Part shown: positions 1 to 64,000 of the stretch, in pieces | How the letters are laid out: the number at the start of each line of letters is the position of its first letter | Numbering within the stretch: the stretch's first letter is position 1 | Assembly: GCA_007130885.1 (NCBI GenBank) | Contig: SLRQ01000013.1 | Span: forward strand, 11,004-75,003 | Reading direction: 5' to 3' | Length of the DNA stretch: 64,000 nucleotides | DNA from: Deltaproteobacteria bacterium | GTDB lineage: Bacteria > Myxococcota > Myxococcia > SLRQ01 | The notes under the pieces: generated by a model | Database searches by the model: none | What the model saw: only the letters and a program-made list of their open reading frames with translations | Told to the model about the DNA's origin: nothing | Made by a program: the position numbers and the translations under genes

Positions 1-770
1 CGAGAGCCGGCGAGTCAGGTGACGTTACCTTGGACGGTGAGCTCTCTCGACTGGTTTTTGTGTTGGGTAAGCTTCGTGAGGCCTGCGCAAGCGAAGGCAG
101 GCCTCCTTCCTCGGTCATGGCTCCCGGCGCCGCAAGACAGGCATGGGATAGTGCTTTGCAAGAGATCGAGAAGCAGCTTTCCTTTATGGATGACGGCGAC
201 TCGCTACCTTGCTTGCGAGAGCTTCGCGTGAGTCTGGTGACTCAAGTGGAGCTGGACCGCGCGGTTTGGCGTCTGCCGGCGGGCCTTACCGAGCGGCTGC
301 GGCTGCTTCTTGCCGATCTGGAGCGGCGGCTGGACTCCGCCATGGAGCGCGGCGGCGATCCCGAGCCCGCGAAGCTGATTTTCGCTTGGCCCGTCCACCC
401 GGTTTGGGTGACCTCGAGCTTCGGATGGCGGCAGGATCCCATTGACGGCCGGCGACGCTTTCATCAGGGCGTGGATCTGGTCGCGGCCCACGGCCAGCTA
501 GTAGCCGCCTCCGGCGAGGGGGTCGTCACTTGGGCCGGCCGCCGGGCCGGCCATGGAAAGCACATCGAGATTCTACACCCTGGAGGATGGCGCACCCGTT
601 ACAGCCACCTTTCCATGCTGCTGGTTCGCCGGTGGGACCGCTTGAGCCTAGGTGATCCGGTGGGGCTGGCCGGCTCCACCGGCCGAGCCACCGGCCCGCA
701 CCTCCACTTCGAGATTTGGCTGAAAGGAACCGTTCTAAACCCGAAGGATGTTCTGGGCGAGCCGCCGTAA
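1..770 (+). CDS. M23 family metallopeptidase (LytM/NlpD-like), 5' end probably outside the window
   Basis: Track ORF begins at TTG at 30, but the frame stays open to position 3, so the gene probably starts upstream. C-terminal HQGVDL...GSTGRATGPHLHFEIW matches the M23 HxxxD / HxH zinc-peptidase signature. N-terminal part looks coiled-coil-like. Confidence 0.8.
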   Translation, partial: RAGESGDVTLDGELSRLVFVLGKLREACASEGRPPSSVMAPGAARQAWDSALQEIEKQLSFMDDGDSLPCLRELRVSLVTQVELDRAVWRLPAGLTERLRLLLADLERRLDSAMERGGDPEPAKLIFAWPVHPVWVTSSFGWRQDPIDGRRRFHQGVDLVAAHGQLVAASGEGVVTWAGRRAGHGKHIEILHPGGWRTRYSHLSMLLVRRWDRLSLGDPVGLAGSTGRATGPHLHFEIWLKGTVLNPKDVLGEPP

Positions 771-921
771 TGATTGACGAGCCTGGTGTCGCCCCTGAAT
801 TGTCGGGTCGATTCGCCGGCCCCTTGACCGCTTTACCGCGCTCGTGCTCGCGCACGAAAAAACGACCTTGCTCCTTCTGTCCGCGACTCCCCGGGCGATT
901 TGTGCCGGTGAGCGCCGTGGC

Positions 922-1872
922 TCAGCTCTCCTCCAGATAGCGCTCGGCGTCCAGGGCGGCGGCGCAGCCCGTTCCCGCCGCTGTGATGGCCTGGCGGTAT
1001 CTGGCGTCCGCGGCGTCGCCGGCCGCGAAGACCCCGGGGACACTGGTGTAAGTGGTGCCCGGTTCGGCCAGCTTCACATAGCCCTTCTCGGTTAGAGCTA
1101 GCTGGCGCTTGAAAACGTCGGTGCTCGGCTCGTGGCCGATGGCCATGAAGACGCCATTGCATGGAAGGTCATTGATTTCACCTGTCTTCACATTCTCTAG
1201 GCGTACGCCCTCTACACCCGTGCTCTCCTCGCCGATGATGTCGAGGACCACGCTGTTCCATACCATTTCTATTTTTTGGTTCTTCTCGGCGCGTTCGCGC
1301 ATGATCCTCGATGCGCGAAGCGTGTCGCGGCGATGAATTACCATGACCTTGCTGGCGAACTTCGTGAGGAACAGGGCCTCCTCGATGGCGGAGTCTCCGC
1401 CACCGACCACCGCCACCGGCACGTCCCTGAAGAAGAAGCCGTCGCAGGTGGCGCAGGCCGATACGCCCCGGCCCATCAATCTTTGCTCCGCGGGAAGTCC
1501 GAGCAGCCGGGCTCGCGCGCCCGTGGCGATGATGATCGCGTCCGCCTTGATGCTGGAACCGTCATCCAGGGTCAGCTCGCGCGGCCTTTCGGACAGATTA
1601 GCGGCCTTCACCGAGCTTCGGATGATTCGCGTCCCGAACCTTCTTGCTTGCTCCAGGCATCGTTCCATGAGCTCGGTACCCTGAATGCCTTCCGGGAAGC
1701 CGGGGAAGTTCTCGACTTCCGTGGTGATGGTGAGCTGTCCTCCAGGTTGCAGGCCCTCGATCAAGACCGGCTCGAGGCCGGCGCGGGCGGCGTAAATCGC
1801 CGCGGTGCAGCCCGCCGGTCCGGATCCGATGATGGCCAGCTTGCACTCGGTGCTTTCGTTTTTCGTCGACAT
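922..1872 (-). CDS. trxB: thioredoxin-disulfide reductase
   Basis: 316 aa. N-terminal FAD motif GSGPAGCTAAIYAARAG, redox-active CATCDG, NADPH motif GGGDSAIEEA, C-terminal GDAADARYRQAITAAGTGC. RBS GGAGGAAGG upstream of the ATG (ends 1872). Confidence 0.92.
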   Translation of the reverse strand: MSTKNESTECKLAIIGSGPAGCTAAIYAARAGLEPVLIEGLQPGGQLTITTEVENFPGFPEGIQGTELMERCLEQARRFGTRIIRSSVKAANLSERPRELTLDDGSSIKADAIIIATGARARLLGLPAEQRLMGRGVSACATCDGFFFRDVPVAVVGGGDSAIEEALFLTKFASKVMVIHRRDTLRASRIMRERAEKNQKIEMVWNSVVLDIIGEESTGVEGVRLENVKTGEINDLPCNGVFMAIGHEPSTDVFKRQLALTEKGYVKLAEPGTTYTSVPGVFAAGDAADARYRQAITAAGTGCAAALDAERYLEES

Positions 1873-2115
1873 GGTTTCCTTCCTCCTGTTGCTACCGGCC
1901 TTACCGCCAAATGGGGGCTGGTGCCAAGCACCCGCGGAGGTCCGCTTTTCATTCGGGGGGCGGGATTCCGGACCTTCGTGTTCGGTCCAGTGGCACGTAA
2001 AGGCTCGTTGATGCTGGCGAAGCCGCTAAGGCACGGTCGATGCAACAGGGCCCTTCCCTCACTACCCGCGGTTTGTGAAGTCCGAGCCTTCATAGTCTTG
2101 ACCGAGGAGCCCAAC

Positions 2116-2823
2116 GTGCCAGCTTCCATCGTTCCAATGCGCCGTCGCTCTGATGCCACCGTCGCTATTCGGCGGGACCCGGGCGGGAGTTCGCCGCCGC
2201 ATGATCCGGGCTCAGCCGATGATCTCGGCCTCTTGGCGTTGCTGCTCGGGGGAGGGGATTCCGGCGCGGAGCTGGCTTGCGCCCTCCTTGAAAGGTTCCG
2301 TGACCTTCACGGCATCGAGCGCGCTTCCGCCTCTGATTTGACGCTGGTCGGGGGCATTGGTCCGGGCAGGGCGGCGGCGCTGCAAGCGGCCATTGCGCTT
2401 GGCAGAAGGGCGGCATGCCGCGAGCGCTCGCGTGGGGACCGCATTCGCTCATCATCCGATGCCCACCGTCGCCTCTCACCCGCGCTTCGTCACCTGGAGC
2501 GCGAGGTGTTCATGGTCTTGCTGCTGGATAACAGGCACCGGGTGTTAAGGGAGGTGCGAGTCGCCGAGGGCGGGCTCACCGCCTGCGCGGTTCAGCCGCG
2601 CGATGTTCTCCAGCCCGCCGTGCGGGAAGGCGCCGCCGCGGTGATCTTCGTCCACAACCATCCGAGCGGTGACCCCACCCCCTCCAACGAGGATCTCGCC
2701 TTGACCAGGCGGCTTTGTGTGGCAAGCGAGGCTCTCGGGATCCGGGCACTGGACCATCTCATCGTGGGTGATGGGCGCTACGTTTCGTTGTCCGACCGCG
2801 GCTTGATGGGGCGGGCCTCGTGA
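2116..2823 (+). CDS. radC: RadC-family JAMM-like protein (UPF0758)
   Basis: C-terminal HNHPSGDPTPSNEDLALTRRL is the JAMM/RadC motif, preceded by an HhH-like region (GIGPGRAAAL). Start chosen at GTG 2116, which has GAGGAG 6 nt upstream. ATG 2137 is the alternative. The long track ORF from 1276 is an N-terminal over-extension that runs antisense through trxB. Confidence 0.8.
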   Translation: MPASIVPMRRRSDATVAIRRDPGGSSPPHDPGSADDLGLLALLLGGGDSGAELACALLERFRDLHGIERASASDLTLVGGIGPGRAAALQAAIALGRRAACRERSRGDRIRSSSDAHRRLSPALRHLEREVFMVLLLDNRHRVLREVRVAEGGLTACAVQPRDVLQPAVREGAAAVIFVHNHPSGDPTPSNEDLALTRRLCVASEALGIRALDHLIVGDGRYVSLSDRGLMGRAS

Positions 2824-3173
2824 AGGCTTTTTTGAATGCGCGGGAGAACCTCCGGTTCGCCTTTTTGCTGCTCGTTATCGCGGGAGGCGCCACCTGCGTT
2901 ACGTCGGCCCTTCGGCCGGCGGCGGCTACCAGGACATACGGCGAGACAATCCTTCCGCCCGACGGCTATGTGGATCGCGTCGAGGGCTTGGTGGCCGTAA
3001 TCGTCACTGACGAGGGAGAGGTCGTCGACTGGCCGGCGGGAAGGCTCCGGGAAGGGGACGTGATACGCAACGGGCGCCGTGATTCGGCTGCTACCGCCGC
3101 TCTCGAGGCAAAGGTCGCCAATATGAGGAAGAGGCTCGAAATCGGTGACTGCTGGAAGGATCTGGATCTGTGA
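2820..3173 (+). CDS. hypothetical small secreted protein (GTG start overlapping radC stop, GTGA)
   Basis: 117-aa ORF with a signal-peptide-like N-terminus (FAFLLLVIAGGATCVTSAL) and coding-like codon bias. It lies convergent to the TPR gene. No recognisable domain. Confidence 0.3.
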   Translation: MKAFLNARENLRFAFLLLVIAGGATCVTSALRPAAATRTYGETILPPDGYVDRVEGLVAVIVTDEGEVVDWPAGRLREGDVIRNGRRDSAATAALEAKVANMRKRLEIGDCWKDLDL

Positions 3174-3208
3174 GAGGCACCGTTGTTGTGCGAAATGATT
3201 GCGAGCGG

Positions 3209-5203
3209 TCAGTCGTCGAGCTCGGCGAGCATTTGCCGCGCGGTGACGGATGCTTCGTCCTTGGAGAGAGCTTGCTCGAGGTAACGTCTCGCATGGTCGG
3301 GGTCGGCGGCGAGCCCCCGCTCCAGGTGAGCTTCGGCAAGCCCGATGAGAATGGACGGAACCTCCGGATCTCTGCGTCGCGCCTGCACGAAGGAGGCGAT
3401 GGCCTCGCTCGTCTTCCCTCTCTCGAGAAGAACTCGTCCCAGCGCGTAATGCGAAAGGGACTCTTCCCGGCCGTGCTCCACCGCGGTATCCGCGTGAAAC
3501 GCCGCGGCGTGGAGATCGCCGAGCCGCAGCAAAGCCAGGGCAAGCCCGCTGTTTGCGGAGGGCTCGTCGGGCCAATGGTCCAGTATGCGCCTGAACCAGG
3601 TGGCCGCACCCTCGGGCCTGTCGACAGACAGCAGCGTCTCTCCCTTGGCCAAGAGAGACTCGGTAAAATACGGGTTCACTTCGGAGGCCTTGGTCAGATG
3701 CTCCAGCGCCGCGTCGTAGTTGCCGGCGCGGGCCTCCAGTCTCGCAAGGTCGGTGAGGGTCCGGTAGCAATCGGCGTCTTGCTCGAGCGCTTTGGCAAAA
3801 TGGCGCTTTGCGAGGGAAGTGTCGCCTTGCAGTGCGTACCATCTCCCAAGGCCCCAGTCGGTCAATGCGCCTCCTTGCTCATCTTCCGCCGAAACCGAGA
3901 GCTCTCGCGGGTGTCGTTGTTGTCCGGTCTTCAGCCGAGCCAGCGCGAGATAAACTTCGGCCTTGGTTTCTCTTCGCCGATCCAGCGGGTCTTCCTTGGC
4001 GCGGGACAGGGCCTCGATAGCCGTGCGGTAGTCGCCGGCATGAAAAGAACTCACGCCCCTAAGGAGGTAATCCTCGGCGCCAGGCCCATCCAGGGTATCA
4101 AGCGCTTGTATCGACTCTTTATGGCGGCCCCACGCGAGGAGAATCTCGGCCTGGACTCGGCGGGCGCCCTGGTGGTTCGCGTCACGCGCGAGAGCGTCGA
4201 GCACTGCCTCTCGCGCGGCTACCAGGTTCATTTCGTCGAGATGGACCCTTGCGAGCTGTACCGCGGGCTCGGCCGTCTCCTCGTGTATCTCAAGGGCTCC
4301 GAGCAGGCGCTCGATGGCGGACGCCGTATCTCCGGTTTCGTGAAGGATCTTGGCCAACGCCAGCTCGGCTCGAAGGCGCTCATGCTCCGAAAGGTCATTC
4401 CACTTGTATCGTTCCAGCTCGCGAATAGGCTTGAGCGACTTCTCCGGCTCGTAGCCGAGATCGAGGCGGGCAAGAGCGGCCTCTACTCGGGCGCGGCCGT
4501 GGCTGGGGTGTCGCTCTCCTACCTCGACGAAGAGACGAAGCGCTTCCTCGGGTCGGTCCAGCTTCTGAAGCCGGCGAGCAAGCACCATCGTGGCTCGGGT
4601 ATAGCCCGGGCGGATTTTCAAAGCCTCCCGGAGGTGCTGCTCCGCCGCCTCGCCGTCTCCATCTTCCGCGAGATGGAGTGCCGCAATATAATGGAGCGTG
4701 CAGCTGCCCGCGCCTGTTTCTATCTTTTCGAGCACCTGACCGGCGATGTCGGAGCGGTCGGAATCGCTCGCTATGATGTAGCTGGCCAGAACAGCTTCAA
4801 GCGGTGGAGTGCCCTCGAAGGCGGGGCTGGAGAGCAACCCTTCTGCTCGCTCGCGGCGCCGGAAGTCAGGATCGATGGAGTCGTGGAGGATGGCCTCTGC
4901 CTTGGCGGACAAGGCAAGAGCCATCACATGGTCCTCTCGCCAATTCAGAACTCGCTTCAAGTCATTGAGTGCGCCTGTGTAACCGGCGTAGGTGTCACGG
5001 CTCATCTGCTCCCGCGCGGCTTCGATCCGGCTCTGGATTGCTTTCTCACGGTCGCCGATTCCCGCCAGCCACGAGACAGCCAGCACCAGGGCGACGGCGG
5101 CCAGGGTGCCGCAGGCTATCCGGTAAACTCCCGGGCGATTGCTCTGGGTGCCTGTGGAAGGCTCGATAATTTCTCGCTTTTCCTGTTGTGTCTCGGCGGG
5201 CAT
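3209..5203 (-). CDS. TPR-repeat protein with N-terminal membrane anchor
   Basis: Multiple TPR-like helical repeats (e.g. ALALLRLGDLHAAAFHADTAVEH, AKGETLLSVDRPEGAATWFRRILDHWPDEP). Hydrophobic segment LAAVALVLAVSWLAGIG near the N-terminus. Start could be 5239 or 5203. Confidence 0.75.
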   Translation of the reverse strand: MPAETQQEKREIIEPSTGTQSNRPGVYRIACGTLAAVALVLAVSWLAGIGDREKAIQSRIEAAREQMSRDTYAGYTGALNDLKRVLNWREDHVMALALSAKAEAILHDSIDPDFRRRERAEGLLSSPAFEGTPPLEAVLASYIIASDSDRSDIAGQVLEKIETGAGSCTLHYIAALHLAEDGDGEAAEQHLREALKIRPGYTRATMVLARRLQKLDRPEEALRLFVEVGERHPSHGRARVEAALARLDLGYEPEKSLKPIRELERYKWNDLSEHERLRAELALAKILHETGDTASAIERLLGALEIHEETAEPAVQLARVHLDEMNLVAAREAVLDALARDANHQGARRVQAEILLAWGRHKESIQALDTLDGPGAEDYLLRGVSSFHAGDYRTAIEALSRAKEDPLDRRRETKAEVYLALARLKTGQQRHPRELSVSAEDEQGGALTDWGLGRWYALQGDTSLAKRHFAKALEQDADCYRTLTDLARLEARAGNYDAALEHLTKASEVNPYFTESLLAKGETLLSVDRPEGAATWFRRILDHWPDEPSANSGLALALLRLGDLHAAAFHADTAVEHGREESLSHYALGRVLLERGKTSEAIASFVQARRRDPEVPSILIGLAEAHLERGLAADPDHARRYLEQALSKDEASVTARQMLAELDD

Positions 5204-5471
5204 ACGGACAACGATCGATCCTGCGCGCCACGAAAGCAAGGCGCTGGGTGGAATGTTCTGCTAAACGTCCGTCCGTGGTCGGTCACGGATCGCGAGCCTT
5301 TGATTTTTTGGGGAGGCCGCCGAGGGTGCTTTGGGTGACGGTTCTAGCCGACTTTCATTTATGGTTTTCCTGAGCGACAGTGCGAACACTTGAATCCCCC
5401 GTTTTCGTTCGGCCCGCGGCGGGGGTATACGAGTAGGCCGGAGCCGGGCTGTAGCCCGGGAGAGGACAGTC

Positions 5472-5912
5472 ATGGCGGCGAGCGTGAACAAGGCAATAGT
5501 AGTCGGAAACCTCGGCCGGGACCCGGAGGTGAGGTACACCCAGTCCGGGCAGGCGGTGTGCAACTTCAGCGTTGCAACCAATGAACGATGGAGGGACAAG
5601 AGCGGACAGGATCAGGAGCAAACGGAGTGGCACCGTATCGTCACCTGGGGAAAGCTTGCCGAGCTTTGTGGCGAGTATCTTGCGAAGGGACGCACTGTTT
5701 ACGTTGAGGGACGGTTGCAGACTCGGGAATGGACCGATCGCCAAGGCGAGAAGCGGTTCACGACCGAGATAAACGCCCGCGAGGTCCAGTTCCTAGATCG
5801 CGGCGGCCGCTCGGCCGGCGGTGACCGGGGAGGACCTCCTCCGCCCGAAGGCAACTTCGGTCCGCCTCCGTCGGGTGGGGAGCCCGGAGACGACGAAGAC
5901 GTACCGTTCTAG
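5472..5912 (+). CDS. ssb: single-stranded DNA-binding protein
   Basis: OB-fold N-terminus ([34 protein letters not shown]...[12 protein letters not shown]). Gly/Pro-rich tail ending in the acidic DEDVPF tip typical of SSB. RBS GGGAGAGGA upstream. Confidence 0.92.
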
Positions 5913-5987
5913 CGCTGAGCCTCCATTTTGTTCTTGCGGGCTAATTCGGCCCCTTCTCGTGAGTCTGCACGAAACCATTGCATTTTC

Positions 5988-6009
5988 GGGGGGAGAAGGC
6001 TCTCCCCCC
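5988..6009 (+). terminator. perfect GC hairpin (GGGGGGAGA-AGGC-TCTCCCCCC) about 75 nt downstream of ssb; candidate factor-independent terminator without a U-tract
   Basis: 9-bp perfect stem with a 4-nt loop read directly from the sequence. No T-run follows, so a terminator function is an inference. Confidence 0.3.
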
Positions 6010-6137
6010 AACAGAGGGCCGTAAGGCCCGCTTGCTAGACGGGGCAGCTTGCCGCCTGGTCGCACCCCGGATAATATCCCCCGCGCTGTGACCCGATGTC
6101 CGGTTAACTGGATGACCCAAGTTATTGAACCAATTAC

Positions 6138-6377
6138 ATGGAGCCTGCCAAGAAAGAGCCTGCTCGGGCCGGCGGAGTCTTTGATGAAGAGGCGAAGTGT
6201 GTCGCCCTCTCGTCCGAGATGGTAGCGGCATTGAGCGCTGTTCTCGTAGAGATGAGCCCGCCGGTGGCTCCGACCCGGCCGCTAAGCTCTGCGGCGGACT
6301 CTCGAGCCGGCTGGAAGCTTGCGGGACGGCTCGAAGGGATTGAGAGCACGCTGGGCACCGTTGCAGGCGAGGGATAA
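6138..6377 (+). CDS. possible small ORF immediately upstream (4-nt gap) of the biotin-carrier gene
   Basis: 79 codons with an ATG start, no clear RBS and a short hydrophobic stretch. Its position resembles the small accessory subunits of biotin-dependent decarboxylase/transcarboxylase complexes. No sequence similarity recognised. Confidence 0.2.
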   Translation: MEPAKKEPARAGGVFDEEAKCVALSSEMVAALSAVLVEMSPPVAPTRPLSSAADSRAGWKLAGRLEGIESTLGTVAGEG

Positions 6378-6380
6378 AGA

Positions 6381-6875
6381 ATGGATGGAAAGTACAATAT
6401 CGTCGTTGACGGCGAGGACGTGGAGGTCATCGTCAGGCGGGCGGGCGATGATGGAGGCGAACGGAGGTTTCTGGTCACCGTGGGAGGCCGTGAGCACGAG
6501 GTGCGGGTGAAGAAAGAAGCAGCGCCGCGGACAACGAACGCAGCGCCCGGCCTGGACCTTGGAAGCGTCTCGATGCCGGTGCCGCGGCGGGAGGAGCGCT
6601 CGGCGCCGAAGCCTTCCGGTCCCTCGGCTCCGGCGAGCGTGGACACCTCGAGCCAGTATGTTGTTACAGCCCCGATGACAGGAAAGATAGTTTCCGCTCA
6701 GGTGGAGGCCGGCCAGCAGGTCAATGAGGGCGATCTGCTCCTGGTGCTAGAGGCCATGAAGATGGAGAACTCCATTTTGGCCACCCAAGCAGGCGTCGTG
6801 CAGAGGGTGGCCGTCAAGGCGGGTGATGGCGTGCGCAAGGGTGACGAGCTGTGCATTCTCGGCCAGGTCGGCTAA
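6381..6875 (+). CDS. biotin carboxyl carrier subunit (transcarboxylase 1.3S-like biotinyl protein)
   Basis: C-terminal biotinyl domain with the EAMKM biotinylation motif ([14 protein letters not shown]). Short N-terminal region plus Ala/Pro-rich linker resembles the Propionibacterium 1.3S subunit architecture. Confidence 0.8.
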
Positions 6876-6961
6876 GACGCGACGTTTCCAACAACCGGCG
6901 GCCCCCGCACTGGCCCACTGCATGCGGTGTGGGCCGCCCATGAGGCGAAGAGGAAAACGAC

Positions 6962-9940
6962 ATGGGTGATAGGCAACGGGTGGGCATTACTGACACCATT
7001 TTCAGGGATGCGCATCAGTCGCTGATTGCGACGAGAATGAGTGTGGACGATATGCTGCCCATAGCGCCGGCTCTGGACGAGGTCGGCTATCACTCGCTCG
7101 AGGTGTGGGGCGGCGCGACCTTCGATGCTTGCATCCGTTTCCTAGACGAGGATCCTTGGGAGCGTCTCCGACGCATCAAGGAGGCCATACCCAACACTCC
7201 TCTGCAGATGCTCATTCGGGGCCAAAACATCGTGGGGTATCGGCATTATCCCGACGATGTCGTGATCGAGTTCGTGCGAGCCGCGCACCGCAACGGTGTG
7301 GGGGTGTTCAGGGTATTCGATGCCTTGAACGACGTGCGAAACATGAAGGTGGCCATGCAGGCCGCAAAGGATGTCGGCGCTCACGTGCAGGGGACCATCT
7401 CGTACACGATAAGCCCTGTTCATACGATCGAGTTATTCGCGGAGACGGCCGCCGAGCTCGGCGAGCTGGGGGCCGACTCGATCTGCATCAAGGACATGTC
7501 CGGCATTCTTACTCCTCATGCCGCGCAAGAGCTGACCAAGGCCATCAAGCGCAAGGTGGGGCTGCCGCTATCGCTTCACAGTCATTCGACCAGCGGCATG
7601 GCCACGGCATCCTACTTCGCGGCTTGCGAGGCGGGAGCCGACCTGCTCGACACCGCTTTGTCTCCTTTTTCGGGTGGCACCTCTCAGCCGCCCACGGAAA
7701 CCATGGTCGCATCTCTGCGGGGGACGCCTTTCGACACCGGCTTGGATTTGGAGCTGCTAGTCGATATCTCCGAGCGATTCAAGGCTGTTCGAGAGAAGTA
7801 CGAGGGTCTCATAAGTCCCCTTTCGGAGCGTGTTTCGACCCAGGTCTTGCTTCACCAGATCCCGGGTGGCATGTACTCCAACCTGCTCTCTCAGCTCGAG
7901 GAGCAGGGCTCGGGCGACAAGATCCACGAGGTGCTGGAGGAGGTCCCGAGGGTGCGGCGTGAACTCGGCTATCCTCCGCTGGTGACTCCCACCAGCCAGA
8001 TCGTGGGCACGCAGGCGGCGTTCAACGTCATGCTCGGTGAACGCTATAAGGCCATCTCCGAAGAGGTACGGATGTACATGCGAGGCCTTTACGGGCGGCC
8101 GCCGGCACCGGTGGATCCGGAGATTCAGAAGCTCGCCATAGGAGACAAGGAGCAGGTCACCGTAAGACCGGCCGATCTTCTGGAACCGGAGATGGAAAAA
8201 GCGCGAGAGGAGATAGGTGAGCTGGCCGAATGCGACGAGGATGTTTTGACCTACATTCTCTTTCCGCAAGTCGCGCGCAAGTTCCTGGAGCGCCGGAAGT
8301 CTGGTGATTTGAAGCCGCCGATGCCGCCGCCAAAGAAGGAAATCAAGAGCGAGCCGGAGCCGGACGACGAGGCAGCCGAGGAATACGCGAACGGTCATGA
8401 GGCCGCCATGCGCCGCCTAGCCAAGATGGAGTCGGAGGCCTTGCTCGGTGGGGGTCAAAAGGCAATCGACAAGCAGCATGCCGCCGGCAAGCTTACGGCG
8501 AGGGAGAGAGTGGAGCTGCTTCTCGACCCAGGCTCTCTCGTTGAGATAGACAGGTTCAGTCGCCATCGCTGTCATGACTTCGGGATGGAGAAGAAGAGGG
8601 TTCTGGGCGACGGTGTGCTGACCGGCCATGGCACCATTGGGGGGCGGCAGGTCTTCGTTTTCGCGCATGACTTCACGGCGTTCGGGGGCGCGCTCGGAGA
8701 GGTGTTCGCCCGCAAGGTATGCAAGCTGATGGACCTTGCAATGAAGGTCGGAGCGCCGGTGATCGGGTTGAACGACAGCGGAGGGGCCCGAATTCAGGAG
8801 GGCGTGGCCAGCCTCGCCGGCTACGGGGACATTTTCCATCGCAATGTCACGGCTTCCGGTGTGATTCCGCAGATATCCGCTATCGCCGGCCCATGTGCCG
8901 GGGGAGCGGTCTACTCTCCGGCCATGACGGATTTCATCATCATGGTCGAGTCGACGAGCCACATGTTCATCACCGGACCCAACGTCATCAAGGCGGCCAT
9001 CGGTGAGGAGGTGACCTTCGAGGAGCTGGGCGGAGCGGTTACCCACAACAGCGTCAGCGGAGTAGCCCACTTCGTTACCAAGACAGAGCGAGACGCCATC
9101 ACCTTGATGAGATACCTGCTCTCGTTCCTGCCGCTGAACAACATGGAGGATCCGCCGAGGGAGGCGCCCCGGGATGGCTTACTCGAGTCCGGTGAGAGTC
9201 TTCTCGAGCTGCTGCCCGAGGATTCAAACCAGCCATACGACATGCTGGAGATCATTCGGCGAGTCGTCGACGGTGGCGAGATCCTCGAGGTCTCCAGGCT
9301 ATACGCTCCGAACATCGTCGTAGGATTCGCTCGGCTGGATGGGCATACCGTCGGGGTAGTGGCCAATCAGCCGGCGCATTTAGCGGGCTGCCTGGACATC
9401 GACTCCTCGCGTAAGGCCTCGCGTTTCGTGCGTTTCTGCGACGCCTTCAACATCCCGCTGGTTACCTTTGTCGACGTACCCGGCTTCCTGCCCGGCACCG
9501 ACCAGGAGCATGGCGGCATCATAACGCACGGTTCGAAACTTCTCTACGCGTTCTGCGAGGCCACCGTGCCCAAGATTACCGTCATCACCCGAAAGGCTTA
9601 TGGAGGGGCTTACGACGTAATGTGCTCCAAGCATTCCGGTGGTGACGTCAATCTTGCTTGGCCCAACGCCGAGCTGGCGGTCATGGGCGCCGGCGGGGCC
9701 ATAAGCATCATTGCTCGCAAACAGCTCAAGGCGGCGAAGGATCCCGAGGCGAAGCACGCGGAGCTGTCGCAAGAGTACAAGCAGAAGTTCTCCAACCCCT
9801 ACATCGCGGCGGACCTGGGCTACATAGATGATGTGATCCATCCGAACGAGACGAGGAACAATCTCATTAGGGCGCTGGAGATGCTCATGTCCAAACGCGA
9901 GCAGCGGCCGAGAAGAAAGCACGGCAACATACCGCTGTAG
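6962..9940 (+). CDS. fused carboxyltransferase: N-terminal 5S-type (pyruvate/oxaloacetate) domain + C-terminal 12S-type (methylmalonyl-CoA/propionyl-CoA) domain
   Basis: Residues ~1-470 match the HMGL-like 5S/OadA/PycB fold ([14 protein letters not shown]..., [12 protein letters not shown] metal site). Residues ~480-992 match the PccB/12S fold ([32 protein letters not shown]...GGARIQEG...). A single uninterrupted 992-codon frame. RBS GAGGAAAA upstream. Confidence 0.85.
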
Positions 9941-10014
9941 AAGCCGATATCAGGCATAGCACACCTAAAGCCGGCTCGGTGACATCAATACCGGGCCTTG
10001 ACGGGAGGGTGATC

Positions 10015-11709
10015 ATGGCACAGGACAAGCCGGATAAGGCCGCCGTCTCCGAGATAGCCGCCGAGCAAGCTCGTTGGCGCAAGGAGGTCTGGGGCAAGGC
10101 CCGCGAGAAGCACGGTGAGCGCAAGGAACTTTTCGAGACCCACTCAAAGCTCGCCCTGGAGCCCATCTGCACACCCTCGGACTGGCCGCCGGAGCAGTAC
10201 CTGGAGAAGGCCGGATTCCCTGGTGAGTACCCGTTTACGCGGGGGGTGCAGCCGACATCGTATAGAGGAAGACTTTGGACGATGCGGCAGTACGCCGGAT
10301 TCGGGAGCGCCGAGGAGTCCAACGCTCGTTACCGCTACCTGCTCTCACAGGGTACCACCGGGCTTTCGGTCGCATTCGACCTCCCCACCCAGATGGGCCG
10401 GGACTCCGACCATGCTGTCGCCGCGGGCGAGGTCGGCAGGGTGGGCGTGGCCGTGGATACCATGGAAGACATGGCGACCTTGATGGACCGCATACCCCTC
10501 GACGAGGTGTCCACGTCCATGACCATAAACTCCACGGCGGCTGTGCTTCTGGCTCTGTACCAGGCCAGAGGAGAGGCTACGGGAGTGGCGCCGGAAAGCC
10601 TTCGCGGCACCATACAAAACGACGTGCTCAAGGAGTACATCGCTCGCGGCACCTACATTTACCCACCGGGGCCGGCGCTTCGGATAATAACCGACATCTT
10701 TGCCTACGCTACCGAGGTGCTTCCAAGGTTCAATACGATATCAATCAGCGGATACCACATTCGCGAAGCAGGCAGCACGGCGGTTCAAGAGGTGGCATTC
10801 ACCTTGGCGGATGGGATTTCATACGTTCAGGCGGCCCTGGATGCCGGACTGGACATCGACAAGTTCGCCGGTCGCCTTTCCTTCTTCTTCAACGTGCACA
10901 ACGACTTCATTGAAGAGATAGCCAAGTTCAGGGCGGCACGGCGCCTATGGGCGCGCATCATGAAGGAGCGATTCGGCGCCAAGAATCCCCGATCCATGAT
11001 GCTGCGCTTCCATACCCAGACCGCGGGCTGCACACTGACGGCCCAGCAGCCGGAGGTGAACATCGTTCGTGTGGGGCTCCAGGCCATGGCGGCCGTCCTC
11101 GGAGGTACTCAGTCGCTGCACACGAACAGCATGGACGAGGCTATGGCGCTGCCGACCGAGAAGGCGGTGCGCATCGCTCTGCGCACCCAGCAGGTCATAG
11201 CCCATGAGTCCGGAGTGGCCGATGTGGTGGACCCGTTCGGGGGTGCGCCGCTACTCGAGGACCTCACCGATCGCATCGAGGCCGAGGCCGAGTCCTACAT
11301 AAGCCGAATAGACGAGATGGGCGGCATGGTCGAAGCCATCGCCCAGGGCTTTCCTCAAAAGGAGATCCAAGACGCCTCATACCGCTACCAGCGCGAGTGT
11401 GAGTCCGGTGAGAGGCAGGTAATCGGCGTTACCGGGTTCAAAGTGGATGAAGACGAGGAACCAATCGAGCTTCTGCGGGTGGACCCGGAGATCGAGGAAC
11501 GTCAGCGAGCCCGGGTAGCGGCTTTTCGCGCCGGCCGAAACGAAGCCGGGGTGTCGGCCGGCCTAAAGGCGATCGAGAAGGCGGCGAGGGGGACCGATAA
11601 CCTGATGCCCTTCATAGTGGAGGCCATGAAAGCCGGCTGCACGCTGGGCGAAGTCAGTGACGCCATGCGCGACGTGTTCGGCGAGCACAAGGAAGTCCTG
11701 GTGGTCTAG
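10015..11709 (+). CDS. methylmalonyl-CoA mutase large subunit, substrate-binding TIM-barrel domain only (no B12-binding domain)
   Basis: Strong MCM-family similarity throughout ([55 protein letters not shown]...). The ~565-aa length corresponds to the catalytic barrel without the C-terminal cobalamin domain. ATG 10015 has GGGAGGG 6 nt upstream. The track GTG 9979 is the alternative. Confidence 0.85.
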
Positions 11710-12711
11710 TCAGTAGATCTCCGGCTTCGACTTTCGGGCCATCAGCTCCAAGACGGCTTCGGGAGCCGGCTTGTTCTCATACAGAATGCCGTGGACGGCA
11801 TCCGTGATGGGCAGCTCCACTCCCAGCTTGATTCCTAGATCGTGGGCGCTCTTGGTCGTCTTGACGCCTTCGGCCACGGTCCCCAGCTCCCCAAGAATCT
11901 CGTCGAGACGGCGGCCCTTTCCAAGCTCGAACCCCACGGTGCGATTGCGCGAAAGCCCGCCCGTACAGGTAAGGATCAGATCGCCCATGCCGGATAGTCC
12001 CATGAACGTCTGTGCGTGCGCGCCTTTTGCGAGGCCAAGTCTGGTCAGCTCGGCCAGGCCACGGGTTATGAGGGCCGCCCTCGTGTTGTGGCCCAATCCG
12101 AGACCGTCGATTATTCCCGCTCCGATGGCTATGACGTTCTTCAGGGCTCCGCCTATCTCAACGCCCATCACGTCCGTGGACGTGTAGACGCGGAAGTAGG
12201 GGGCAGACAGAAGGTGTTGCGCTCTTGCCGCCACCCTCGGCCAATAGGCCGCCACCGTGACGGCCGTGGGCTGCTTTTGTGCGACCTCCCGGGCGAACGA
12301 GGGGCCGGACACGTAAGCAAGGTAGGGGTGAAGCTTCTCCGGCAATACGTCTTCCAGGATTTCGGCGCAGGTCATCAGGCTCTCGTTCTCGATGCCTTTT
12401 GAAGCCGTTATCAGAGGCACGCCGTCGGAAAGGTACGGCAAGGCCTTGGACATCACCGGTCTTATCGCGGGCGTAGGTACGACCACGAGTATTACCTCGG
12501 CACCCAGCAACGCCGCTTCGATATCCGTGGTAGCCCTAATGCGCTCCGAGAGGGCGGCTCCCGGCAGATAACGAGAGTTCTCGTGCTTGGACTCGATTTG
12601 ATGTGCGACGTCCTCTTCGATGGTCCATATGGTGACCGATGCTCCCGTGTTGCCCAGCAAGTCTGCAAGCGCCGTTCCCCAAGAGCCTCCTCCAAGTACA
12701 GTTGCGTGCAT
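11710..12711 (-). CDS. gpsA: NAD(P)H-dependent glycerol-3-phosphate dehydrogenase
   Basis: N-terminal GGGSWGTALA Rossmann motif. Conserved GpsA core (AVKNVIAIGAG, TCTGGLSRNRTVGFELGKG). Convergent with the mutase gene. Confidence 0.9.
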   Translation of the reverse strand: MHATVLGGGSWGTALADLLGNTGASVTIWTIEEDVAHQIESKHENSRYLPGAALSERIRATTDIEAALLGAEVILVVVPTPAIRPVMSKALPYLSDGVPLITASKGIENESLMTCAEILEDVLPEKLHPYLAYVSGPSFAREVAQKQPTAVTVAAYWPRVAARAQHLLSAPYFRVYTSTDVMGVEIGGALKNVIAIGAGIIDGLGLGHNTRAALITRGLAELTRLGLAKGAHAQTFMGLSGMGDLILTCTGGLSRNRTVGFELGKGRRLDEILGELGTVAEGVKTTKSAHDLGIKLGVELPITDAVHGILYENKPAPEAVLELMARKSKPEIY

Positions 12712-12726
12712 GATGAACTCTCGAGG

Positions 12727-13026
12727 TCAGTAGCCCGCCTCCACCATGTCGAAAGCCATCTTGCGTATCAAGGTTCGGCGAAGCATGGAGCGGCAAGAGC
12801 TGACTTGCTGTGAGGCATGGGAGGCGGTGCGAGTCAGGTAGCGGAGGTCCTTGGCCGAGGCTTTGCTCGCGAGCGTCAAGACGAGGTCTACCTTTTGGTT
12901 GTCAATTCGTGTGAAGTGCTCGTCTTCTCGTTGCTCGAGGAAGAAGTCCAGCCCATGCCTACGCAGGAATATGTTCATGAGGCGGTGGGCGCGGCTGTGC
13001 AGCGCGATCTCGATTACGTTTGCCAT
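12727..13026 (-). CDS. hypothetical protein (99 aa)
   Basis: ORF upstream of gpsA on the same strand. No RBS and no recognisable motif. Confidence 0.25.
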   Translation of the reverse strand: MANVIEIALHSRAHRLMNIFLRRHGLDFFLEQREDEHFTRIDNQKVDLVLTLASKASAKDLRYLTRTASHASQQVSSCRSMLRRTLIRKMAFDMVEAGY

Positions 13027-13078
13027 GTGTGGGGAATGGTAGCCGACGGTCGCGGGGCGTAAAGAAAACAGACATCTC

Positions 13079-13576
13079 TTATTGGGTGGAAGGTGCGTGA
13101 TGCCTCCCGATGCCGAGCCCCAAGGTGGGAAGCACTTGCCAATGCGTCCAGGATCGATGCGACCAACTCGCTGTCGACACGGCGGAAATGCCCGTGCCTA
13201 TGCGGACTGGCCCGTAGCGCCATGCCAGGCCTCCCAGAAGTCCCGTGGGCAACAGCAGGCGGGTTTGAGCTCCACCGGTCAGGTAGAAACCGTGCTTCTC
13301 CGTGGTCGCAAGGGGCACCTCGAGAACCATGGATTGAGATCGCAGCGATGCTCCGATGTGAAGGCCGCGGTAAGGTGTTCGCCAAACAGCCTTGACCTGG
13401 CTTACCCACCGTACCGTGGTGGAGGTGGGAAAAACGCTAAAGTAGTGTACATCGTAGTTTAGCCATGTCCCTGGGTCCTCGGAGATCAGGTCGATCCTAT
13501 CGAAAGCAAAGGTGGCGTCCGGCTCACGTTCGAGTGCTCCGCCCAGGATGGCGAGCGCTATCAGCGCGGCAGGCAT
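13079..13576 (-). CDS. hypothetical secreted protein (signal peptide, possible small beta-barrel)
   Basis: N-terminal MPAALIALAILGGALE signal-like segment with alternating hydrophobic strands. Overlaps the GDPD 3' end by 16 nt, which suggests co-transcription. Confidence 0.4.
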   Translation of the reverse strand: MPAALIALAILGGALEREPDATFAFDRIDLISEDPGTWLNYDVHYFSVFPTSTTVRWVSQVKAVWRTPYRGLHIGASLRSQSMVLEVPLATTEKHGFYLTGGAQTRLLLPTGLLGGLAWRYGPVRIGTGISAVSTASWSHRSWTHWQVLPTLGLGIGRHHAPSTQ

Positions 13577-14481
13577 GGTGCACGCTCCGGGAAGTCGGTG
13601 ATTAGGGCGTCAATCGGCCACCGGCAGAAGCGGTCGAGATCCTTCTCCTCGTTTACGGTCCATACCATCACTTGGAGACCGGAGTCCCTCGCTGCTCTCG
13701 CGGCGTGCCAGTCGATAATCTCAAAGGGCCAGGCGATGCCGTCCGCTTCGGCACGCTTTGCCGTCCCCAGCGCGTCGCGAATGCCGAGAGATCCCAGCAG
13801 CTCGGTGCCCAGGGCGACCCGAGTGGAGTCGCTGTCCGGCGGAAAGCGCGGGTAAATGAGTATGGTGGTAATGGGGTCGCCGTCCATCCAGTCACGAAAA
13901 GCGACAAGAAGCTCGGGCAGGTTGGCGCTGACATACCAAGGGTTTTCGAGCCCGGACGTGGTCCATCTGCCCAGTATCTCTTCGGCGAAGACCTCCGGGG
14001 GCGGCGTCAGCCCCGGCTCGTACTTCACGTCGAGCTGTATCCAGGTTTCCGGGTAATCTCGCACCGCCTCGATCAGCTCATCCAGCTGCAAGAGTGGCTC
14101 GGCGAGAACCTGTGCGTCGGGGAACTCGGGATCTGGGATGCCCCCGCACTTGTAATCCAAGAGCCTCTCACTTGAGATTTCGGCTACCAAAATGCGCTCG
14201 CCGAATGGCTTCCCGTCGGAAAGAGTGCATCGGTCCGGCTCGAGCCAGGGGTCGTGGGCTATGACCGGCACGCCGTCACTAGTCAGGACGATGTCTATCT
14301 CGATGGCCGGATAGCCTCGCTCGAGCGACTCGCGTACCGCGCTTCTGGAGTTCTCCGGCCAGTGGGAGGGGGCGGCCCGGTGAGCTACGACCAGGGGGGC
14401 CGTGTCCGCCGTCCCGATTCCGCACGCCGTGGCCAGGAGCAAGTAGACGGGAATATGCCTCGAAATTGAGCCGAATGTCAT
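13561..14481 (-). CDS. glycerophosphodiester phosphodiesterase family protein (secreted)
   Basis: GDPD catalytic motifs VVAHRAAP...ENS and IEIDIVLTSDGVPVIAHD. N-terminal signal peptide. Confidence 0.75.
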   Translation of the reverse strand: MTFGSISRHIPVYLLLATACGIGTADTAPLVVAHRAAPSHWPENSRSAVRESLERGYPAIEIDIVLTSDGVPVIAHDPWLEPDRCTLSDGKPFGERILVAEISSERLLDYKCGGIPDPEFPDAQVLAEPLLQLDELIEAVRDYPETWIQLDVKYEPGLTPPPEVFAEEILGRWTTSGLENPWYVSANLPELLVAFRDWMDGDPITTILIYPRFPPDSDSTRVALGTELLGSLGIRDALGTAKRAEADGIAWPFEIIDWHAARAARDSGLQVMVWTVNEEKDLDRFCRWPIDALITDFPERAPCLPR

Positions 14482-14561
14482 GGGGCTGCATCATACTTCA
14501 TCTGCGATCGCACGGGTGTTGGGTCGTTCCCGGGGGTGCGGCGGCTGACGGATTCGGGTAC

Positions 14562-15698
14562 ATGAAGGCTATGTCACTTGGCTCCGGCTTCGATGGGTGC
14601 CGCACGGGCGGTGAGGACGGCTTTCTTTCCTGGACGCGGTTTATCGGGCGAGCGCTTTTCTCCAGCTCGGCGGTAACGCCTCCAGATGGTGACCCTCCCT
14701 TGGATTTGCTGTCACGCGCGGCACTGGGACCGGCGCTTCATGTCGCGCTTAGGTCCCGAGATGATGAGCGCGCCGCGGTCCTCGAGGATGTTCACGCCGG
14801 TTCCTCGGCCCAGAGCATTGTTCTGTTTGAGCTTGCGGAACGGGTTCGAGATTGGCTGGAAGAAGCAGATGTGCCGTTCGTGGCCCTGAAGGGAGTTCAA
14901 AGCGTGGCGAGGTTCTGCGCCGATGACATGGCCGCTAGACCTTTGGCTGATGTGGACATGCTCGTTGGCCGGCGCGACTTTCCCTTTGTCCTGGATAAGC
15001 TTCTCGCAAAGGGGCTTTGTCTTTCCAAGCCGCACAAGCCATTCACCAACCGCTGGGCCTGCAGCATCTCTCTCGTCTCGAAGCAGGGCCGGATGAAGGC
15101 CATGCTCGACCTGCATCAGGCGCTCCATAACTGGCCACTGTTGTCCTCCATGTCTCGGTGGGTAATGGACACCCGCGAGGAGGTAGGAGGCTGGCCCGTT
15201 CCAAGCATCCCGGCTTCGCTGCTGATAATTGCGGCACACAGATTCCGCCACGCGTTCATGGGTGATGCGCGCGAGGTGCTGGATGCGGCGTGGCTCCTCC
15301 GGGCCGCTTCTCGAGATATTTGGTTCGATACTCTGGATGCCGCCGGACGCTACGATCTTCTGCCGGCGCTTTACGTGGTGATGTGGCAAGCGGTGCACTG
15401 GTTCGGGGGCTCGGATGAGGACAAACGGCGGGTCCTCGATTTGCGAGCCTCGGTTGGCGCCGTGAGATCCTACGCGCTCGAGAAGTTGATCTCACTTGAA
15501 GCCGGCGTTACCCGCGGTTCGAGCTTGCCCGGCGGTTTTGTTGGGCTGTACCTTCCAATGCCTCTGGCGATGACCGGGATCTTGCCTCCCTTGGTGGCCA
15601 TGGCGGGATATACGGGTTCGCGCGTTATGGACGAGGTCGTCACCGGAGGTCGAAGCGGGCTGGTCAGCCGTTTGGTCGGAAGGCGCGTTGGTGAATAG
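14562..15698 (+). CDS. uncharacterised nucleotidyltransferase-like protein (NTP_transf_5-like)
   Basis: LADVDMLVGRRDF resembles the DxD nucleotidyltransferase motif of the 'uncharacterised nucleotidyltransferase' family. Divergent from the GDPD gene. Start chosen at ATG 14562, the first ATG after the divergent gene's start. Confidence 0.4.
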   Translation: MKAMSLGSGFDGCRTGGEDGFLSWTRFIGRALFSSSAVTPPDGDPPLDLLSRAALGPALHVALRSRDDERAAVLEDVHAGSSAQSIVLFELAERVRDWLEEADVPFVALKGVQSVARFCADDMAARPLADVDMLVGRRDFPFVLDKLLAKGLCLSKPHKPFTNRWACSISLVSKQGRMKAMLDLHQALHNWPLLSSMSRWVMDTREEVGGWPVPSIPASLLIIAAHRFRHAFMGDAREVLDAAWLLRAASRDIWFDTLDAAGRYDLLPALYVVMWQAVHWFGGSDEDKRRVLDLRASVGAVRSYALEKLISLEAGVTRGSSLPGGFVGLYLPMPLAMTGILPPLVAMAGYTGSRVMDEVVTGGRSGLVSRLVGRRVGE

Positions 15699-16058
15699 CG
15701 GGGGACCATGGACATTGCTTTTTGAAATGGCCGGAACCATCGAAGTCGGCGGGAGACCACAATAATGGAAGTCAAGAACGCGTATCCACCGGACAATGCA
15801 AAAGCCGGCATTTATTTTTGACGGTAGAAATATTTTGAACGGCGATGAGATGAGAAGAATAGGTTTTTGCGTCTATCAGGTGGGGAAGGGATCCGCGGAC
15901 GCGGCGATAGGTCTAGAGCCTTGGAGCGGGTGATGTAGAGACGTGCTCGAGGCAAAGCGCGGCTGCAAGTTGGTGATTCCGCGGAGAAGATGGTTCGCGG
16001 ACGGCCTTGGCTTCTAAGACGTTGCGAAGGTGGTGTCAGGCGGCGTAATCTACGGATT

Positions 16059-19000
16059 ATGAACAGTTGTGGCTCCAAGCTCGTTGGTTGGACGGTGCTC
16101 ATGGCCGCATGGGCGGTTTCGGCATGCGGCACGTTGGAGCTGACGGGCATCGATCTTCGCATTCATTCCGAAGAGGCGGGGGAGATGGAGTGGATGGAAG
16201 TCGCCGTTTATGATTCCGGTGGAGAGATGATGCACTCTCCCGAGCGGCGTCCGGAGGGGGGGCGCCCCGTGAAGAGCACTGAAACGGTCTTGATTCTGTT
16301 GCCCGGAGAGCTTGATGGAGAGCTGGTTCTAGTCCACGTCATGGGCTTTTACGGGCAGCATGTGGTGGCTGAAGGCGCCGTCGAGGTGGTGGTTGAAGCG
16401 GGAGTGCTTCAAGAGGCGGAGGTAGAGCTGAACTTGCTCGGCTACTGCGAGACCGATGAGGATTGCGCCAAAGGCGAAGTTTGCTTGCCGGAGGGATGGT
16501 GTGCCTCCGGCTGCATGGTGGAGGACGTTTTTGCGGAGCCTGGGGAGCCAAGCCCCGACAACGAATGCTTGATTTGTAAGCCGGATGTCTCGACGCGCGA
16601 ATGGGTCCCCTCGGATGCCGGTACTTCGTGCGGTGACGGAAAGGTCTGCGATGGGGCGGGCAAGTGCGTCATGGATGATCCGGGGCGCGTGGCGGTGCTG
16701 GTCGAGGTGGGTGGGCTCGGCGGGGGGAAGGTGCACTCGGAGCCGGGAGTGATCGACTGCGGTAGTGTTTGTAGTGCCTTGGTCGAGATAGGCAGCACCC
16801 TGAGCTTGACTGCTGTTCCCGACGAGGAAAGCATGTTCTCGGAATGGCGGGGGGATGCCTGCGTGGAAAGTGAGTCGACGTGCACCTTGACCGTCGAGGA
16901 ACAGGTCGTGGTCACCGCCCGGTTCGATGTGAAGGTTCACGAGCTGGAGGTGAGCTTGGCGGGCACGGGTAGCGGCAATGTGGTCTCCACGGACGGGGTC
17001 ATTGACTGCGGTGGCGGCGACTGCAGCGCCCTGTATGAGCACGGCGAGACGGTGACTCTCGTAAAATCCGTACAACCGGGCAGCGAGTTTGTGGGATGGG
17101 AAGGGGCTTGCGAAGGGAGTGAAGATACGTGCGAGCTTTCCATCACGGAGGATACGCAAGTCATAGCCGAGTTCGATTTGCACCGGCACGAGCTCACAGT
17201 AGATGTTTTTGGAGGTGGGGAAGGGCACGTCCAGTCGGACGACGGCGCGATTGACTGCCACGCCGCCGGCGGGTCGTGCCGGGCCACGTATGGGCACGGT
17301 GATGAGGTGGTGCTTACGCGTTCGGTCGCGGAAGGCAGCGTTTTTGCCGGTTGGGGAGAGGCCTGTGACTCTTCCTCGGAGACGTGCAAGCTTACGATGA
17401 CGGGGGCGTTGGAGGTGACGGCGGAGATCGTAATGGAGGTGTTCGAGCTTGCGGTGACGGTTGTGGGAACCGGCTCGGGCACCGTGGAATCATCGGATGG
17501 AGCTATTCTTTGTGGAGGTGGGGACTCTGATTGCGTGGCCGAGTATGAGTTCGGGCAGGAGGTGTCCTTGACTAGAGAGAGTGGCTCGGGAAGTCGCTTC
17601 GCCGGTTGGGGCGGGGCGTGCGCGGGGTCGGATCGAAGCTGTGACTTCGTAATGAATGATGATCTAGTCGTGTTTGCGACCTTCGAGCTTCGAACTTATG
17701 AGCTCGACGTGAGCTGGACCGGCGATGGTGACGGTACGGTAAGGTCCGCGGATGGGGCAATCGAATGCGGGGTGGAAGGCTCTGATTGCTCCGCTATTTA
17801 CAGCCACGGTCAAACAGTGGTTCTTACCCCCGAGTCTGTTTCGAGCAGCCACTTCGAGGGATGGGGCGGAAGCTGCCAGGGGGACGCTTCGACCTGTGAG
17901 CTGACGATGACGGCTAATCGGAGTGCGAGTGCGCGATTCCAGCTCAACTCTTACACGTTATCAGTGACGGTGACAGGGAGCGGGGAGGGGACTGTAACCT
18001 CCACCGGAGGCACAATAGAGTGTGGTTCCGGGGGAACGAAATGCGACGCCGCGTATTTGCATGGGCAGATGGTGAACCTGACCGCCACCTGGGGAACCTA
18101 CAGCGAGCTTACGGCGTGGGGGGGGGCGTGCGCTCATGCGGAAGAATCTTCGTGCCTCCTGGAGGTGACCGGTACTACCGAGGTGGTGGCGGAGATCAAC
18201 TTGATAACCCATGAGATCCAGGTCGATACGCTTGGTAACGGCGCCGGAACTATCACGACTGCGGACCAGGACATCGATTGCGGCGATGGAAAAGAGAGCT
18301 GTGAGGCGAGCTATGAGCATGGCTCCATGGTTACGCTGCACGCCGAGGCCAGCGAAGGTAGCACGTTCGTGGGATGGAGCGGCGACTGCGCTCATGCCGG
18401 TATGGACGAAGAATGCGCGCTCGAAGTCACCGAGAGTAGAGATGCCGCGGCTGAGTTCACGCTCAACTCATACGTGTTGACGGTCGAGACGAGGGGGGAC
18501 GGCGAGGGCACGGTCTCTTCAACGCCAGAAGGCATCGACTGCGGGAACAAGTGCGAGGCCACTTACTTATATGGCCAAGTGGTTTCTCTGCAGCAGAGTT
18601 ACAGTGGCCATAACGAGTTCATCGGATGGGGAGGGGACTGCTCGGGCGACGATGATACCTGCGAGCTGCTCATTTCAGGAGATCATCTAGTGACTGCTCG
18701 GTTCGAGCCTCGAAGATATATGCTTTCGGTCAGCACCGTCGGCAACGGAGAGGGAACCGTCATGACGGATGATGGAGTGATCGATTGCGGGCACGAAAGT
18801 TGGAGCTGCTCGGTGCTCATCACATACGGAGAGACGGTGGTGCTGAACCAGTCCGCCGAGCCGAGCAGCTACTTTTCGAGCTGGTACGGCGACTGCGCAT
18901 CGGCGGGCGTTTCCTGTTTGGTACAGATGGAAGGACACAGGAGCGTCGATGCCGATTTCTCCTTGAAAAGCTATCCGCTGGAGGTCAGCAAGGAAGGGAG

Positions 19001-19691
19001 TGGTGGGGGTACGGTTATCTCCGAGCCCGGTGATATTCTGTGTGGTCTTTCATGCGAGGATGAGTTCGATCACTATACCGAGGTGACTCTGTCGGCGACG
19101 CCGGATGAGCACAGTGCATTCGTCGGGTGGTCAGGAGCCGGCTGCAGTGGTACCGGCTCGTGCATTGTTCCAATGACACAAGCTCGTAGTGTCATAGCAA
19201 GATTCGGGCGAAAGGGCAGAGTTCTTAGGGAGTACTGGCTGGGCATCTCCGGAACGGCGGTTTCGGACCTGACCAATCATTCGAATTTCCCCGACAACCC
19301 AAGCGGAGCTACTTTCCCGACGATTTTCGAGGGTCCCACCAACTGGACAAACCACTATGGCACGCGAATGCGAGGATATATTCATGCGCCATATACCGGA
19401 GATTATGTTTTCTGGATAGCGAGCGACGACAACAGCGAGCTTTGGCTCAGCACGGACCCCAACCCGGCCAACAAGGTGTTGATCGCTTACGTGCCTGTCT
19501 GGACCAATCCCAGGGAATGGAACAAGTTTTCTTCCCAGCAGTCGCAGCCCATTCACCTAAGGGCCGGTCAAACATATTACATCGAGGCATTGCATAAGGA
19601 ACACGAGGGCGGGGACAATATCGCTGTTGCTTGGCAGCCGCCCGGTGAAAGCCGGCAAGTCATTCCCGGCGCCTTCTTGTCACAATATTAA
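16059..19691 (+). CDS. giant surface lipoprotein: 13 tandem InlB-type B-repeat-like domains + C-terminal PA14 domain
   Basis: Lipobox signal MNSCGSKLVGWTVLMAAWAVSACG. About 13 copies of a ~78-aa unit with the pattern G.G.G.V.S..G.I.CG....C...Y.HG..V.L.A.P..GS.F.GW.G.C.G....C.L.M.....V.A.F. Terminal GYIHAPYTGDYVFWIASDDNSELWL...YYIEALHKEHEGGDNIAVAWQ is PA14-like. AT-richer promoter-like region 15700-16050. Confidence 0.8.
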   Translation: MNSCGSKLVGWTVLMAAWAVSACGTLELTGIDLRIHSEEAGEMEWMEVAVYDSGGEMMHSPERRPEGGRPVKSTETVLILLPGELDGELVLVHVMGFYGQHVVAEGAVEVVVEAGVLQEAEVELNLLGYCETDEDCAKGEVCLPEGWCASGCMVEDVFAEPGEPSPDNECLICKPDVSTREWVPSDAGTSCGDGKVCDGAGKCVMDDPGRVAVLVEVGGLGGGKVHSEPGVIDCGSVCSALVEIGSTLSLTAVPDEESMFSEWRGDACVESESTCTLTVEEQVVVTARFDVKVHELEVSLAGTGSGNVVSTDGVIDCGGGDCSALYEHGETVTLVKSVQPGSEFVGWEGACEGSEDTCELSITEDTQVIAEFDLHRHELTVDVFGGGEGHVQSDDGAIDCHAAGGSCRATYGHGDEVVLTRSVAEGSVFAGWGEACDSSSETCKLTMTGALEVTAEIVMEVFELAVTVVGTGSGTVESSDGAILCGGGDSDCVAEYEFGQEVSLTRESGSGSRFAGWGGACAGSDRSCDFVMNDDLVVFATFELRTYELDVSWTGDGDGTVRSADGAIECGVEGSDCSAIYSHGQTVVLTPESVSSSHFEGWGGSCQGDASTCELTMTANRSASARFQLNSYTLSVTVTGSGEGTVTSTGGTIECGSGGTKCDAAYLHGQMVNLTATWGTYSELTAWGGACAHAEESSCLLEVTGTTEVVAEINLITHEIQVDTLGNGAGTITTADQDIDCGDGKESCEASYEHGSMVTLHAEASEGSTFVGWSGDCAHAGMDEECALEVTESRDAAAEFTLNSYVLTVETRGDGEGTVSSTPEGIDCGNKCEATYLYGQVVSLQQSYSGHNEFIGWGGDCSGDDDTCELLISGDHLVTARFEPRRYMLSVSTVGNGEGTVMTDDGVIDCGHESWSCSVLITYGETVVLNQSAEPSSYFSSWYGDCASAGVSCLVQMEGHRSVDADFSLKSYPLEVSKEGSGGGTVISEPGDILCGLSCEDEFDHYTEVTLSATPDEHSAFVGWSGAGCSGTGSCIVPMTQARSVIARFGRKGRVLREYWLGISGTAVSDLTNHSNFPDNPSGATFPTIFEGPTNWTNHYGTRMRGYIHAPYTGDYVFWIASDDNSELWLSTDPNPANKVLIAYVPVWTNPREWNKFSSQQSQPIHLRAGQTYYIEALHKEHEGGDNIAVAWQPPGESRQVIPGAFLSQY
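16670..19200 (+). repeat. intragenic tandem array of ~13 units of ~235-240 bp encoding the B-repeat domains
   Basis: Periodicity visible in the protein translation. Units are divergent (about 30-50% aa identity). Confidence 0.7.
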
Positions 19692-19826
19692 TCCGCACAG
19701 TATGGTGCCTCGAGTTCATAGGTCATCCCAGCATACAGGAAGCTACTCGCAAGAGAGCATGCCGGCTCAGCACTTTCTCTTCGTTTCATCAATTAAAAAA
19801 GCAGTAATTGTACCGGAGGCATCAAG

Positions 19827-21434
19827 ATGAAGCCAGTAGGATACAGAATCATGTTTGTTTCTAGGGCGTGCCTTGCCTTGCTGATAGCCTATTCTTTGTC
19901 TTGTGGCGACGTGTCAGAAGTGTCGGATGAGAACGGTGATACCGTTGCAATGCCTGCCTTTTCGCCCTCATCTGGAACATACAATCAGCCAATTGCGGTA
20001 GAGATTACTACTGACACAGATGGAGCAAGAATCTATTACACTACAAATGGCTCGAACCCTTCGGAAGACAATGGAGACGAGTACGACGAAGCTATTGTTC
20101 TAGAAGGTGACGGACTAGAGGTGACCCTGAGAGCAATTGCAGTCAAGGAAGGCCTGCTTGACAGCGAGATAGCAGAGGCGACCTATATTTTCGAATATGA
20201 TACGGAGAATGGCGGAGTCGCTACGCCGGTTTTCACTCCAGCTCCGGGAATCTATGATGGGTCCATAGATGTGGAGATAAGCACTTCTACATCTGATGCG
20301 ATAATCCATTACACCATGGACGGTTCGAAACCATCCAAGACGACAGGGGAGGTGTATGATGGGCCAATCGAGCTCGAGGGTGATGGACTGGATGTGACGA
20401 TACGGGCGCTTGGAGTCAAGGAGGGCATGCTCGAGAGTGAGGTCGCCGAGGCAAGTTATGCAATCGAGTACGAGACAGTCGCCACGCCGGTTTTTGACCC
20501 GGAGCCAGGAGTATATGATGAGCCAATCAGCGTGGATATCAGCACGGCTACCGGAGGCGCGACGATATACTACACCATGGATGGTTCAGAGCCCTCCGAA
20601 GCCGAGGGTACGGTGTTCCTAGAGCCGATCATTCTAGACGGCGACATTTCAGAGGTGACGATTAGATCTCTAGCGATCAAGGAAGGAATGCGCGACAGCG
20701 AGATAGCATCGGCGACCTATGAGATCGATTACCATGATGAGTTCCAATTCCTGAAAGGCGTGTGGGCAACGAAAACCGTAGCCGTTGCGGACTCGGTTAC
20801 CATGGGCGTTAGCAGTCAACCCGTAACAACAGCTTACTCGCTCGTTCATATGAGCGTGGAGAAAGAGATTGCGGAGGCGCGTGCCGTTACCTGTCATATT
20901 GACGTTGATACGGACACGAATAGGGTTAAAATTTTCATCAAGGACAGCTATATCGATGCCTTGGATGAAATCGAGTATTTATATTCGATATCAGGAGATG
21001 AAGAAGGTTACACTCTGAGCATCGAGGACCATGTGCTGTTGACCGCCGTGGATCTTCAAGATCCATTGAACGATGAAATGCCTGATGATAAAAATGATCC
21101 GCGATTTTTCAATCAAGACGGCAGGCGGGGTCCGGGGATTACAATTGATGCCTGGGTAGACCCTGTTGTTGGGCAGGCCAGCGACGAGGAAATGAGCGTC
21201 GCCACGCGTCAATTTACGACGCAGCTCTTGGAGGTCAAAGGGGACGACCTCATAGTCGGGAGCTATGAGTGGGACGAGGACAGGATCGTTCTAGAGACAA
21301 CACATAGCATGTTGGACTGGGAGCAGCAGGTCACTCCCAGGCACGAGGATAGCTATACCAAGCTCGTGAAGGTAGATGATTCTTATGACTGTGAGAAGAT
21401 CCTGGCCGAGATAGCTGGACTCTTCGCCGACTAG
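19827..21434 (+). CDS. lipoprotein with 4 chitobiase/beta-hexosaminidase C-terminal-type (CHB_HEX_C-like) repeats + unassigned C-terminal domain
   Basis: Lipobox LIAYSLSCGD. Repeats of the form FSPSSGTYNQPIAVEITTDTDGARIYYTTNGSNPSE...EYDEAIVLEGDGLEVTLRAIAVKEGLLDSEIAEATY. RBS GGAGG upstream. Confidence 0.8.
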   Translation: MKPVGYRIMFVSRACLALLIAYSLSCGDVSEVSDENGDTVAMPAFSPSSGTYNQPIAVEITTDTDGARIYYTTNGSNPSEDNGDEYDEAIVLEGDGLEVTLRAIAVKEGLLDSEIAEATYIFEYDTENGGVATPVFTPAPGIYDGSIDVEISTSTSDAIIHYTMDGSKPSKTTGEVYDGPIELEGDGLDVTIRALGVKEGMLESEVAEASYAIEYETVATPVFDPEPGVYDEPISVDISTATGGATIYYTMDGSEPSEAEGTVFLEPIILDGDISEVTIRSLAIKEGMRDSEIASATYEIDYHDEFQFLKGVWATKTVAVADSVTMGVSSQPVTTAYSLVHMSVEKEIAEARAVTCHIDVDTDTNRVKIFIKDSYIDALDEIEYLYSISGDEEGYTLSIEDHVLLTAVDLQDPLNDEMPDDKNDPRFFNQDGRRGPGITIDAWVDPVVGQASDEEMSVATRQFTTQLLEVKGDDLIVGSYEWDEDRIVLETTHSMLDWEQQVTPRHEDSYTKLVKVDDSYDCEKILAEIAGLFAD

Positions 21435-21501
21435 ACCACATAAGTAAGATAGGGATACGAGCTACTTGGGATCGAATATTTGGCTCGTTAGAAGATTTTG
21501 C

Positions 21502-21945
21502 ATGAGAAAGGCAGCGGAGCTGAAAGAATTGCGGTTCAGACCGCATCACTTCCTCTGTACCCTGTGCCATCGGGGCAAAGGGTACTCACCGTCGTTCATC
21601 AGGAGCTACGCAAAGTTGATGAAGCGGCTGGGAAAGCCCGACACGGGTGACGAGGAGCCGATCCAGGTAGTCAGCGGGCCGGACATGATCTGCGATTTTT
21701 GCCCCAAGCTGCACGGCGAGGCGTGCGAGACGCAGGATGTGGTGGAAGCCTTGGACCGCGCGCACGCGGGAATACTCGGCCTCGAGGAGGGGCAGGTAAT
21801 CACCTGGGGGGAGGCCAAGCGACTTCTTGCAGAGCATATGACGCCGCGGGCTTTCGATGAGGCCTGCAAACCTTGTGGGTGGAAGCCGCGAGGGCTTTGC
21901 GAGAAGGTCCTTCAAGAGCTGAGGGAAGAACGAAAGGCAAGCTGA
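21502..21945 (+). CDS. DUF1284-family protein (RPHHxLC motif)
   Basis: ELRFRPHHFLCTLCHRGKGY and further Cys residues (CDFCP...C) match the DUF1284 signature as I recall it. Start chosen at ATG 21502. The track's 21466 is a TTG. Confidence 0.5.
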   Translation: MRKAAELKELRFRPHHFLCTLCHRGKGYSPSFIRSYAKLMKRLGKPDTGDEEPIQVVSGPDMICDFCPKLHGEACETQDVVEALDRAHAGILGLEEGQVITWGEAKRLLAEHMTPRAFDEACKPCGWKPRGLCEKVLQELREERKAS

Positions 21946-22006
21946 CGAGTCTCTATAGTCGGATTACCTTTCGTTCACCGAGCGGGACACCCTCGATTTC
22001 GATGGT

Positions 22007-22483
22007 TTATGTTTCAAACCAGAAACGAAAGCCGAAGCCGGATTGCAGCCCCACGTCTGGAATGTCGATTCCTCCGTCGGAGATAAATGCCAGTCGCGGG
22101 GCAATCTCCAGGAAGAGCTCCAGCCATTCAGCGGGAAATGCGTTCAAACCGATAGGCACCCGGCCTCCAAGGTCCAGGCGGTCGGGCAGAGACAGGTATA
22201 GGCCTGGACCTACATACACGTTTACGAAGCTGAAGAGGTTCTCGCGTATGAGAATCCAGTCGGCGGTCATGCCGAACTGAAACTCTTCCCGAGTAAGTCT
22301 CGCTCCGACCCCGAAGGTGATAGGCAGCTCCGGAGTCTTGACGCTGAGCATGGCGTCCGAGCCCGGAAGTCCGCCAAGGGGGCTCACCTCGAGGGAAAGC
22401 CCAACGCCCCACTCCTGCCCAAGCGCGGGTGTTGCGCTCGATAGCGCGGCTAGCAGACAAAAAATATAGAAACGACGCAGCAT
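22007..22483 (-). CDS. small outer-membrane beta-barrel protein (OmpW/OmpA-barrel-like)
   Basis: Signal peptide MLRRFYIFCLLAALSSATPALG. Alternating amphipathic strands. Ends in ...GFGFRFWFET with a terminal aromatic typical of OMP beta-barrels. Confidence 0.55.
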   Translation of the reverse strand: MLRRFYIFCLLAALSSATPALGQEWGVGLSLEVSPLGGLPGSDAMLSVKTPELPITFGVGARLTREEFQFGMTADWILIRENLFSFVNVYVGPGLYLSLPDRLDLGGRVPIGLNAFPAEWLELFLEIAPRLAFISDGGIDIPDVGLQSGFGFRFWFET

Positions 22484-22840
22484 TTCCACTCCACAAGGAA
22501 AACGGGATTCAGCTCCATCATACCGCAAGACCGGTATGCCGGCGAACAAAGCGTGGAGCGATCGCTTGGGGAACAATCTGAAGGCGGTTATCAGTGATAC
22601 GGTTCGGCTAGATGTGCCCCCCAAAAAGGAACTCGTACCGGGACTAGTTGGCGCACGCCGCCTCTACTCGCTCCGGCCTCCACTCGCCTGGGAACTGTTC
22701 GGCGGCGGATAGCCCTAGCCTCTCACCATCCAAGGGAATTCGAGCCGACCCGGTTTCTAGATAGGGGGTCCGTCAGGGCCTTGTCATATTGATGCTGAAC
22801 TGCTTTATTCGCAAAGCTAACCTTTCAAGGGGTGACGGAT

Positions 22841-25800
22841 ATGAAGAGGCGAAACCGAGGCTCTTGGCTTATTTCCTATTTGGGCGTTGCGGCGGCATTT
22901 CTCCTGGCAGCCGCGTGCGGAGAAAAAGACCCGGCCGATGAGCAGGTGGCCTCGCCGGTCTTCTCTCCTCCGGCGGGGACCTACGAGGAGCCCATCGATG
23001 TGGAGATCAGCACGGGGACCGAAGGGGCCACGATCTTCTACACCATGGACGGTTCAGAGCCGTCCGCGACGAATGGACAGGCGTACGACGGTCCCATCGC
23101 GCTGGCGGGGGACGGCCTGGAGGTAACCATAAAGGCTTTGGCGTTCAAGGAGGACATGCTCGATAGCGAGGTGGTCGAAGCGAGCTATACCCTCGAGTAC
23201 CCGGTGGAAGAAGAGAAAGTGGCCACGCCGAGCTTCTCTCCGCCGGCGGGCACGTACAATGAGCCCATAAGTGTGGAGATCAGCACCGAGACCCAGGGGG
23301 CCGCCATCTTCTACACGATCGATGGCTCCGAGCCGTCGGCTGACTCGGGAGAGGAGTACGACAGCCCGGTCGACATCAGTGACGGCCTGGAGCTGACCAT
23401 ACGGGCTCTGGCGGTCAAGGAGGGAATGCTCGACAGCGACGTCGCCGAGGCCGCCTATGCGGTCGAGATAGAGCTCGAGCAGGTGGCCGCGCCCGTCTTC
23501 TCTCCACCGCCGGGGACTTACCATGAAGATATGACCGTGGAGATAAGCACCGCCACAACTGGAGCATCGATCTATTACACGATGGACGGCTCCGACCCGA
23601 CGGCGGCCGATGGAGAGGAGTACGATAGCCCCATCGAGCTGGAGGGCGACGGGCTGGCGGTCACCATCAAGGCCATCGCGGTGAAGGATGAAATGGCGGA
23701 CAGCGAGGTCGCCGAAGCTGATTACGTCATCGAGTACCTGGAGACGGTCGAGAAGCCTACCTTCTCGCCGGCCGCCGGCACCTACTATGAGCCCATCGAC
23801 GTCGAGATCAGCACGGCCACCGATGGAGCGTCCATATACTACACCACCGACGGATCGGTCCCCTCGGCGGATGGTGGAGAGGAGTACGACGGCCCGATAA
23901 CGCTGGAGCAAAACGGTCTGGAACTGACCATAAAGGCAATAGCCGTGAAAGACGGCATGTATGACAGCGACATTGCCGAAGCGGTCTACCTCGTCGACTT
24001 CGAGACGGTCGCGGCGCCCGTCTTCACGCCGGCTCCCGGTACGTATCACGATCCGGTGGACGTCGAGATCACAACGGCCACCGATGGAGCCGTCATCTAC
24101 TTCACCACCGACGGCTCGGAGCCGTCTGTCGAAAACGGTACCGAGTACGTCGGTCCCATCACGCTCGACGAGTACGGGCTGCAGGTGACCATAAAGGCCC
24201 TGGCCTCGAAGGACGGCATGTACGACAGCAACGTGGTCCAGGGGGTCTATCTCGTCGACCATGAGACGGTCGCCGCGCCCACCTTCACGCCGGGCTCGGG
24301 GACATATTTCGAGCCGATCAACGTGGAGATCGAGACGGCCACCGAAGGAGCGACGATATATTTCACCTTGGACGACTCCGAGCCCTCGGCGGACAACGGA
24401 GACGAGTACGTCGATGCCATAGCGCTCGAGGACGACGGACTGGAGGTGACCATAAAGGCTATTGCGCTGAACCATGGGATGCACGACAGCGATGTGGTCT
24501 CGGCTGGGTACATTATGAACTTCACGCCCGATACGCCGTCAGTGGTCTATCCCACGCAGGGCTCCACGGTAAGAAGCCCGCTGGACGTATGGGGGACCGG
24601 CGTTGCGGGCAACACCATCGAAGCGACTTTGTTGCACGACGATGACGAGATCTCGCAAGAGACCGTCGATATCGAGCCGGACGGCTCGTTCGAGCTGACT
24701 CTCCACTACACCGACGTCGAGGGCGGGGCCGACCTTCGGCTGAACGTCGTGCAGATTGCCGGCGATTATGTCTCGGAGCCGGCCGTCATCAATCTGGTGG
24801 AGGACTCCATGCGGTTTTTGGCGGGCACCATCGAGCAGACCGGCGGCCCAAACGAGGGCGATGTGTACATCTGGCTCTACGAGGCCGAGGAGACAGGGAG
24901 CACGGTCGTCGAGGATCTTTTGGAGCCGATGAACACTTTCGCGATCGTAGGCCCGGAGCATGACTGGCTCGATGAGACTTCCTTTGCATTTAGCGTGACA
25001 GAGGGTCACTACGTCCTTCGGGTTTTCAGGGACGCGGGAGGTGGTGACGGTGGGACGCCCGACGGTTTGCCCAGTATTGGAGATGACGCCCAAAGCGTCG
25101 TTCTGGCGGTATCGGTCAGCGGGGAAGACGTTACCGATCTCGACCTAGAGCTCGTGGATACGAGTCATGCCCATAGGTACGCGGCACTGGAGGTTTTCTC
25201 CTCGAACGAGACCAGTGAGCCCGAACCTCCTTATTATGAGGACAATGGCGACTGGCTGCGGGGCGAAGGGCTTTGCCGCGGCTATCACATGCGGCTGGAG
25301 ACTCATCTCTGGCATGGAGACGAAAGCTTGTCGGAGCCGAGGGTGCGCCGTCCGGACGGATCCATGGTCACCATGCTCGATGACGGAGCCTGCGGTCCGG
25401 AGGTCGCCGACAATACAAGCAGCAGCTATAACCACTGGCTGGACGATGGTTTTTACTCCTTCGGGTGGCAGGATCCCGACGATAGCGATGCCGGCGTATA
25501 CACGTTCTTCTACGAAAACAGCGCCGAGGGCTTCTTTCACATCGAGGAGCGGGAGCTTGGCGAGGTAGTGAAGCTCACGCGGTCGATCCCTCTCACCTCT
25601 CCATCCGGCGCCGAGCCGAACACGGACTTGCAGCCTGAGCTTTCGTGGGAATCGCTTGGCGGCGATGTGAGCTACCATGTGTGCCTGCAAAAGAGCCACC
25701 AGTGGGACTGGAGTATCTGCGAGAGCACCGACGAGGCGTTCATTCAACTGCCCTTCGAAGATGATCTCGATGACGTTCAGGCCTATTGCGCCGATGTCAG

Positions 25801-26614
25801 TGCGACGAAGTCTTGCCCGTTGGGACATCGAATAGCCCAATCTGCCGGCGTTCGAAGCTGCTTTGTGACATGTACCGACCCGCAAAACGACTGCGTTACC
25901 ATCTCCGGCGACATCATCGACCGGAGCGGCATGGAGAGCCGCTACCTGATAGAGGCTTTCAGCGATCAGTACGATGACATCCAGTCTACGCTGGTTCTGC
26001 CGGCCGGCACGGAGTCATATCAACTGGCCGTCTTGAAGCATGAGCCGGACGACGACGACGTTGAAGTGATCGCCGCCTTGGATGTCGACGGCAGCGGCGA
26101 CTTTCGCTCGCGGGCGAATGAGGACCACGAGATATTCGTCTGGGTGGAGGCCGATGAAGACCGGCACGGAGTAGACCTGGTCTTCAACCCGATGGTGCGG
26201 GTGATCTATCCTCTTGACGGGGAAGGCGAGGTCGGTGACCAGCCGACCTTCGAGTGGGAGGCATACGAGCAGACCTACCTCGAGCAAGCGGGTGAGGCGC
26301 TTCCGCTGGCCGAGTGGATGTACCTGTTGCTGGTTACTCGAGACAATGGAGGGATGGGCCCCGATGTCGTATGGGCGCTGGACGAAAGCGTGACCAGCTT
26401 CGATATGACCGACCCGCCGGCGGATGGCTTTGACCTAAGGCCCCTTAGTCCCATGGATGGACCTTCCGCCGAGGACCTAAGTGAGAGCAACGAATGGTTC
26501 TGGGAGGTCGCGGTTTTCGACTGCCACTACGAGGACGAGGAGTGCCTGGAGGAAATGATGGGTACCTTTTCCTTCTTCGCCATAAGCGCCGAGGCCGCCT
26601 TCACAACGGACTGA
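22841..26614 (+). CDS. large lipoprotein: 6 CHB_HEX_C-like repeats + ~700-aa Cys-containing C-terminal region of unassigned fold
   Basis: Lipobox LLAAACGE. Six ~86-aa repeats (FSPPAGTY.EPI.VEISTAT.GA.IYYT.DGS.PS...G.EYD.PI.L...GL..TIKA.A.K.GM.DS...). The C-terminal region (from PDTPSVVYPTQGS...) is paralogous to the next gene. Confidence 0.8.
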   Translation: MKRRNRGSWLISYLGVAAAFLLAAACGEKDPADEQVASPVFSPPAGTYEEPIDVEISTGTEGATIFYTMDGSEPSATNGQAYDGPIALAGDGLEVTIKALAFKEDMLDSEVVEASYTLEYPVEEEKVATPSFSPPAGTYNEPISVEISTETQGAAIFYTIDGSEPSADSGEEYDSPVDISDGLELTIRALAVKEGMLDSDVAEAAYAVEIELEQVAAPVFSPPPGTYHEDMTVEISTATTGASIYYTMDGSDPTAADGEEYDSPIELEGDGLAVTIKAIAVKDEMADSEVAEADYVIEYLETVEKPTFSPAAGTYYEPIDVEISTATDGASIYYTTDGSVPSADGGEEYDGPITLEQNGLELTIKAIAVKDGMYDSDIAEAVYLVDFETVAAPVFTPAPGTYHDPVDVEITTATDGAVIYFTTDGSEPSVENGTEYVGPITLDEYGLQVTIKALASKDGMYDSNVVQGVYLVDHETVAAPTFTPGSGTYFEPINVEIETATEGATIYFTLDDSEPSADNGDEYVDAIALEDDGLEVTIKAIALNHGMHDSDVVSAGYIMNFTPDTPSVVYPTQGSTVRSPLDVWGTGVAGNTIEATLLHDDDEISQETVDIEPDGSFELTLHYTDVEGGADLRLNVVQIAGDYVSEPAVINLVEDSMRFLAGTIEQTGGPNEGDVYIWLYEAEETGSTVVEDLLEPMNTFAIVGPEHDWLDETSFAFSVTEGHYVLRVFRDAGGGDGGTPDGLPSIGDDAQSVVLAVSVSGEDVTDLDLELVDTSHAHRYAALEVFSSNETSEPEPPYYEDNGDWLRGEGLCRGYHMRLETHLWHGDESLSEPRVRRPDGSMVTMLDDGACGPEVADNTSSSYNHWLDDGFYSFGWQDPDDSDAGVYTFFYENSAEGFFHIEERELGEVVKLTRSIPLTSPSGAEPNTDLQPELSWESLGGDVSYHVCLQKSHQWDWSICESTDEAFIQLPFEDDLDDVQAYCADVSATKSCPLGHRIAQSAGVRSCFVTCTDPQNDCVTISGDIIDRSGMESRYLIEAFSDQYDDIQSTLVLPAGTESYQLAVLKHEPDDDDVEVIAALDVDGSGDFRSRANEDHEIFVWVEADEDRHGVDLVFNPMVRVIYPLDGEGEVGDQPTFEWEAYEQTYLEQAGEALPLAEWMYLLLVTRDNGGMGPDVVWALDESVTSFDMTDPPADGFDLRPLSPMDGPSAEDLSESNEWFWEVAVFDCHYEDEECLEEMMGTFSFFAISAEAAFTTD
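22960..24530 (+). repeat. intragenic tandem array of six ~258-bp units encoding CHB_HEX_C-like domains
   Basis: Six consecutive ~86-aa repeats in the translation with 50-70% identity between units. Confidence 0.75.
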
Positions 26615-26701
26615 CCTAATCGCGGAGCAGAAACGCAACACGGTCTCGGGCGGTACTCTTTCGCGGTCATATGACGGTGAAGGATACCTCCTATCTTTGG
26701 T

Positions 26702-26731
26702 AGACTAGCTTTCACTTGCGAGACTAGCTTT
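26702..26731 (+). promoter_or_regulatory. 11-bp direct repeat AGACTAGCTTT x2 (19-bp register) about 15 nt upstream of the 26746 start codon
   Basis: Exact direct repeat read from the sequence. A regulatory function is inferred from its position only. Confidence 0.2.
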
Positions 26732-26745
26732 TCCGGAGGGCTGGA

Positions 26746-29172
26746 ATGAGACCGATGAGCCGAGGGGCACGAGTTGCGACCTATATCTGCATTGTCTTTT
26801 TCGCGTCTACTTGTAGAGGTAAGGACTCATCCGAGGAAAGGGTGGCTATGCCGACCTTTTCGCCTCCGGCGGGTGCTTACGACAAGCCTATTGCCGTCGA
26901 GATCAGTACAGAGACCGAGGGAGTCACGATCTTCTACACGATCGATGGTTCGGAGCCTTCCGCCAAACACGGAAAAAAGTACGAAGGTTCCGTCATCCTC
27001 GATGAAGATGGGCTGGAGGCCACCGTCAAGGCTATAGCGCTGAAGCAGGGTATTCCCGACAGCCATGTGGCGGAGGCCGGCTACACTTTGGATCTTACAC
27101 CCCGAACTCCGTCAGTAGAATTTCCCGAGCAAGGCTCCAAGGTAGCAAGCCCTTTCACGATACGAGGCACGGCCGCTGCCGGCAACAGCATCGAGGCTAC
27201 ACTGGTTTACCGCTATGACGCGATCATCAGAGAGAGGGTGGAAGTAAAAGCGGATGGCACGTTTGAGCTGACGGTCAACTATACCCAGGTTGATGCTGGA
27301 GCCGACCTTGTGCTGAATGTCGTGCAGGCCAGCGGTGATTATGTATCAGAGCCGGCTATCATAAATTTGGTTGGTGACGTGACATGGGTGCTCGGTGGCA
27401 GTGTTGAGCAAACGAGTGGCCCGATCCGAGGTGATGTGCACATTTGGCTTTACGAGGCCGGGCAGGCGGGGAGCACAGTGCGGGAGCTTTCAGAGCCAAT
27501 AAGTAGTCTGAGACTCGATGGACCGGAAAATTCATGGGTAAAGGAGAAGCCGTTCGAGTTTAGAGTGCCAAAAGGACAGTATGTACTTCGATCTTTTCGC
27601 GATGCTGGGGCCAGTCTGGATAGCAGGACACCGGATGGGCTTCCTACCTTGAGATCGGATGCCCAGAGCGAGATGCGGGCGGTAACAGTGGGCGATAGAG
27701 ACGTTGCCGATGTTCACCTTGATTTGATATGTACGCGTGACGCAGATATGTATCACTCGTTCGAGGTATTCACTTCAAACGAAAGCTGTGAGCCCGAGCC
27801 GCCATGGTATAATGAAAATGGTGACTGGGTACGAGGGGAAGGGCTGTGCCGCGGCTACCACATGCGGTTGGAGACTAGTCGCAATACCAAATCAGACGAT
27901 CTGTCAAAGCCTAAGGTGCGTCTACCGGACGGCACGATAGTAGCTTTGCTCGATGATGGAGCCTGCGGCCCGGAGGTCGCTGATAATACTAGCGGCAGCT
28001 ATAACCGCACGCGTGGTGATGGCGCGTACTCGTATGGTTGGCCGGATCCCGACGAGAGCGACGTCGGCGCATATACGTTCTTCTACGAAAACAGCGCCGA
28101 GGGCTTCTTCCACATCGAGGAGCGACAGTTGAATGAGGTGGAGAGGATGCCGGGATTGATCCCGCTAACCTCTCCAACAGGTGCCAAGCCTAACACCGAC
28201 CTTCAACCTAAGCTTGAATGGGAGCCGCTTGGTGATGGTGTGCGGTACCGTGTGTGTTTGCAGAAGAGCCAGCAATCTAATTGGCAGATCTGCGAGGTAT
28301 CCGAGAAACCGTATATTCAATTGCCCTTCGAAGATGATCTGGATGATGCGCAAGCGTATTGCGCTACGATAAGTGCGGTGAGGTTGTGCCCCTTGGGGCG
28401 TCGTCTGGCCGCAACCCAAGGTGGTGTTCGAAGCTGCTTTGTGACGTGCAGCGATCCGGAAAGCGATTGCATGACAGTATCCGGTGACATCATCGATCAC
28501 ACGAGTATGGATAGCCGCTATTTGATAGAAGTAAGTAGCCTGCAGTATGGCAGCCTCCAGTCGACCGTTGTGCTGCCCCCAGACGCGGAGTCATATCGAG
28601 CAGCCGTCCTTAGGCACGATGACAAAGGTCTAAATGTTAGGGCTACATGGGATACAGATGGTAGTGGCTCATCGCGGACTACGGCAAACGAGCAGTTTGT
28701 TCAGTTTGTTAGAGTTGAGCCCCACCATTTAGAAGGCATCGATATCAGGTTTGCTTCACTGATACAGGCATCATTTCCGCGCGAAGGAAAGGATCAGGTC
28801 GGCGATCAACCTACCTTCAAGTGGGAGGGGTACGATCAGACCTACTTTGAAGCGACAGGTCAGGAGCTTCCGTTGGATGACTGGATGTATGTTCTGACGG
28901 CTTCCCAAAACATGGCTGCAGGCTTCGACATCATCTGGAGCTTGGATAAAAACGTCACCAGCTTCGATATGACCAGTCCGCCCGAGGATAGTCTTGATGT
29001 TCAAGCTCTGTTGCGTGATTCTTCGGCCGAAGACCTAACCGTCGGTAGTGATTGGCAGTGGCGACTGAGGGTTTTTGACTGCCACTTCCAGGACATGGCG
29101 TGTCTACACAACAGGAACGAGCGGGACTCTGTTTTCGCTGATAGCGGCTACATTGGTTTCACCACCGACTGA
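26746..29172 (+). CDS. lipoprotein paralog: 1 CHB_HEX_C-like repeat + the same ~700-aa C-terminal region
   Basis: Signal/lipobox FFASTCRG. Collinear similarity to the 22841 gene across the C-terminal 700 aa (e.g. GLCRGYHMRLET, TFFYENSAEGFFHIEER shared). Identical DNA stretches (ttcttctacgaaaacagcgccgagggcttctt at ~25506 and ~28081). RBS GGAGGG upstream. Confidence 0.8.
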   Translation: MRPMSRGARVATYICIVFFASTCRGKDSSEERVAMPTFSPPAGAYDKPIAVEISTETEGVTIFYTIDGSEPSAKHGKKYEGSVILDEDGLEATVKAIALKQGIPDSHVAEAGYTLDLTPRTPSVEFPEQGSKVASPFTIRGTAAAGNSIEATLVYRYDAIIRERVEVKADGTFELTVNYTQVDAGADLVLNVVQASGDYVSEPAIINLVGDVTWVLGGSVEQTSGPIRGDVHIWLYEAGQAGSTVRELSEPISSLRLDGPENSWVKEKPFEFRVPKGQYVLRSFRDAGASLDSRTPDGLPTLRSDAQSEMRAVTVGDRDVADVHLDLICTRDADMYHSFEVFTSNESCEPEPPWYNENGDWVRGEGLCRGYHMRLETSRNTKSDDLSKPKVRLPDGTIVALLDDGACGPEVADNTSGSYNRTRGDGAYSYGWPDPDESDVGAYTFFYENSAEGFFHIEERQLNEVERMPGLIPLTSPTGAKPNTDLQPKLEWEPLGDGVRYRVCLQKSQQSNWQICEVSEKPYIQLPFEDDLDDAQAYCATISAVRLCPLGRRLAATQGGVRSCFVTCSDPESDCMTVSGDIIDHTSMDSRYLIEVSSLQYGSLQSTVVLPPDAESYRAAVLRHDDKGLNVRATWDTDGSGSSRTTANEQFVQFVRVEPHHLEGIDIRFASLIQASFPREGKDQVGDQPTFKWEGYDQTYFEATGQELPLDDWMYVLTASQNMAAGFDIIWSLDKNVTSFDMTSPPEDSLDVQALLRDSSAEDLTVGSDWQWRLRVFDCHFQDMACLHNRNERDSVFADSGYIGFTTD

Positions 29173-29402
29173 CCTTGTCGGCTAGTCGACGAAGCCGGGC
29201 CATGTAGCCGCGGTGTCGAAAAGTATTGGCACCGCGCGACTCGCGCATAATAGGAATCGCCGGTGGAGCTGTGGGGTTATCTGGACTCCACAGAGGCTTT
29301 ACGGCAATATTTCTCGGCGTTTAGGCCAAGCGCATCAAATGGCGCGGTCGTTGTCGTTGTGATCACTGCCTTCGAGGTTCTCGAAGTCGACCGGAGGAGA
29401 CG

Positions 29403-30680
29403 ATGTCCGTCGGTAGCAGCACAAGGAGAAAGCAGGAGCAGCCGGATTCGCGGGAAGGTCGCCCGAAGCACGTGGAAGCCGAGCCCGGCGGTGTTGGTGT
29501 TTCGCCTCGCGTTCCGCTAGTCGCGGTAATCGTGCTGGCCGTCATCGGCATAGGGGTGATGGCTCAGCTTACGCATACCCACTGGGGTGTGTCATCGGAT
29601 CCCGACTTCGCCAGCTTCTGTCCCGCCATGGGAGCGGCGGGTGTCGATTGCGACGATGTCGCTCGCAGCGAGTACTCCGAACTCTTTGGGATCCCAATCT
29701 CCTTCTGGGGGCTTCTCGTCTACCTCGGAATCATTGGTGTCGCCGCGTGGACGCTTCGTTCCTTCAGGGCGAAAGCAGGCTACCCCGGCGCGGGCTTGGG
29801 GCTGCTTAGCGTTGCCGCCGTCGGCTCGATCATCACCAGCGCTGCGCTGGGCTACATCTCCCACGTGCTCATCGAGGCGTACTGTAGCTGGTGCACGGTG
29901 GGATATGTACTCAACCTCTGCATATCCGCTGCTGTCTTCACGGGCCTTTGGAAGCTGCGCCTGAACCCCGCCGAAGCTTTGAAGCGCGATTTGGGCTTCT
30001 TCCTTCAGAGGCCGGCGATGTCGGCGTCGTTCTGTGGAGGCGGTCTGGCCATCGCGGTCGCAACGCTTCTGCTTTACCCCACTCCCAGCCCCGTCGAGGA
30101 TGCAAGCGAGGACGCTGGAGCCGAGGTGGTCGTGGGCGATGAAATGCCGAACCCGGTGTGGGAAGAGGCGCCCTTCAAAGGACCGGCGGATGCTCCGGTG
30201 ACCATAGTCGAGTTCACCGACTACGAATGCCCCATTTGCAAACGTTCTCACGCGCATCTCTCCAGTATTCTCGAGCCATACGAGGGACAGTACCGGATAA
30301 TGCATCGCCACTTCCCTCTCGATCAGGCATGCAATCCCGCAATTCCAAGGCCCTACAATCAGCACTCGTGTCGCGCTTCTCGATTCACCTTTTGCGCGGG
30401 CGAGCAAGACAAGTTCTGGGAGCTGAACAGGCTGGTGTTCGGGAGCAGGCAGCCTCTCGAGGAAGAGCACCTGCGCAGGTTAGCGGAACGGGTGGGTTGC
30501 GACATGGATGCTCTGGACGAATGCCTTGCCGGCGACCGGCCGGATGAGCACCTGCGGCGTGACATACAAGACGGAATCGATCTAGAGATCAGGGGAACAC
30601 CGACGTTCTTCATAAACGGGCAACGAGTAGTGGGGCTGCCCCAGCCAGCGGTGCTAAAAAAGTTTTTCGAAGAGGAGTAG
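29403..30680 (+). CDS. VKOR (vitamin K epoxide reductase-like) membrane domain fused to a periplasmic DsbA/thioredoxin-like domain
   Basis: Polytopic N-terminus with loop Cys pair CPAMGAAGVDC and active-site CSWC in a TM helix (IEAYCSWCTVGY). C-terminal Trx-fold with FTDYECPICKRSH CxxC motif. Confidence 0.75.
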   Translation: MSVGSSTRRKQEQPDSREGRPKHVEAEPGGVGVSPRVPLVAVIVLAVIGIGVMAQLTHTHWGVSSDPDFASFCPAMGAAGVDCDDVARSEYSELFGIPISFWGLLVYLGIIGVAAWTLRSFRAKAGYPGAGLGLLSVAAVGSIITSAALGYISHVLIEAYCSWCTVGYVLNLCISAAVFTGLWKLRLNPAEALKRDLGFFLQRPAMSASFCGGGLAIAVATLLLYPTPSPVEDASEDAGAEVVVGDEMPNPVWEEAPFKGPADAPVTIVEFTDYECPICKRSHAHLSSILEPYEGQYRIMHRHFPLDQACNPAIPRPYNQHSCRASRFTFCAGEQDKFWELNRLVFGSRQPLEEEHLRRLAERVGCDMDALDECLAGDRPDEHLRRDIQDGIDLEIRGTPTFFINGQRVVGLPQPAVLKKFFEEE

Positions 30681-30735
30681 TTGGCAGCATTCGTACTGAT
30701 ACTGCGTATGTAAACAGCCGGCAGGAGGACCGCCT

Positions 30736-31302
30736 TTGAGTCTTGAACTTGAAAAGGGAAGAACTGGAGCTTTAGTCATCAGCGTAGCGGCTCTCGGTTT
30801 GCTGTTTGTGGCCGCCGGCTGCACTCGCCCGGCGGAGACGGAGGTCGCTCAGGCATCGGAGCCTTGCGCCGAGGACGAGGTCAGGTGTAACGCCGAATGT
30901 GCGAAGCTCGATGTCTCCATAGAGCACTGCGGCAAGTGCGGGAGAAGGTGCTTTCAGAGGCAGGAGTGTCAGGAGGGAGTTTGTCGAGGTCTAGGTGTCG
31001 TATCGGCGCGGGATCTCGTAAGCCAACTCGACGACAAGGACTTCCTTCTCATCAACGTGCGCTACCCCCCCGTGGGCGTCATACCGGGTACCGACGCTAC
31101 CGTGCCTCATGACAGGCTCGACAAGCTGAAGGATGTCATCGGCCCAGACCCGGACACCAGGATCGTCTTGTACTGTGGGACCGCACAGCGCGTTATGACT
31201 CCCTTGCGCACGTTGCAGGAGGCGGGGTACCGGTCCATCGCATACCTTCACGGCGGCGTGACCGCGTGGCGCATGGCCGGTCTTCCCGTGGAAGACAACT
31301 GA
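30736..31302 (+). CDS. lipoprotein with rhodanese-like sulfurtransferase domain
   Basis: Lipobox LFVAAGCT. Cys-rich linker. Rhodanese active-site loop IVLYCGTAQR. TTG start at 30736 with GGAGGA 6 nt upstream. Confidence 0.65.
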   Translation: MSLELEKGRTGALVISVAALGLLFVAAGCTRPAETEVAQASEPCAEDEVRCNAECAKLDVSIEHCGKCGRRCFQRQECQEGVCRGLGVVSARDLVSQLDDKDFLLINVRYPPVGVIPGTDATVPHDRLDKLKDVIGPDPDTRIVLYCGTAQRVMTPLRTLQEAGYRSIAYLHGGVTAWRMAGLPVEDN

Positions 31303-31401
31303 GCCCACCATCTTTACGGTGCACCTGTCAGCGATGTCTTGACTCACACCTGCTCACCCGTACGTGAGGAGGGCGAGGGAGTAAGTGCCTGAGATGCGCG
31401 G

Positions 31402-31623
31402 TCAGCATGGTGGAGGCGGCTCATGGTCGTTGTGAGGAGTATGGTGACCGCGCGCCAGCACCCGCATGGCGGCGCCCATCGCCGCGGCGAACGCGCCCCC
31501 CAGCGCAAGGCCGTAAGCGATGAACGAAAGCCAAAAGGAGGGCTCGACCCATCGCACCACCATGGCGAAGAGCAGGGCTATTCCTCCGAGGCAGATCAAA
31601 AGACCGCCGATGAGCAGTTTCAC
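31402..31623 (-). CDS. small two-TM membrane protein with His-rich C-terminus, last gene of the opp-like operon
   Basis: 73 aa with two hydrophobic helices and a GHHTPHNDHEPPPPC tail. Its start codon lies 1 nt downstream of the oppF-like stop. Confidence 0.4.
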   Translation of the reverse strand: MKLLIGGLLICLGGIALLFAMVVRWVEPSFWLSFIAYGLALGGAFAAAMGAAMRVLARGHHTPHNDHEPPPPC

Positions 31624-32688
31624 TTAGCCGCTCCCTCTTCGGTCGGAGGCCGGCCTTCCTTCATTGGAAGGCTCGTCCGCTCCCGAGCCTTCTTCCTCGC
31701 CGGATTGGAGCCAGCACGCTGACAGGTGCCGTGGCCGTGGCTCAAAAGAGCGAGGCGTCTTGGTGTCGCATAGCCCCTCGATTGCGGCGGCGCACCGAGG
31801 ATGAAAAGAGCAGCCGGGCGGCGGATTCAGCAGGCTCGGAGGCTCTCCGGGAGGAACCTTTCTGAAGCAATGTGCGTTCTTGGGGTCGGGATCGGCGATG
31901 GCGCCGAGCAGGGCCTTGGAGTAGGGGTGCATCGGCTCGGCGAGCAGGTCGTCTACCGGCGCCGTCTCCACCACCTTGCCCGCGTACATCACGAAGGCTC
32001 GTTCGGAAAAATGTCGTACGGTCGACAGATCGTGCGTGATGTAGATGACGGTGAGATCGTGAGTTCGCTGCAGGTTTCGGAGAAGATGGAGGATCTCGAC
32101 ACGTACGGATGCGTCAAGCATGGACACCGGCTCATCGGCCACCAGAAGCTTTGGTCGCATGATCATGGCGCGGGCGACGACCACCCGTTGCTGCTGGCCG
32201 CCGCTGAGCATGTGCGGGAACTTCGAGAGGAAGTCGTCCACGGGAAGTAGCTTCACCTCTCCAAGCACCTCGTGAATGCGCCTTTCTCGCTCCTTCTTGC
32301 TCCGTACACCTTGGATGATGAGCGGCTCCGCGAGGATGCGCCGAACATCTAGAAACGGAGGCAGCGCTCCATATGGATCTTGCTGGATATAGCCGATCTG
32401 CGAGCGGTAGCGCGCCATTCGCTCGGAGTTGTGGACATCCAGTGGCTCGCCGTCGAAGATGATTTCTCCGTCGTGTGGCTTGTAAAGACCCAGCACGGTC
32501 TTTGCCAGCGAGCTCTTGCCGCAGCCGCTCTCACCGACGAAAGCCGCCGCTTCTTTGCGGCGCAGGTCGAAGCTCACGTCATCAACGGCGCGGACGAAAC
32601 CGACTCGAGCGAACCCGAAGCGTCGAAGCTCAAACCAGGTGCGAAGCCCGCGCACCGAAAGCATGACCTTGGCTCCATCCGCCGTCAT
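31624..32688 (-). CDS. oligopeptide/dipeptide ABC transporter ATP-binding protein (OppF/DppF-like)
   Basis: Walker A GESGCGKSS, signature LSGGQQQRVVVARA, and the C-terminal oligopeptide-ABC extension (PPPGCSFHPRC). Confidence 0.85.
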   Translation of the reverse strand: MTADGAKVMLSVRGLRTWFELRRFGFARVGFVRAVDDVSFDLRRKEAAAFVGESGCGKSSLAKTVLGLYKPHDGEIIFDGEPLDVHNSERMARYRSQIGYIQQDPYGALPPFLDVRRILAEPLIIQGVRSKKERERRIHEVLGEVKLLPVDDFLSKFPHMLSGGQQQRVVVARAMIMRPKLLVADEPVSMLDASVRVEILHLLRNLQRTHDLTVIYITHDLSTVRHFSERAFVMYAGKVVETAPVDDLLAEPMHPYSKALLGAIADPDPKNAHCFRKVPPGEPPSLLNPPPGCSFHPRCAAAIEGLCDTKTPRSFEPRPRHLSACWLQSGEEEGSGADEPSNEGRPASDRRGSG

Positions 32689-33635
32689 GACTCCCCTTCC
32701 TTGGAGAACAGCCAGCAGCGTACCTTTCGGCCTCCCGCAAGCTCCACTTGCTCCGGATCCGTATCACAGGCTTCGAACCTGGAAGGGCACCGATCAGCGA
32801 AGCGACAGGTAGCGGGAAGATCAAGGAGGCTCGGCGGGTGACCGGGAATGCTCTCCGGGCTCCTTGTGTCTTGAAGCCGGGGCACGCTGGCCATGAGCAT
32901 GTGCGAGTAAGGATGCGCCGGCTCGAGATAGAAGTGTTCGGCGCTGCTGGCCTCCACTATCTGTCCCGCGTACATGAGAGCTACTCTGTCGGCAAGCTCG
33001 CTGGACGTTGATACGTCATGTGTAATCAGAACGAAGCTGGTGTTGAGTTCGCTCTTGATACGCTTCAGCACGTTGAGGATGCTGGCCTGCGTTAGGACGT
33101 CCAGCGCGGATGTGGGCTCGTCCATGAGCACCAGATCCGGTTCGGTTACCAGCGCCATTGCCAGCACCGCTCTTTGGCGCATGCCTCCACTGAGTTCGAA
33201 CGGATAGCGTCCGAGAAAGTCGTCCGGAAGCCCCACTAGGCTGAACACCTCCGCGGCGCGGTCCAGTGCCTTGCCGCGAGGCCAGCCGTGACCGGAGCGT
33301 AGCGGCTCGGCGACCTGTTCGCCTACTCGGATTACCGGGTTCATGGCGTTCATGGCGGCCTGCATCACCATCGAGATCCGGTTCCAGCGGATCTCCTTCC
33401 TGAAGCGCTCCTCGCCGAAGGTCATGATGTCCGAGTCGCCCAACAGCACCCGGCCGGAGTATTCGTGTATGTTTCGGGGAAGCAGGCGCAAGATGGCCCG
33501 AGTGAGAGATGTCTTGCCGCAGCCGGACTCGCCGAGCACCACCAGCGCCTCGCCCCGACGTATTTCGAGGTTCACCCCGTCCACGGCTCGCACCACGCCC
33601 TTCGTGGCGCGATAGTGGAGGCGCAGGTTCTCCAT
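32685..33635 (-). CDS. oligopeptide/dipeptide ABC transporter ATP-binding protein (OppD/DppD-like)
   Basis: Walker A GESGCGKTS, signature LSGGMRQRAVLAMA, C-terminal CRFADRCP. Start chosen at ATG 33635 (MENLRLHY...). The longer track start 33821 overlaps the permease gene. Confidence 0.8.
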   Translation of the reverse strand: MENLRLHYRATKGVVRAVDGVNLEIRRGEALVVLGESGCGKTSLTRAILRLLPRNIHEYSGRVLLGDSDIMTFGEERFRKEIRWNRISMVMQAAMNAMNPVIRVGEQVAEPLRSGHGWPRGKALDRAAEVFSLVGLPDDFLGRYPFELSGGMRQRAVLAMALVTEPDLVLMDEPTSALDVLTQASILNVLKRIKSELNTSFVLITHDVSTSSELADRVALMYAGQIVEASSAEHFYLEPAHPYSHMLMASVPRLQDTRSPESIPGHPPSLLDLPATCRFADRCPSRFEACDTDPEQVELAGGRKVRCWLFSKEGES

Positions 33636-33655
33636 GCGAAGCAGGGTGTCGTTCG

Positions 33656-35005
33656 TCACATTATCCTCAAGCGCGGGTTGAAGATACGGTCCAAGGCAAA
33701 GCCGACCATGGCGAACCCAAGGCCTGTGAGCATCAGGAGGCCCGCGGGCTGCAGGACCCAGTAGTAACGGCCATGGTAGAGAGCGCTCTGCTCCTGTGCG
33801 TCGTTGAGTATCTTGCCCCAAGTGGGCAGCACGGGATCACCGAGGCCCAGAACCGCCAGCGAGGCCTCGAGGAACACGAAGGTGGGTATGAGCGTCACGA
33901 AACCGGGAATGAGCACCGGTAGTACTCGCGGAATCATGTAGCGAAGGATGATCCGCGCGTTGCTGGCCCCATACGCGCGAGCAGCCTCTATGTACGGCGC
34001 GTCTCTCAAGGGAAGCAGCATGGCGCGGTATACCTTGACCGCTGCGCTGAAGATCCCAAGCAAGATGATGACCCCGAGCATGAGCCATATGCTCGAGGAG
34101 TACAGCGTTCCTATCATCACAAGTACCGGCAGCATGGGCAGGATCATGCTTACCTCGGTGAGGCGCTGTATCGTCGCGTCTATGAAACCGCCGAACCAGA
34201 CGCCGATGGCCGCTATCAGGAGAGTGGTGACGGTCGTACCCACCGCGGCCAGCAGCCCGAACGCAAGCGCCACCGGCGCGCCCCAGAGTAGCGCGACGAG
34301 CAAGCTGCGCCTTCGGTGGTCCGTGCCGGCCAGGCCGTGGACCTGACCGTATACTACCAGACGCGCTTCCAGGGCGGCATCCTCCTCGAAAAGAACCGTC
34401 TCCAGAAGCAGCTCATGTCGGCCCCTCGCGACCGCCGGGATCGCGCTCGGGTCATCTCGAGGCTCACCGAAAAGCCCTATCTCCGGAGGCAGACCGTCCA
34501 AACGCCAATCTCGCAAATGCGAGTCCTGAGAGATTGACTCCCTGTGGGATCGAGATTCGACTCTGCGTGGGCGCAGTGGGATCTCTCTTCCGTCCGGAGT
34601 CGTCCACAGCATGGACAGATGCGGGCGCACCTCCTCGTACTCCGCCTCCAGGAAGAGGTTAATCTCGGCTGGAAAGCCGTCGTAGTCGAAGTCGAAGGCG
34701 AGAGGTATCTCGACTATGCGCCCGCCGTCGAACCTCGTCTCGCGAGTCTCGACCTCGCGGGAGTCCGTTATGATGGTCGGAGGCAATGAACCTTGGCTCA
34801 GCCAGCCCGACCATATGGGGCGCGCGTTGCGCGGATGCTCCCGCCAGACATTGTCCTCGCCTCGCCAGAGATCCACCGCTTGGTTGTAGGGTATACCGAT
34901 GACCGAGCCTACGGCCACCAGCAGCAGCAACGAGATTATGGTTAGCCCGGCCATGGCCGAGGGGTACTGCGCCATTCTGGAGAGTGCTTGCCGCAGCGCC
35001 CTCAT
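33656..35005 (-). CDS. ABC transporter permease (OppC/DppC-like)
   Basis: Polytopic. Conserved EAA-like loop EAARAYGASNARIILRYMIPRVLP. 4-nt overlap with the upstream permease gene. Confidence 0.85.
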   Translation of the reverse strand: MRALRQALSRMAQYPSAMAGLTIISLLLLVAVGSVIGIPYNQAVDLWRGEDNVWREHPRNARPIWSGWLSQGSLPPTIITDSREVETRETRFDGGRIVEIPLAFDFDYDGFPAEINLFLEAEYEEVRPHLSMLWTTPDGREIPLRPRRVESRSHRESISQDSHLRDWRLDGLPPEIGLFGEPRDDPSAIPAVARGRHELLLETVLFEEDAALEARLVVYGQVHGLAGTDHRRRSLLVALLWGAPVALAFGLLAAVGTTVTTLLIAAIGVWFGGFIDATIQRLTEVSMILPMLPVLVMIGTLYSSSIWLMLGVIILLGIFSAAVKVYRAMLLPLRDAPYIEAARAYGASNARIILRYMIPRVLPVLIPGFVTLIPTFVFLEASLAVLGLGDPVLPTWGKILNDAQEQSALYHGRYYWVLQPAGLLMLTGLGFAMVGFALDRIFNPRLRIM

Positions 35006-36123
35006 TGCCTGCCTCCTCCCTCGCCGAGCTTCACTCTAGGATCCAGAAGGGCGTAGACGATATCGAGCAGGAAGACGGTCACTGCAAGTAGATATGCAAA
35101 TACCACGACCAGGCCGACTATGACGTTGGTCTCTTGGTGCTGGATGGCGCTGTAAAGCGCCGTGCCCAGTCCCGGCCAGTTGAAGACGCGCTCCAGTATT
35201 ATTGCTCCGCTCCACAGCGCTATGAGCATCAGGGCGAAGCTGGTCACAATGGGAGGAAGGGTGGGACGAAGTATGTAGCGGCGCTCGATTGCTCTGGAAG
35301 AGAGGCCCTTGGCCTTGGCCATCTCGACATAGTCTTCGCTGGAGTGGATGAGGAAAAAGGTTCGCCACTTGTAGATGGATATGAAGATGGCTGAAAGAAA
35401 CATGGCCCCGACCGGAAGGATCATGTGTTTCAAAACGGTGCCTGCGTAGGCCAAGGTTCCCTCTGGAACCCTGTCTCCCACCATGCCGCCGTCGGGGAGG
35501 CGCATCCAGTCCGGTACTAGATAAGCGAAAATGAGGATTAGAAAAATGCCATAGAACCAACCGGGCGCCGCCGAGGAGGGTGCCATCGCGATTACGGCTC
35601 GGTCGGCAAGGCTGCCGTAACGACGGGATAGAATCAGCGCCAAGCCGAGCGCGGCGAAGAAGACCATGAAGTTGGCCGTCGCGAACAAAAGGAGCGTGGC
35701 TGGAAGATGTTCGATTATGATCCTGGAGACCTCGCGCGAATGGCTGGGGCTGGTCATGTCTCTCGCTCGGCCCAGGTCGAGGCGGACGGCGCTCCAAAGA
35801 TCTCCCGGCAAACGTTGCCAGAAAGGTCGATCCAGCCCCTGACGGCGAATCTCCGTCTGTACCATCTGCTCGATGATTTCCCTTCGATCGGTATCCGGCA
35901 TCATCTGCGTCTCGGGATCCATCATCATCTGCTGGGTGGCTTCGTCCTCTATCCGAGCCTTGCGGATGTCATCGAGATGACCGCCCATGTTGGCGATTAT
36001 GATGGTCAGGAAGACGCCGGTGGCGGCGGTGAAGATCAGCGCGGCGAGTCTAAACGCGGAGTAGCGCGCTATACGCGTAAGGGTGCTCCAGCGGCTGCCG
36101 GCGACGCTCTTCTTTCGGCTCAT
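35002..36123 (-). CDS. ABC transporter permease (OppB/DppB-like)
   Basis: Polytopic. EAA-like loop EMAKAKGLSSRAIERRYILRPTLPPIV. ATG 36123 overlaps the SBP stop (ATGA). Confidence 0.85.
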   Translation of the reverse strand: MSRKKSVAGSRWSTLTRIARYSAFRLAALIFTAATGVFLTIIIANMGGHLDDIRKARIEDEATQQMMMDPETQMMPDTDRREIIEQMVQTEIRRQGLDRPFWQRLPGDLWSAVRLDLGRARDMTSPSHSREVSRIIIEHLPATLLLFATANFMVFFAALGLALILSRRYGSLADRAVIAMAPSSAAPGWFYGIFLILIFAYLVPDWMRLPDGGMVGDRVPEGTLAYAGTVLKHMILPVGAMFLSAIFISIYKWRTFFLIHSSEDYVEMAKAKGLSSRAIERRYILRPTLPPIVTSFALMLIALWSGAIILERVFNWPGLGTALYSAIQHQETNVIVGLVVVFAYLLAVTVFLLDIVYALLDPRVKLGEGGGRQ

Positions 36124-38741
36124 CGGTCGACCTCGGGGATGGTCGCGAAGGAGATCCTGTCGAAGGCCGGCAAGGCCACGGATGTCGAGGTTGCCGCGAT
36201 CTCGAGAAGATTCGAGCCGGGACGCAGCTTTTCGGTTTCCTCGCTTGACAGCTCCACCCTCCATCGCCCGTCATCGCCGGGGACGGCATCGCCTTGTTTG
36301 ATGAGCTCCCTTCGCCCATCGAAGAGCATGTATCTGACCATCTCCAGCTCTTCCTCGGGGTAGGGCGCGCCCTCGAAGGTAATGCTGATTTCGAAGGATG
36401 CCTCTTCTCCGGCGTGCACGATGCCGGGGCCGTCCGTGACGACCTCCGGGATGCGCGGCCGAGTGAACCCGAGCCACTTGTCGGCCGGATCGGCGAACCT
36501 TTCGAACCGGCGGATCTCCACGTGGCCTTCTATGGGATGGAGGGCGTGCAGATAAAACGGGCCGTTGCAGACCCAGAAGTGGCCCCGAGCTTCGTACCAG
36601 TCCGCGAGATTGCTGTAACGCTCTTCGATCTCTTCCTCCGAAACGAACTCGCGCAGGGTTTCTTCGAATGGGAGGTAACTTTCCTCTCGTGCTTCCTCGA
36701 GCATCTTGGCCAGTACCTCCAGGCTGGGGCCCGTCACGTAGCTCATCCACTCGGTGCGAAGTTGATCCGCCTTGTTGGAGGAGAAGGCCAGCAGACGTTG
36801 CTCCTCGGCTCGAATACCCAGGGACGTCGAGTGCCATCCCATGATGCCCGAGCCGTCGGATACACCCGGCCAGGGAGCGGCGATGGCCGCGATCCACTCG
36901 GCGTCGGGGAAGAAGCGATCGCTGTAGGACTCAACTACCACCGGGTCTCTCGATACGATCCGGAATCCCCGGTAGTAGGTTTGAAAGGTTCGGAACATTG
37001 GCACGAAGCCCTCGTCGTACAGCGGGCTCTCGGGCTTGGCCCGGTCGAAGGTAAGAATCTGCGAGAGGACCATGTCGGCCAGGGAGACTCTCGAGCCGTC
37101 GTGCCACAGCGTCTCCAGGTAGTCGTCGGTGAAGTGAATGCGCGTGCGAGTTCGGGCGGTGAGCCCCTCAGGGTGCTTCTCAGCGACGGTGATGAATCGG
37201 CGTTCCTCCGGATCCCAGTCGATCCAAGTGTCTAAAGGCACCTCGATCTCCGGCTGTGAATCTAGTGTCACCCAGTCGAGCGTTTGGATGACCGGTGTCC
37301 CCTCTGCCACGGTGACCTCGGCCGATTCAATTCTCTGCGGGTGATAGAGTCCAGTGTGGGGATCCCCAAGCGCGGAGCGGTCGGAGGTGGCGCGCATGAT
37401 CATCGTATCGAAGATCCAGTTGCTGCCGTCGACCGGGTTCCAGGGCTCGGCGAGCACGTTGGTGGCGCCGAACACCAGCCGGCCCCCCAGCTCCTCGCCG
37501 ATTCGGACCGTGTATGGAAGAAGGATGGATCCCGTCATGCCTCCGGCGAGGTCGGCGGCCACCTGTACGTTATGGGCCTTGGGCCAGACGTTTATCTGAT
37601 CGGTCAGCCAGACATGGTAGGACTCTTTCATGGATAGCTCGAGCGCTCGGGCCATCATCTCCTGGCGCTCCTCCCATGAGGTGAAGTCGCGTCTTTGAAG
37701 ACGATCGGCCAGCTCATCGAACTCCGGGGACGGCTCGTAGGCTTGCCAAAGTGGAGCGGCTCGCCCCCGTGGCGTGTAGAAAACTCCGAAGTTGCTGGCC
37801 TGATCCCGCGAAATGATCACCGAGATCCAGCTTGCGGTATAGGCGTGCCAGCGCCCCTCACGGGGGTGGCTCGACATCCAGATTCGGGTCGCCTCCTGGG
37901 CGGTTCGGTACAGCCGAGTGACCTGAAAGCCGATCCCTTCGAGCAAGTTGGCAACATAGTCCCCTACTTCCCTGCGTGCGTCCTCCACACGGATGAGGAG
38001 GATTACCTCGACCTGCTCGCCCTCGTACATCCAGTGCCCTTCGATGCGCTGGGCGCCCAGCTTCTCCATCTCTCGAGCGATGGTTGCCTCGGCGGCGGCC
38101 GGATCGTGCTCGTAACGCAGCTCGAGCGTACGCGCGACGTCTGCTAGACGGGCGTAGTCGGGAAATACGCTGCTGATGGGGAAATAGCGAGGTACCGCCA
38201 GACCGCCGAAGATCTCCTGGGCTATGTGTTCTCGGTCGATGAGTCGGTTCATCGCCTCTCTTATTTTTGGGACACTGAAAGGGTTTAGCTTTCCGGTGGT
38301 GGGAAACGTAGGTCCCACGGGGTTGAACGAGAGCGCCCCGTAGGATCCATAGGAGATCTCGCTTCCCAGCTTTGGGGAGTTTTGTATGCGGCGGTACATT
38401 TCCGGGTCGCTTCGACCGTCGCCCATGATGTGCATGGTGCCGGCCTTGAGGCGGGAAATGGCTCGGCCATACTCAGACTCGCGAACGAAAACGATCGAGT
38501 CGACTAGGCTCCCCCTTTGCCTGCCGGCTTCCACCGCCAACCGCTTCTCGGCCTCGGGGTCGGCCGTCTCGGCATCGGTTTCGCCCGTCGTCTCTATGTC
38601 CGGCACCACGGGCGGCGCCTCTCCCCCTCCGATGAGACGGAAGGCCAGGAAGAGCCCCAGTGCCGCCGCAACTACAAGAGGGATGAGTGTTCTTCGTCGG
38701 TTTATCCCCACGGCTGACCCGAACAACGACGCGATGACCAT
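36120..38741 (-). CDS. ABC transporter substrate-binding protein, family 5 (OppA/DppA-like), unusually long (873 aa)
   Basis: N-terminal signal/anchor. Family-5 SBP similarity over ~600 aa. About 250 extra C-terminal residues with no assignment. Confidence 0.75.
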   Translation of the reverse strand: MVIASLFGSAVGINRRRTLIPLVVAAALGLFLAFRLIGGGEAPPVVPDIETTGETDAETADPEAEKRLAVEAGRQRGSLVDSIVFVRESEYGRAISRLKAGTMHIMGDGRSDPEMYRRIQNSPKLGSEISYGSYGALSFNPVGPTFPTTGKLNPFSVPKIREAMNRLIDREHIAQEIFGGLAVPRYFPISSVFPDYARLADVARTLELRYEHDPAAAEATIAREMEKLGAQRIEGHWMYEGEQVEVILLIRVEDARREVGDYVANLLEGIGFQVTRLYRTAQEATRIWMSSHPREGRWHAYTASWISVIISRDQASNFGVFYTPRGRAAPLWQAYEPSPEFDELADRLQRRDFTSWEERQEMMARALELSMKESYHVWLTDQINVWPKAHNVQVAADLAGGMTGSILLPYTVRIGEELGGRLVFGATNVLAEPWNPVDGSNWIFDTMIMRATSDRSALGDPHTGLYHPQRIESAEVTVAEGTPVIQTLDWVTLDSQPEIEVPLDTWIDWDPEERRFITVAEKHPEGLTARTRTRIHFTDDYLETLWHDGSRVSLADMVLSQILTFDRAKPESPLYDEGFVPMFRTFQTYYRGFRIVSRDPVVVESYSDRFFPDAEWIAAIAAPWPGVSDGSGIMGWHSTSLGIRAEEQRLLAFSSNKADQLRTEWMSYVTGPSLEVLAKMLEEAREESYLPFEETLREFVSEEEIEERYSNLADWYEARGHFWVCNGPFYLHALHPIEGHVEIRRFERFADPADKWLGFTRPRIPEVVTDGPGIVHAGEEASFEISITFEGAPYPEEELEMVRYMLFDGRRELIKQGDAVPGDDGRWRVELSSEETEKLRPGSNLLEIAATSTSVALPAFDRISFATIPEVDR

Positions 38742-38811
38742 GCTTCCAGATGTATATCAAAAATGGGGTCGTAACCGCGCCCTGTCCGCCTCCCACATCG
38801 GCGAAGAAGAC

Positions 38812-40221
38812 TCACAACCGGGCCAGCTTCACGATGTTGGTGGCGCGGTGCTCCCCTGGGGGCACGCCGGCCACTATCACGACCGAGTCGCCTGGTGAGC
38901 ACGCTCCGATCTCCAGCAGGCGATGCCCGACGACCTCGAACATCTCGTCCGTGGAATCGATGGGAGAGATGGGCCGCGGCTCCACACCCCAGTACAGCGC
39001 CATGCGAAGCAGGGTTCTCGGTAGGGACGAGAAGGCGAAGAGCCTGGCGCCCGGGCGGTACTCGCTTATCAGCGCCGCGGTGGCGCCGCTGTTGGTGAAC
39101 GCCGCGATGGTCGAGACTCCCAGGTCCTCGGCGGCGTTGACCGCCGCCCTGGCGGCGGCGTTTTGAAAGGTCGGCATCTCTTTCAGGAAGGCGCGTACGA
39201 CACCTCGATGATAATGGGGTGAGCGCTCGGCCTCCGTGATGATGGACGACATCATGCGCGTCGTCTCGACAGGGAAGTCCCCGACGGCGGTCTCTCCGGA
39301 AAGCATCATCGCGTCGGTGCCGTCGAGCACGGCGTTTGCTACATCCGACACCTCGGCCCTGGTCGGACGTGGGTGCCTGGTCATGGAGTCGAGCATTTGC
39401 GTTGCGATGATGACCAGCTTCCCGTGAGCGTTGGTGCGCTCCACCGCCGTCTTCTGTATCGCGGGGACGCGCTCGGCCGGCAGCTCCACGCCCAGATCGC
39501 CCCGAGCCATCATGATGCCGTCGGAAGCCGCGATTATCTCTTCGAGGTGCTCGACCGCGAGAGGGCGCTCGATCTTGGAGACTATGGGGGTGAGGTCGCC
39601 CGCCGGCATGGCGGCCCGAAGACGCTTCACGTCCGCCGGGCCCTGGACGAAAGAGAGCGCTACGAAATCGACGCCAAGCCCCAGGCCGAAGGCGAGATCC
39701 TCGAGATCCTTTTCCGTCGGCGCCGAAAGAGAGAGCCGGGTGGAGGGCAGGTTCACGCCCTTTCTCTGACGCAGCACGCCTCCGTTCAACACGCGGCAGC
39801 GTATCTCACCCTCGTCCTTGTCCACCACCTCCAGAGACAAGAGCCCGTCATCCAGCAGGATCGGTTCTCCAGCCGACACATCCGATGGGAGCCCCTCATA
39901 ATCGATCTGAAACGCCTCTGGCGTGCCTTCCACATCGCGGGTCGTCAGCGTAGTAATCTGTCCGCTCTTCAGCTCGATGGCTCCGTCCCGCATCCGTCCG
40001 GTCCTGATCTTCGGACCCTGCAGGTCCTGAATCACCGCGATGGGGCGGCCCTTTTTTTCGGCGACTCTCCGGACCATCTCGTAAGTTGCGGCGTGGCTCG
40101 CGTGATCGCCGTGAGAGAAGTTGAGGCGCGCGCCGTCCATGCCCGCTTCGATCAGCGCTTCGATCATCTCGGGCGAGCTGGTGGCCGGCCCGATCGTGCA
40201 GATTATCTTGGTTTTGCGCAT
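38812..40221 (-). CDS. pyk: pyruvate kinase
   Basis: MRKTKIICTIGPATSSPEMIEALIEAGMDGARLNFSHGDH is the classic PK N-terminus. PK active-site region MVARGDLGVE present. GGAGGA RBS upstream of ATG 40221. Confidence 0.92.
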   Translation of the reverse strand: MRKTKIICTIGPATSSPEMIEALIEAGMDGARLNFSHGDHASHAATYEMVRRVAEKKGRPIAVIQDLQGPKIRTGRMRDGAIELKSGQITTLTTRDVEGTPEAFQIDYEGLPSDVSAGEPILLDDGLLSLEVVDKDEGEIRCRVLNGGVLRQRKGVNLPSTRLSLSAPTEKDLEDLAFGLGLGVDFVALSFVQGPADVKRLRAAMPAGDLTPIVSKIERPLAVEHLEEIIAASDGIMMARGDLGVELPAERVPAIQKTAVERTNAHGKLVIIATQMLDSMTRHPRPTRAEVSDVANAVLDGTDAMMLSGETAVGDFPVETTRMMSSIITEAERSPHYHRGVVRAFLKEMPTFQNAAARAAVNAAEDLGVSTIAAFTNSGATAALISEYRPGARLFAFSSLPRTLLRMALYWGVEPRPISPIDSTDEMFEVVGHRLLEIGACSPGDSVVIVAGVPPGEHRATNIVKLARL

Positions 40222-40238
40222 GTCCTCCGCCGTTGCGT

Positions 40239-41894
40239 CTATCTTCGCGTGTGAGATGCGACATCCCAGCTTTCCGGAAGGCTGACCATGAAGGAGAGGT
40301 CGATCTCGGTCTTCGCGCCTTCTTCCAGAGAGACATCCCAAGTGAGAATGCCTCGCTCCTCGTCCAGCTCGTATCCCTCCGTCGTCTCACTGTCCTCGAT
40401 CGACACCCGCACGTCGTCCACACGGCTAACCGGTATGGTCTCCCTCACCTCGATGGTTATGGGACCTGCCGTGTCGTTTACGATCTCCGTACGATAGGCT
40501 CTCTCCATCCTTAGGTTGCGCCGAAGGAAACCCGGGTCATGGTCCATCTCGGATAGCTCGTGGCGCATGGCGCGAACAGATTCGTCCGGACCGAGTGACA
40601 GCTCCATACGTGCGCTGGGAGGCGTGTAATCGAGGTCGAGCCGGCCGGCGTAGGCGCCGTCGCGGAATACGTGCATGGGGCCTTCGAGCAAGGGGTAAGC
40701 GGCGGGGTTGCTCAGCTCGACGATACGATAGGCATATGGAGCCAGCTTGGGGATAGCCACCCGCTTTCCCGTCGCTTCGCTTTGGATGTCGTCCACTGGG
40801 AATCGGTAGGGTCGGGCGTCACGCCTCACATCGACGGTGCCTGGAATCGTGAGGCTGAAAGCGCGTCCTTTATCCTCTAGGACGACCTGGTCCGGCGAAT
40901 CCGTTGTGGGCTTCATGCCGGGGGCGAGACCTCCGCGATCTTCCTCTGTTTGGACGAGGACCCGCTGCTTGCCGACCTCACGACCGTCCACGTGGATGGT
41001 CGCCGGTTGGGGAGCCTCCGCTCCTAGATCGGGTCGTGCCGTGGTGAGGGTGAGCCGAGCTCCAAGCCAATCTTCCCCGGTGCCTTGCCTGACAACTGCT
41101 CCAACACCAATCCTGGCCGTCCCAGGGCCGACGCCGTCTCCACCCTCCGAGTCGAAGCGCAGATCGTACTCGGGGGTCCAGGTCGCGCCGGGAACCAAAT
41201 ACGAAAGCTCCACCGCGGTTTGCCGGGCGTCATTGCAATCCACGGTGACGGTGACCTGGTGAGCACGTTCCTGTTTCCTGTAATCACCTGTCCTGAGGTA
41301 GGCGTCGAGACGCCTTTGCAGCAGTTCCTCCTCGCGATCGAGATCGATCAGTCTCGCTCTTGCATCCACCCTGCTAGAGACGAGACGCATGCTCTCCGAG
41401 CGGGTGAAGTCCAGCGCCGAGGTCCACCGGCTGATCGCCGTCTCTTCCGCCAGAGCCTCGTTCTCGAACAGGGCGCGGAAGGACTCCGCATAGGCGGCGG
41501 CCGCACGATGGCGCTCCTCGGCTGTTCTTTTCCGGTGATTCAAGGCTCGGCGTGATTCTTCGATTCTCGCCAGCTCATCGTGGATGCCGGCCAACTTCGG
41601 ATCGAGAGGCACGTCTACTTGCGTGAGCCTTGCGCAAACGCCGACGGCCTCGGCGGGGCTTTCGGCTTCCGCGCGAAGCGTGGCGACGTCGAGCCGGGCC
41701 GGCAGCGGCGGGAAAGTAACTCTCACGGAGCCTTGCCCGGGGGTACAGGCAACCTGCGCCGTTCTCGTGACCTCGGCACGATCAACGAATACGGTGACGC
41801 GGTCGATGGGAGCGCTAGCCGATGCCGCCACGGCTCCTCCGCCGGATACCCCAACCAAGATTCCGGTGATGAAGATGAATGCTGGAGATCTCAT
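40239..41894 (-). CDS. DUF4139/DUF4140 (MuiA-like, mucoidy-inhibitor family) secreted protein, paralog 1
   Basis: Signal peptide MRSPAFIFITGILVG. Collinear similarity to the upstream paralog (shared blocks such as GATWTPEYDLRF / GAGWTPVHELHF and VRQGTGEDW / VRQATGEDW). Family assignment is from memory of the TIGR02231/DUF4139 architecture. Confidence 0.55.
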   Translation of the reverse strand: MRSPAFIFITGILVGVSGGGAVAASASAPIDRVTVFVDRAEVTRTAQVACTPGQGSVRVTFPPLPARLDVATLRAEAESPAEAVGVCARLTQVDVPLDPKLAGIHDELARIEESRRALNHRKRTAEERHRAAAAYAESFRALFENEALAEETAISRWTSALDFTRSESMRLVSSRVDARARLIDLDREEELLQRRLDAYLRTGDYRKQERAHQVTVTVDCNDARQTAVELSYLVPGATWTPEYDLRFDSEGGDGVGPGTARIGVGAVVRQGTGEDWLGARLTLTTARPDLGAEAPQPATIHVDGREVGKQRVLVQTEEDRGGLAPGMKPTTDSPDQVVLEDKGRAFSLTIPGTVDVRRDARPYRFPVDDIQSEATGKRVAIPKLAPYAYRIVELSNPAAYPLLEGPMHVFRDGAYAGRLDLDYTPPSARMELSLGPDESVRAMRHELSEMDHDPGFLRRNLRMERAYRTEIVNDTAGPITIEVRETIPVSRVDDVRVSIEDSETTEGYELDEERGILTWDVSLEEGAKTEIDLSFMVSLPESWDVASHTRR

Positions 41895-41929
41895 GTTTGT
41901 GCCTCCTGGACCTTGAAGTGCCACCTGCA

Positions 41930-43879
41930 TCACCGCTGGAAAAGCCGCCAGTCCGAGGGACGGCGGATTGTGTAGCGAAGCTCGAGGGTTTTCTTCTCGC
42001 CCGAAGGGATCTCCACCTCCCACTCGACGAGACCCTCCGTGTCCGTCGGACCGGCCGCGGGCGGCTCCATGGAGTCCACTTCGATGGTGATGTTCTCGTT
42101 TCGCGTCTTCGGGACTTGATCGGTGACCCGAACTCGAATGGGCCGGCCTTTGTGGTTGGCTATCTCGATACGGTGGGTGTAAGCGGTGGCTTCCTCACGA
42201 CGGACGATTCCGCTGGTCACCGTCTCGGGTATTACCACCCGCCGTACCCGCACGTCCTGGTCGGCGCCGAGAGGCAGCTCAACCTCGCCTCCGGGACCTA
42301 TGGTACGCAGGTCTCCCCTTCCGGCATGAGATCCCGCGACGAACATGTTCACGGGGCCGCCGAGCAGCGGCCGGTCACCTGTGTTGCGGACAGTTGCCTT
42401 CAAAAAGGCCGTCTCCATCAGGCCTGGGCTGGTCTCGTACATGACATCCGCGGTGAAGGTCTCGCGAAACAGCGGTACGAGGTGGCGGTCGCCGGTGGCG
42501 GGGACCGTGACCTCCACCGGCGAGATGTAGGCGAAGTCGAGACCGCCGGCGAGAGCCGCCGGTGAACCCGAAGGAGGTGGGGGACGTTGACGCTCGCCGG
42601 GGTCGGCTAGAAGGAAGCTTTGCGCGGGAGCCGCCTGTGGCGACGAAGCCATTGCTCGCCGGCCGCGAGGCGCTGCTTCCTCGGTGACATCCGCGAAGTC
42701 GATCACTGTCTCTTGCCTGTATCCGGCCGAACGAGGCTCGGGTCGCTCCGCCGCGCGAGGCGGCGGTTCCGAGCCGGAAAGAGCCTTTCGAGTTGATTCG
42801 GCATGACCGTAACCGGCGGACCAACCCTCGGCTGCTTCCGTACGTCCGTGCATTTTCCGTAGCCTCTCTTTGAGGGAAGCCAAGCGGATGATCGAGTCGA
42901 TCTCCATGGGTTGCGCCGCTGGTTCGGGCACCGGGTTCACGTGGCGATGAGCGCGTTGCTTGGGCCTGGGGGTCGGCACGAAGTCTCGTGCTTCGCCGAG
43001 CACCCATGTGAGCATCTCCGGCATCTCGAGACCGCGGCCCGGTACCGCCGTGGACAAGGAGAGGGTGACGTCATTCCAGTCCTCTCCAGTGGCTTGTCGG
43101 ACCCTGCCGGAGGCGGCGAGAAGAACTCGTCCTTCCTCCGGGGTGAAGTGAAGCTCGTGGACCGGGGTCCAGCCGGCACCAGGCACGCCGTACTCGAGCT
43201 CGACCGGTACGCCTCTTCCGCCGTTTGGAGACTCCACCACCGCCCATACCCGCAGTCCGCTCTTCGTCAGACCGCCTATGTCCAGCCGCTCCAGCCGCTC
43301 ACGAGCGTCCTCACGCGCCTTGGCCGCTTCCCCCCTTTTTGTTGATCTGTCGCGGGCCCCCGCACGAACCTCGGTAAGGCGCTCCTCCAAGAAGTCGAGA
43401 ACCTCCGGCCAGGCGAGAGGAGACAGAGTTCCCATGTCGTTCTCACCGGGTACTCTTGGCAGAAGCTTTCCGAGAAGATCGGCTTCCTTCTCGAATACCT
43501 CGATCTCGCCGTCCAGCTCGAAAAGCCTAGCGTCCAGCACCTCTATCTCTTCGAGGATTGCTTCCACCTCTTCGATGCCGCTGTGCGGCCGCTCCATCTC
43601 GAGCATCTCCACGCGGGCTATCCTCGTTCCATCCACCGCGACTCGAACCGTCTCGGGCCAGGTGCCTCCCGGCAGATCGGGCAAAGCGACGACGTTCTCG
43701 CCCGCCGCCAGATCCACCAGCCCGCGCCTGACGACGCGTGCCCTGTCGCCGAAAACCGTAACCTCGGCGATGGGCGCGCTCACGGATGTGTCCACCTCAT
43801 CCAGGCCTGGTGGGACTTCGGGCTCCATGCCCAGAAGGCCGGCTGCAAGGACGGCTAGAGCGCACAGTGTACTATTCAT
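41930..43879 (-). CDS. DUF4139/DUF4140 (MuiA-like) secreted protein, paralog 2
   Basis: Signal peptide MNSTLCALAVLAAGLLG. The same conserved blocks as paralog 1. Pro/Ala-rich low-complexity insert in the middle. GGAGG RBS upstream of ATG 43879. Confidence 0.55.
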   Translation of the reverse strand: MNSTLCALAVLAAGLLGMEPEVPPGLDEVDTSVSAPIAEVTVFGDRARVVRRGLVDLAAGENVVALPDLPGGTWPETVRVAVDGTRIARVEMLEMERPHSGIEEVEAILEEIEVLDARLFELDGEIEVFEKEADLLGKLLPRVPGENDMGTLSPLAWPEVLDFLEERLTEVRAGARDRSTKRGEAAKAREDARERLERLDIGGLTKSGLRVWAVVESPNGGRGVPVELEYGVPGAGWTPVHELHFTPEEGRVLLAASGRVRQATGEDWNDVTLSLSTAVPGRGLEMPEMLTWVLGEARDFVPTPRPKQRAHRHVNPVPEPAAQPMEIDSIIRLASLKERLRKMHGRTEAAEGWSAGYGHAESTRKALSGSEPPPRAAERPEPRSAGYRQETVIDFADVTEEAAPRGRRAMASSPQAAPAQSFLLADPGERQRPPPPSGSPAALAGGLDFAYISPVEVTVPATGDRHLVPLFRETFTADVMYETSPGLMETAFLKATVRNTGDRPLLGGPVNMFVAGSHAGRGDLRTIGPGGEVELPLGADQDVRVRRVVIPETVTSGIVRREEATAYTHRIEIANHKGRPIRVRVTDQVPKTRNENITIEVDSMEPPAAGPTDTEGLVEWEVEIPSGEKKTLELRYTIRRPSDWRLFQR

Positions 43880-44331
43880 GTAAACCTCCGGGAGTGGCCT
43901 CGAACGCGAGGAGGCAGGCGGAAACGACTTCGCGAATGGTAGAGCATACACGTTGAGGCCATTTTATGAAGCGACTATGCGGCTCTGAAGGATCCCCGCT
44001 ATCGAGCTGCTCACGTCTGGTGCCGGGACCTGCCGGCCGCGATCCGCTTCCCCGCCGGCCCCGCTCCCGCGCGCTTTCGAAAAGCAGCGGAAACTCCTCC
44101 GATGGCGTCGTTACGAGCCGGTGGGGGATCGGGCCAGATTTTTGGCGACTGGAGGTGCCGGGTCTCGGATCTTCGAGGGTATCGCTCCCCGGCACATTAG
44201 AGAGATAAGGTTCAGCCGCCCTAATTATGGGGGGTTGCGGTGTTTTTGCCGTCTTGCTCGTCACAGGCCCGGTTCTTGCTTGATGGGAAGGGACATCATT
44301 TTTCGAAAGCAGGTCGATTAGGGAGGAAGTA

Positions 44332-47300
44332 ATGCGACACGAGGCTTCAGGACATTCGATCAAGAAGAGAGGGACAAACGTTGCGTGCTTTTTCTGTGAT
44401 GAAAGCGCGGCTGAGCATCGCCGAGGCATTGCGCGGGGGCCATGGTTGACGGTGCTTTTCGCTTGCTCACTCATGCTTCTTGGCGCGGGCGGCTGTTCCG
44501 TCGAGCACGACCCCGGCAACCCGACTGAGCGAGACATGGATCAGACGGACTTCCTATCCGCCGGATCTTCTTCGGAGGACACCAGCCTTGCGGGGACCGA
44601 CGATGCCGAGCGGGCTCCCGCCGATCCGGCGTCGGACGAAGACTTCGGCGAAGGCGGCGAGGAGCGGACCGTCGAGGAGGGCGACATCTACCGCGTGCTC
44701 GCGGGCGATATGATTCTCAACCTCAACTCCTTCCGCGGGCTCCAGGTCATCGACTTCTCGAACCTCGAGGAACCGGAGATCATCGGTCGCGCGCGCGTCA
44801 CCGGCACGCCGGTGGAACTCTATGTGCACGGCGACCATGCCTTCGTGCTCATGAACAACTGGCGCGGTTACCGCGGAAGCAAGTACTCGTCCGAGATAGA
44901 GCAGGTGGCCGGCGGTCTAATCCTCTCGGTTGACATCTCGGACCCCAGCGCCCCAGTCATTAGGGAGCATGTCCGCGTTCCTGGTCGAATAGAGACGAGT
45001 CGCCTGGTGCACGGCGGCGGGCAGGCCGCGCTCTATGTGGCCGCGGCCGAGTGGTCGTACGATGTGGACGAGGACGGCGTCTACAGAGAGCACCTCGAAA
45101 CCTTCGTACGCAGCTTCGAGGTGACGGGGGGATCCATGAAGCAGCGCTCCGAGATCGATCTCGGCGGCTTCGTAAGCGACATTCAGGCTACTTCAACAGC
45201 GCTCTTGGTCGCCCGGAACGAGAGCTGGTGGAGGCGCGACCCCGAGCAGGCAAGCCGGGTTGCGGTAATCGATATCTCCAGCCCCGACGGCACCATGGTC
45301 GAGGGCGGTGAGGTCGAGGTCGCGGGGTTCGTGTTCACCCAGTTCAATATGGACCTCTACAACGACGTCCTCCGGGTCGTCTCGGGGAGCCGGTGGGGAA
45401 GCAGTCCCGCAAACTATATAGAGACCTTCGACGCTTCCGATTTCTCCAACCTGGAGCCCATCGACAAGGAGGAGTTCGGCGCCGGCGAGGACCTTTACGC
45501 GACGCTGTTCCTTGGCAACAAGGCGTTCTTTGTCACGTACTGGCAGGTAGACCCCTTCCACGCGTTCGAGATAACCGACGAGGGGATCGCCACGGAGATG
45601 AGCGAGTTCATCGTATCCGGCTGGAACGACTACTTCAGGGCCGTCTTCGGTGAGAGCCGCTTGATCGGGATTGGCAAGAACGACGAGCAGGGCACCCAGC
45701 AGGCCGTGAGCCTCTACGACATCACGGATCTCACCAACCCCGAGCCGCTGATAGAGCGGGCCGAGGTCGACATGCACTGGAGCTGGTCCGAAGCGGAGTG
45801 GGATCACCGCGCTTTCTCGGTGCTGGAGGGCGCTGTCGATGTACAGGCCGCCGACGGCACGCGGGAGACGGGGCTGGTGCTATTGCCGTTCTCCGGTTGG
45901 GATTACGACTCCGAGACAGGTCACGGCCGGCATCTTGCCGCGGTACAGATCTTTACCTTCTCCGAAACTACTCTTACCCGCCGAGGCGTCATGGAGCATC
46001 CGACTCGGGTCAGGCGAAGCTTCCCCGCAAGCGACGAGGCGGTGGCGAACCTGTCCGAAACGGACATCGCTTTCTTCGATCATCGCGATCCCGACGACCC
46101 CCTCTCGCTGGGCTCCGTGGAGCTTGCTCCGAACTACGCCGACTACTTCGTCTTCGGCGATTACGGTGCCCGCCGAAAGGATGAGGGCAACCACTATTGG
46201 TATTATCGGGCTGACGATGATGCGGTGACGCTAATCGAGATCGTCGATGTCGCCGAGGATCCGGATCTCGCCGAACCCAATGCTTTCTTCGAGGTGGAGA
46301 GAGGCGCTCAGCTCCATCAGGTCGGTGATCTTCTGGTCGCTGTCTCGGAGGTGTACGATGCCGTGGACATGCACGAGCCCGGCGGTACGCGGCACTACGA
46401 GTACGAGGTCTCTCGCTCGCTCACGGTCCATGATCTTTCCAACCCGCTCGAGCCAGAGAAGGTCGGCGAGATAGAGCTGGAGGAGACTTCCTCCGGCGGA
46501 AGGTATTGGGGCAGGCAGGAGGCCCACGTGGTGGGCGAGGGGCTTGTACTGGTGCAGCGCGACTACAACTATGAGGTGCTGGACCCTGAGGAGGTCTGCT
46601 ACTTCGATAGCTTCGGCAGTTGTGTGAGCTCGCCTCGCGACGGCGGACCCAGCGACGGGGACCGTGAGCCCGATGAGGAAGCCACCACCGAGTGCGAAAT
46701 GTGGACGGCGGACGTCTTCTGTGAGCGAAACTCCAGCGGTGAGCTCGAGTGCACTGGAACGGTCGAGATCTGTACCTGGAGCGACGGGGAGGAGAGGGAA
46801 TGCGAGACCGTCGATGTAAACGACATCGAAGATCTCGAGCAGTACGTATACTGCTACGAGCAAGGAAGGCACAGGAGCTGGACCGAGCTGTCGCTACGAC
46901 CGATAGATCTCTCGAACCCCGCTGATCCGGTCGTCCGCCCGGCCATTGAGCTTGGTGAAGGCGACGATTACGTATCGGTGCTGGCGGACGGCGATGATCT
47001 CTACCTGTCGTTCGGTAGGCCCGAGGAGGTGGAAGGAGACAACCGCGGCTTCGTCCGGTTCTTCTTCAAGCGCATCGGTTTTGGTAGCTACGTCGAGCCC
47101 GAGTTCGGCCCGGAGGTCAACGTGCCCGGCGTGTTGATCGCGGTCGACGACTCGTTCGTCTACACTCGCGACAGGGTCTTCAGCGGAAACAGGGTGGAGA
47201 CTGCTATAGCCAGGTGCGAGGTCGACGGGGATCTCGCGTATCTTCGCGGCCTTCGGCAATTCGAGAAGAGGTATGTAGCCGAGACTGTCCTCGATGGCGC

Positions 47301-47676
47301 GGGCCACCTTCTGGTCACTCACGGCCCTGCTTACAGAGACGGTATTTTCGGAGGGCACGACAGCATGGAAGATCGCATGCACACGTTGTCGGTTCTCGAT
47401 GCGGCATCTTCCGAGTTCGATTTGCTCTCGGAGGTGGAGGTCGACACCTGGGCCTCGCTCCGCGAGGCCCGGCCGGGACGTGCTCTCTTCCAGGTTCCGG
47501 GCGGCCTGCTCATCATGAACCTAGATAACCCGGGGAGCCCGTTCCCGCAGGCTTACTTCCCGACCATGGGCTGGCCGAGGTCGATCCGCGTGCATGACGG
47601 CACCATAGTATTGGCGGCGGGCCGTTACGGCATCTACAGCTTCCCGCTGGACGGCTTCAACCTCCTGCCGATGTAA
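44332..47676 (+). CDS. large secreted lipoprotein, possible beta-propeller-domain protein
   Basis: GGGAGGAAG RBS upstream. Lipobox LLGAGGCS. Acidic low-complexity linker. Repeated beta-strand-rich segments. A resemblance to the secreted 'beta-propeller domain' family is noted but not verified. Confidence 0.45.
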   Translation: MRHEASGHSIKKRGTNVACFFCDESAAEHRRGIARGPWLTVLFACSLMLLGAGGCSVEHDPGNPTERDMDQTDFLSAGSSSEDTSLAGTDDAERAPADPASDEDFGEGGEERTVEEGDIYRVLAGDMILNLNSFRGLQVIDFSNLEEPEIIGRARVTGTPVELYVHGDHAFVLMNNWRGYRGSKYSSEIEQVAGGLILSVDISDPSAPVIREHVRVPGRIETSRLVHGGGQAALYVAAAEWSYDVDEDGVYREHLETFVRSFEVTGGSMKQRSEIDLGGFVSDIQATSTALLVARNESWWRRDPEQASRVAVIDISSPDGTMVEGGEVEVAGFVFTQFNMDLYNDVLRVVSGSRWGSSPANYIETFDASDFSNLEPIDKEEFGAGEDLYATLFLGNKAFFVTYWQVDPFHAFEITDEGIATEMSEFIVSGWNDYFRAVFGESRLIGIGKNDEQGTQQAVSLYDITDLTNPEPLIERAEVDMHWSWSEAEWDHRAFSVLEGAVDVQAADGTRETGLVLLPFSGWDYDSETGHGRHLAAVQIFTFSETTLTRRGVMEHPTRVRRSFPASDEAVANLSETDIAFFDHRDPDDPLSLGSVELAPNYADYFVFGDYGARRKDEGNHYWYYRADDDAVTLIEIVDVAEDPDLAEPNAFFEVERGAQLHQVGDLLVAVSEVYDAVDMHEPGGTRHYEYEVSRSLTVHDLSNPLEPEKVGEIELEETSSGGRYWGRQEAHVVGEGLVLVQRDYNYEVLDPEEVCYFDSFGSCVSSPRDGGPSDGDREPDEEATTECEMWTADVFCERNSSGELECTGTVEICTWSDGEERECETVDVNDIEDLEQYVYCYEQGRHRSWTELSLRPIDLSNPADPVVRPAIELGEGDDYVSVLADGDDLYLSFGRPEEVEGDNRGFVRFFFKRIGFGSYVEPEFGPEVNVPGVLIAVDDSFVYTRDRVFSGNRVETAIARCEVDGDLAYLRGLRQFEKRYVAETVLDGAGHLLVTHGPAYRDGIFGGHDSMEDRMHTLSVLDAASSEFDLLSEVEVDTWASLREARPGRALFQVPGGLLIMNLDNPGSPFPQAYFPTMGWPRSIRVHDGTIVLAAGRYGIYSFPLDGFNLLPM

Positions 47677-47893
47677 CGGGGCGGGACCGCCTCTAAAGAA
47701 GTGTCTGGTGGGAAGTTGTTGGGTCGGCGTATTGGTGAACATGCGAGAAATGCACAGGCCCTGACATCACTACTGGTGAAGCAGCCCTGTCTGGACTAAT
47801 ACAAGGACCATGAATGCCGCCACCGGATCTGTCCCCCGCCTGGTGTTTCCCCGAATCAGCTTTTTCGATCTCTCGCGGTCGAGAGGCAAAGAC

Positions 47894-48979
47894 ATGGTTA
47901 AGAGCTGGGTGGTGCTCGCCGTTTTCTTCATGCTCGCCGCTCCGGCGGCCGCCGACTTCAGTCCTGAAGAGCTTGTGGAGGTGGGACGTGCCTACATGGA
48001 GCGCGGCCAAAACGAGGACGCCATCGAACCTCTGCGGATGGCGGTCGAGGCCGACGACGAGAACGTCGAAGCTCATCGTCTTCTGGGTCTGGCGCTGTCC
48101 ATGACCGGGCGTTCCGCGGAGGCGGAACCTCATCTCGCACGCGCCGCCGAGCTCAAACCAAAGAGCTACGAGACGCTCCTTCTTCTCGGAATGGCAAGAG
48201 ATCTCGCCGGCCGCCACGACAAAGCGGCCAAGGCATACGAGGCTGCCACCAAGATCGACGAGGACCGGCCGTGTGCCTGGCATGAGCTTGGAATGACCCA
48301 TCTGTTGCGAGGTGACCCCTCGTCCGCGGTAACGGCTCTCGGACGCGCCGCTGAAGTCTCCGAAAAGCCGAGCGGTTCCCTGCTCGCGGATCTCGGTTAT
48401 GCGTTGTCGGCCGCCGGAGAGTCGGAAAAGGCCCTCGAGGTATTGGGTAGGGCGGTCGAGGTCGAGCCCGGCGATGCCGGAATACGTTTCGTAAAAGGAC
48501 GCGTTCATGCGGCGGCCGGTCAGGTCGACGAGGCGCTGGAGGCTTTCAACGCGGCGCTAGAGAGAAAACCCGACTGCGCAAACTCCGCCCTGCACAAAGG
48601 AATGACGCTGGTAGGGGCGGAACGCTACGAAGAGGCGCTTCCCGCCCTGAAGCTTGCGGTAGCCGAAGGTTCCTCCAGCCCAAGGGCTCGCGCGGCGTTG
48701 GGGCGAGCGCTTGCCGCTACAGGTGATCTCGACGGCGCCGAAGCGAACCTTCGGGCGGCGGTGGCGGCCGAACCACGTCTAGTTGCTTCGTGGCGTGATC
48801 TTGCTCGAGTGTATGAGGCCAAGGAAAAGCGGGACGAGGCTCTTTCAGCGCTCGAGCGCGCCGCAAGCCTCTCTCCGGATAATGAAGACATTTCCGGAGA
48901 GATCCAGCGGCTCAGGGGTTTGGCGGACGAAGACGACCCCCCCAAAGAGGATCTCGAGGACACCCCTGGAGAGGAATAG
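47894..48979 (+). CDS. secreted TPR-repeat protein
   Basis: Signal peptide MVKSWVVLAVFFMLAAPAAA followed by 8-9 TPR-like units and an acidic tail. Confidence 0.7.
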   Translation: MVKSWVVLAVFFMLAAPAAADFSPEELVEVGRAYMERGQNEDAIEPLRMAVEADDENVEAHRLLGLALSMTGRSAEAEPHLARAAELKPKSYETLLLLGMARDLAGRHDKAAKAYEAATKIDEDRPCAWHELGMTHLLRGDPSSAVTALGRAAEVSEKPSGSLLADLGYALSAAGESEKALEVLGRAVEVEPGDAGIRFVKGRVHAAAGQVDEALEAFNAALERKPDCANSALHKGMTLVGAERYEEALPALKLAVAEGSSSPRARAALGRALAATGDLDGAEANLRAAVAAEPRLVASWRDLARVYEAKEKRDEALSALERAASLSPDNEDISGEIQRLRGLADEDDPPKEDLEDTPGEE

Positions 48980-49123
48980 TGGATTGCTACAGCAGTTTGT
49001 GGGGAGCCGGTCTTGATTCGTGGACTCATTGGAATCGGAGTAGGGTATTCGACTCGTTCGGCGCCTCGATGTTTGTTCCCCCGCGCCTACTAACCTAGAA
49101 TGTGTAAGATCTCTGGAGTGCTC

Positions 49124-52100
49124 ATGAAGATTAAGAGCAGGCTCGGGCGACTAATCACCATGATGGCGGTGCTTGCCGCCATAGCGGGCATTGGTTTCAT
49201 TCTATCGCCTGAAGGCGGGGAGCCTTCCCCGTCGACTGGCGATGATTTCCTCGATCAGGTGATGTCACTGACCACCGGGGTCGAGGCCGTGGCGCGCAGA
49301 GGAGGCGCGGGTCAGGGGACTCCTTCGAGCGAGAAGGATGACGGCGAGCACGAGCTCACCTCACTCCGCCTTCTTGGAAGGGCCATGATTTTGGTCAGTG
49401 AGAACTATGTGGATCCAGACCGCATAGATCCAAAGAGGATGCTTTTGGGCTCGCTGGACCACCTCGAGAAGAGAATCCCCGAGGTGTTGGTGGACGATCG
49501 CGACGCCGAGGAGACCGGCGAGGTCCTGCTCACCGTCAATCGTTCTACCACTACCGTCGATGTGAGCGGCATGGAGTCCGTCTTGGAGCTGATTCCGCGG
49601 TTCAGACGGCTCTTCTCGTTCATACAGGACAACCTCGTGTCCACGGAGGACACCCGCCGGATCGAGTATGCCGCGATTAACGGCATGCTCTCCACCTTGG
49701 ATCCCCACTCCAACCTGCTCGATCCCGACCAATACAGCGATATGAAGCTCCATACTCGCGGGGAGTTCGGGGGGCTTGGTTTCGTGGTGTCCATGCGAGA
49801 CGGCCGGCTGACGGTCATGCGTATCATCCCCAACACACCCGCGCATGACGGTGGGGTGAAGCCACGGGACGTGATTACGCGGATAGCGGGCGAGTCCACC
49901 GCCAACATGGATCTTACCGAAGCGGTCAGCCGTCTACGCGGCAAGCCGGGAACGAAGATAGAGTTCTTTGTCGACAGGCCTGGTGAGAAGCAGCAAAAAC
50001 AGTTCGAACTCGAGCGCTCCATAATAGAGATTGAGTCGATAGACCCGGCGCGGCTTCTGGCTGACGATGTGGGCTATATACGGGTCACCAACTTCCAGGG
50101 GCACACCACTCGTGATTTGCGCAAGGCCTTCGAAAAACTTCAGGAGGAGGCTGAGGATGGCATGAAGGGCCTCATCCTGGACCTTCGCGCCAACCCCGGG
50201 GGGCTTCTGGAGCAGGCTATTCAGGTGGCGGACCTTTTCTTGGATAGGGGCACCATCGTCTCGACGGTCGGCATGAGCAACAGGCTGCGCGAACGAAACA
50301 CGGCGACTCGTAGAGGAACGCTGAAGAGAGTTCCCTTGGTGGTGTTGGTGAGTAATACCTCGGCCTCCGCCTCCGAGATCGTGAGCGGAGCGGTGCGCTA
50401 CCTCGACCGTGGCCTGGTCATCGGCAACTCCACCTTCGGTAAGGGCTCGGTGCAGGTCCTATATGATCTGGTGGATGACTCCGCTCTGAAGCTTACGATC
50501 GCGCAGTACCTCACCACCGATGACATATCGATTCAGGATCTGGGCATAGTCCCCGACATCGAGCTCCTACCCTCGCTGGTGTCCGAAAGGCGGGTCATGG
50601 TCTTTGCTCCGCGGCGCTCGCTTCGGGAGGTGGATCTAGAAGACCAGGGGGGCCCCGACGTTCCCACGGGTCCGGCTCCCGGCCTCGATCCTTTCCGTAC
50701 GAAGTTGCCCTCTGACGAAGGACAGGTCGAGAACGGAAAGGAGCCGCTGGAAAGCCTCATTTTCTTGCGTGATGACGTGCCGGAGGACGAGGAGATCGAC
50801 GAGTTCGAAGAGCCGGAGTGGGAGGAGGACTTCCACGTTCATTTCGCCCGAAGAATACTGGCGGAAGCGGGCGCCACTACGCGCGAAGAGATGCTTGAGC
50901 GGTCGAAGCCTGTAATAGAAGCTAGCCGCGAGAGTGAGCGCGGGCGCATTTACGAAGCAGTCAGCGAGCTTGGGGTGGACTGGAGCTCCGCTCCGGAAGG
51001 GAGCGAGCTGAACGAGGTCGATCTCGAGGCCGAGCTGTCCTTCGACGGACCATCGATGGGCGGGGAGGAGACCGGTCTTGTGCTGTCGTTGCGAAACGCC
51101 GGCGAAAAGCCGCTTTATCGGGTTCGGGCTTGGACCGAGTCGGCTAGTCCTCCCGTGGTTCGCTACAGCAGGCTATTCGATCGTCTCGAGTTCTTGTTTG
51201 GAAAGCTGGAGCCCGGCGAGACCCGAACGTGGCGCGTGCCTGTGGAGCTGCCGAGGGATCTGACGGCCCGGCGCGAGAAGCTGGATATTCGTGTGGAAGG
51301 TGACGGCGCGGGCATGCTTGCGAATATTCCGGCCATACTGGATGTGGACGAACGTCCCAGCCCCGTGCTCGCCTTTCATTGGCAGGTAAACGATGCCGGG
51401 CAACCCAAGGGCGATGGCCGGCTGAGCGTGGGCGAGGATGCCATGCTCGATGTTTTCTTGCGCAACATCGGTGAGGGTGATGCCTCCGATGTGGTCGTGA
51501 CCGTAAGGCATCTAGAGGACAAAAAGGTCAACATAAACCGCGGTCGCCACCGGATCGGAGAGCTGAAGGCCGGTAATGAGGGCAAGGGCCGCATGTCGCT
51601 CCAGGTGGACGAGGGGTTCGAGGGCGATGAAGTGCGAATCAAGGTAACCGCGTATGATCTCGAGTCGGCAAGGGTTGTCTCCGACCAGGTGACGGTTCCG
51701 CTATCAAGGGAGCCCATTGAGGTCGCGGAGGCTTCCGGCACCGCTAGGCTGCGCGAGTCTACCGAAATCCTGGCTTGGGCGGGTCGAGATGCGGAGCTCT
51801 TGGCGCGAGTCACCTTGGGTACGGTGTTGCCCGTCAAGGCTCGTGTAGGCTCTTTCTACCGAGTGGCTTGGGGCGGGGACCGCGAAGGTTTCGTGCACAA
51901 AGACTCCGTTCGGCTTCTGACCGAGGAGATAGAAGGTCCGGATGGAGATATCGTGGCCGTTTACAGTCATCGTCCGCCGAGGATCGTGATTGCCGGCGAT
52001 AGGGCTCCGGTGACGGAACAAGAGGAGTTCATCCTGTCCGGTATGGCCGAAGGTGAGTCCTCGCTCCGTGACGTGTATATCTTCGTCAACAATGACAAGC

Positions 52101-52330
52101 TCTTCTTCCGTGCTTCGCGGGCGGCGGATTTGGACTCCGATAATGGAAACGAGAGTGATGGCCCCGAGGAAAGTGACGAGCCGCCTGTCACGGATACTCG
52201 CGTTCCCTTCGAGGTGAGCGTTCCTCTCGAAAAAGGGGCCAACAGCATCATAGTATTTGCACGCAAGAATGACGATTTGATGGCCAGCCGCCGCCTGGTG
52301 GTGTTCAGGGATGCCCCTGAAAAGCCCTGA
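49124..52330 (+). CDS. S41 C-terminal processing peptidase (PDZ + S41 core) with ~550-aa C-terminal extension
   Basis: N-terminal membrane anchor. PDZ (GLGFVVSMRDGRLTVMRIIPNTPA). S41 catalytic motifs SNTSASASEIVSGA (Ser) and TFGKGSVQ (Lys). A long beta-rich extension follows. GGAG RBS upstream of ATG 49124. Confidence 0.75.
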   Translation: MKIKSRLGRLITMMAVLAAIAGIGFILSPEGGEPSPSTGDDFLDQVMSLTTGVEAVARRGGAGQGTPSSEKDDGEHELTSLRLLGRAMILVSENYVDPDRIDPKRMLLGSLDHLEKRIPEVLVDDRDAEETGEVLLTVNRSTTTVDVSGMESVLELIPRFRRLFSFIQDNLVSTEDTRRIEYAAINGMLSTLDPHSNLLDPDQYSDMKLHTRGEFGGLGFVVSMRDGRLTVMRIIPNTPAHDGGVKPRDVITRIAGESTANMDLTEAVSRLRGKPGTKIEFFVDRPGEKQQKQFELERSIIEIESIDPARLLADDVGYIRVTNFQGHTTRDLRKAFEKLQEEAEDGMKGLILDLRANPGGLLEQAIQVADLFLDRGTIVSTVGMSNRLRERNTATRRGTLKRVPLVVLVSNTSASASEIVSGAVRYLDRGLVIGNSTFGKGSVQVLYDLVDDSALKLTIAQYLTTDDISIQDLGIVPDIELLPSLVSERRVMVFAPRRSLREVDLEDQGGPDVPTGPAPGLDPFRTKLPSDEGQVENGKEPLESLIFLRDDVPEDEEIDEFEEPEWEEDFHVHFARRILAEAGATTREEMLERSKPVIEASRESERGRIYEAVSELGVDWSSAPEGSELNEVDLEAELSFDGPSMGGEETGLVLSLRNAGEKPLYRVRAWTESASPPVVRYSRLFDRLEFLFGKLEPGETRTWRVPVELPRDLTARREKLDIRVEGDGAGMLANIPAILDVDERPSPVLAFHWQVNDAGQPKGDGRLSVGEDAMLDVFLRNIGEGDASDVVVTVRHLEDKKVNINRGRHRIGELKAGNEGKGRMSLQVDEGFEGDEVRIKVTAYDLESARVVSDQVTVPLSREPIEVAEASGTARLRESTEILAWAGRDAELLARVTLGTVLPVKARVGSFYRVAWGGDREGFVHKDSVRLLTEEIEGPDGDIVAVYSHRPPRIVIAGDRAPVTEQEEFILSGMAEGESSLRDVYIFVNNDKLFFRASRAADLDSDNGNESDGPEESDEPPVTDTRVPFEVSVPLEKGANSIIVFARKNDDLMASRRLVVFRDAPEKP

Positions 52331-52365
52331 GTGCGCCTTCGGCCTGAAGGAAGCCCCCGCCTCCC

Positions 52366-53949
52366 ATGAACCTTCGTGTTGTCCTCCTGGCCGCTCTTCT
52401 TGCAGGCTGCGGAATCGCGGTCGTTGCTTACAAGGTAAAGGCGCTGGGTTACGATCTGGTCCCGCGCGCCACCGAGGATAGGTGGTCGGTGCAGATCCAG
52501 CTTCGCTTCCGAAGCGTGGGGGAAGACGCGGGCGCTCGCGTCTTCTTGCCGGCGGACCGTCTACCGCGGCAGCGTATTTACGATGAAAGGATCCTGGCCG
52601 AGGGTGCCCGCTTCGATGTGAGTACCCACGGCGACAACCGCATCGGCACCATCTCCGGTCGTCCCGGTACCTCGGGAACTCTATCTTATCGGTTCGCCGT
52701 TCATCTTCGCGCGGAGGATGAGGAGCTTCCGTCGGAAAGGGATGTAAGTGAGGTGCCGCCGGATCCCGACTCGATATGGCTGGCACCCGAGCGTCACATA
52801 CAGTCCGATGACTCTCGGGTGCTGGAGCGTTTGCGAGAGATACGCTCCCCCGATGCCGGCCCCGTTCGAACAGTGCGTTACATCTTCGACTATGTGCGCG
52901 ACGAGGTAGTGGGCGTCGATCTGGGTGATGGGGCCGATGCTCTTACCGTGCTCCAGCTCGAACGCGGTGGGCCTTTAGGTAAGGCGAGGCTCGCTGTTGC
53001 GTTGGCTCGCGCGGGTGGACTGCCCGCTCGGGTCGTGGCCGGCATTGACATGGAGGACGGCACCAGGAACGAGCTTCGGCACTGGGCGGAGGTCTTGCTG
53101 GGGGAGCAGTGGCATGCGCTGGACGTCGTCTCCGGCCATATCGGTCGCCTGCCTCGAGAAAGGTTGATTTTGTACGAGGGCGACGGCCCGGCGGTGGATA
53201 CCAGGGGCCTTGAAGAAGTATCTTTCCAGATAGATGCTCTCAAGGAAGAGGTTTCGCAGCACCGCTTGTATCAGAGGCGGGTGCTCGAATCCGATACCGT
53301 CCTCGACCGCGTCAGTCTGTACACCTTGCCGGTCAACACTCAGATGACCCTGCGCGTCTTGCTGCTCATTCCGTTTGGAGCGCTGATAGTATCTCTCTTT
53401 CGGAACATGGTCGGAGTGCCGACCTTCGGCACCTTCATGCCGGTCCTGCTTGCGCTTGCCTTCCTGGAGACCGGTCTCGCTCTAGGAGTGGCTCTTCTGC
53501 TCATAATCATAGGTGTGGGGTGGCTCTTTCGGGGCTTGCTGGACTGGTTGCAGCTATTGATGATCCCGCGCCTGTCTTTCCTGCTCACCGTGGTCATCGT
53601 AATCATAGTAGGCATAAGCTTGTTGAGCGACCGGGCCGGGATGACCGCGGGCCTGTACGCCGCCGCGTTCCCGATAGTCATCATAACCGCCACCATCGAG
53701 CGTTTCTCGGTGATGATCGTCGAGGAAGGACCAAGAAACGCCGCCAATACGACCGTGGGCACGCTGCTGGTTGCTCTTGCTTGTTACGGCATGCTCATAA
53801 GCGACGTCTTACAGCGAACAGTGCTGGCTTTTCCCGAGCTGCTTCTGCCGGTGCTGGGAGTGTTGCTTCTCATAGGCCGTTACACCGGCTACCGGCTGTC
53901 CGAGTGGGCCAGGTTCTCGGCTTTCAATAGGGGTTTTGGTGACGCGTGA
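52366..53949 (+). CDS. Cys-less (inactive) transglutaminase-like periplasmic domain fused to a C-terminal polytopic (about 7-TM) membrane domain
   Basis: N-terminal anchor/lipobox-like LLAGCG. TGase-like core KARLAVALARAGGLPARVVAGI...RHWAEV...WHALD keeps His and Asp, but no Cys is present at the nucleophile position. Residues ~330-527 are strongly hydrophobic and form multiple TM helices. Confidence 0.7.
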   Translation: MNLRVVLLAALLAGCGIAVVAYKVKALGYDLVPRATEDRWSVQIQLRFRSVGEDAGARVFLPADRLPRQRIYDERILAEGARFDVSTHGDNRIGTISGRPGTSGTLSYRFAVHLRAEDEELPSERDVSEVPPDPDSIWLAPERHIQSDDSRVLERLREIRSPDAGPVRTVRYIFDYVRDEVVGVDLGDGADALTVLQLERGGPLGKARLAVALARAGGLPARVVAGIDMEDGTRNELRHWAEVLLGEQWHALDVVSGHIGRLPRERLILYEGDGPAVDTRGLEEVSFQIDALKEEVSQHRLYQRRVLESDTVLDRVSLYTLPVNTQMTLRVLLLIPFGALIVSLFRNMVGVPTFGTFMPVLLALAFLETGLALGVALLLIIIGVGWLFRGLLDWLQLLMIPRLSFLLTVVIVIIVGISLLSDRAGMTAGLYAAAFPIVIITATIERFSVMIVEEGPRNAANTTVGTLLVALACYGMLISDVLQRTVLAFPELLLPVLGVLLLIGRYTGYRLSEWARFSAFNRGFGDA

Positions 53950-54923
53950 TGGTTTTCGGCCGTTTCAAGACCTACCGAAGCTTCGGAGTCCTCGGCATCA
54001 ATCGGCGCAACGCCGATCTGATCCTCGGATGCAATCCCCGCCGCCTCTTTCCTCTTGTGGACGACAAGCTTGCGACCAAGTCACTCTGCGAAGCCCACGG
54101 GATAAGAACCCCCGCCCTTTACGGAACAGTGAGCGCCCACCACGAGCTGCGTGCTCTCGAAGCTATGTTGGGGGACAGAAGGGATCTGGTCGTAAAGCCC
54201 GCCAAGGGGGCGATGGGCAACGGCGTTCTGGTAATAACTGATCGGAAGGGTGATCGTTTCATTAGGGCCGGCGGGGCTTCGCTGGGCATCAAGGATCTTC
54301 GGTACCACATAAGCAGCATTCTCTCCGGCCTCTACTCGCTCGGTGGACGAACCGACAAGGCAATCATCGAGGCGAGGGTGCGGGCTCATTCGGTGTTCGA
54401 TGACTTGTCCCTCGGTGTCCCCGACTGCCGGATCATCGTCTTTCGCGGCGTTCCCGTGATGTCCATGCTCCGGCTGCCTACACGGATGAGCGGCGGAAGG
54501 GCCAACCTTCATCAGGGAGCCATAGCCGTGGGGGTCGACGTGGGAACAGGCGTGACTCATCGTGCGGTGCACCTCGACCGAGTGGTGGCGCGGCACCCGG
54601 ATACGGGCAGGTCCGTCAACGGCATTCATCTTCCTCACTGGGACGAGATACTTCACATCGCCGCGGTCAGCGCCGACATGACGGGCCTGGGCTATCTCGG
54701 CGTGGACGTCGTAATAGACGCCGAGGGGGGGCCCATGCTGCTGGAGCTGAATGCCAGGCCGGGCCTCTCCATACAAATAGCCAACGGGGCCGGCCTCACT
54801 CCACGGCTCGACATGCTCGAGGGCCGGGACGTATCCAGCCTTTCCCCCGAGGACCGAGCTTCCTTGGCCAAATCCATGTTCGGCTCTTCGGAGCATCGGG
54901 AGGATGAGTCTCTTGTCGCTTGA
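53949..54923 (+). CDS. alpha-L-glutamate ligase-like protein (RimK-type ATP-grasp)
   Basis: N-terminus GVLGINRRNADLILGCNPRRLFPLVDDKLATK...VVKPAKGAMGNGVLVI matches the conserved opening of the alpha-L-glutamate-ligase-related ATP-grasp family. ATG overlaps the upstream stop (tgATG). Confidence 0.8.
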   Translation: MVFGRFKTYRSFGVLGINRRNADLILGCNPRRLFPLVDDKLATKSLCEAHGIRTPALYGTVSAHHELRALEAMLGDRRDLVVKPAKGAMGNGVLVITDRKGDRFIRAGGASLGIKDLRYHISSILSGLYSLGGRTDKAIIEARVRAHSVFDDLSLGVPDCRIIVFRGVPVMSMLRLPTRMSGGRANLHQGAIAVGVDVGTGVTHRAVHLDRVVARHPDTGRSVNGIHLPHWDEILHIAAVSADMTGLGYLGVDVVIDAEGGPMLLELNARPGLSIQIANGAGLTPRLDMLEGRDVSSLSPEDRASLAKSMFGSSEHREDESLVA

Positions 54924-55887
54924 ACCAAAGCCGCGCTCATCTTGGATGCGGGGGCGTATCTCCGTTTGGGTGGCCGTGCTCTCATCAGCGGCTGTCGCCT
55001 GTTCCTTGGAGCGAGATTCGTCAAATGAGATGGGCGAAGTGCTCGCGGGCGTGGAGGTGGTAAGGGAGTTGGTCTTCATCGTGCGGGTGGAGGGAAAGGG
55101 TGAGGACGTTCGTTTGGAGATCCCGCTTCCGCTTGGCGGAGACAACGTGAAGATCTTCGAGGAGGAGCTGCGCCTACGAGGGTTTTCGTTCGAGGAGAGG
55201 GTGGAGGACGGGATCCGTACCGCGATCCTGGAGTATCCCGTGCTCGAGGGCCGGCGCCGTTTCACCTACAAGGCCGTCATAGGCCTCCAAAGCATGGAGC
55301 ACGAAGTCATTTCTCCGGAGCCTAAAGCCATTGTGAACCGGGATCTGCGCGTGTACACGCTTCCCACCCCCAGGATGCAGTCCCGAAGCCCCCTGGTTCG
55401 AGAGCGGCTGATAGAGCATGTGGAGCCCGGGCTCGAGGCCGGAGACGAGGATATAGTGCGCATGATATTCGGGCTCGTGGCGGGTCGGTTCGAGCGGCGA
55501 ACCTCGGATGGTACCGGCAATGTGCTCCGTGCACTGCGAGAGGAGCAGGCAAGCGACCGCGGCCTCGACAGGCTGCTGATCACCTTCATGCGCGCCGCTG
55601 GTATTCCGGCGCGACCGGTGGCCGGTTTTCATCTTCGCACCGAGGGCGGTCGCAAGTTCGAGCGCTGGACCGAGATACACGTAGGTGAGGGATGGGTGCC
55701 CATGAGTGCCCCAAAGGGTTGGTACGGCGTTCAGCCTCCGGACTATTTGCGGCTGTACCATGGCGAGCGAAGATTCATCGAGCGAGAGGGTGTGGAGCGC
55801 TTGACCTTCAAGGTCCTGGTCAGCGAGCCGAACGAGGAGGAAAGTGGAAAGCAGCACCTCTTTAAAGCAGAAGAGGAGGTCCAGTGA
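54904..55887 (+). CDS. secreted Cys-less transglutaminase-like protein
   Basis: Signal peptide (RISVWVAVLSSAAVACS). TGase-like core LDRLLITFMRAAGIPARPVAGF...WTEIHVGEGW lacks the nucleophile Cys. Overlaps the ATP-grasp 3' end by 20 nt. Confidence 0.55.
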   Translation: MSLLSLEPKPRSSWMRGRISVWVAVLSSAAVACSLERDSSNEMGEVLAGVEVVRELVFIVRVEGKGEDVRLEIPLPLGGDNVKIFEEELRLRGFSFEERVEDGIRTAILEYPVLEGRRRFTYKAVIGLQSMEHEVISPEPKAIVNRDLRVYTLPTPRMQSRSPLVRERLIEHVEPGLEAGDEDIVRMIFGLVAGRFERRTSDGTGNVLRALREEQASDRGLDRLLITFMRAAGIPARPVAGFHLRTEGGRKFERWTEIHVGEGWVPMSAPKGWYGVQPPDYLRLYHGERRFIEREGVERLTFKVLVSEPNEEESGKQHLFKAEEEVQ

Positions 55888-58043
55888 TGCAGGGTGGTCC
55901 CGCTTTCTTTTCCGGTGCCGTGAAGCAGTTGCTTGCGGCGCTCTTCGTATCGGCTCTAACTGCGACGGCCGTTGTTCGGCCTGCCGCGGCTTTCGAGAAC
56001 GCTCCGGATTTGTATATGGTGGCCGGACGTGATTGGCGGGTGGTTCTTCCCGTTTCGGTCCTTGCGGCCGCGGGAGAGAAGAGCGCCCCCGTACTGCTTC
56101 CGGAGCTGGGTAAGGGACGCTGGTTCGATCATTTCATCAGCCGCTACGAGCCGACAAGACCTGCGTTGATCGTCCCGACCGATGGCGACGGCAAGCCCAC
56201 CGCGTACCTCCCTTGGGAGGAAGGTCCAACATTTCCCGAGCCGGAGGGCGGTCCCATCAAGCTCGTGGATCTGTCGGCGCGGGTTAGTGAGCTGCCGCTC
56301 TTGTTGGCCGAGGAGATCGTACCCTTATCCTCGGTTGATCCCGGCCCGCCGGTGTGGATTGTCTCCGACGCCGATTACCACACCGGCCTTCTGGCGGCGG
56401 TGGCGGCGGGGGCCGAGCGGGGCATACTGGTCCCGGTCGCCGCTGATAGGGAAGACATAACGAGAGCGCTTTCGTTCGCAAGAGCCCGCCGTGCTCCGGT
56501 CCGCCTGGCCCTGTCCCATTCGGAGGAGTCTTCACCGGCCTCGTCCGCCCTGAAAGCAGCCGTGTTGGAGGCAGCGCTCGTCGGTGATGTCCCCGTGGAG
56601 GTAGTGAAAGGAGTCGATGCGTTGACCGGCCGGGCCGCCGCCGGCTTCGCCGGTCTTCGTTCGGCTGAACTCCGAGGTCACGTTGTGTTCACAAACCCAG
56701 CGGACGTAGAGGGCCGGTTCAGCCCGCCGCATTTGTCCTTGCTGGCTCCTCTGTTCGCGATATCGAGACAGGCTTCGCTGGTGCTGACGGACGGCGATCC
56801 CGAAAAGACGGAGCGTAAGCTGGAGGCCTTCGAGGAAGAGCACGGATCTGTCAGTCACGTAACGCTCATCGGTGACTACCTTACGCTGCGAATGCGCGAA
56901 ATGCTCGACCCCGACGATGTTCACGAGGGCGTAGATGAACCCCGCCGTTTCAAGGTGCCGTCGCTTGCCGGAGTGATCGACCTCCAGCCCGCGGAGTATG
57001 CCACGGGGAGGCTCGCCGCCGAGGATGTGCATGATCTCTCTTTGCAGATAGGCCGCATAATGGCGCCGAGACGAGCGCTGGGTTCAAAGAAGCGACCGGC
57101 GTTGATGCTCGCCAATGCCGATGAGATCTTCGTCATCGCGGAGCTCGTTTCGATGGCCACCGTAAAAGAGATGCGGAACACCGGTTGGGACGTGACCGCC
57201 TACTATGGGGATGAGATCGACCGGGATCTCATTTTCGACGAGATGCCGGGTAAGCAAGTAATCATTTGGACCGGTCATCCCAGGGATCTGACCGTCGATT
57301 ACGACATAGGAGTCGTCGATCAGATGCTGGACTCCTCCTTGGTATTCCTGCAGGGCTGCTACACCTTGGATCGCAACGATCCGTATGTGCTGGTCCAGCA
57401 GGGAGCAGGCGGCATCATAGGTACATACATGGCGGTCTACAGCGCTTCAGGCTCGGCTTTTGCCAAGACCGTCCTGGACGCGATGCTCTACTACGGGGCG
57501 GACCAGGGAGAAGCCATGGTTCATGCCCGTAACTACCAGCTCGCCTATGTCGAGATGAAGAGGCAGCGCGGGCACAGGGATTGGCGAAAGACCTGGCGCG
57601 CCGCTCTTTCATTCGATCTTTGGGGCGACCCCACGTTGCGTTCGGTGCAGCCGAGACGCGAGCCTGAAAAGCCTCCGGTGCGCCTGAAGCGTGAGGGCGA
57701 GGTCCTGAGGTTTCTGGTGCCCGCGGAGCGCTACTCGGGCCTTGCGGCGGGCAGGTACACTCTGGAGTCGGTTGCCGGCGGTCAGCTCGGAGCCATCTAC
57801 ACCCGCAGCGACGATTGGGGGGACGAGCGGCGATCGCAGCCCTTCTACTTTGGTTGGGTTGATTTGCCCGAGCATGACGAGCCGCCGGAGCTTGAAAGTA
57901 AGGTGCCCGATGACGAGTGGGTCACCGTTTGGGCTCCCAAGCGGCAAAGGCTTTATATCCTCGTCCACAACCGTGCCGAGAGAGCCGTCGGGCGGGAGGG
58001 GCTCGTTTTCAGGTTGAAGGGCGCCGCCTCCGAAGAGCCATGA
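55887..58043 (+). CDS. secreted 719-aa protein with a caspase/gingipain-like His...Cys arrangement (putative CD-clan-like peptidase or pseudo-peptidase)
   Basis: Signal peptide. GAGGAGG RBS. Hydrophobic strand followed by His (QVIIWTGHPRD) and, 27 residues later, a hydrophobic strand followed by Cys (SLVFLQGCYT). The functional call is an inference. The CDS itself is well supported. Confidence 0.5.
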   Translation: MQGGPAFFSGAVKQLLAALFVSALTATAVVRPAAAFENAPDLYMVAGRDWRVVLPVSVLAAAGEKSAPVLLPELGKGRWFDHFISRYEPTRPALIVPTDGDGKPTAYLPWEEGPTFPEPEGGPIKLVDLSARVSELPLLLAEEIVPLSSVDPGPPVWIVSDADYHTGLLAAVAAGAERGILVPVAADREDITRALSFARARRAPVRLALSHSEESSPASSALKAAVLEAALVGDVPVEVVKGVDALTGRAAAGFAGLRSAELRGHVVFTNPADVEGRFSPPHLSLLAPLFAISRQASLVLTDGDPEKTERKLEAFEEEHGSVSHVTLIGDYLTLRMREMLDPDDVHEGVDEPRRFKVPSLAGVIDLQPAEYATGRLAAEDVHDLSLQIGRIMAPRRALGSKKRPALMLANADEIFVIAELVSMATVKEMRNTGWDVTAYYGDEIDRDLIFDEMPGKQVIIWTGHPRDLTVDYDIGVVDQMLDSSLVFLQGCYTLDRNDPYVLVQQGAGGIIGTYMAVYSASGSAFAKTVLDAMLYYGADQGEAMVHARNYQLAYVEMKRQRGHRDWRKTWRAALSFDLWGDPTLRSVQPRREPEKPPVRLKREGEVLRFLVPAERYSGLAAGRYTLESVAGGQLGAIYTRSDDWGDERRSQPFYFGWVDLPEHDEPPELESKVPDDEWVTVWAPKRQRLYILVHNRAERAVGREGLVFRLKGAASEEP

Positions 58044-58132
58044 AGAGGATGTCTGAGGTATCCCCTCTATCGTCCGAGTCGCTTGGCAGACTTCGAGAAG
58101 AAACGGCCTTTTGCGACACCCTCTATTGCTAG
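58040..58132 (+). CDS. possible 30-codon ORF (MKRMSEVSPLSSESLGRLREETAFCDTLYC) overlapping the upstream stop (ATGA)
   Basis: Translational-coupling geometry and a position directly after the ATP-grasp/TGase module. No other support. Confidence 0.15.
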   Translation: MKRMSEVSPLSSESLGRLREETAFCDTLYC

Positions 58133-58587
58133 ACCGGCGGGTACCTGCGAAGCAACGGACCACCTGGCTGGCGTGTCCTTGGTAGAGGCTACATGCGACT
58201 CCAAGACTACGTCATCGGATATTTGGTCGCTAGAGAAGTGACTAATCCTGAGTACCGGGGCGGATGTGTTTTCAGGTAGTTAGCGGGATAAGGTCGAGCC
58301 ATGCCAGGTCTCTCGACCCTTGGCGGCCTTGCCATGGAGAACCCTTTTCGTGACAAGCGGGTTGAAGGTTCCGCAACATGAGGACAAACTCCTATGTCAC
58401 TAGTAGTTGCGGAAAAGGGGGGTGCCGTGTGCGGTCGATACCACTTTAGATGTTTGGACGCGCGCGGCGAGGCTACCGGGCCGCTCGAGTTAGTGGGTAT
58501 CGATACGTGCGCTTACGACACCGGCTGTAGCATCGTTCCGTCCATCCGGATTGCCCGCATTATCGCGTGAGGCTTGTGAGGACCGTT

Positions 58588-61500
58588 ATGGAAGCAGAGA
58601 CTCGTTTCTACTACTCGCCTTTGGGAAGCTGCCGCGCCTTGGTCGCGGTTACTTGTTCGCTGGTGCTGCTTTTCGGCGGATGCAAGTGCTCGGACGAGCC
58701 GGCCGAGGACGAGGTGCCCGGTGAGGAGATATCGGAGGTGACCTACGGCGCGGCCGGGGAAGTGATGCGGGTGCCGGTCGAGCCTGGTCGGCCACCTCGG
58801 GCGGCGCCGGACGCGCGGGTGGTGCTGCTCATGGACCTGGACTCCAGCGGCACGTTCGATGAGGCCGAAGAGCATGTGGCGGAGCTGGACGAGGACGGTC
58901 GTTTCGAGGTGTTCACGGAGAGGATCGAGTATGAAGGTGGAGCGCCTCGCGTGAGAGCGCAGCTAGTAGCGATACTCGATGGTCATGCGACGGCGTACAG
59001 GCGAGTTGATCTCGAGGCGGACACTCGGCCGTGGATAGACGCGACGCTGTTCGAGTACGAGGGGATGGAGCTTGGAGAGCGGACAAGCCTTGCCGACGGA
59101 TCGCTGACGATTACGGGCCTGCCGGAGGGAATACAGAAGGCATGGGGGCGGGTGCTGCACCCGGTGCTTGATGCGGAAGGTGTTTCCGGAGGGGGGCAAG
59201 CGGTGTCCGGGGTATCGCTTTCGTTTGGTGTGGTGGGAGCCGTGCGTCTGGTTGGGGCTCAAGGAGAGGCTGTGAGGCAGCTCGAGGAGCCTGTGACGTT
59301 GCGCATGGAGCTCGTGGAGGAGACGTGGGGAGCGCTGTCGGCGATAGCGCCGGGCCGCGGCATCGACCCAAGTGATGACTTCATAGATTTAGGCGACGAC
59401 TTCATCGACCCAAGTGACGACTTCATAGATCCGAGCGACGACTTTTATGATGTAGCAGCAAGCGTGCCGCTTTTCGCGTTCAGCGAGAGCGATGGCGCAT
59501 GGTCGTTCCAGGCCGTGGGAAGGCTCGAGACGGCCGGGGGCGCCGCCCTTACGTACGGGCAGCTACAGGATGTTTGGAGCGGCGAGTTCGATGGGCGACT
59601 GTTCGTGCGGGGTGATGTGGAGCATTTCAGTCAGTGGGGCTATGGCTGGCCTGTTGGAGAGACGTGCATCGAGGGGGTGCTCGAGGAGGTCACTGGAGAT
59701 GACGACACGAAGCAGCCCGCCGCCGGAGTGACGGTAACCGGCCGCGGAGTGGGCAGCGACGAGAGAAGCGGTCCCGTGGTGACGGACTCGGAGGGCCGTT
59801 TCTGCCTTCACGCGAGGCCGAGCGCGGGAGTGGGAGGCGGAGCCAACGTTTTGCGGCTGCATGCCAGGCTGGAAGATGGAGATGTGCGCCTTGGAGAGGT
59901 GAAGGTGGAAATGCCGGAAGACGGTCCGGTGGAGTGCGGCGAGGAAGGCTGTCAGGATGCGGGCGTGTTCTTGCTGGAAAGGCCCGATGGTGAGGAGGAG
60001 GCGAGAGTCGAGCCATGCGGGATACCGGTGAGGGTGCTGCTTCCTGGTGAAGGAGGACTTTGGGAGAGCCTGCGACCCGAGACGGCCGCCGGCGCTAGCG
60101 TGAAGGCGCATGTTCCATCATCGAGGATGCACGCGGTGAAGGAGCTTTGCGGGGCCGGTGGTGATGTTGACGACTGTCTTGTTTCGGAGGCGGATGAGGA
60201 AGGCGAAGCCGTCGTCACGGTGCCGAGGGGAGAGGAGAGAGTCGAGATAACGGGAAGGCTGCTGCACGAGGCCGGCGATGGTGGAGCACAATTCTACGAT
60301 TACCGCGGGCGAGTGGTGCTGAGCGAGCCGGTTTGTGTGGAAGGCGAGGAGGAAGAGCAGGTGGAGCTGGAGCTTCGCTTGCGTAGGGGCGACGTAGAGC
60401 GAGTGGATGTGTGGGTGGACATAGAAGATGAAGGGGGAGAGGTTCCGGCGCCCATCATAGGGTGGAACTCGGTGATACCGTACGAGGCGGGGGAGGAGCC
60501 CGGCGAGCTTTCGGCCGAGCGAGTGACCATCTACTCGGGCGAAGGGGATGAGGTGCTGTGGGAGGTCGTGGCGCGTGACGATGTCGAAGGTGGAGCGGAG
60601 CCCGGAATGGCGTCTCCTTTGGAGGTGCGTGATTACGGCGACGACGACCCCGTGCTGCGCCAGCCGGTGCCGCCCGGCATGGATGCGTTGACGACGCCCG
60701 GGATGCATCCGGACGCTTATGTCGTGGTGCAGGTGCGGGGCGAGAGACTCGGCGTTCTGTGGGAAGGCCGGGGCGCCGAGGATCTTCACGCGGGAGTGGA
60801 GGTCGACCCTGAAGAAGCCAATAGTTTGAAGTATGTGTCCGGGGATAATCAGACCGGGAACCGGGGTGAGCCTCTCACCGAGCCGCTCCGGGTTCTGGTA
60901 GAGGATGCACACGGTAACCCCGTTGAAGGCCACGAGGTAACCTTTAGCTTGGGAATGAACCCGCCCGGAGATGATGCTTCGCTCAACCCTATGACTACGC
61001 ATTCAAGCGCGGATGGCCTGGCGAGCACGCAGCTCACGCTAGGTAATGCGGGTGGTGCATATCACGTTGAAGCAAGTGGTGCGGGGATTGACGGGTTGGT
61101 CAAGTTCGAGGCGACCGCGTGCGATCTCGGTACGGGGTGGCATCCGGATTATCAGGCCGAGTGTTACGATGAGGTGGAGGTACTTTGCGATTCTACGGGC
61201 TTGCCTGCAGAGAACTCGAGCGTGGAATACGATGAGCGGGTAACCGTGACATGGAGTGAGGAGGACGGCTGGAGTGTCCCCGAACCATGTGTCTGGTCGT
61301 GCGATCCGGGCTATCACGAGCATGAGCAAGGTGACGCAATCGAGTGCGTGGAGTGCATCGTCGATGGTCACTGTACACCGAACCTCCTTTGCTTGAACAA
61401 CACTTGCGTCGAGTGCATCGTTCACGACGATTGCCCAAATGAAGGTTTGTGCTACTCGAACGAGTGCATCGACAACCCGTGCTTTCCGAACCCATGCATC

Positions 61501-63390
61501 CATGGAAATCCTGTTGTAAGGCTCGATATCGAGGAGGGTACGGGCGCCAGCCTCGAGGACTCATCCGGCAACGGCAACGACGCGACTCTCGAGGGGGGCG
61601 CCTGGACCAGCGAAGGAAAGTACGGGTACGCCTTGGAGCTTGGTGGGGCTCAGAATGGATTCTCCTGGAGCTACACCAAGCCCCAAAACAACTTCACTCT
61701 GGAAGCCTGGGTCAAAGCCGAGTCGAGTCACGACATCGACAATGAGTCGACGAGTGGCACCACGGGGACGACCGGTCAAGCATATTTGTTCCGGCCAGGC
61801 AACGAGGGTTCGTCAAACGCCGGGGCCGGCGTGTCGGTGGGGACCAACGGGATATCAGTCTACGAGAACGGTGATGATTATATGCCGGCTCTCGCCGTTC
61901 ATGAGGAAGAGCTTGGAACCGGATGGAACCACATCGTGGTCACCTACGAGAACAAGATTCCCCGCATCTATCTCAACGGGTCGCCGGTGCGAACCGGTCT
62001 TACATCACCAAGGAACAATGTCCTGGCTCCGAATCGGATCGGCGGCAGCGATTACGGCTCGTTCGCCGGCGCAGTGGATAGAGTGAGAGTTTATGATTAC
62101 ACCTTGAGTGACGAGCAGGTCCTCCAGGCTTACGCCAAGCAAGAGGATTGCTACTTGAGCGCGTCCCTCGACGAATACACCTGTGCCTGCGATCATGGCT
62201 GGGATTGGGACTCTTCAAACCTGGCGTGCATCCCCAAGGTATACACCTGCCCGGCCAAGCCCGAGGAAGGCGCCGAGTGGAATACGGTTTCGGAGTACAT
62301 CCAAGAATGGGACCACGACCATGGGGACTGGATGCCTCCCGCGACCAGCACTCACTACAACGAGGAACCCGACGAGCAGTCTTGCCGCTACGTTTGCAGC
62401 CCAGGCTACCGGTTCAACGGCGAGACCTGCGAGCCGCGGACGGCCTGCCTCACCGGCTCTAAGTTCGAGAACGTGAGCCCCCTCGACCTCTTGCACGCCA
62501 TGGACATATGCGACTTCTTTGACGAGGGCGAGGAGGGAAGCTTCGGCATAGTGCATGGAAGCGTGGAGCTGGGCAGAGCGAACTGGTCCGCGGACAGCAA
62601 CGAGCCGGATCATCGGCAGTACGGCATAATGACCCAGTTCGGGACGGATAGCTCGAACGTGCCGAAGTTCGGCGACAACATGGCCGTCCTATCGAGCGGC
62701 AGGGCCAGGGACGCGAGTGACCCCGATGCCACAGCGACCGTATCCTACGAGTATGAGCACGGCGAACCACCAAACGACTTCGTCGCTCCTCACGGCGGAG
62801 CGCTCCCCTTGACCTACCCTAGTTGTCCGAGAGGAACGGGGGCCAACGATTCGGTGATGCTCAGAGTCAAGCTGAAGGTGCCGGAGTTCGCTCATGCCTT
62901 TTCCTTCGACTTCAGATTCTTTTCACAGGAGTACGGGGACTACACATGCAGCATCTACAACGACTTCTTTATAGCAATGCTGGACTCCGACTGGATTCCT
63001 GAGAACGGAGGGTCCGGTATTCCGGAAGATAAGAACATCAGCTTCGACTCCAACGAGAACTACATAGGCGTCAACTCCCATGAGTTCTTCACAGTCTGCG
63101 AGCCGAAGTTTTGTCAAAACAGCGGCGCGGTATACGACTGTCCGGATGGGACCTCGCCATTGTCCGGCACCGGTTACCCAGCCAGCAACGCGGGTGCAAC
63201 CCAGTGGCTTACGACCACCTCGCCGGTGGTACCCGGAGAGACGATCACTCTAAGGTTCATTATCTGGGACACCACGGACCCAAACTATGACTCCCTGGTC
63301 CTCCTAGACAACTTCAGGTGGCATGGCGAGGGCACGGCCAAAGACGGCCCCGAAACACGCCCCAGCGACGTTGCGGCACCTGAAGACTAG
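58588..63390 (+). CDS. giant mosaic lipoprotein (about 1600 aa): LamG/ConA-like jelly-roll domain, EGF-like Cys-rich repeats, DDFIDPS tandem repeat, unassigned C-terminal domain
   Basis: GAGGA RBS plus ATG 58588 (the track start 58567 is a GTG). Lipobox LLFGGCKCS. LamG-like region (GNGNDATLEGGAWTSEGKYGYALELGG...VDRVRVYDYTLSDEQV). Cys-rich CVECIVDGHCTPNLLCLNNTCVECIVHDDCPNEGLCYSNECIDNPCFPNPC. Confidence 0.8.
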   Translation: MEAETRFYYSPLGSCRALVAVTCSLVLLFGGCKCSDEPAEDEVPGEEISEVTYGAAGEVMRVPVEPGRPPRAAPDARVVLLMDLDSSGTFDEAEEHVAELDEDGRFEVFTERIEYEGGAPRVRAQLVAILDGHATAYRRVDLEADTRPWIDATLFEYEGMELGERTSLADGSLTITGLPEGIQKAWGRVLHPVLDAEGVSGGGQAVSGVSLSFGVVGAVRLVGAQGEAVRQLEEPVTLRMELVEETWGALSAIAPGRGIDPSDDFIDLGDDFIDPSDDFIDPSDDFYDVAASVPLFAFSESDGAWSFQAVGRLETAGGAALTYGQLQDVWSGEFDGRLFVRGDVEHFSQWGYGWPVGETCIEGVLEEVTGDDDTKQPAAGVTVTGRGVGSDERSGPVVTDSEGRFCLHARPSAGVGGGANVLRLHARLEDGDVRLGEVKVEMPEDGPVECGEEGCQDAGVFLLERPDGEEEARVEPCGIPVRVLLPGEGGLWESLRPETAAGASVKAHVPSSRMHAVKELCGAGGDVDDCLVSEADEEGEAVVTVPRGEERVEITGRLLHEAGDGGAQFYDYRGRVVLSEPVCVEGEEEEQVELELRLRRGDVERVDVWVDIEDEGGEVPAPIIGWNSVIPYEAGEEPGELSAERVTIYSGEGDEVLWEVVARDDVEGGAEPGMASPLEVRDYGDDDPVLRQPVPPGMDALTTPGMHPDAYVVVQVRGERLGVLWEGRGAEDLHAGVEVDPEEANSLKYVSGDNQTGNRGEPLTEPLRVLVEDAHGNPVEGHEVTFSLGMNPPGDDASLNPMTTHSSADGLASTQLTLGNAGGAYHVEASGAGIDGLVKFEATACDLGTGWHPDYQAECYDEVEVLCDSTGLPAENSSVEYDERVTVTWSEEDGWSVPEPCVWSCDPGYHEHEQGDAIECVECIVDGHCTPNLLCLNNTCVECIVHDDCPNEGLCYSNECIDNPCFPNPCIHGNPVVRLDIEEGTGASLEDSSGNGNDATLEGGAWTSEGKYGYALELGGAQNGFSWSYTKPQNNFTLEAWVKAESSHDIDNESTSGTTGTTGQAYLFRPGNEGSSNAGAGVSVGTNGISVYENGDDYMPALAVHEEELGTGWNHIVVTYENKIPRIYLNGSPVRTGLTSPRNNVLAPNRIGGSDYGSFAGAVDRVRVYDYTLSDEQVLQAYAKQEDCYLSASLDEYTCACDHGWDWDSSNLACIPKVYTCPAKPEEGAEWNTVSEYIQEWDHDHGDWMPPATSTHYNEEPDEQSCRYVCSPGYRFNGETCEPRTACLTGSKFENVSPLDLLHAMDICDFFDEGEEGSFGIVHGSVELGRANWSADSNEPDHRQYGIMTQFGTDSSNVPKFGDNMAVLSSGRARDASDPDATATVSYEYEHGEPPNDFVAPHGGALPLTYPSCPRGTGANDSVMLRVKLKVPEFAHAFSFDFRFFSQEYGDYTCSIYNDFFIAMLDSDWIPENGGSGIPEDKNISFDSNENYIGVNSHEFFTVCEPKFCQNSGAVYDCPDGTSPLSGTGYPASNAGATQWLTTTSPVVPGETITLRFIIWDTTDPNYDSLVLLDNFRWHGEGTAKDGPETRPSDVAAPED
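59371..59460 (+). repeat. 24-nt tandem repeat x ~4 encoding DPSDDFID(L/P)
   Basis: gacccaagtgatgacttcatagat / ttaggcgacgacttcatcgac / ccaagtgacgacttcatagat / ccgagcgacgacttttatgat read directly from the sequence. Confidence 0.8.
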
Positions 63391-63585
63391 CCGGTCCTTC
63401 GCTTCTCCTCGTAATGACCGAAAAAAGAGGTCCAATTGCGTCACTTGGTCTGAAAGCCGGTCAGGAACCTGGGTTTCGTGCCGGCGATACCGAGACCGAT
63501 AAACCGAGGGCCGTCGCCGATCAGGCTTGAGCCATGAAGAGGATGTTAGTTGACCCGAAGGCCGACAGGCTGCTAACCATCTAGT

Positions 63586-64000
63586 ATGCATCGCATGCGG
63601 CTATTCTTTTCGATGGCCGGCCTAATCGGCCTCCTTGCTGTCCCAAGCAACTCCGCGGCCCAACACATGGACCTGGAGCTGTGGAGGCTTGGTAACCCGA
63701 GGCCAATCGAACTCTCGGATGGAACCTCGGTGTCGCCGTATTTGGAGGCCGACGACCGTTTCCGGCTGTTGATGGTGGATCTTGGTCTGGCAATGCACCC
63801 TACGCCGACTCATCCCGCCAATACTCTTGGACGCGCGGGTACCGCCTTCGAGTTCTCGTTGCGCTTGCCGCAAATCCACCCGGGCGCGACCGTACAGCCG
63901 GGTGACAGGGTGGAGGAAGGCGACTGTCCGCCCGGTAATCCACAGTGCAGGATCTGGGTGATAAGGGGGACCGCGGAAGGCTACGCTCCCCAGCGCCCTC
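63586..64000 (+). CDS. secreted hypothetical protein, 3' end beyond the window
   Basis: ATG 63586, signal peptide MHRMRLFFSMAGLIGLLAVPSNSAAQ, open frame to the window end. Confidence 0.4.
   Translation, partial: MHRMRLFFSMAGLIGLLAVPSNSAAQHMDLELWRLGNPRPIELSDGTSVSPYLEADDRFRLLMVDLGLAMHPTPTHPANTLGRAGTAFEFSLRLPQIHPGATVQPGDRVEEGDCPPGNPQCRIWVIRGTAEGYAPQRP

Follow-up and report, generated by a model that had tools for sequence, protein, structure and literature searches.

A rare fused 5S-12S carboxyltransferase gene, putatively of a methylmalonyl-CoA:pyruvate transcarboxylase, in a soda-lake myxobacterium

Transcarboxylase is the textbook case of carboxyl transfer by a swinging biotin and the ATP-saving step of the propionate (Wood-Werkman/methylmalonyl-CoA) pathway, and the classical enzyme is assembled from a 12S hexamer, six 5S dimers and twelve 1.3S chains. 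A first-pass annotation of the 64-kb stretch of DNA analyzed here (the window) claimed that the 5S and 12S subunits of such an enzyme are fused in one polypeptide, which raises the questions of whether the product is indeed a transcarboxylase and whether the fusion is genuine. We conclude that the fusion is genuine, that it represents a well-known enzyme in a very rare form, and that the cluster at 6138-11709 (Table 1) encodes, with a probability of roughly three in four, a soluble, ATP-independent methylmalonyl-CoA:pyruvate transcarboxylase (EC 2.1.3.1 type) with both carboxyltransferases in one chain.

Table 1. Coordinates of the predicted features of the cluster, numbered from the first letter of the window.
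Feature	Position	Strand	Description
Small ORF	6138..6377	+	79 aa; stop 3 nt before the carrier ATG; missed in the first-pass annotation
Biotin carboxyl carrier protein, 1.3S-like	6381..6875	+	164 aa; Biotin_lipoyl 95-160, E 3e-18
Fused 5S-12S carboxyltransferase ORF	6962-9940	+	992 aa, ATG start, single uninterrupted frame
N-terminal half, aa 1-452	6962..8317	+	5S/OadA/PycB-type pyruvate/oxaloacetate carboxyltransferase: TIM barrel + PYC_OADA domain
Interdomain linker, aa 453-476	8318..8389	+	Pro/Lys/Glu/Asp-rich, predicted disordered
C-terminal half, aa 477-992 + stop	8390..9940	+	12S/PccB/MmdA-type propionyl-/methylmalonyl-CoA carboxyltransferase
Methylmalonyl-CoA mutase, catalytic (N-terminal) subunit	10015..11709	+	Without B12-binding domain; last gene of the cluster

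The 992-aa ORF was recovered as annotated, with no stop codon at the junction. Pfam scans placed HMGL-like at residues 7-271 (E 5e-21), PYC_OADA at 295-455 (E 6e-59) and Carboxyl_trans at 504-990 (E 5e-196), and found no Biotin_lipoyl domain in the protein. The N-terminal half, described as 5S-like in the annotation, matched PycB (5ks8, E 1e-166), OadA (2nx9, E 3e-160) and the transcarboxylase 5S subunit (1rqb, E 2e-145) in the PDB, with PycB and OadA as its top matches in structure and sequence alike, and the AlphaFold2 model of this half was confident (pLDDT mostly 85-97). R15-D16, K177 (in KDM) and H206-x-H208 aligned with the RD, KDM and HxH motifs of these three proteins; D16, the carbamyl-Lys K177 and H206/H208 correspond to the metal ligands reported by Hall et al. 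(2004). With a PYC_OADA domain and the metal-ligand residues aligned, the N-terminal half is not the HMG-CoA lyase-type enzyme whose discovery would have overturned the annotation.

The 12S-like character of the C-terminal half was likewise borne out, with PDB matches to 1vrg (E 2e-212), PccB (1xnv, E 1e-208) and the transcarboxylase 12S subunit (1on3, E 7e-178). The glycines of the oxyanion hole were found at G647-G648 and G881-G882-A883, aligned to G182-G183 and G418-G419-A420 of PccB, and D885 aligned to PccB D422, a residue reported by Diacovich et al. (2004) to favor propionyl-CoA over acetyl-CoA. Asp occupies this position in the window protein and, among the six other fused genes described below, in all but one (the partial L089 has it too); Val replaces it in orthologue P0003, which is a point against the methylmalonyl-CoA:pyruvate transcarboxylase reading. 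Taken together, these alignments indicate that catalytic residues are kept in both halves of the fused protein.

The linker stretch quoted in the annotation ([26 protein letters not shown]) corresponds to residues 449-474 (nt 8306-8383) and is in frame without a stop. Its Pro/Lys/Glu-rich character held up, the region being charged and flexible: AlphaFold2 gave pLDDT < 50 across residues 453-476 and no fixed interdomain orientation (pTM 0.54).

The separate 1.3S-like carrier reported upstream of the fused ORF is also present (Table 1). Its biotinyl domain holds EAMKME, in which the biotin-accepting Lys is K127 (nt 6759-6761), and residues 5-45 contain a pair of short beta-strand motifs ([14 protein letters not shown], [14 protein letters not shown]), after which comes a Pro/Ala-rich tether. 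Residues 4-156 of the carrier align to residues 470-610 of PycB 5ks8, the region after its carboxyltransferase domain (the C-terminal 140 residues), and the match to the 1.3S structures 1dcz/1o78 reached E about 6e-8. In one relative (L087) the fused gene also has an orthologous carrier gene upstream, and in two others (L084 and L085) such a carrier gene is part of the operon.

The 79-aa ORF is conserved at the same position in L084 (3181-3378) and L085 (3289-3525), and the three small ORFs have the motif AA[IL]xAVxxE[MI]S...WK[LM]AGRxE in common. Searches of Pfam gave no match to it, and those of NCBIfam gave only weak, below-threshold ones (MmdD C-terminus, E 0.037; MmdE, E 0.27). Iterated local HMM searches, in which the first independent matches had E values of 5e-8 to 1e-5, tie it to small ORFs between 12S and 5S genes at more than 20 loci, a family link that is based on these searches together with position. 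On this evidence the small ORF family is a regular companion of 12S/5S gene pairs, and the 79-aa ORF is a candidate small assembly subunit, similar to MmdE or the OadG C-terminus, that probably belongs to the complex.

Six other fused orthologues were found in related genomes, where the annotation had proposed to look for the same fusion. Five are full-length (P0002-P0006; 985-1013 aa, 68-79% identical) and came from other samples in NCBI, ENA, JGI and Logan assemblies, and the seventh fused gene (L089) is interrupted by a contig end. The seven fused genes were monophyletic in neighbour-joining trees of the N-terminal and C-terminal halves alike, which shows that the fusion arose once. The variable linker segment of six of the fused proteins comprises 22-46 residues, 65-92% of them P/E/K/D/A/S, and its sequence is unconserved; because the domains are conserved while the linkers vary, the fused state appears to be under selection. 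Retrieval by shared words is lossy, so that there are at least seven fused genes. HMMER over 1.84 billion cluster representatives returned no fused protein among the best 150 and missed the representative of the query's own family as well; this search is uninformative on rarity because fused proteins are apparently filed under single-domain representatives. Similarly, a 367-aa junction query against an index of 5.8 billion proteins returned single-domain 12S proteins only and missed the identical P0001 too. The clade-signature DNA pattern GGAYxVMCSKHS gave 5 loci in JGI metagenome contigs, fused only on the already known P0006 contig, and an SdhA search for the placement of the L084 lineage was uninformative, the close matches being unnamed and the named ones 55-63% identical and spread over several phyla.

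The mutase gene that follows the fused gene (called start 10015; start of the longest ORF 9979) gave MM_CoA_mutase E 3e-222 and 786 bits to TIGR00641 (cut-off 304), and a convergent gpsA ends at 11710. A mutase follows the fused gene in L089 also. The gene order shared by L084 and L085 is small ORF, carrier, sucC, sucD, sdh/frdCDAB, methylmalonyl-CoA epimerase (called from a Glyoxalase-family match), fused gene, birA and bioY, with mutase and B12-binding genes nearby in L084; the fused genes of these two relatives are part of an operon that covers the methylmalonyl-CoA pathway completely. Absent from the window, in contrast to the relatives, are the epimerase, B12-binding subunit, sucCD, sdh/frd, birA and bioY, which counts against the transcarboxylase reading. 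Scanning the window for Rfam families and tRNA genes gave no match, and a promoter/terminator scan performed no better than on shuffled sequence.

Both the enzyme activity and the direction of the reaction are inferred. Biotin on K127 of the separate 164-aa carrier would swing between two active sites, exchanging carboxyl groups with (S)-methylmalonyl-CoA/propionyl-CoA at the C-terminal 12S-like site and with oxaloacetate/pyruvate at the N-terminal 5S-like metal site, and the net reaction would link both half-reactions without free CO2 or ATP. The transcarboxylase would feed the methylmalonyl-CoA pathway, for which the adjacent gene encodes the mutase, and, the reaction being reversible, either propionate formation or propionate oxidation may be served. 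The preference for a transcarboxylase over a carboxylase, already expressed in the first-pass annotation, is strengthened because the mutase lies directly downstream and because a pathway operon surrounds the fused gene in two relatives. HMMs cannot tell 5S from PycB/OadA, or 12S from PccB/MmdA, in this lineage. The N-terminal half scored 575.3 bits against the NCBIfam 5S equivalog model PRK12330 (cut-off 827) and the C-terminal half 802.2 bits against the MmdA-subfamily model TIGR01117 (cut-off 998.8), which describes a decarboxylase subunit and not 12S; that both scores stay under their curated cut-offs is a point against the transcarboxylase reading.

The strongest competitor, although an improbable one, is an ATP-dependent carboxylase in which the fused protein serves as the double carboxyltransferase module and a biotin carboxylase encoded elsewhere charges the carrier, so that the enzyme would be a bifunctional pyruvate carboxylase/propionyl-CoA carboxylase acting on pyruvate and/or propionyl-CoA. 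Among named relatives, archaeal PycB/OadA proteins come nearest to the N-terminal half (64-66% identity to the PycB type); their partner is a biotin carboxylase or a membrane pump, so that they count against a transcarboxylase. This half also passes PRK09282, the "pyruvate carboxylase subunit B" model (774.6 bits, cut-off 402), and the nearest PDB matches of the C-terminal half are PCC beta subunits. The carrier is a protein of its own, and with the genome bin at ~88% completeness a biotin carboxylase outside the examined 64 kb could charge it. Against this, no biotin carboxylase domain was found among the scanned large ORFs of the window, in agreement with the annotation, which had reported no ATP-grasp biotin carboxylase nearby, and neither a biotin carboxylase nor an OadB/MmdB-type membrane subunit was found in the window or within ~10 kb to the left and right of the fused gene in L084 and L085 (a scanned region of about 23 kb per relative). 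Moreover, acceptor and donor sites on one chain have an obvious rationale only for mutual carboxyl transfer, and the operon context is that of the methylmalonyl-CoA pathway, in which transcarboxylase is the standard ATP-saving step (PMC2996986, PMC8892533).

It is very unlikely that the enzyme is instead an oxaloacetate:acetyl-CoA transcarboxylase yielding malonyl-CoA, the role that has been proposed for fused transcarboxylases in Entamoeba and Giardia (PMC8136499, PMC7985675). The absence of the Asp at position 885 in P0003 would fit such a role, whereas the presence of D885 in the window protein and most other fused genes, the 64-67% identity of the C-terminal half to PccB/MmdA-type enzymes and the linkage of the gene to methylmalonyl-CoA mutase and epimerase genes all argue against it. 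Still less probable is that each half is the soluble alpha subunit of a Na+-translocating decarboxylase, one acting on oxaloacetate and the other on methylmalonyl-CoA, with the small ORF as a gamma/delta/epsilon-like subunit. TIGR01108 (oadA, 713 bits) and TIGR01117 (mmdA, 802 bits) are among the top NCBIfam matches, and the small ORF has its weak MmdD and MmdE matches; however, both scores fall under their cut-offs, no OAD_beta-type membrane subunit lies near the gene in three contexts, and the N-terminus of the small ORF, as read off the sequence, is charged, unlike the hydrophobic membrane anchor of OadG/MmdD.

As regards the fusion itself, one NCBI assembly and two from ENA give the gene without a single mismatch, which is weak independent support as the reads are possibly common to all three. 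Internal ATG codons occur at 8408 and 8426, with GAGG 5 nt upstream of the first. These points, and the fact that elsewhere only one stop and a short spacer part adjacent 5S and 12S genes, favor an artefact (lost stop, frameshift or chimeric assembly) or a 12S half made mainly alone from an internal start. These explanations have the slimmest chance of any considered, given seven fused genes that differ in sample, assembler and lineage and yet hold one frame across unlike linkers, a join in a non-conserved region where assembly chimeras are unlikely, and the SD-like strings that GAG/GAA codons of an acidic linker give by chance. Because orthologues from other samples keep the fusion with linkers unlike in length and sequence, the gene comparisons lead us to regard it as genuine and not an artefact, and the sequencing error that the annotation had named as its possible undoing is not borne out.

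The putative fused transcarboxylase has the same two carboxyltransferase folds and conserved catalytic residues as the enzyme of P. freudenreichii (1on3, 1rqb, 1dcz), and in common with it a small separate carrier with an N-terminal assembly-type segment, a methylmalonyl-CoA pathway context, no biotin carboxylase (here, in the scanned regions) and a fourth small coding sequence, which is also present in the P. freudenreichii operon (PMC2909200). The two differ in that 5S and 12S are one polypeptide in all seven fused genes, with a tether of ~24 residues in the window protein, which would force a 1:1 ratio, in that the gene order of the window is small ORF, carrier and then 5S-12S, and in that both halves are closer to PycB/OadA and PccB than to the Propionibacterium subunits. 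In PycB and OadA, the biotin domain is on the same chain and the partner is a biotin carboxylase or a membrane Na+ pump, whereas neither partner gene is near the fused gene. Bacterial and archaeal separate-gene operons, such as those of Geobacter bemidjiensis (Gbem_0334-0337), Desulfobulbus, Desulfosarcina, Desulfonema, Bathyarchaeia and Thermoplasmata, have the same 12S, small ORF, 5S and biotin domain (PMC2996986), with 12S/5S homologues 45-69% identical to the window halves, and many of their 5S proteins (about 650-700 aa) end in a biotin domain of their own. Among 55 separate-gene loci with both genes, 12S preceded 5S in 48 and followed it in 7, and none was fused. Six loci with 5S and 12S in the same frame and one stop between them (L001-L005, L041) were considered as cases of stop-codon read-through or recoding; this was rejected. 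Their stops are TAA, TGA and TAG, each followed by a 12S ATG start 3-16 codons later, and such in-frame loci are favored by tblastn ranking.

No description of a prokaryotic 5S-12S fusion was found in the literature searched. Fused transcarboxylases as such are not unprecedented, and domain fusion is common among biotin enzymes. The protist chains reportedly run from a 12S-like through a 5S-like to a C-terminal carrier domain, whereas here 5S precedes 12S and the carrier is a separate gene. Such fused transcarboxylases are known in Giardia, retortamonads, Entamoeba and Mastigamoeba and have, as here, the carboxyltransferases on one chain and no biotin carboxylase domain; they are eukaryotic, and are proposed malonyl-CoA makers (PMC7985675, PMC8136499). 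Because no protist fused protein was among the close homologues found, the fusion described here is probably independent of theirs.

The first-pass annotation had also pointed to the stoichiometry of the complex, and the fusion would set the 5S:12S ratio at an obligate 1:1, replacing the classical twelve 5S per six 12S. A likely assembly is a 12S-type hexameric core bearing six tethered 5S domains (three dimers), with the 79-aa protein and the N-terminal segment of the carrier serving as assembly elements. More tentatively, and with the odds against it, the enzyme may have a different quaternary design, a (5S-12S)6 particle of obligate 1:1 ratio served by free carriers and the small fourth subunit. 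Its three 5S dimers would each pair chains from the two 12S trimer layers, or else join separate particles into higher-order assemblies. The PDB copy searched contained no chain or entry spanning both carboxyltransferases, and to our knowledge the transcarboxylase structures solved so far are of separate subunits only. If the proposal is true, the (5S-12S)6 particle is a naturally simplified, stoichiometrically fixed holoenzyme, and a complete transcarboxylase structure could become reachable, revealing how the carrier commutes between sites.

The finding leaves the understanding of transcarboxylase chemistry unchanged. A single-chain 5S-12S protein whose subunit ratio is fixed lends itself to structural and mechanistic studies as a convenient target and is a compact part for engineering propionate or 3-carbon pathways, and the small fourth ORF found consistently in transcarboxylase operons is worth attention. 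For the host, an uncultured soda-lake myxobacterium with both catalytic subunits on one 992-residue protein, and for other uncultured anaerobic Myxococcota of soda-lake sediment, the fused gene is a clear annotation marker of the methylmalonyl-CoA pathway.

The 5S-12S fusion is real and not an artefact. As the first-pass annotation had proposed, a biotin carrier gene is followed by a single ORF (see table) that runs in frame and without a stop from a 5S-like to a 12S-like half. The fused gene had 0 mismatches across one NCBI and two ENA assemblies, which carries little weight because these may share reads; the independent basis is the orthologue set. Searching related genomes for the same fusion, a check that the annotation had suggested, gave five further full-length proteins (985-1013 aa) in assemblies of other samples (from NCBI, ENA, JGI and Logan); they were 68-79% identical to the window protein and 68-82% identical among themselves. 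A seventh fused gene, in a Myxococcota bin (locus L089, GCA_048619895.1), is cut by the contig end; a single tblastn segment, 77% identical and free of stops, spans residues 240-992 of the query. The public call at L089 782-2314 (510 aa, 'acyl-CoA carboxylase subunit beta') begins at an internal codon, and the frame, open from the contig edge, encodes the end of the 5S domain and the linker upstream of that start; the supposed stand-alone 12S is therefore a fused gene that has been truncated. An artefact or internal initiation is a less likely explanation of the fused ORF. Rough neighbour-joining trees placed the fused proteins in one clade for each half, which points to a single fusion event, maintained since.

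Features of the cluster and of the remainder of the window
Feature	Position	Strand	Description
Small ORF	6138-6377	+	79 aa; stop 3 nt before carrier ATG
Biotin carrier ORF	6381-6875	+	164 aa; Biotin_lipoyl at residues 95-160 (Pfam)
Fused ORF	6962-9940	+	992 aa, ATG start; HMGL-like, PYC_OADA, Carboxyl_trans (Pfam)
Methylmalonyl-CoA mutase, catalytic subunit	called start 10015, end 11709		directly after fused gene; E 3e-222
Surface/secreted proteins (predicted)	15990-29172	+	run of four, very large (535-1260 aa); repeated Flg_new_2, CHB_HEX_C_1, Fn3_assoc, PA14 domains
VKOR protein	29403-30680	+	425 aa; VKOR (vitamin K epoxide reductase) membrane domain and DsbA-like thioredoxin domain
Pyruvate kinase	38812-40341	-	adjoins DUF4140/DUF4139 pair
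DUF4140/DUF4139 proteins	40239-43951	-	two adjoining paralogues, 594 and 673 aa
Transglutaminase-like genes	52366-55887	+	three genes: transglutaminase-like/7TM_transglut membrane fusion, ATPgrasp_ST enzyme, second transglutaminase-like protein
Laminin_G_3/Big_1 protein	58-62 kb		1607 aa

The cluster is closed by a convergent gpsA gene. The window matches contig SKUP01000191.1 of GCA_007129935.1, and the bin with the matching contig is 'Myxococcia bacterium CSSed162cmB_109R1' from Cock Soda Lake sediment (3.4 Mb, 60% GC, 88%-complete; source paper's supplement). Elsewhere in the window, GC skew is strongly positive over the run of surface/secreted proteins (up to 0.27) and likewise around the Laminin_G_3/Big_1 protein. 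Two long ORFs were rejected: a 515-aa ORF (1276-2823) overextends a 235-aa RadC gene, and a 722-aa ORF (3170-5338, + strand) has no family match and lies antisense to a real TPR-repeat gene (3209-5239, - strand). Spurious long ORFs of this kind are typical of DNA with 60-64% GC.

Domain and structure searches bore out the identity assigned to each half. Pfam placed HMGL-like at residues 7-271 (E 5e-21), PYC_OADA at 295-455 (E 6e-59) and Carboxyl_trans at 504-990 (E 5e-196). The N-terminal half matched 5ks8, the beta subunit of a two-subunit pyruvate carboxylase (E 1e-166), OadA (2nx9, E 3e-160) and transcarboxylase 5S (1rqb, E 2e-145), and its R15-D16, K177 (in KDM) and H206-x-H208 aligned to equal motifs in all three; these motifs hold the metal ligands and the carbamylated lysine, as reported by Hall and colleagues in 2004. 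The C-terminal half matched the PCC beta subunits 1vrg (E 2e-212) and 1xnv (E 1e-208) as well as transcarboxylase 12S (1on3, E 7e-178), with oxyanion-hole glycines G647-G648 and G881-G882-A883 aligned to PccB G182-G183 and G418-G419-A420. D885 aligned to PccB D422, a residue reported by Diacovich and colleagues in 2004 to favour propionyl-CoA; the orthologue P0003 (locus L086) has Val instead (YGGAYVVMCSKHS), which could reflect altered acyl-CoA preference or a sequencing error. The PDB search found no chain spanning both halves. The linker quoted in the annotation (residues 449-474) has a variable part of 22-46 residues among the aligned fused proteins, with 65-92% Pro/Glu/Lys/Asp/Ala/Ser and unconserved sequence between highly conserved domains. 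An AlphaFold2 model (62 aligned sequences; mean pLDDT 81.6, pTM 0.54) gave two confident domains of unfixed orientation, with pLDDT <50 at residues 453-476.

Curated NCBIfam models leave the functional class ambiguous: the match to the PycB domain model cleared its threshold (775 bits, cut-off 402), whereas OadA (713 vs 757), 5S (575 vs 827) and MmdA (802 vs 999) fell below cut-off. This is expected, since these enzymes share both half-reactions and differ in partner subunits. In the relatives' loci L084 and L085 the order is small ORF, carrier, sucC, sucD, four sdh/frd genes, a Glyoxalase-family gene of the methylmalonyl-CoA epimerase type, fused gene, birA and bioY, with mutase and B12-binding genes close by in L084; this arrangement is a full methylmalonyl-CoA pathway with biotin supply. 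In the Myxococcota versions (window and L089) the mutase alone adjoins the fused gene, and L087 has the carrier upstream and no mutase gene. Neither a biotin carboxylase, whose absence nearby the annotation had noted, nor a decarboxylase membrane subunit was found in the window or near the fused gene of the relatives; the window's only ATP-grasp, the ATPgrasp_ST enzyme, is unrelated to biotin carboxylase. Taken together, pathway context and missing partners best support the annotation's preference for a transcarboxylase: the system is predicted to be an ATP-independent methylmalonyl-CoA:pyruvate transcarboxylase, in which biotin on the free carrier would shuttle the carboxyl group between both sites of the fused chain. 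Less likely are a carboxylase that relies on a biotin carboxylase from another locus, an enzyme that forms malonyl-CoA as in Entamoeba, and the soluble heads of Na+ pumps. The transcarboxylase may serve either the formation of propionate or its oxidation.

The carrier has an EAMKME biotinylation motif (K127), a Pro/Ala-rich tether, and two short strand motifs in its N-terminal 45 residues. It aligned whole to PycB residues 470-610, the region after the carboxyltransferase domain, and so looks like a detached PycB/OadA-type tail. Its N-terminus is similar to that of the 1.3S subunit, which keeps 12S and 5S together. At L084 3460-3933 the carrier gene lies in two ORFs, of 32 aa (N-terminal strand motifs) and 107 aa (tether and biotinyl domain), either an assembly frameshift or a genuinely split carrier. 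The small ORF, missed in the first-pass annotation, has equivalents in L084 and L085, again ahead of the carrier gene. A local HMM search, iterated three times on 12,389 small ORFs drawn from every locus retrieved (first independent matches E 5e-8 to 1e-5), linked it to small ORFs that separate the 12S gene from the 5S gene in >20 loci, including Desulfobulbus, Desulfosarcina, Desulfonema and Marinifilum; library models hinted no more than weakly at the MmdD C-terminus and MmdE. The Geobacter transcarboxylase operon includes a 'conserved hypothetical' gene (PMC2996986) and that of Propionibacterium a fourth small coding sequence (PMC2909200). With moderate confidence, the 79-aa protein is probably an assembly subunit.

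Classical transcarboxylase combines a 12S hexamer with six 5S dimers and twelve 1.3S chains, and it also occurs half-loaded, with three 5S dimers. Carrying both domains on one chain would force one 5S per 12S, a 1:1 ratio, in contrast to six 5S dimers per 12S hexamer. Should the 12S part assemble as usual into a hexamer built from two stacked trimers, its six tethered 5S domains could form three dimers across the layers or, alternatively, pair between particles; the tether of ~24 residues would be long enough for either.

Of the 80 loci closest to the query in GTDB contigs with one genome per species, none was fused (12S-5S in 48, 5S-12S in 7, 12S gene only in 25), only six clusters in the protein collection covered the whole query, and scanning JGI metagenome contigs for a clade signature turned up no additional fused gene; as two further searches were uninformative on technical grounds, seven is a lower bound. 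Six loci (L001-L005, L041; Chlorobiaceae, Planctomycetota, 'delta proteobacterium' and Terracidiphilus bins; e.g., L001 1485-4562) have 5S then 12S in one frame, with a single stop (TAA, TGA or TAG) and a 3-16-codon spacer before the 12S ATG, so that one point mutation would yield a fusion like the window's; the shared frame was probably aided by tblastn locus ranking. In several Thermoplasmata bins the order is 12S-5S with 0-27 nt between aligned regions: in L079 a single in-frame stop separates the end of 12S from the beginning of 5S, and in L053, L055, L058, L059, L061, L064 and L076 the 5S ORF is in a different frame. Such packing suggests tight translational coupling, and fusions in the opposite order could easily arise. 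Biotin-enzyme domains fuse and split often, a point reportedly stressed by Jordan and colleagues in 2003. Fused transcarboxylases are described for anaerobic protists in PMC7985675 and PMC8136499 (citing Jordan et al. 2003), and no report of a prokaryotic 5S-12S chain was found in the literature searched. The fusion is genuine and rare, an architectural variant of an enzyme that is well understood rather than a new kind of system, and it merits structural and biochemical study.

Follow-up and report, generated by a model that had tools for sequence, protein, structure and literature searches.

An old tandem pair of putative lipoproteins carrying an unnamed, predicted six-domain beta-sandwich body in a Myxococcota bacterium

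CHB_HEX_C_1 and Fn3_assoc domains are Ig-like accessory modules that are best known at the C-termini of chitobiases and beta-hexosaminidases and from other secreted proteins (Pfam description). Adhesins such as Bap, LapA/Lap and the RTX adhesins (for example, MpAFP region II) are secreted, acidic, all-beta proteins rich in Asp-Gly loops. They are giant, are built from many near-identical tandem repeats, and use type I secretion or wall anchoring. Alpha-2-macroglobulin, complement C3-C5, TEP and CD109 are chains of ~100-aa beta-sandwiches, and bacterial alpha-2-macroglobulins are also lipoproteins. We analysed a 64,000-nt stretch of SLRQ01000013.1 (the window), in which three genes at 19827-29172, all on the + strand, encode proteins that we compared with these systems. 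The genes were read as open reading frames (ORFs) at 19827-21434, 22841-26614 and 26746-29172, and identical contigs in public records carry gene calls with the same boundaries for all three.

19827..21434, + strand: gene 1, 535 aa, with a signal peptide, non-canonical lipobox YSLSC-G, three CHB_HEX_C_1 repeats and an orphan C-terminal domain (ORF, Pfam, public gene call)
22841..26614, + strand: gene 2, 1257 aa, with lipoprotein signal LLAAAC-G, six CHB_HEX_C_1 repeats and the six-domain core
26746..29172, + strand: gene 3, 808 aa, with signal peptide FASTC-R, one CHB_HEX_C_1 repeat and the six-domain core

The length given for gene 2 is counted from an ATG; the reading frame could also begin at a GTG at 22832. 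Between gene 1 and gene 2 lie a DUF1284 gene and an ORF on the opposite strand.

Like known CHB_HEX_C_1/Fn3_assoc repeat proteins, all three gene products carry N-terminal repeats that match both Pfam models (PF13290 and PF13287). These repeats, each ~87-91 aa long, score far over the curated cut-offs (gathering thresholds of 22 and 23 bits, respectively), with 162.6 and 132.1 bits over three stretches in gene 1, 357.1 and 280.3 bits over six in gene 2, and 54.4 and 44.7 bits over one in gene 3. The whole window therefore holds exactly 10 repeats (3+6+1). An initial annotation had counted four, six and one; its figures for genes 2 and 3 hold, but the Pfam stretches and the repeat comparison give gene 1 three.

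19944..20729, + strand: gene 1 repeat array, three CHB_HEX_C_1/Fn3_assoc repeats starting at aa 40, 131 and 218
22946..24523, + strand: gene 2 repeat array, six CHB_HEX_C_1/Fn3_assoc repeats with mutual aa identity of 52-69%
26842..27096, + strand: the single CHB_HEX_C_1 repeat of gene 3 (Pfam; repeat comparison)
20727..21431, + strand: C-terminal 235 aa of gene 1, unrelated to genes 2 and 3, with no relatives detected

Compared pairwise, the ten repeats show only 56-75% DNA identity, and no identical stretch exceeds 20 bases. The gene 3 repeat is nearest to repeat 1 of gene 2 (63% aa identity, versus 55% for the adjacent sixth). Unlike the usual CHB_HEX_C_1 proteins, these three carry no catalytic domain, of the glycoside hydrolase type or any other, and Pfam and NCBIfam find no GH family in any of them that would make them GH20-chitobiase-type proteins. 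What follows the repeats is instead, in genes 2 and 3, an unrelated six-domain body and, in gene 1, the orphan 235-aa domain. This gene 1 tail has no Pfam or PHROG match, and BLASTP finds no similarity between genes 1 and 3 outside the repeats. A word-indexed protein search with the tail returned no relatives, nor did it return gene 1's own protein. The description of the locus as three paralogous lipoproteins is right in that the genes are real, but gene 1 is akin to the others through its repeats only, and a canonical lipobox is present in gene 2 only.

Genes 2 and 3, and only these two, have a collinear C-terminal region of ~690 aa in common, as the initial annotation had proposed for ~700 aa. 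BLASTP aligns the two proteins with 445/785 identities (57%), and the cores are 58% identical in amino acids and 66% in nucleotides, higher than the ~50% first given for the genes. Both contain GLCRGYHMRLET and FFYENSAEGFFHIEER as well as the terminal ...VFDCH...FTTD. Eleven Cys are kept between the two cores, in agreement with the proposed conserved Cys pairs, but a content of 11-13 Cys per 691 residues does not make the region especially Cys-rich.

24524..26611, + strand: gene 2 core module, aa 562-1257, equal to profile positions 1-698 and collinear with the gene 3 core

Pfam and NCBIfam yield nothing above threshold for the core in genes 2 and 3 or in 54 relatives, and a PDB sequence profile search yields weak Ig and Fn3 matches only. 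The claim that the region fits no known family is borne out, as no well-characterised Pfam family is matched with confidence. The core does recur beyond this locus. A HMMER scan of 1.84 billion representatives with a profile of genes 2 and 3 found 59 others at E<=1e-30, most spanning profile positions ~2-675 collinearly, so that about 60 relatives cover the core end to end. We define the family by these profile matches, with genes 2 and 3 as the seed. At nine loci, tblastn gives 26-32% identity over ~600-700 aa. Relatives were found in four genomes, all Myxococcota MAGs. Across the family, the relatives that have source names are all 'hypothetical' or 'fibronectin type 3 domain-containing'. 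Judged by these sequence matches, this is a rare unnamed family, mainly in uncultured Myxococcota.

Most relatives have an N-terminal signal peptide and a lipobox Cys, mostly ..(A/S)AC(G/S/D). Their N-terminal parts differ, carrying 0-3 additional Ig domains or linkers of low complexity, and the Pfam scan finds CHB_HEX_C_1 in 0/54 of them. Among near-invariant family positions, G, P, W, Y, C and D/N predominate, and the family motifs occur with small changes in the window genes (LRSFRD/LRVFRD, LLDDGACG). The relatives keep the six-domain order at ~25-30% identity, and the family is usually single-copy.

Genes 2 and 3 arose by an old tandem duplication and are under purifying selection. The dN/dS test suggested earlier gave dS 1.52 and dN/dS 0.20 for the core overall, and dS for single domains is 0.87-2.4 where estimable, with D5 saturated and no domain of low dS. 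Ongoing, patchy gene conversion, which would homogenise the two genes and leave identical stretches within diverged sequence, had been proposed from identical runs of ~32 nt. One such run exists.

28075..28109, + strand: longest stretch of DNA shared unchanged by genes 2 and 3, 35 nt, with its partner at 25502-25536, encoding TFFYENSAEGFF

The presence of this run within genes that are 66% identical in DNA fits conversion, which a tandem, same-strand layout would permit. However, TFFYENSAEGFF is an invariant peptide whose codons are mostly two-fold degenerate and strongly biased, and a test that shuffled synonymous-identity states among amino-acid-identical codons gave p~0.16. The next-longest runs are only 20, 19 and 18 nt, the repeats reach no more than 20 nt, and even the least diverged estimable domain has accumulated a dS of 0.87. 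We therefore regard ongoing conversion as very improbable, and do not retain this claim.

The structure of the core was predicted with AlphaFold (AF2). A 63-sequence family alignment gave a model of nearly all beta strands (pLDDT 94.2, pTM 0.86), and with two sequences only the model was poor, indicating that the confident signal comes from family covariation. In the AF2 model the core is six ordinary-looking beta-sandwich domains in a fixed order, with internal duplication, rather than the one novel ~700-aa domain first envisaged. D2 and D5 are homologous (hhalign probability 93.9%, E 1.5e-7), and D4 and D6 align with a probability of 61%. Going by the pTM, the six domains probably form a single rigid unit and not beads on a string. 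Coordinates below are on gene 3, and residues follow core aa numbering.

27097..27378, + strand: D1, core aa 1-94, bacterial Ig-like (AF2 strands, Gmad2/Big_6 matches, weak PDB profile matches)
27379..27741, + strand: D2, core aa 95-215, beta-sandwich with family motif G.Y.LRAFRD...PDG.PT..D.Q, homologue of D5
27742..28146, + strand: D3, core aa 216-350, family signature sandwich with the Cys251-Cys290 pair
28147..28461, + strand: D4, core aa 351-455, Fn3-like sandwich (AF2, weak Fn3 profile matches, hhalign, Cys analysis)
28462..28764, + strand: D5, core aa 456-556, second D2-type sandwich with a D(V/T)DGSG loop (AF2, hhalign)
28765..29169, + strand: D6, core aa 557-691, Fn3-like sandwich with helical inserts, Cys662/Cys669 and terminal strand ...FTTD

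For D1, Gmad2 and Big_6 are sub-threshold in gene 3 and significant in 14 and 11 relatives, respectively, and the weak PDB profile matches are to Ig domains of Bap/Lap/RTX-adhesin proteins (E 5e-4 to 4e-3), a weak likeness of D1 to the Ig-like repeats of these adhesins. The window proteins have in common with the multi-Ig adhesins a probable secretion, an acidic, all-beta make-up and a wealth of Asp-Gly loops; unlike them, the core has six different domains in fixed order with a lipoprotein signal ahead of them. A tentative Fn3 assignment of D4 draws on weak PDB matches to Fn3con and an Fn3-like protein (E 0.004, profile positions 456-523, placed in D4 by approximate offset). One relative has a Pfam fn3 match (E 0.014). 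The D2/D5 loops (RAFRD..G...PDG; D.DGSGD) presumably resemble the Asp/Asn-Gly loop of DUF2141 (PF09912). This domain is sub-threshold in 4/54 relatives (best E 0.0014), matches neither the window genes nor ten excised D2 and D5 segments, and reaches its gathering threshold in none of these; membership was rejected, and DUF2141 is kept as a lead only.

Foldseek searches against PDB return generic multi-sandwich extracellular proteins only, among them complement/A2M MG arrays and cytokine receptors (TM 0.1-0.2). Because the best of these matches are complement C5/C3, A2ML1, TEP1 and CD109 (E down to 1.4e-11), and because bacterial alpha-2-macroglobulins too are lipoproteins, we considered whether the core is a short alpha-2-macroglobulin/complement-like MG-domain array acting as a lipoprotein protease trap. 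However, the TM values of 0.06-0.15 and rmsd of ~30 A limit the likeness to the serial sandwich pattern, and cytokine receptors and titin score equally well. The CxEQ thioester motif occurs in 0/63 members, no A2M or MG Pfam model matches the window genes or 54 relatives, and the core is less than half the A2M length, lacking a bait or thioester domain. Such membership was rejected and is extremely improbable.

D3 shows the highest conservation of the six domains across the 63 sequences and 69% aa identity between genes 2 and 3, with motifs G.GLC.G, LLDDG.CG, DN..SY(D/N), DG.YS.G and G.YTFFY. Its C251 and C290 are present in 60/63 sequences, and C662 and C669 of D6 in 57/63, each pair in both window genes. 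The conservation of D3, with family-wide polar residues that include H339 and, in most members, D343 at alternate positions of one strand, could point to a novel catalytic domain, either an extracellular enzyme or one that depends on metal, and since the core matches no known family, a new activity is conceivable. Set against this are the all-beta-sandwich model with no recognisable catalytic fold or motif and near-invariant positions that are mainly structural residues and Asp/Asn-Gly loops. Moreover, both window paralogues have replaced family-conserved Asp residues (D343 by R, D303 by N), yet are under purifying selection. Pfam, NCBIfam and PDB contain no catalytic family that matches the window genes or 54 relatives, and the earlier suggestion of a possibly enzymatic region finds no backing here; we judge an enzymatic core quite unlikely.

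We favour, with modest confidence, a reading in which genes 2 and 3 encode secreted, lipid-anchored old duplicates of this unnamed family, whose six-sandwich body would serve as a non-catalytic binding or structural module on a repeat stalk. Lipoboxes were read by eye against [LVI][ASTVI][GAS]C; LLAAAC-G of gene 2 fits, and YSLSC-G of gene 1 and FASTC-R of gene 3 deviate. Their signals make the gene 2 and gene 3 proteins probably secreted and lipid-anchored, and the window's secreted proteins are strongly acidic, unlike its cytoplasmic enzymes. An N-terminal lipid anchor would be followed by a variable spacer and then a constant all-beta body of ~600-690 residues, composed of Ig-like D1, a D2-D3-D4 unit and a D5-D6 unit repeating D2 and D4, with two family-wide Cys pairs and many conserved Asp/Asn-Gly loops. 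In the window lineage the CHB_HEX_C_1 repeats, one or six, may form this stalk, which would place the same body at two different distances from the membrane. The body could then act in the cell envelope in an adhesin- or receptor-like manner, with D3 the likely ligand-facing domain. Gene structure, repeat counts, family membership, domain architecture, the age of the duplication and purifying selection come directly out of the analysis; lipidation, surface exposure, the spacer role, rigidity, and binding rather than catalysis we infer.

Some observations run against this preferred reading. D3 holds a conserved polar cluster (N228, E229, D286, D287, N297, S301, Y302, D308, H339) that is a possible metal or active site, and in genes 1 and 3 the lipobox departs from the canonical form. 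The neighbourhoods of the nine relatives' loci have nothing in common with the window locus, with no conserved gene neighbour, ligand or partner found. This last result, like the variable stalk length and the six-sandwich architecture with its multi-sandwich fold matches, would also suit envelope parts of a purely structural kind, for instance spacers or elements of a surface layer, that bind no specific ligand. Yet a fixed domain order and a highly conserved D3 among such divergent relatives suggest a specific interaction surface, and the family is rare and usually single-copy, unlike the abundant lattice-forming type. A purely structural role is therefore unlikely, though it has some weight.

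Immediately downstream of gene 3 lies a gene for a disulfide-forming enzyme.

29403..30680, + strand: VKOR-DsbA fusion gene (Pfam VKOR, DSBA and Thioredoxin_4)

A functional link between this gene and the cores is suggested by context only. At the D4/D5 junction the family conserves an acidic cluster (D431, D436, D438, D451), putatively a Ca2+ site, and the window lineage apparently has seven lineage-specific Cys in its place, six in D4 (core 387, 399, 422, 431, 447, 451) and the seventh at the start of D5 (core 458). A bolder and rather doubtful proposal is that the body, and above all D3, is a novel module for ligand recognition or metal-dependent catalysis that is peculiar to Myxococcota-like bacteria, for example a surface receptor that captures prey cells or polymers. 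Under this proposal, the window lineage may have adapted the body to a saline habitat rich in carbonate and poor in calcium by exchanging the putative Ca2+ Asp cluster for seven Cys, which VKOR-DsbA would service.

These findings do not challenge current understanding. They set aside the notions of one giant novel domain and of active gene conversion, both over-interpretations, and describe a previously unnamed, confidently foldable family (~60 representatives in 1.84 billion) that would lend itself to curation as a new family or DUF. Fusion to one versus six chitobiase-type repeats amounts to a natural experiment on stalk length, and the apparent Asp-to-Cys swap beside a VKOR-DsbA gene offers a small testable hypothesis on extracellular protein adaptation. 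The family is a further example of the many secreted proteins in uncultured Myxococcota that lack annotation.

The three repeat-bearing genes of this locus have boundaries that agree with public gene calls on contigs 99.99–100% identical to the window.

Gene 1: 19827–21434, + strand, 535 aa
Gene 2: 22841–26614, + strand, 1257 aa
Gene 3: 26746–29172, + strand, 808 aa

These near-identical copies are a metagenome contig from ENA and two MAG contigs from NCBI (SKUP01000133 and SKJR01000036), and all copies of the locus in public data share this level of identity. The repeats in all three genes are bona fide members of CHB_HEX_C_1 (PF13290) or Fn3_assoc (PF13287). The initial annotation counted four, six and one repeats in genes 1, 2 and 3, respectively. 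Pfam matches agree for genes 2 and 3, but gene 1 carries only three copies according to Pfam, direct-repeat analysis and tblastn. The latter two approaches, with one repeat used as the tblastn query against the window, yield a total of exactly ten copies.

The genes had also been described as three paralogues. This description holds for genes 2 and 3, which share a collinear C-terminal region of ~690 amino acids (the core; 57–58% identity in protein, 66% in DNA) and in which all of the originally quoted peptide blocks were found. However, gene 1 has only the repeats in common with these genes, from which it is separated by a DUF1284 gene and an opposite-strand ORF preceding gene 2. Its unrelated 235-aa tail (20727–21431) has no Pfam or PHROG match and no detectable relatives; a word-indexed protein search was also empty, yet it missed gene 1's own protein. 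Within the reach of these searches, the gene 1 C-terminal domain is a true orphan. GC content dips to 0.53–0.56 at 18000–22000 and 26000–30000, which cover genes 1 and 3, versus 0.60–0.64 elsewhere, and these dips may reflect either an Asp/Glu/Thr/Ile-rich composition or foreign origin.

The only Pfam or NCBIfam signal on the core is Ig-like, lies at its beginning and falls below threshold. A word-indexed protein search with the core returned the query alone and missed the 57%-identical paralogue though it was in the collection, so this search is uninformative on absence. Pattern scans of genome_contigs and metagenome_contigs with peptides from the two-paralogue alignment gave no match because the chosen peptides are lineage-specific. 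The family instead emerged when 1.84 billion cluster representatives were scanned exhaustively with HMMER: 95 proteins scored E≤1e-3, of which 59 reached E≤1e-30. Judged by these profile matches, the core is a member of a family and not an orphan, and it lies outside every curated family tested.

Most family members are 750–950 aa long and span profile positions ~2–675; identity to gene 3 is 20–33%. In most relatives a lipobox-type Cys follows the N-terminal signal peptide, and Asp-rich or Gly-rich linkers often come next. Source names, where given, are 'hypothetical protein' or 'fibronectin type 3 domain-containing'. Among 54 relatives, none has a Pfam match in the core region and none carries a CHB_HEX_C_1 repeat, in place of which their N-termini bear 0–3 extra Ig domains (Gmad2/Big_6). 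A scan of species-representative genomes with the pattern GTYYLRAFR, drawn from a six-sequence alignment, identified four loci, all in Myxococcota MAGs (labelled 'Deltaproteobacteria bacterium', Polyangia, Myxococcales and Myxococcia). At nine relatives' loci, no neighbours are shared with the window (VKOR-DsbA, PA14 and the gene 1 tail were sought) or, as far as examined, among the loci themselves. Large secreted repeat proteins (PA14, FG-GAP, DUF4215) do recur near them. A PA14 protein (L006:10656–11873) follows one family member. A DUF6290/ParE toxin-antitoxin pair (L006:7408–7913) lies directly upstream of family member P0006 on two independent contigs.

AlphaFold modelling of the core with the two paralogues alone gave a pLDDT of 39. 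With a 63-sequence family alignment, the mean pLDDT was 94.2 and the pTM 0.86, and the model consists almost throughout of beta strands. The high pTM suggests that the relative positions of the domains would be fixed. Six beta-sandwich domains were read from the secondary-structure pattern of the model (gene 3 core numbering).

D1: core residues 1–94
D2: core residues 95–215
D3: core residues 216–350
D4: core residues 351–455
D5: core residues 456–556
D6: core residues 557–691

Profile-profile comparisons of domain sub-alignments pair D2 with D5 as homologues (probability 94%, E 1.5e-7) and D4 with D6 as probable homologues (61%, E 8e-5). These relationships indicate that the six-domain body arose in part by internal duplication. 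A candidate assignment of D2 and D5 to DUF2141 was not confirmed. Profile searches against PDB sequences gave weak Ig matches for D1 (Bap, Lap and RTX adhesins) and weak Fn3 matches (E 0.004), the latter placed on D4 by an approximate profile-to-core offset.

Foldseek searches of the PDB matched complement C5/C3, A2ML1, TEP1, CD109, gp130/LEPR/OSMR-type receptors and titin. An alpha-2-macroglobulin-like trap could be read from such matches, whose E-values reach 1e-11, yet TM-scores are only 0.06–0.23 with rmsd of 21–60 Å, and the CxEQ thioester motif is absent from every family member examined. We therefore rejected this assignment, and a trap of this kind is most unlikely. On the model, the matches reflect 'many sandwiches in a row' rather than a common architecture.

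G, P, W, Y, C and D/N make up most of the near-invariant family positions. Conservation is highest in D3, both family-wide and between the paralogues (69%), and the signature of this domain is G.GLC.G ... LLDDG.CG ... DN..SY(D/N) ... DG.YS.G ... G.YTFFY ... IH.E. Conservation of Cys across the family is limited to four residues, two in D3 (C251/C290) and two in D6 (C662/C669). Seven more (core 387, 399, 422, 431, 447, 451 and 458; window ~28255–28470 in gene 3, and the corresponding stretch in gene 2) are common and unique to genes 2 and 3. They coincide with loss of the family-conserved D431, D436, D438 and D451, present in 28/63 (D431), 59/63 (D451) and at least 80% (D436 and D438, each) of family sequences. 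It is possible that a Ca2+-type site has been swapped for disulfides in genes 2 and 3, a putative exchange under which the odd number of extra Cys has no explanation. Two genes spanning 29403–31302 follow gene 3.

Directly downstream of gene 3: VKOR-DsbA fusion, 425 aa
After the fusion: 188-aa protein that combines a rhodanese domain with a Cys-rich Stig1-like segment

The VKOR-DsbA neighbour would fit the proposed swap. Together, the two genes form a small disulfide/sulfur-handling pair adjoining Cys-bearing secreted proteins.

Ongoing patchy gene conversion had been proposed on the basis of identical DNA stretches in the paralogues. The longest such run shared by genes 2 and 3 measures 35 nt (25502–25536 and 28075–28109), and codes for an invariant peptide, TFFYENSAEGFF, whose codons are mostly two-fold degenerate. 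When synonymous identity was shuffled among amino-acid-identical codons, an equally long run appeared in 16% of trials. By the Nei-Gojobori method, the core yields dN 0.30, dS 1.52 and dN/dS 0.20, with dS of at least 0.87 wherever a per-domain value could be obtained. The ten repeats are pairwise 46–69% identical in protein and 56–75% in DNA, and no two share more than 20 identical bases in a row. Identical runs, codon shuffling, per-domain dS and repeat comparison thus provide no positive evidence for recent conversion, and homogenisation of genes 2 and 3 by this process is highly improbable. These substitution patterns indicate that the pair arose by an old duplication and has evolved under purifying selection. 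The single gene 3 repeat is nearest to gene 2 repeat 1 (63%) rather than to the sixth (55%), which suggests that repeat number was altered internally after this duplication.

The window also encodes several other large proteins.

6962–11709: HMGL-like + PYC_OADA + carboxyltransferase fusion (992 aa) beside methylmalonyl-CoA mutase
15990–19691: secreted protein, 1233 aa, with a C-terminal PA14 domain in addition to at least seven divergent InlB B-repeats (Flg_new_2; Pfam)
44332–47676: large secreted Beta_propel protein, 1114 aa
49100–52330: large secreted S41 peptidase with PDZ domain, 1076 aa, ~590 residues beyond the matched S41 domain
58567–63390: secreted LamG/Big_1 protein, 1607 aa

Neither the core module nor a CHB_HEX_C_1 repeat occurs in the Beta_propel, S41 or LamG/Big_1 proteins. 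GC skew over the 15990–19691 gene is unusually high (0.27). The 992-aa fusion resembles the 5S and 12S parts of transcarboxylase in a single chain, and its gene neighbourhood suggests a propionate/methylmalonyl-CoA pathway module. Secreted proteins in the window are strongly acidic (net charge −7 to −17 per 100 aa; e.g. 15990–29172, 44332–47676 and 58567–63390), whereas cytoplasmic enzymes (6962–12711) are at about −1.5 to −3. This difference points to a saline external medium and a cytoplasm of the salt-out type. The accession series of the source MAGs GCA_007129935.1 and GCA_007121905.1 may derive from soda-lake sediment.

Genes 2 and 3 are tandem paralogues that have diverged from each other, and in the secreted family to which they belong the six-sandwich body is fixed and the N-terminal spacer is variable. 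We somewhat favour a reading in which the proteins would be lipid-anchored, with the CHB_HEX_C_1 repeats forming a stalk that sets the distance from body to membrane (one repeat versus six). The body would be a rigid module for binding or structure, stabilised by Ca2+, disulfides or both, and D3 would be its likely interaction surface. No catalytic signature was found in genes 2 and 3; a new catalytic activity in D3, the domain with the strongest conservation, seems quite doubtful, and a purely structural role for the body is unlikely. In looks, and probably in working, the core resembles the broad class of bacterial Ig/Fn3-type sandwich surface proteins. It differs from them in its distinct conserved six-domain arrangement and in D3, a signature domain with no assigned family. 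Such a family would not be surprising to a specialist, and it merits a family entry.

What the first reader, a model, noticed from the sequence alone, without database searches (positions are those of the whole stretch)
52366..58132. Expanded RimK-like ATP-grasp / inactive-transglutaminase membrane module lacking the usual aspartyl protease
Comparative genomics has described a conserved association between an alpha-L-glutamate-ligase-like ATP-grasp enzyme and a membrane protein that fuses an inactive (Cys-less) transglutaminase to a 7-TM domain, usually with a small retropepsin-like protease. The function of that system is unknown. Here the ATP-grasp gene (53949-54923) is tightly overlapped on both sides. 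Upstream is the TGase-7TM fusion (52366-53949). Downstream is a second, standalone secreted Cys-less TGase-like protein (54904-55887), a 719-aa secreted protein with a His/Cys arrangement (55887-58043), and a 30-codon ORF with ATGA overlap (58040-58132). No retropepsin-like gene is present. An S41 protease sits directly upstream instead. Two catalytically dead TGase folds, an amidoligase and a possible thiol peptidase, all extracytoplasmic or membrane-bound, suggest a peptide or cell-surface modification or sensing system of a composition I have not seen described.
Basis: partly seen in the sequence, partly recalled or inferred. Interest (0 to 1): 0.8.

Follow-up and report, generated by a model that had tools for sequence, protein, structure and literature searches.

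The report
Rlo envelope operon with gingipain-like protease
This is a rare, conserved version of the bacterial Rlo cell-envelope stress operon in which the usual small aspartic protease is replaced by a large gingipain-type cysteine protease plus an extra copy of the membrane protein's outer domain, which gives an independent handle on a system whose chemistry is still unknown.

Summary
Four translationally coupled + strand genes (52366-58043) encode an RloB-like protein (dead transglutaminase domain fused to 7 TM helices), an RloC-like ATP-grasp enzyme (TIGR02291), a Cys-less lipoprotein paralog of the RloB ectodomain ("TGs"), and a secreted 718-aa protein. The last has a gingipain-fold (C25) catalytic domain with an invariant His464/Cys491 dyad, after a CWB2-like N-terminal part.

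There, a secreted retropepsin, RloA, cleaves polyglutamate in vitro, and loss of rloB or rloC suppresses loss of the proteases.

No RloA-like gene lies in the window or in any related locus. The order RloB-RloC-TGs-C25 recurs in every related locus with enough DNA, about 17 distinct ones. These come from Myxococcota, Binatia and Desulfobacterota-type MAGs and from the cultured Vulgatibacter incomptus. A further variant puts the C25-like gene directly upstream of rloB, where rloA sits in canonical operons. The C25-linked ATP-grasp proteins form one clade.

Best reading: non-orthologous replacement of RloA by a clan CD cysteine peptidase. The S41 protease is a lineage-specific neighbour. The 30-codon ORF is probably spurious. 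This is a new variant of a known kind, of moderate to high interest.

The parts
52366..53949 (+). RloB-like membrane protein. It has an N-terminal TM helix (aa 3-21), a periplasmic inactive transglutaminase-like ectodomain (about aa 23-320) and 7 TM helices (aa 327-504).
   Evidence: Pfam hits are PF14402 (7e-72), PF01841 (6e-13) and PF14400 (1e-5). NCBIfam RloB model NF052267 aligns over the full length at 243 bits, below its 900-bit cut-off. It is 33% identical over the full length to a canonical RloB. At the catalytic positions the Cys is replaced (about Pro203), while His239 and Asp253 are kept.
53949..54923 (+). RloC-like cytoplasmic ATP-grasp enzyme (alpha-L-glutamate-ligase-like). An alternative GTG start lies at 53946.
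   Evidence: It scores 402 bits on TIGR02291 (cut-off 314) and 2.5e-84 on PF14397. It is 53% identical to the ATP-grasp protein of a canonical RloA-RloB-RloC locus. The E-x-N metal-binding motif (LLELNARPG) and the other residues invariant in alignment A2 are kept. It has no TM segment.
54904..55887 (+). TGs: a standalone exported TG-fold protein, probably a lipoprotein. It is a paralog of the RloB ectodomain and has lost the whole Cys-His-Asp triad.
55887..58043 (+). Secreted C25-like (gingipain-fold) cysteine peptidase. Domains are a signal peptide (aa 1-36), a CWB2-like alpha/beta part (about aa 40-260), a C25 catalytic domain (about aa 262-592) and a C-terminal beta-rich domain (about aa 597-712). 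An alternative GTG start lies at 55884.
57276..57359 (+). Catalytic dyad of the C25-like domain: the His464 codon (57276-57278) and the Cys491 codon (57357-57359).
   Evidence: The motifs W-x-G-H464-x-x-D-L-T and L-Q-G-C491-Y-T-L-D-R are invariant in 9 homologs at 31-63% identity. The GH and LQ[GST]C motifs are also kept in a 12-sequence sample of more distant family members. Cys491 is the only Cys in the 718-aa protein. Codons were checked.
49100..52330 (+). S41 C-terminal processing peptidase of the MXAN_5808 family, ending 35 nt upstream of the RloB-like gene. It is a lineage-specific accessory or neighbour, not part of the core.
   Evidence: It scores 932 bits on TIGR03900 and hits PF03572 and PDZ domains. 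It lies directly upstream in 10 Myxococcota-type loci. It is absent from the Binatia-type loci and from L114.
58040..58132 (+). 30-codon ORF with an ATGA overlap. It is probably not a gene.
   Evidence: The sequence is shown. There is no counterpart in homologous loci, where the next gene starts 60-150 nt after the C25-like stop. It was not called on the public copy of this contig.
58567..63390 (+). 1607-aa secreted protein (Laminin_G_3, Big_1 and choice-of-anchor L domains). It is inserted into the ancestral synteny and is not part of the module.
   Evidence: Domain hits are. In related loci the C25-like gene is followed directly by a roughly 300-aa gene. The window homolog of that gene lies only at 63586 onwards.
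63586..64000 (+). N-terminal part, cut by the window end, of a roughly 300-aa secreted protein. Its homologs end in a C-terminal Phe, which suggests an outer-membrane barrel; this is unproven.
   Evidence: tblastn gives 45-53% identity to the genes immediately downstream of the C25-like gene in L001, L003 and L004.

Best explanation
This is a variant Rlo (rloBC-type) cell-envelope system. In it, the periplasmic peptidase role played by the retropepsin RloA in Gammaproteobacteria is taken by an unrelated gingipain-fold (clan CD, family C25-like) cysteine peptidase. A lipoprotein that is a duplicated, fully degenerate copy of the RloB ectodomain assists it.

Proposed working, step by step:
1. 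The cytoplasmic RloC-like ATP-grasp enzyme uses ATP to ligate L-glutamate, RimK-like, onto a peptide, protein or envelope precursor, or into free oligo- or poly-alpha-glutamate. This step is inferred from family membership only.
2. The RloB-like protein is translationally coupled to RloC. It has 8 TM helices and hands that product, or a signal about it, across the inner membrane. Its Cys-less TG-fold ectodomain acts as a binding module, not a catalyst. The loss of the nucleophile is shown. The role is inferred.
3. In the periplasm, the C25-like peptidase cleaves or trims the glutamate-rich product, so that it does not accumulate. It is Sec-exported and has an intact His464/Cys491 dyad. It may be held at the wall or at an anionic polymer by its CWB2-like part. 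The fold and dyad are shown. The substrate is inferred from RloA's polyglutamate cleavage and from rloB/rloC deletions suppressing the rloA triple mutant in P. aeruginosa.
4. TGs, the soluble or lipid-anchored ectodomain paralog, presents substrate to the peptidase or regulates it. This is inferred.
5. In the Myxococcota lineage, an S41 C-terminal processing peptidase encoded just upstream may add a second trimming activity. This is speculative.
For: Membership of the two core genes in the Rlo families:
- The ATP-grasp protein scores 402 bits on TIGR02291. It is 53% identical to the ATP-grasp protein of a canonical PF05618(RimB-like)-RloB-RloC locus.
- The RloB-like protein is 33% identical over its full length to the RloB of that locus.

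Linkage:
- Every C25-like locus with enough DNA carries RloB-RloC-TGs-C25 in that order with overlapping genes. That is about 17 distinct loci, including cultured Vulgatibacter incomptus CP012332.
- A second arrangement, C25-RloB-RloC-MFS, puts the C25-like gene directly upstream of rloB, the position rloA holds in canonical operons, with a 4-nt overlap and no TGs.
- The 19 C25-linked ATP-grasp sequences form one clade with no canonical member inside.

Mutual exclusion in the DNA held:
- About 50 of 80 canonical loci had enough upstream DNA to judge. All but one of these (L075) carry RloA, and none of the 80 carries C25 or TGs.
- No C25-type locus, and not the 64-kb window, carries an RloA-like ORF.

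Functional precedent: RloA is secreted and cleaves polyglutamate in vitro, and deletion of rloB or rloC suppresses the triple protease mutant (PMC12239564).
Against: - No biochemical activity is known for any RloC or RloB. Polyglutamate is only an in-vitro substrate of RloA.
- I could not inspect the S1 pocket of the C25-like model, because no coordinates were available. Specificity for acidic residues is therefore untested.
- A retropepsin could be encoded elsewhere in these genomes. P. aeruginosa has two unlinked RloA paralogs, and only 64 kb, or at most 10 kb of flank per locus, was examined.
- Clan CD enzymes of this family can be transpeptidases (PorU) rather than hydrolases.
- The tree is a simple NJ tree without support values.
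Confidence: 0.6

Rival explanations
1. Same system, but the C25-like protein is a transpeptidase (sortase-like) rather than a hydrolase. It would cleave an exported RloBC product or a substrate protein and attach it covalently to a cell-wall or outer-membrane acceptor. The CWB2-like part would position it at the wall, and TGs would serve as an acceptor- or donor-binding adaptor.
Confidence: 0.17
2. The S41 C-terminal processing peptidase encoded upstream, not the C25-like protein, is the functional stand-in for RloA. It would trim C-terminal Glu tails added by the ATP-grasp enzyme. The C25-like protein and TGs would then do something else in the envelope.
For: S41 lies 35-250 nt upstream on the same strand in 10 loci across two Myxococcota subclades. 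S41 enzymes recognise C-termini through a PDZ domain. RimK-type ligases extend C-termini; this is established knowledge for RimK and ribosomal protein S6.
Against: S41 is missing from all Binatia-type loci (L009, L016-L018, L020, L023, L026, L027) and from the L114 variant, whereas the C25-like gene is always there. TIGR03900 is, to my knowledge, a family found generally in Myxococcales, so the adjacency may be inherited synteny. There is a real intergenic gap rather than the overlaps seen inside the core.
Confidence: 0.08
3. The cluster is a peptide natural-product (RiPP or graspetide-like) or peptide-signal maturation locus. The 30-codon ORF, or another small ORF, would be the precursor; the ATP-grasp enzyme would modify it; the Cys peptidase would remove a leader; and the 7TM protein would export it.
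For: The combination of an ATP-grasp enzyme, a peptidase, a membrane protein and a small overlapping ORF superficially fits.
Against: The ATP-grasp protein is a TIGR02291 RimK relative, 47-54% identical to the ATP-grasp enzymes of the canonical loci sampled. The small ORF is not conserved or called in any homologous locus. No conserved small flanking gene of 70 aa or more was found. The peptidase is periplasmic and carries a wall-binding-like module.
Confidence: 0.03
4. The adjacency is fortuitous synteny. The C25-like protein and TGs would be ordinary secreted proteins, for example predatory or nutritional proteases, with no functional tie to RloBC.
For: Myxococcota encode many secreted proteases. 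The window is rich in large secreted proteins.
Against: The linkage holds across several phylum-level lineages, in two different gene orders and with 1-4 nt gene overlaps. The ATP-grasp tree groups the linked systems together. The exhaustive search found only 191 relatives at E<=1e-30 among 1.84 billion cluster representatives. All three extra contexts sampled from it again show, or in L113 suggest, an RloB-like gene next door.
Confidence: 0.03

Closest known systems
rloABC operon of Pseudomonas aeruginosa (Lormand et al., mBio 2025, PMC12239564), and the comparative-genomic association of ATP-grasp, inactive TG-7TM and pepsin-like protease genes.
   Same: RloB (N-terminal TM helix, dead TG ectodomain, 7TM) and RloC (TIGR02291 ATP-grasp) are homologous over their full lengths. 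They are 33% and 53% identical to a canonical locus. They keep the same order, rloB then rloC, with coupled genes. An exported peptidase is encoded in the operon.
   Different: The peptidase is not a roughly 160-aa retropepsin (PF05618). It is a 718-aa gingipain-fold cysteine peptidase with a CWB2-like part and a C-terminal beta-rich domain. Here it is encoded downstream rather than upstream. An extra lipoprotein paralog of the RloB ectodomain is present. The hosts are Myxococcota, Binatia and Desulfobacterota-type bacteria rather than Proteobacteria, where the paper reports 96% of RloB hits.
RimK/RimB (with or without RimA) ribosomal protein S6 glutamylation system
   Same: It pairs an ATP-grasp alpha-L-glutamate ligase relative with a peptidase that removes Glu residues. 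The logic is ligase versus trimming peptidase.
   Different: RimK and RimB are cytoplasmic and act on ribosomal protein S6. There is no membrane protein and no TG fold. Against the RimK models the window ATP-grasp protein gets only partial, sub-threshold matches.
Gingipains RgpB and Kgp, and PorU (MEROPS family C25, clan CD) of Porphyromonas gingivalis
   Different: Structure-based identity is only 12-16%, and there is no detectable sequence match to any PDB chain. I saw no sign of a gingipain-type prodomain or a T9SS C-terminal domain. There is a CWB2-like N-terminal part instead. The genomic context is entirely different, and the specificity is unknown.
CWB2 (cell wall binding 2) triads of Clostridioides difficile surface proteins (Cwp6, Cwp8, SlpA HMW subunit)
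   Different: There is no significant Pfam CW_binding_2 hit in the window protein. The host is diderm. The ligand is unknown. In C. difficile the ligand is the anionic polymer PSII, which is my own knowledge and was not tested.
Poly-gamma-glutamate capsule systems (CapBCAE/PgsBCA plus CapD/PgdS) of Bacillus. This is a functional analogy only.
   Same: A cytoplasm-facing amide ligase, membrane components and an extracytoplasmic enzyme that cleaves or anchors a glutamate polymer.
   Different: There is no homology: a Mur-ligase-type synthetase and a GGT-family CapD, with gamma rather than alpha linkage. No polymer has been demonstrated for any Rlo system.

Membership tests
Rlo system (rloABC, P. 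aeruginosa type) | An RloC-type ATP-grasp enzyme of the alpha-L-glutamate-ligase-like family (TIGR02291 / PF14397) | tested here: met
   It scores 402 bits against a cut-off of 314, and PF14397 gives 2.5e-84. It is 53% identical to the ATP-grasp protein of a canonical locus.
Rlo system (rloABC, P. aeruginosa type) | An RloB-type protein: an inactive (Cys-less) transglutaminase ectodomain fused to 7 TM helices, encoded immediately upstream of rloC | tested here: met
   PF14402 gives 7e-72, with PF01841 and PF14400 also hit. The alignment to NF052267 covers the full length, but at 243 bits it is below the 900-bit exception-level cut-off. There is no Cys outside the TM segments. It is 33% identical to a canonical RloB.
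Rlo system (rloABC, P. aeruginosa type) | A secreted retropepsin-like aspartic peptidase RloA (PF05618, DTG motif) in the operon | tested here: not met
   phmmer --max with a canonical RloA found nothing in any stop-to-stop frame of the window or of the 32 loci then held. The loci fetched later were screened at E<=1e-4 or E<=1e-3. The gene is present in all but one of the roughly 50 canonical metagenome loci that had enough upstream DNA. The rest of the genome was not available.
Rlo system (rloABC, P. aeruginosa type) | Genetic behaviour: loss of the peptidase is deleterious, and loss of rloB or rloC suppresses it | not testable with these tools
   This needs genetics, for example in Vulgatibacter incomptus DSM 27710 or by cross-complementation in P. 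aeruginosa.
Peptidase family C25 (gingipain-like), clan CD | A caspase-like alpha/beta catalytic fold with the two-subdomain gingipain arrangement | tested here: met
Peptidase family C25 (gingipain-like), clan CD | A catalytic His followed by a catalytic Cys on adjacent strand ends (His-Gly ... x-Cys order) | tested here: met
   G463-H464 and Q489-G490-C491 are invariant in 9 homologs. The GH and LQ[GST]C motifs are kept in a 12-sequence sample of the wider family, and Q[GSA]C occurs in 138 of 151 top relatives. Their spatial juxtaposition could not be inspected, because no coordinates were available.
Peptidase family C25 (gingipain-like), clan CD | Demonstrated peptidase activity and P1 specificity | not testable with these tools
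   This needs an enzyme assay. S1 pocket residues could not be mapped, because the profile finds no PDB sequence match.
Active transglutaminase-like cysteine peptidases and transglutaminases (PF01841 with a Cys-His-Asp triad) | A nucleophile Cys in the G-x-C motif about 15 residues before the G-I-P-x-R motif | tested here: not met
   The position holds Pro, Asp, Glu or Asn in the RloB-like proteins and Asp, Pro or Arg in TGs, across about 35 sequences. There is no Cys at all in either ectodomain. Placement of the motif relative to active enzymes relies on the human TG2 motif recalled from memory and on the Pfam match end-points.
Active transglutaminase-like cysteine peptidases and transglutaminases (PF01841 with a Cys-His-Asp triad) | The His and Asp of the triad | tested here: not met
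   In TGs the His position varies (Arg254 in the window) and the Asp position is an invariant Ser (Ser268). In the RloB-like proteins the His position is His or Tyr and the Asp is kept (Asp253).
CWB2 (PF04122) cell-wall-binding triad | Three tandem CWB2 repeats detectable by sequence | tested here: inconclusive
Graspetide / RiPP biosynthetic clusters | A conserved precursor peptide gene next to the ATP-grasp gene | tested here: not met
   The 30-codon ORF is not conserved. No conserved flanking ORF of 70 aa or more was found besides S41. ORFs under 70 aa were not systematically compared.
Known anti-phage defence systems (PADLOC-DB) | Any component matching a defence-system model | tested here: not met
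   All five proteins gave zero hits at E<=0.01.

The most novel reading that the evidence does not exclude
RloBC systems make and export an anionic, glutamate-based envelope polymer or a glutamylated envelope component. Any such system must be paired with a dedicated periplasmic processing enzyme. In this lineage that enzyme would be a wall-tethered, gingipain-fold enzyme working with a decoy copy of the RloB ectodomain. It could act as a sortase-like transpeptidase that anchors the product to the wall. That would be a previously unrecognised kind of cell-surface modification pathway in diderm bacteria, and a new biological role for family C25.
Probability: 0.15. Interest if true: 0.85.

Novelty: new variant of a known kind. 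Interest (0 to 1): 0.62.

Why it matters
The Rlo operon affects osmotic tolerance, beta-lactam sensitivity, biofilm formation and cell shape in P. aeruginosa. Tn-seq studies cited in the rlo paper link it to host colonisation and virulence. Yet neither the product of RloC nor the job of RloB is known.

An independent lineage has swapped the retropepsin for an unrelated cysteine peptidase while keeping RloB and RloC. That argues that an extracytoplasmic peptidase is an obligatory partner of RloBC. It fits the picture in which the peptidase removes an RloBC product. The domains added here (a CWB2-like wall or polymer binding part and a free copy of the RloB ectodomain) point to where and on what the system acts.

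The variant also offers practical handles:
- the peptidase has a single Cys, which eases active-site labelling and substrate trapping;
- a soluble RloB-ectodomain paralog could be used for ligand fishing;
- a cultured host with a complete genome, Vulgatibacter incomptus DSM 27710, carries the module.

It also extends family C25 beyond Bacteroidota virulence and T9SS biology.

Tried and rejected
- **PDB sequence searches.** Profile searches with the full C25-like alignment and with the catalytic-domain sub-alignment found no gingipain. I therefore could not map S1 pocket residues. Model coordinates are not exposed to scripts.
- **PDB search with the RloB-like protein.** It gave only an irrelevant weak hit. 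The triad positions rest on the Pfam match end-points, the paralog alignment and the Cys census.
- **Iyer et al. 2009 (PMC3268129).** The paper is not held.
- **AFDB fold library.** It was unavailable.
- **Promoter and terminator scan.** Nothing informative came from it.
- **Rfam and tRNA scans.** Nothing was found in the window.
- **PADLOC.** No hits, so a defence-system reading was dropped.
- **RiPP reading.** Dropped because the 30-codon ORF is not conserved.
- **S41 as the RloA substitute.** Rejected as the primary reading, because S41 is missing from the Binatia-type and L114-type loci.
- **The 750-930-aa group.** I first took these C25-like relatives for an unlinked paralog family, because the L113 context showed a sigma-54 activator. 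Its downstream fragment then proved homologous to an RloB-like N-terminus, so that conclusion was withdrawn. Its linkage rests on one fragment at E 4e-10.
- **First regular expression for the His motif.** It was too strict. An alignment showed GH and LQxC conserved, with a variable insert between them.
- **Locus L075.** It is the one canonical locus without an upstream RloA. It has minus-strand genes upstream of the RloB-like gene and was not pursued.


Full report
**1. What is in the sequence**

On the + strand, 52366-58043 holds four genes with overlapping or abutting ends.
- 52366-53949 encodes a 527-aa protein.
- 53949-54923 encodes a 324-aa protein. The GTGATG junction overlaps the upstream TGA stop.
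- 54904-55887 encodes a 327-aa protein.
- 55887-58043 encodes a 718-aa protein, again with a GTGATG junction.

A 30-codon ORF (58040-58132) overlaps the last stop through ATGA. An S41 peptidase gene (49100-52330) ends 35 nt upstream.

**2. Identity of the parts**

*RloB-like protein.* The 527-aa protein hits 7TM_transglut (7e-72), Transglut_core and Transglut_i_TM. It aligns over its full length to NCBIfam's RloB model, though below that model's strict cut-off. It has one N-terminal TM helix and seven more between residues 327 and 504. Its only cysteines, Cys15 and Cys473, lie in TM segments. The transglutaminase ectodomain therefore cannot have a thiol nucleophile.

*RloC-like ATP-grasp enzyme.* The 324-aa protein scores 402 bits on TIGR02291 (cut-off 314) and 2.5e-84 on ATPgrasp_ST. 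It keeps the E-x-N metal-binding motif and the other residues invariant in the family. It has no signal peptide or TM segment.

The triad positions in TGs are Asp218, Arg254 and Ser268. The Ser is invariant among homologs. The RloB-like proteins lack the Cys but keep His or Tyr and the Asp. The single Cys of TGs, Cys33, sits in a lipobox-like motif that is canonical in most homologs. TGs is thus probably a periplasm-facing lipoprotein.

The secondary structure suggests this layout:
- a CWB2-like beta-alpha part at about residues 40-260;
- the C25 catalytic domain at about 262-592;
- a C-terminal beta-rich domain at about 597-712.

The motifs W-x-G-H464-x-x-D-L-T and L-Q-G-C491-Y-T-L-D-R are invariant in nine homologs that are 31-63% identical to the window protein. 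Cys491 is the only Cys in the protein. The domain is too divergent for any PDB sequence match.

**3. What is already known**

- RloA is a secreted retropepsin that cleaves polyglutamate in vitro.
- RloB is the inactive TG-7TM protein.
- RloC is the ATP-grasp protein.
- The triple rloA1-3 mutant cannot grow in hypo-osmotic medium. It also has biofilm, ampicillin-sensitivity and cell-shape defects.
- Deleting rloB or rloC fully suppresses the growth defect and partly suppresses the others.

The products of RloC and RloB remain unknown.

A canonical locus fetched here, L032, reads RimB-like (PF05618, 158 aa), then RloB (519 aa), then RloC (324 aa). Its RloC is 53% identical and its RloB 33% identical to the window proteins. 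The window proteins are therefore true Rlo-family members.

**4. Is the four-gene arrangement conserved?**

*Rarity.* The C25-like protein has only 10 word-index homologs in 5.8 billion proteins. TGs has only 8, plus two RloB-type proteins.

*Gene order.* All seven contexts looked up show RloB-like, ATP-grasp, TGs, C25-like in that order. A scan of 185,579 species-representative genomes gave 18 loci, from Myxococcota (including Vulgatibacter), Binatia, Desulfurellales and Thermodesulfobacteriota MAGs. Every one with enough upstream DNA has the same order. L028 is frameshifted and has no clear TGs hit.

*A cultured host.* Vulgatibacter incomptus DSM 27710 (CP012332.1) carries S41, RloB, RloC, TGs and a 697-aa protein, with 1-4 nt overlaps within the core.

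*Flanks.* Clustering of flanking ORFs found only one further conserved neighbour, the S41 gene. It is present in 10 Myxococcota-type loci and absent from the Binatia-type loci.

*The window's own neighbourhood.* In the window's closest relatives the C25-like gene is followed by a roughly 300-aa secreted protein. The window homolog of that protein lies at 63586 onwards. The 1607-aa gene (58567-63390) is therefore an insertion into the synteny.

*The small ORF.* The 30-codon ORF has no counterpart in related loci and was not called in the public copy of the contig.

**5. Relation to canonical systems**

*Canonical loci.* A metagenome scan with an ATP-grasp alignment returned 80 loci whose ATP-grasp is 47-54% identical to the window's. 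About 50 of them have enough upstream DNA to judge. All but one of these (L075) carry one or two RloA-like genes, then RloB, then RloC. None of the 80 has TGs or a C25-like gene.

*C25-type loci.* Conversely, no RloA-like ORF occurs in the window or in any C25-type locus.

*Tree.* In an NJ tree of about 97 ATP-grasp sequences, the C25-linked ones form a single clade. It has two subclades, one S41-linked (Myxococcota type) and one Binatia type.

*Family size.* An exhaustive profile search of 1.84 billion cluster representatives found 191 relatives of the C25-like protein at E<=1e-30 and 725 at E<=1e-3.

*A second gene order.*
- One distant full-length member, P0277, lies in a different arrangement: C25-like, RloB, RloC, MFS transporter (L114 and L115).
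- There the C25-like gene overlaps the start of rloB by 4 nt. That is the position rloA holds in canonical operons. No TGs is present.
- The ATP-grasp protein of that locus still falls in the C25-linked clade.
- Two more sampled members are followed by fragments homologous to an RloB-like N-terminus: L116 at E 2e-37 and L113 at E 4e-10.
- In a 12-sequence sample of this wider family, the GH and LQ[GST]C motifs are kept, with a variable insert between them.

**6. Interpretation**

The peptidase partner has been replaced non-orthologously. A secreted clan AA retropepsin in Proteobacteria corresponds to a secreted clan CD gingipain-fold cysteine peptidase in this clade.

By analogy with the P. 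aeruginosa genetics, the likely logic is as follows. RloC builds a glutamate-containing product in the cytoplasm. RloB passes it, or a signal about it, across the membrane and binds it with a dead TG pocket. The periplasmic peptidase trims it.

TGs, a free copy of the RloB ectodomain, would act as an adaptor or regulator. It is dispensable in the L114-type arrangement. The CWB2-like part suggests tethering to the wall or to an anionic polymer.

Shown here:
- the folds;
- the catalytic residues present or lost;
- the predicted localisation signals;
- gene coupling;
- co-conservation in two gene orders;
- mutual exclusion with RloA in the DNA held.

Inferred:
- all of the chemistry;
- the substrate;
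- the direction of the reaction, which could be hydrolysis or PorU-like transpeptidation.

Rival readings are weighed in the Rival explanations section. They are a transpeptidase, S41 as the substitute, a RiPP cluster, and fortuitous synteny.

**7. Novelty and verdict**

Full-text searches for rloB/rloC, inactive transglutaminase with ATP-grasp, and gingipain with RimK, ATP-grasp and 7TM found only the rlo paper, plus screens that hit single genes. None describes a C25-linked variant. NCBIfam has no model for TGs or the C25-like protein.

I rate this a new variant of a known kind. The parent system is known. The peptidase swap, the ectodomain paralog and the CWB2-like part are new. The finding is well supported as an observation, is conserved, and is testable in a cultured organism.

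Main caveats:
- no whole-genome check for unlinked retropepsins;
- no inspection of the active-site pocket;
- an NJ tree without support values;
- most loci come from MAGs.

Noticed in passing
window 58567-63390 (+), with the 523-nt gap 58044-58566: A 1607-aa secreted protein (Laminin_G_3, Big_1 and choice-of-anchor L domains) and a long non-coding gap lie between the C25-like gene and the roughly 300-aa gene that directly follows it in related genomes. This is a lineage-specific insertion into otherwise conserved synteny.
   Followed up: partly
window 63586-64000 (+); L001 7337-8326, L003 12231-13139, L004 12181-13107: A roughly 300-aa secreted protein with no Pfam hit follows the module in the window's closest relatives. 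Its homologs end in a C-terminal Phe, which suggests an outer-membrane beta-barrel. It may be a further clade-specific partner.
   Followed up: partly
L031 (V. incomptus CP012332.1) 2282-4926; L005 1-3025: In the Vulgatibacter-type loci, a GCS2-type glutamate-cysteine ligase gene and a glutathione synthetase gene (another ATP-grasp enzyme) lie just upstream of the S41 gene. Glutamate and thiol metabolism genes thus sit next to a putative glutamate ligase and a cysteine peptidase. This could be coincidence.
   Followed up: no
L114 7640-8971; L115 5279-6610: In the alternative C25-RloB-RloC arrangement, an MFS transporter gene follows the ATP-grasp gene after a 10-nt gap. This hints that a small molecule is moved in connection with the system.
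   Followed up: no
L033, L037, L054, L090, L101 (two tandem copies); L097 (one copy on each side of rloBC): Several canonical metagenome loci carry two RloA-like retropepsin genes. Five have tandem copies upstream of rloB. One has a copy upstream of rloB and another downstream of rloC. This echoes the RloA redundancy reported in P. aeruginosa.
   Followed up: no
proteins P0166-P0288; alignment: A larger group of 750-930-aa C25-like relatives has a long, variable insert between the catalytic His strand and the Cys strand. The insert is roughly 40 to over 250 residues in the aligned sample and is often proline- and acid-rich. That is unusual for clan CD peptidases.
   Followed up: partly
window 6962-9940 (+): A 992-aa protein fuses HMGL-like and PYC_OADA domains (5S/oxaloacetate-decarboxylase-alpha type) to a complete Carboxyl_trans (12S type) domain. 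It lies next to a methylmalonyl-CoA mutase gene (9979-11709). It looks like a fused transcarboxylase.
   Followed up: no
window 15990-29172 (+): A run of very large secreted repeat proteins (InlB B-repeat with PA14; CHB_HEX_C_1 with Fn3_assoc repeats) lies here. It coincides with lower G+C (0.53-0.56 at 18-22 kb and 26-30 kb) and a strong GC-skew spike (0.27 at 16-18 kb).
   Followed up: no
window 47810-48979 (+) and 44332-47676 (+): A TPR protein gene lies upstream of the S41 gene. It is syntenic in the window's three closest relatives (L002, L003, L004). A 1114-aa beta-propeller (PF09826) protein gene precedes it in the window.
   Followed up: partly
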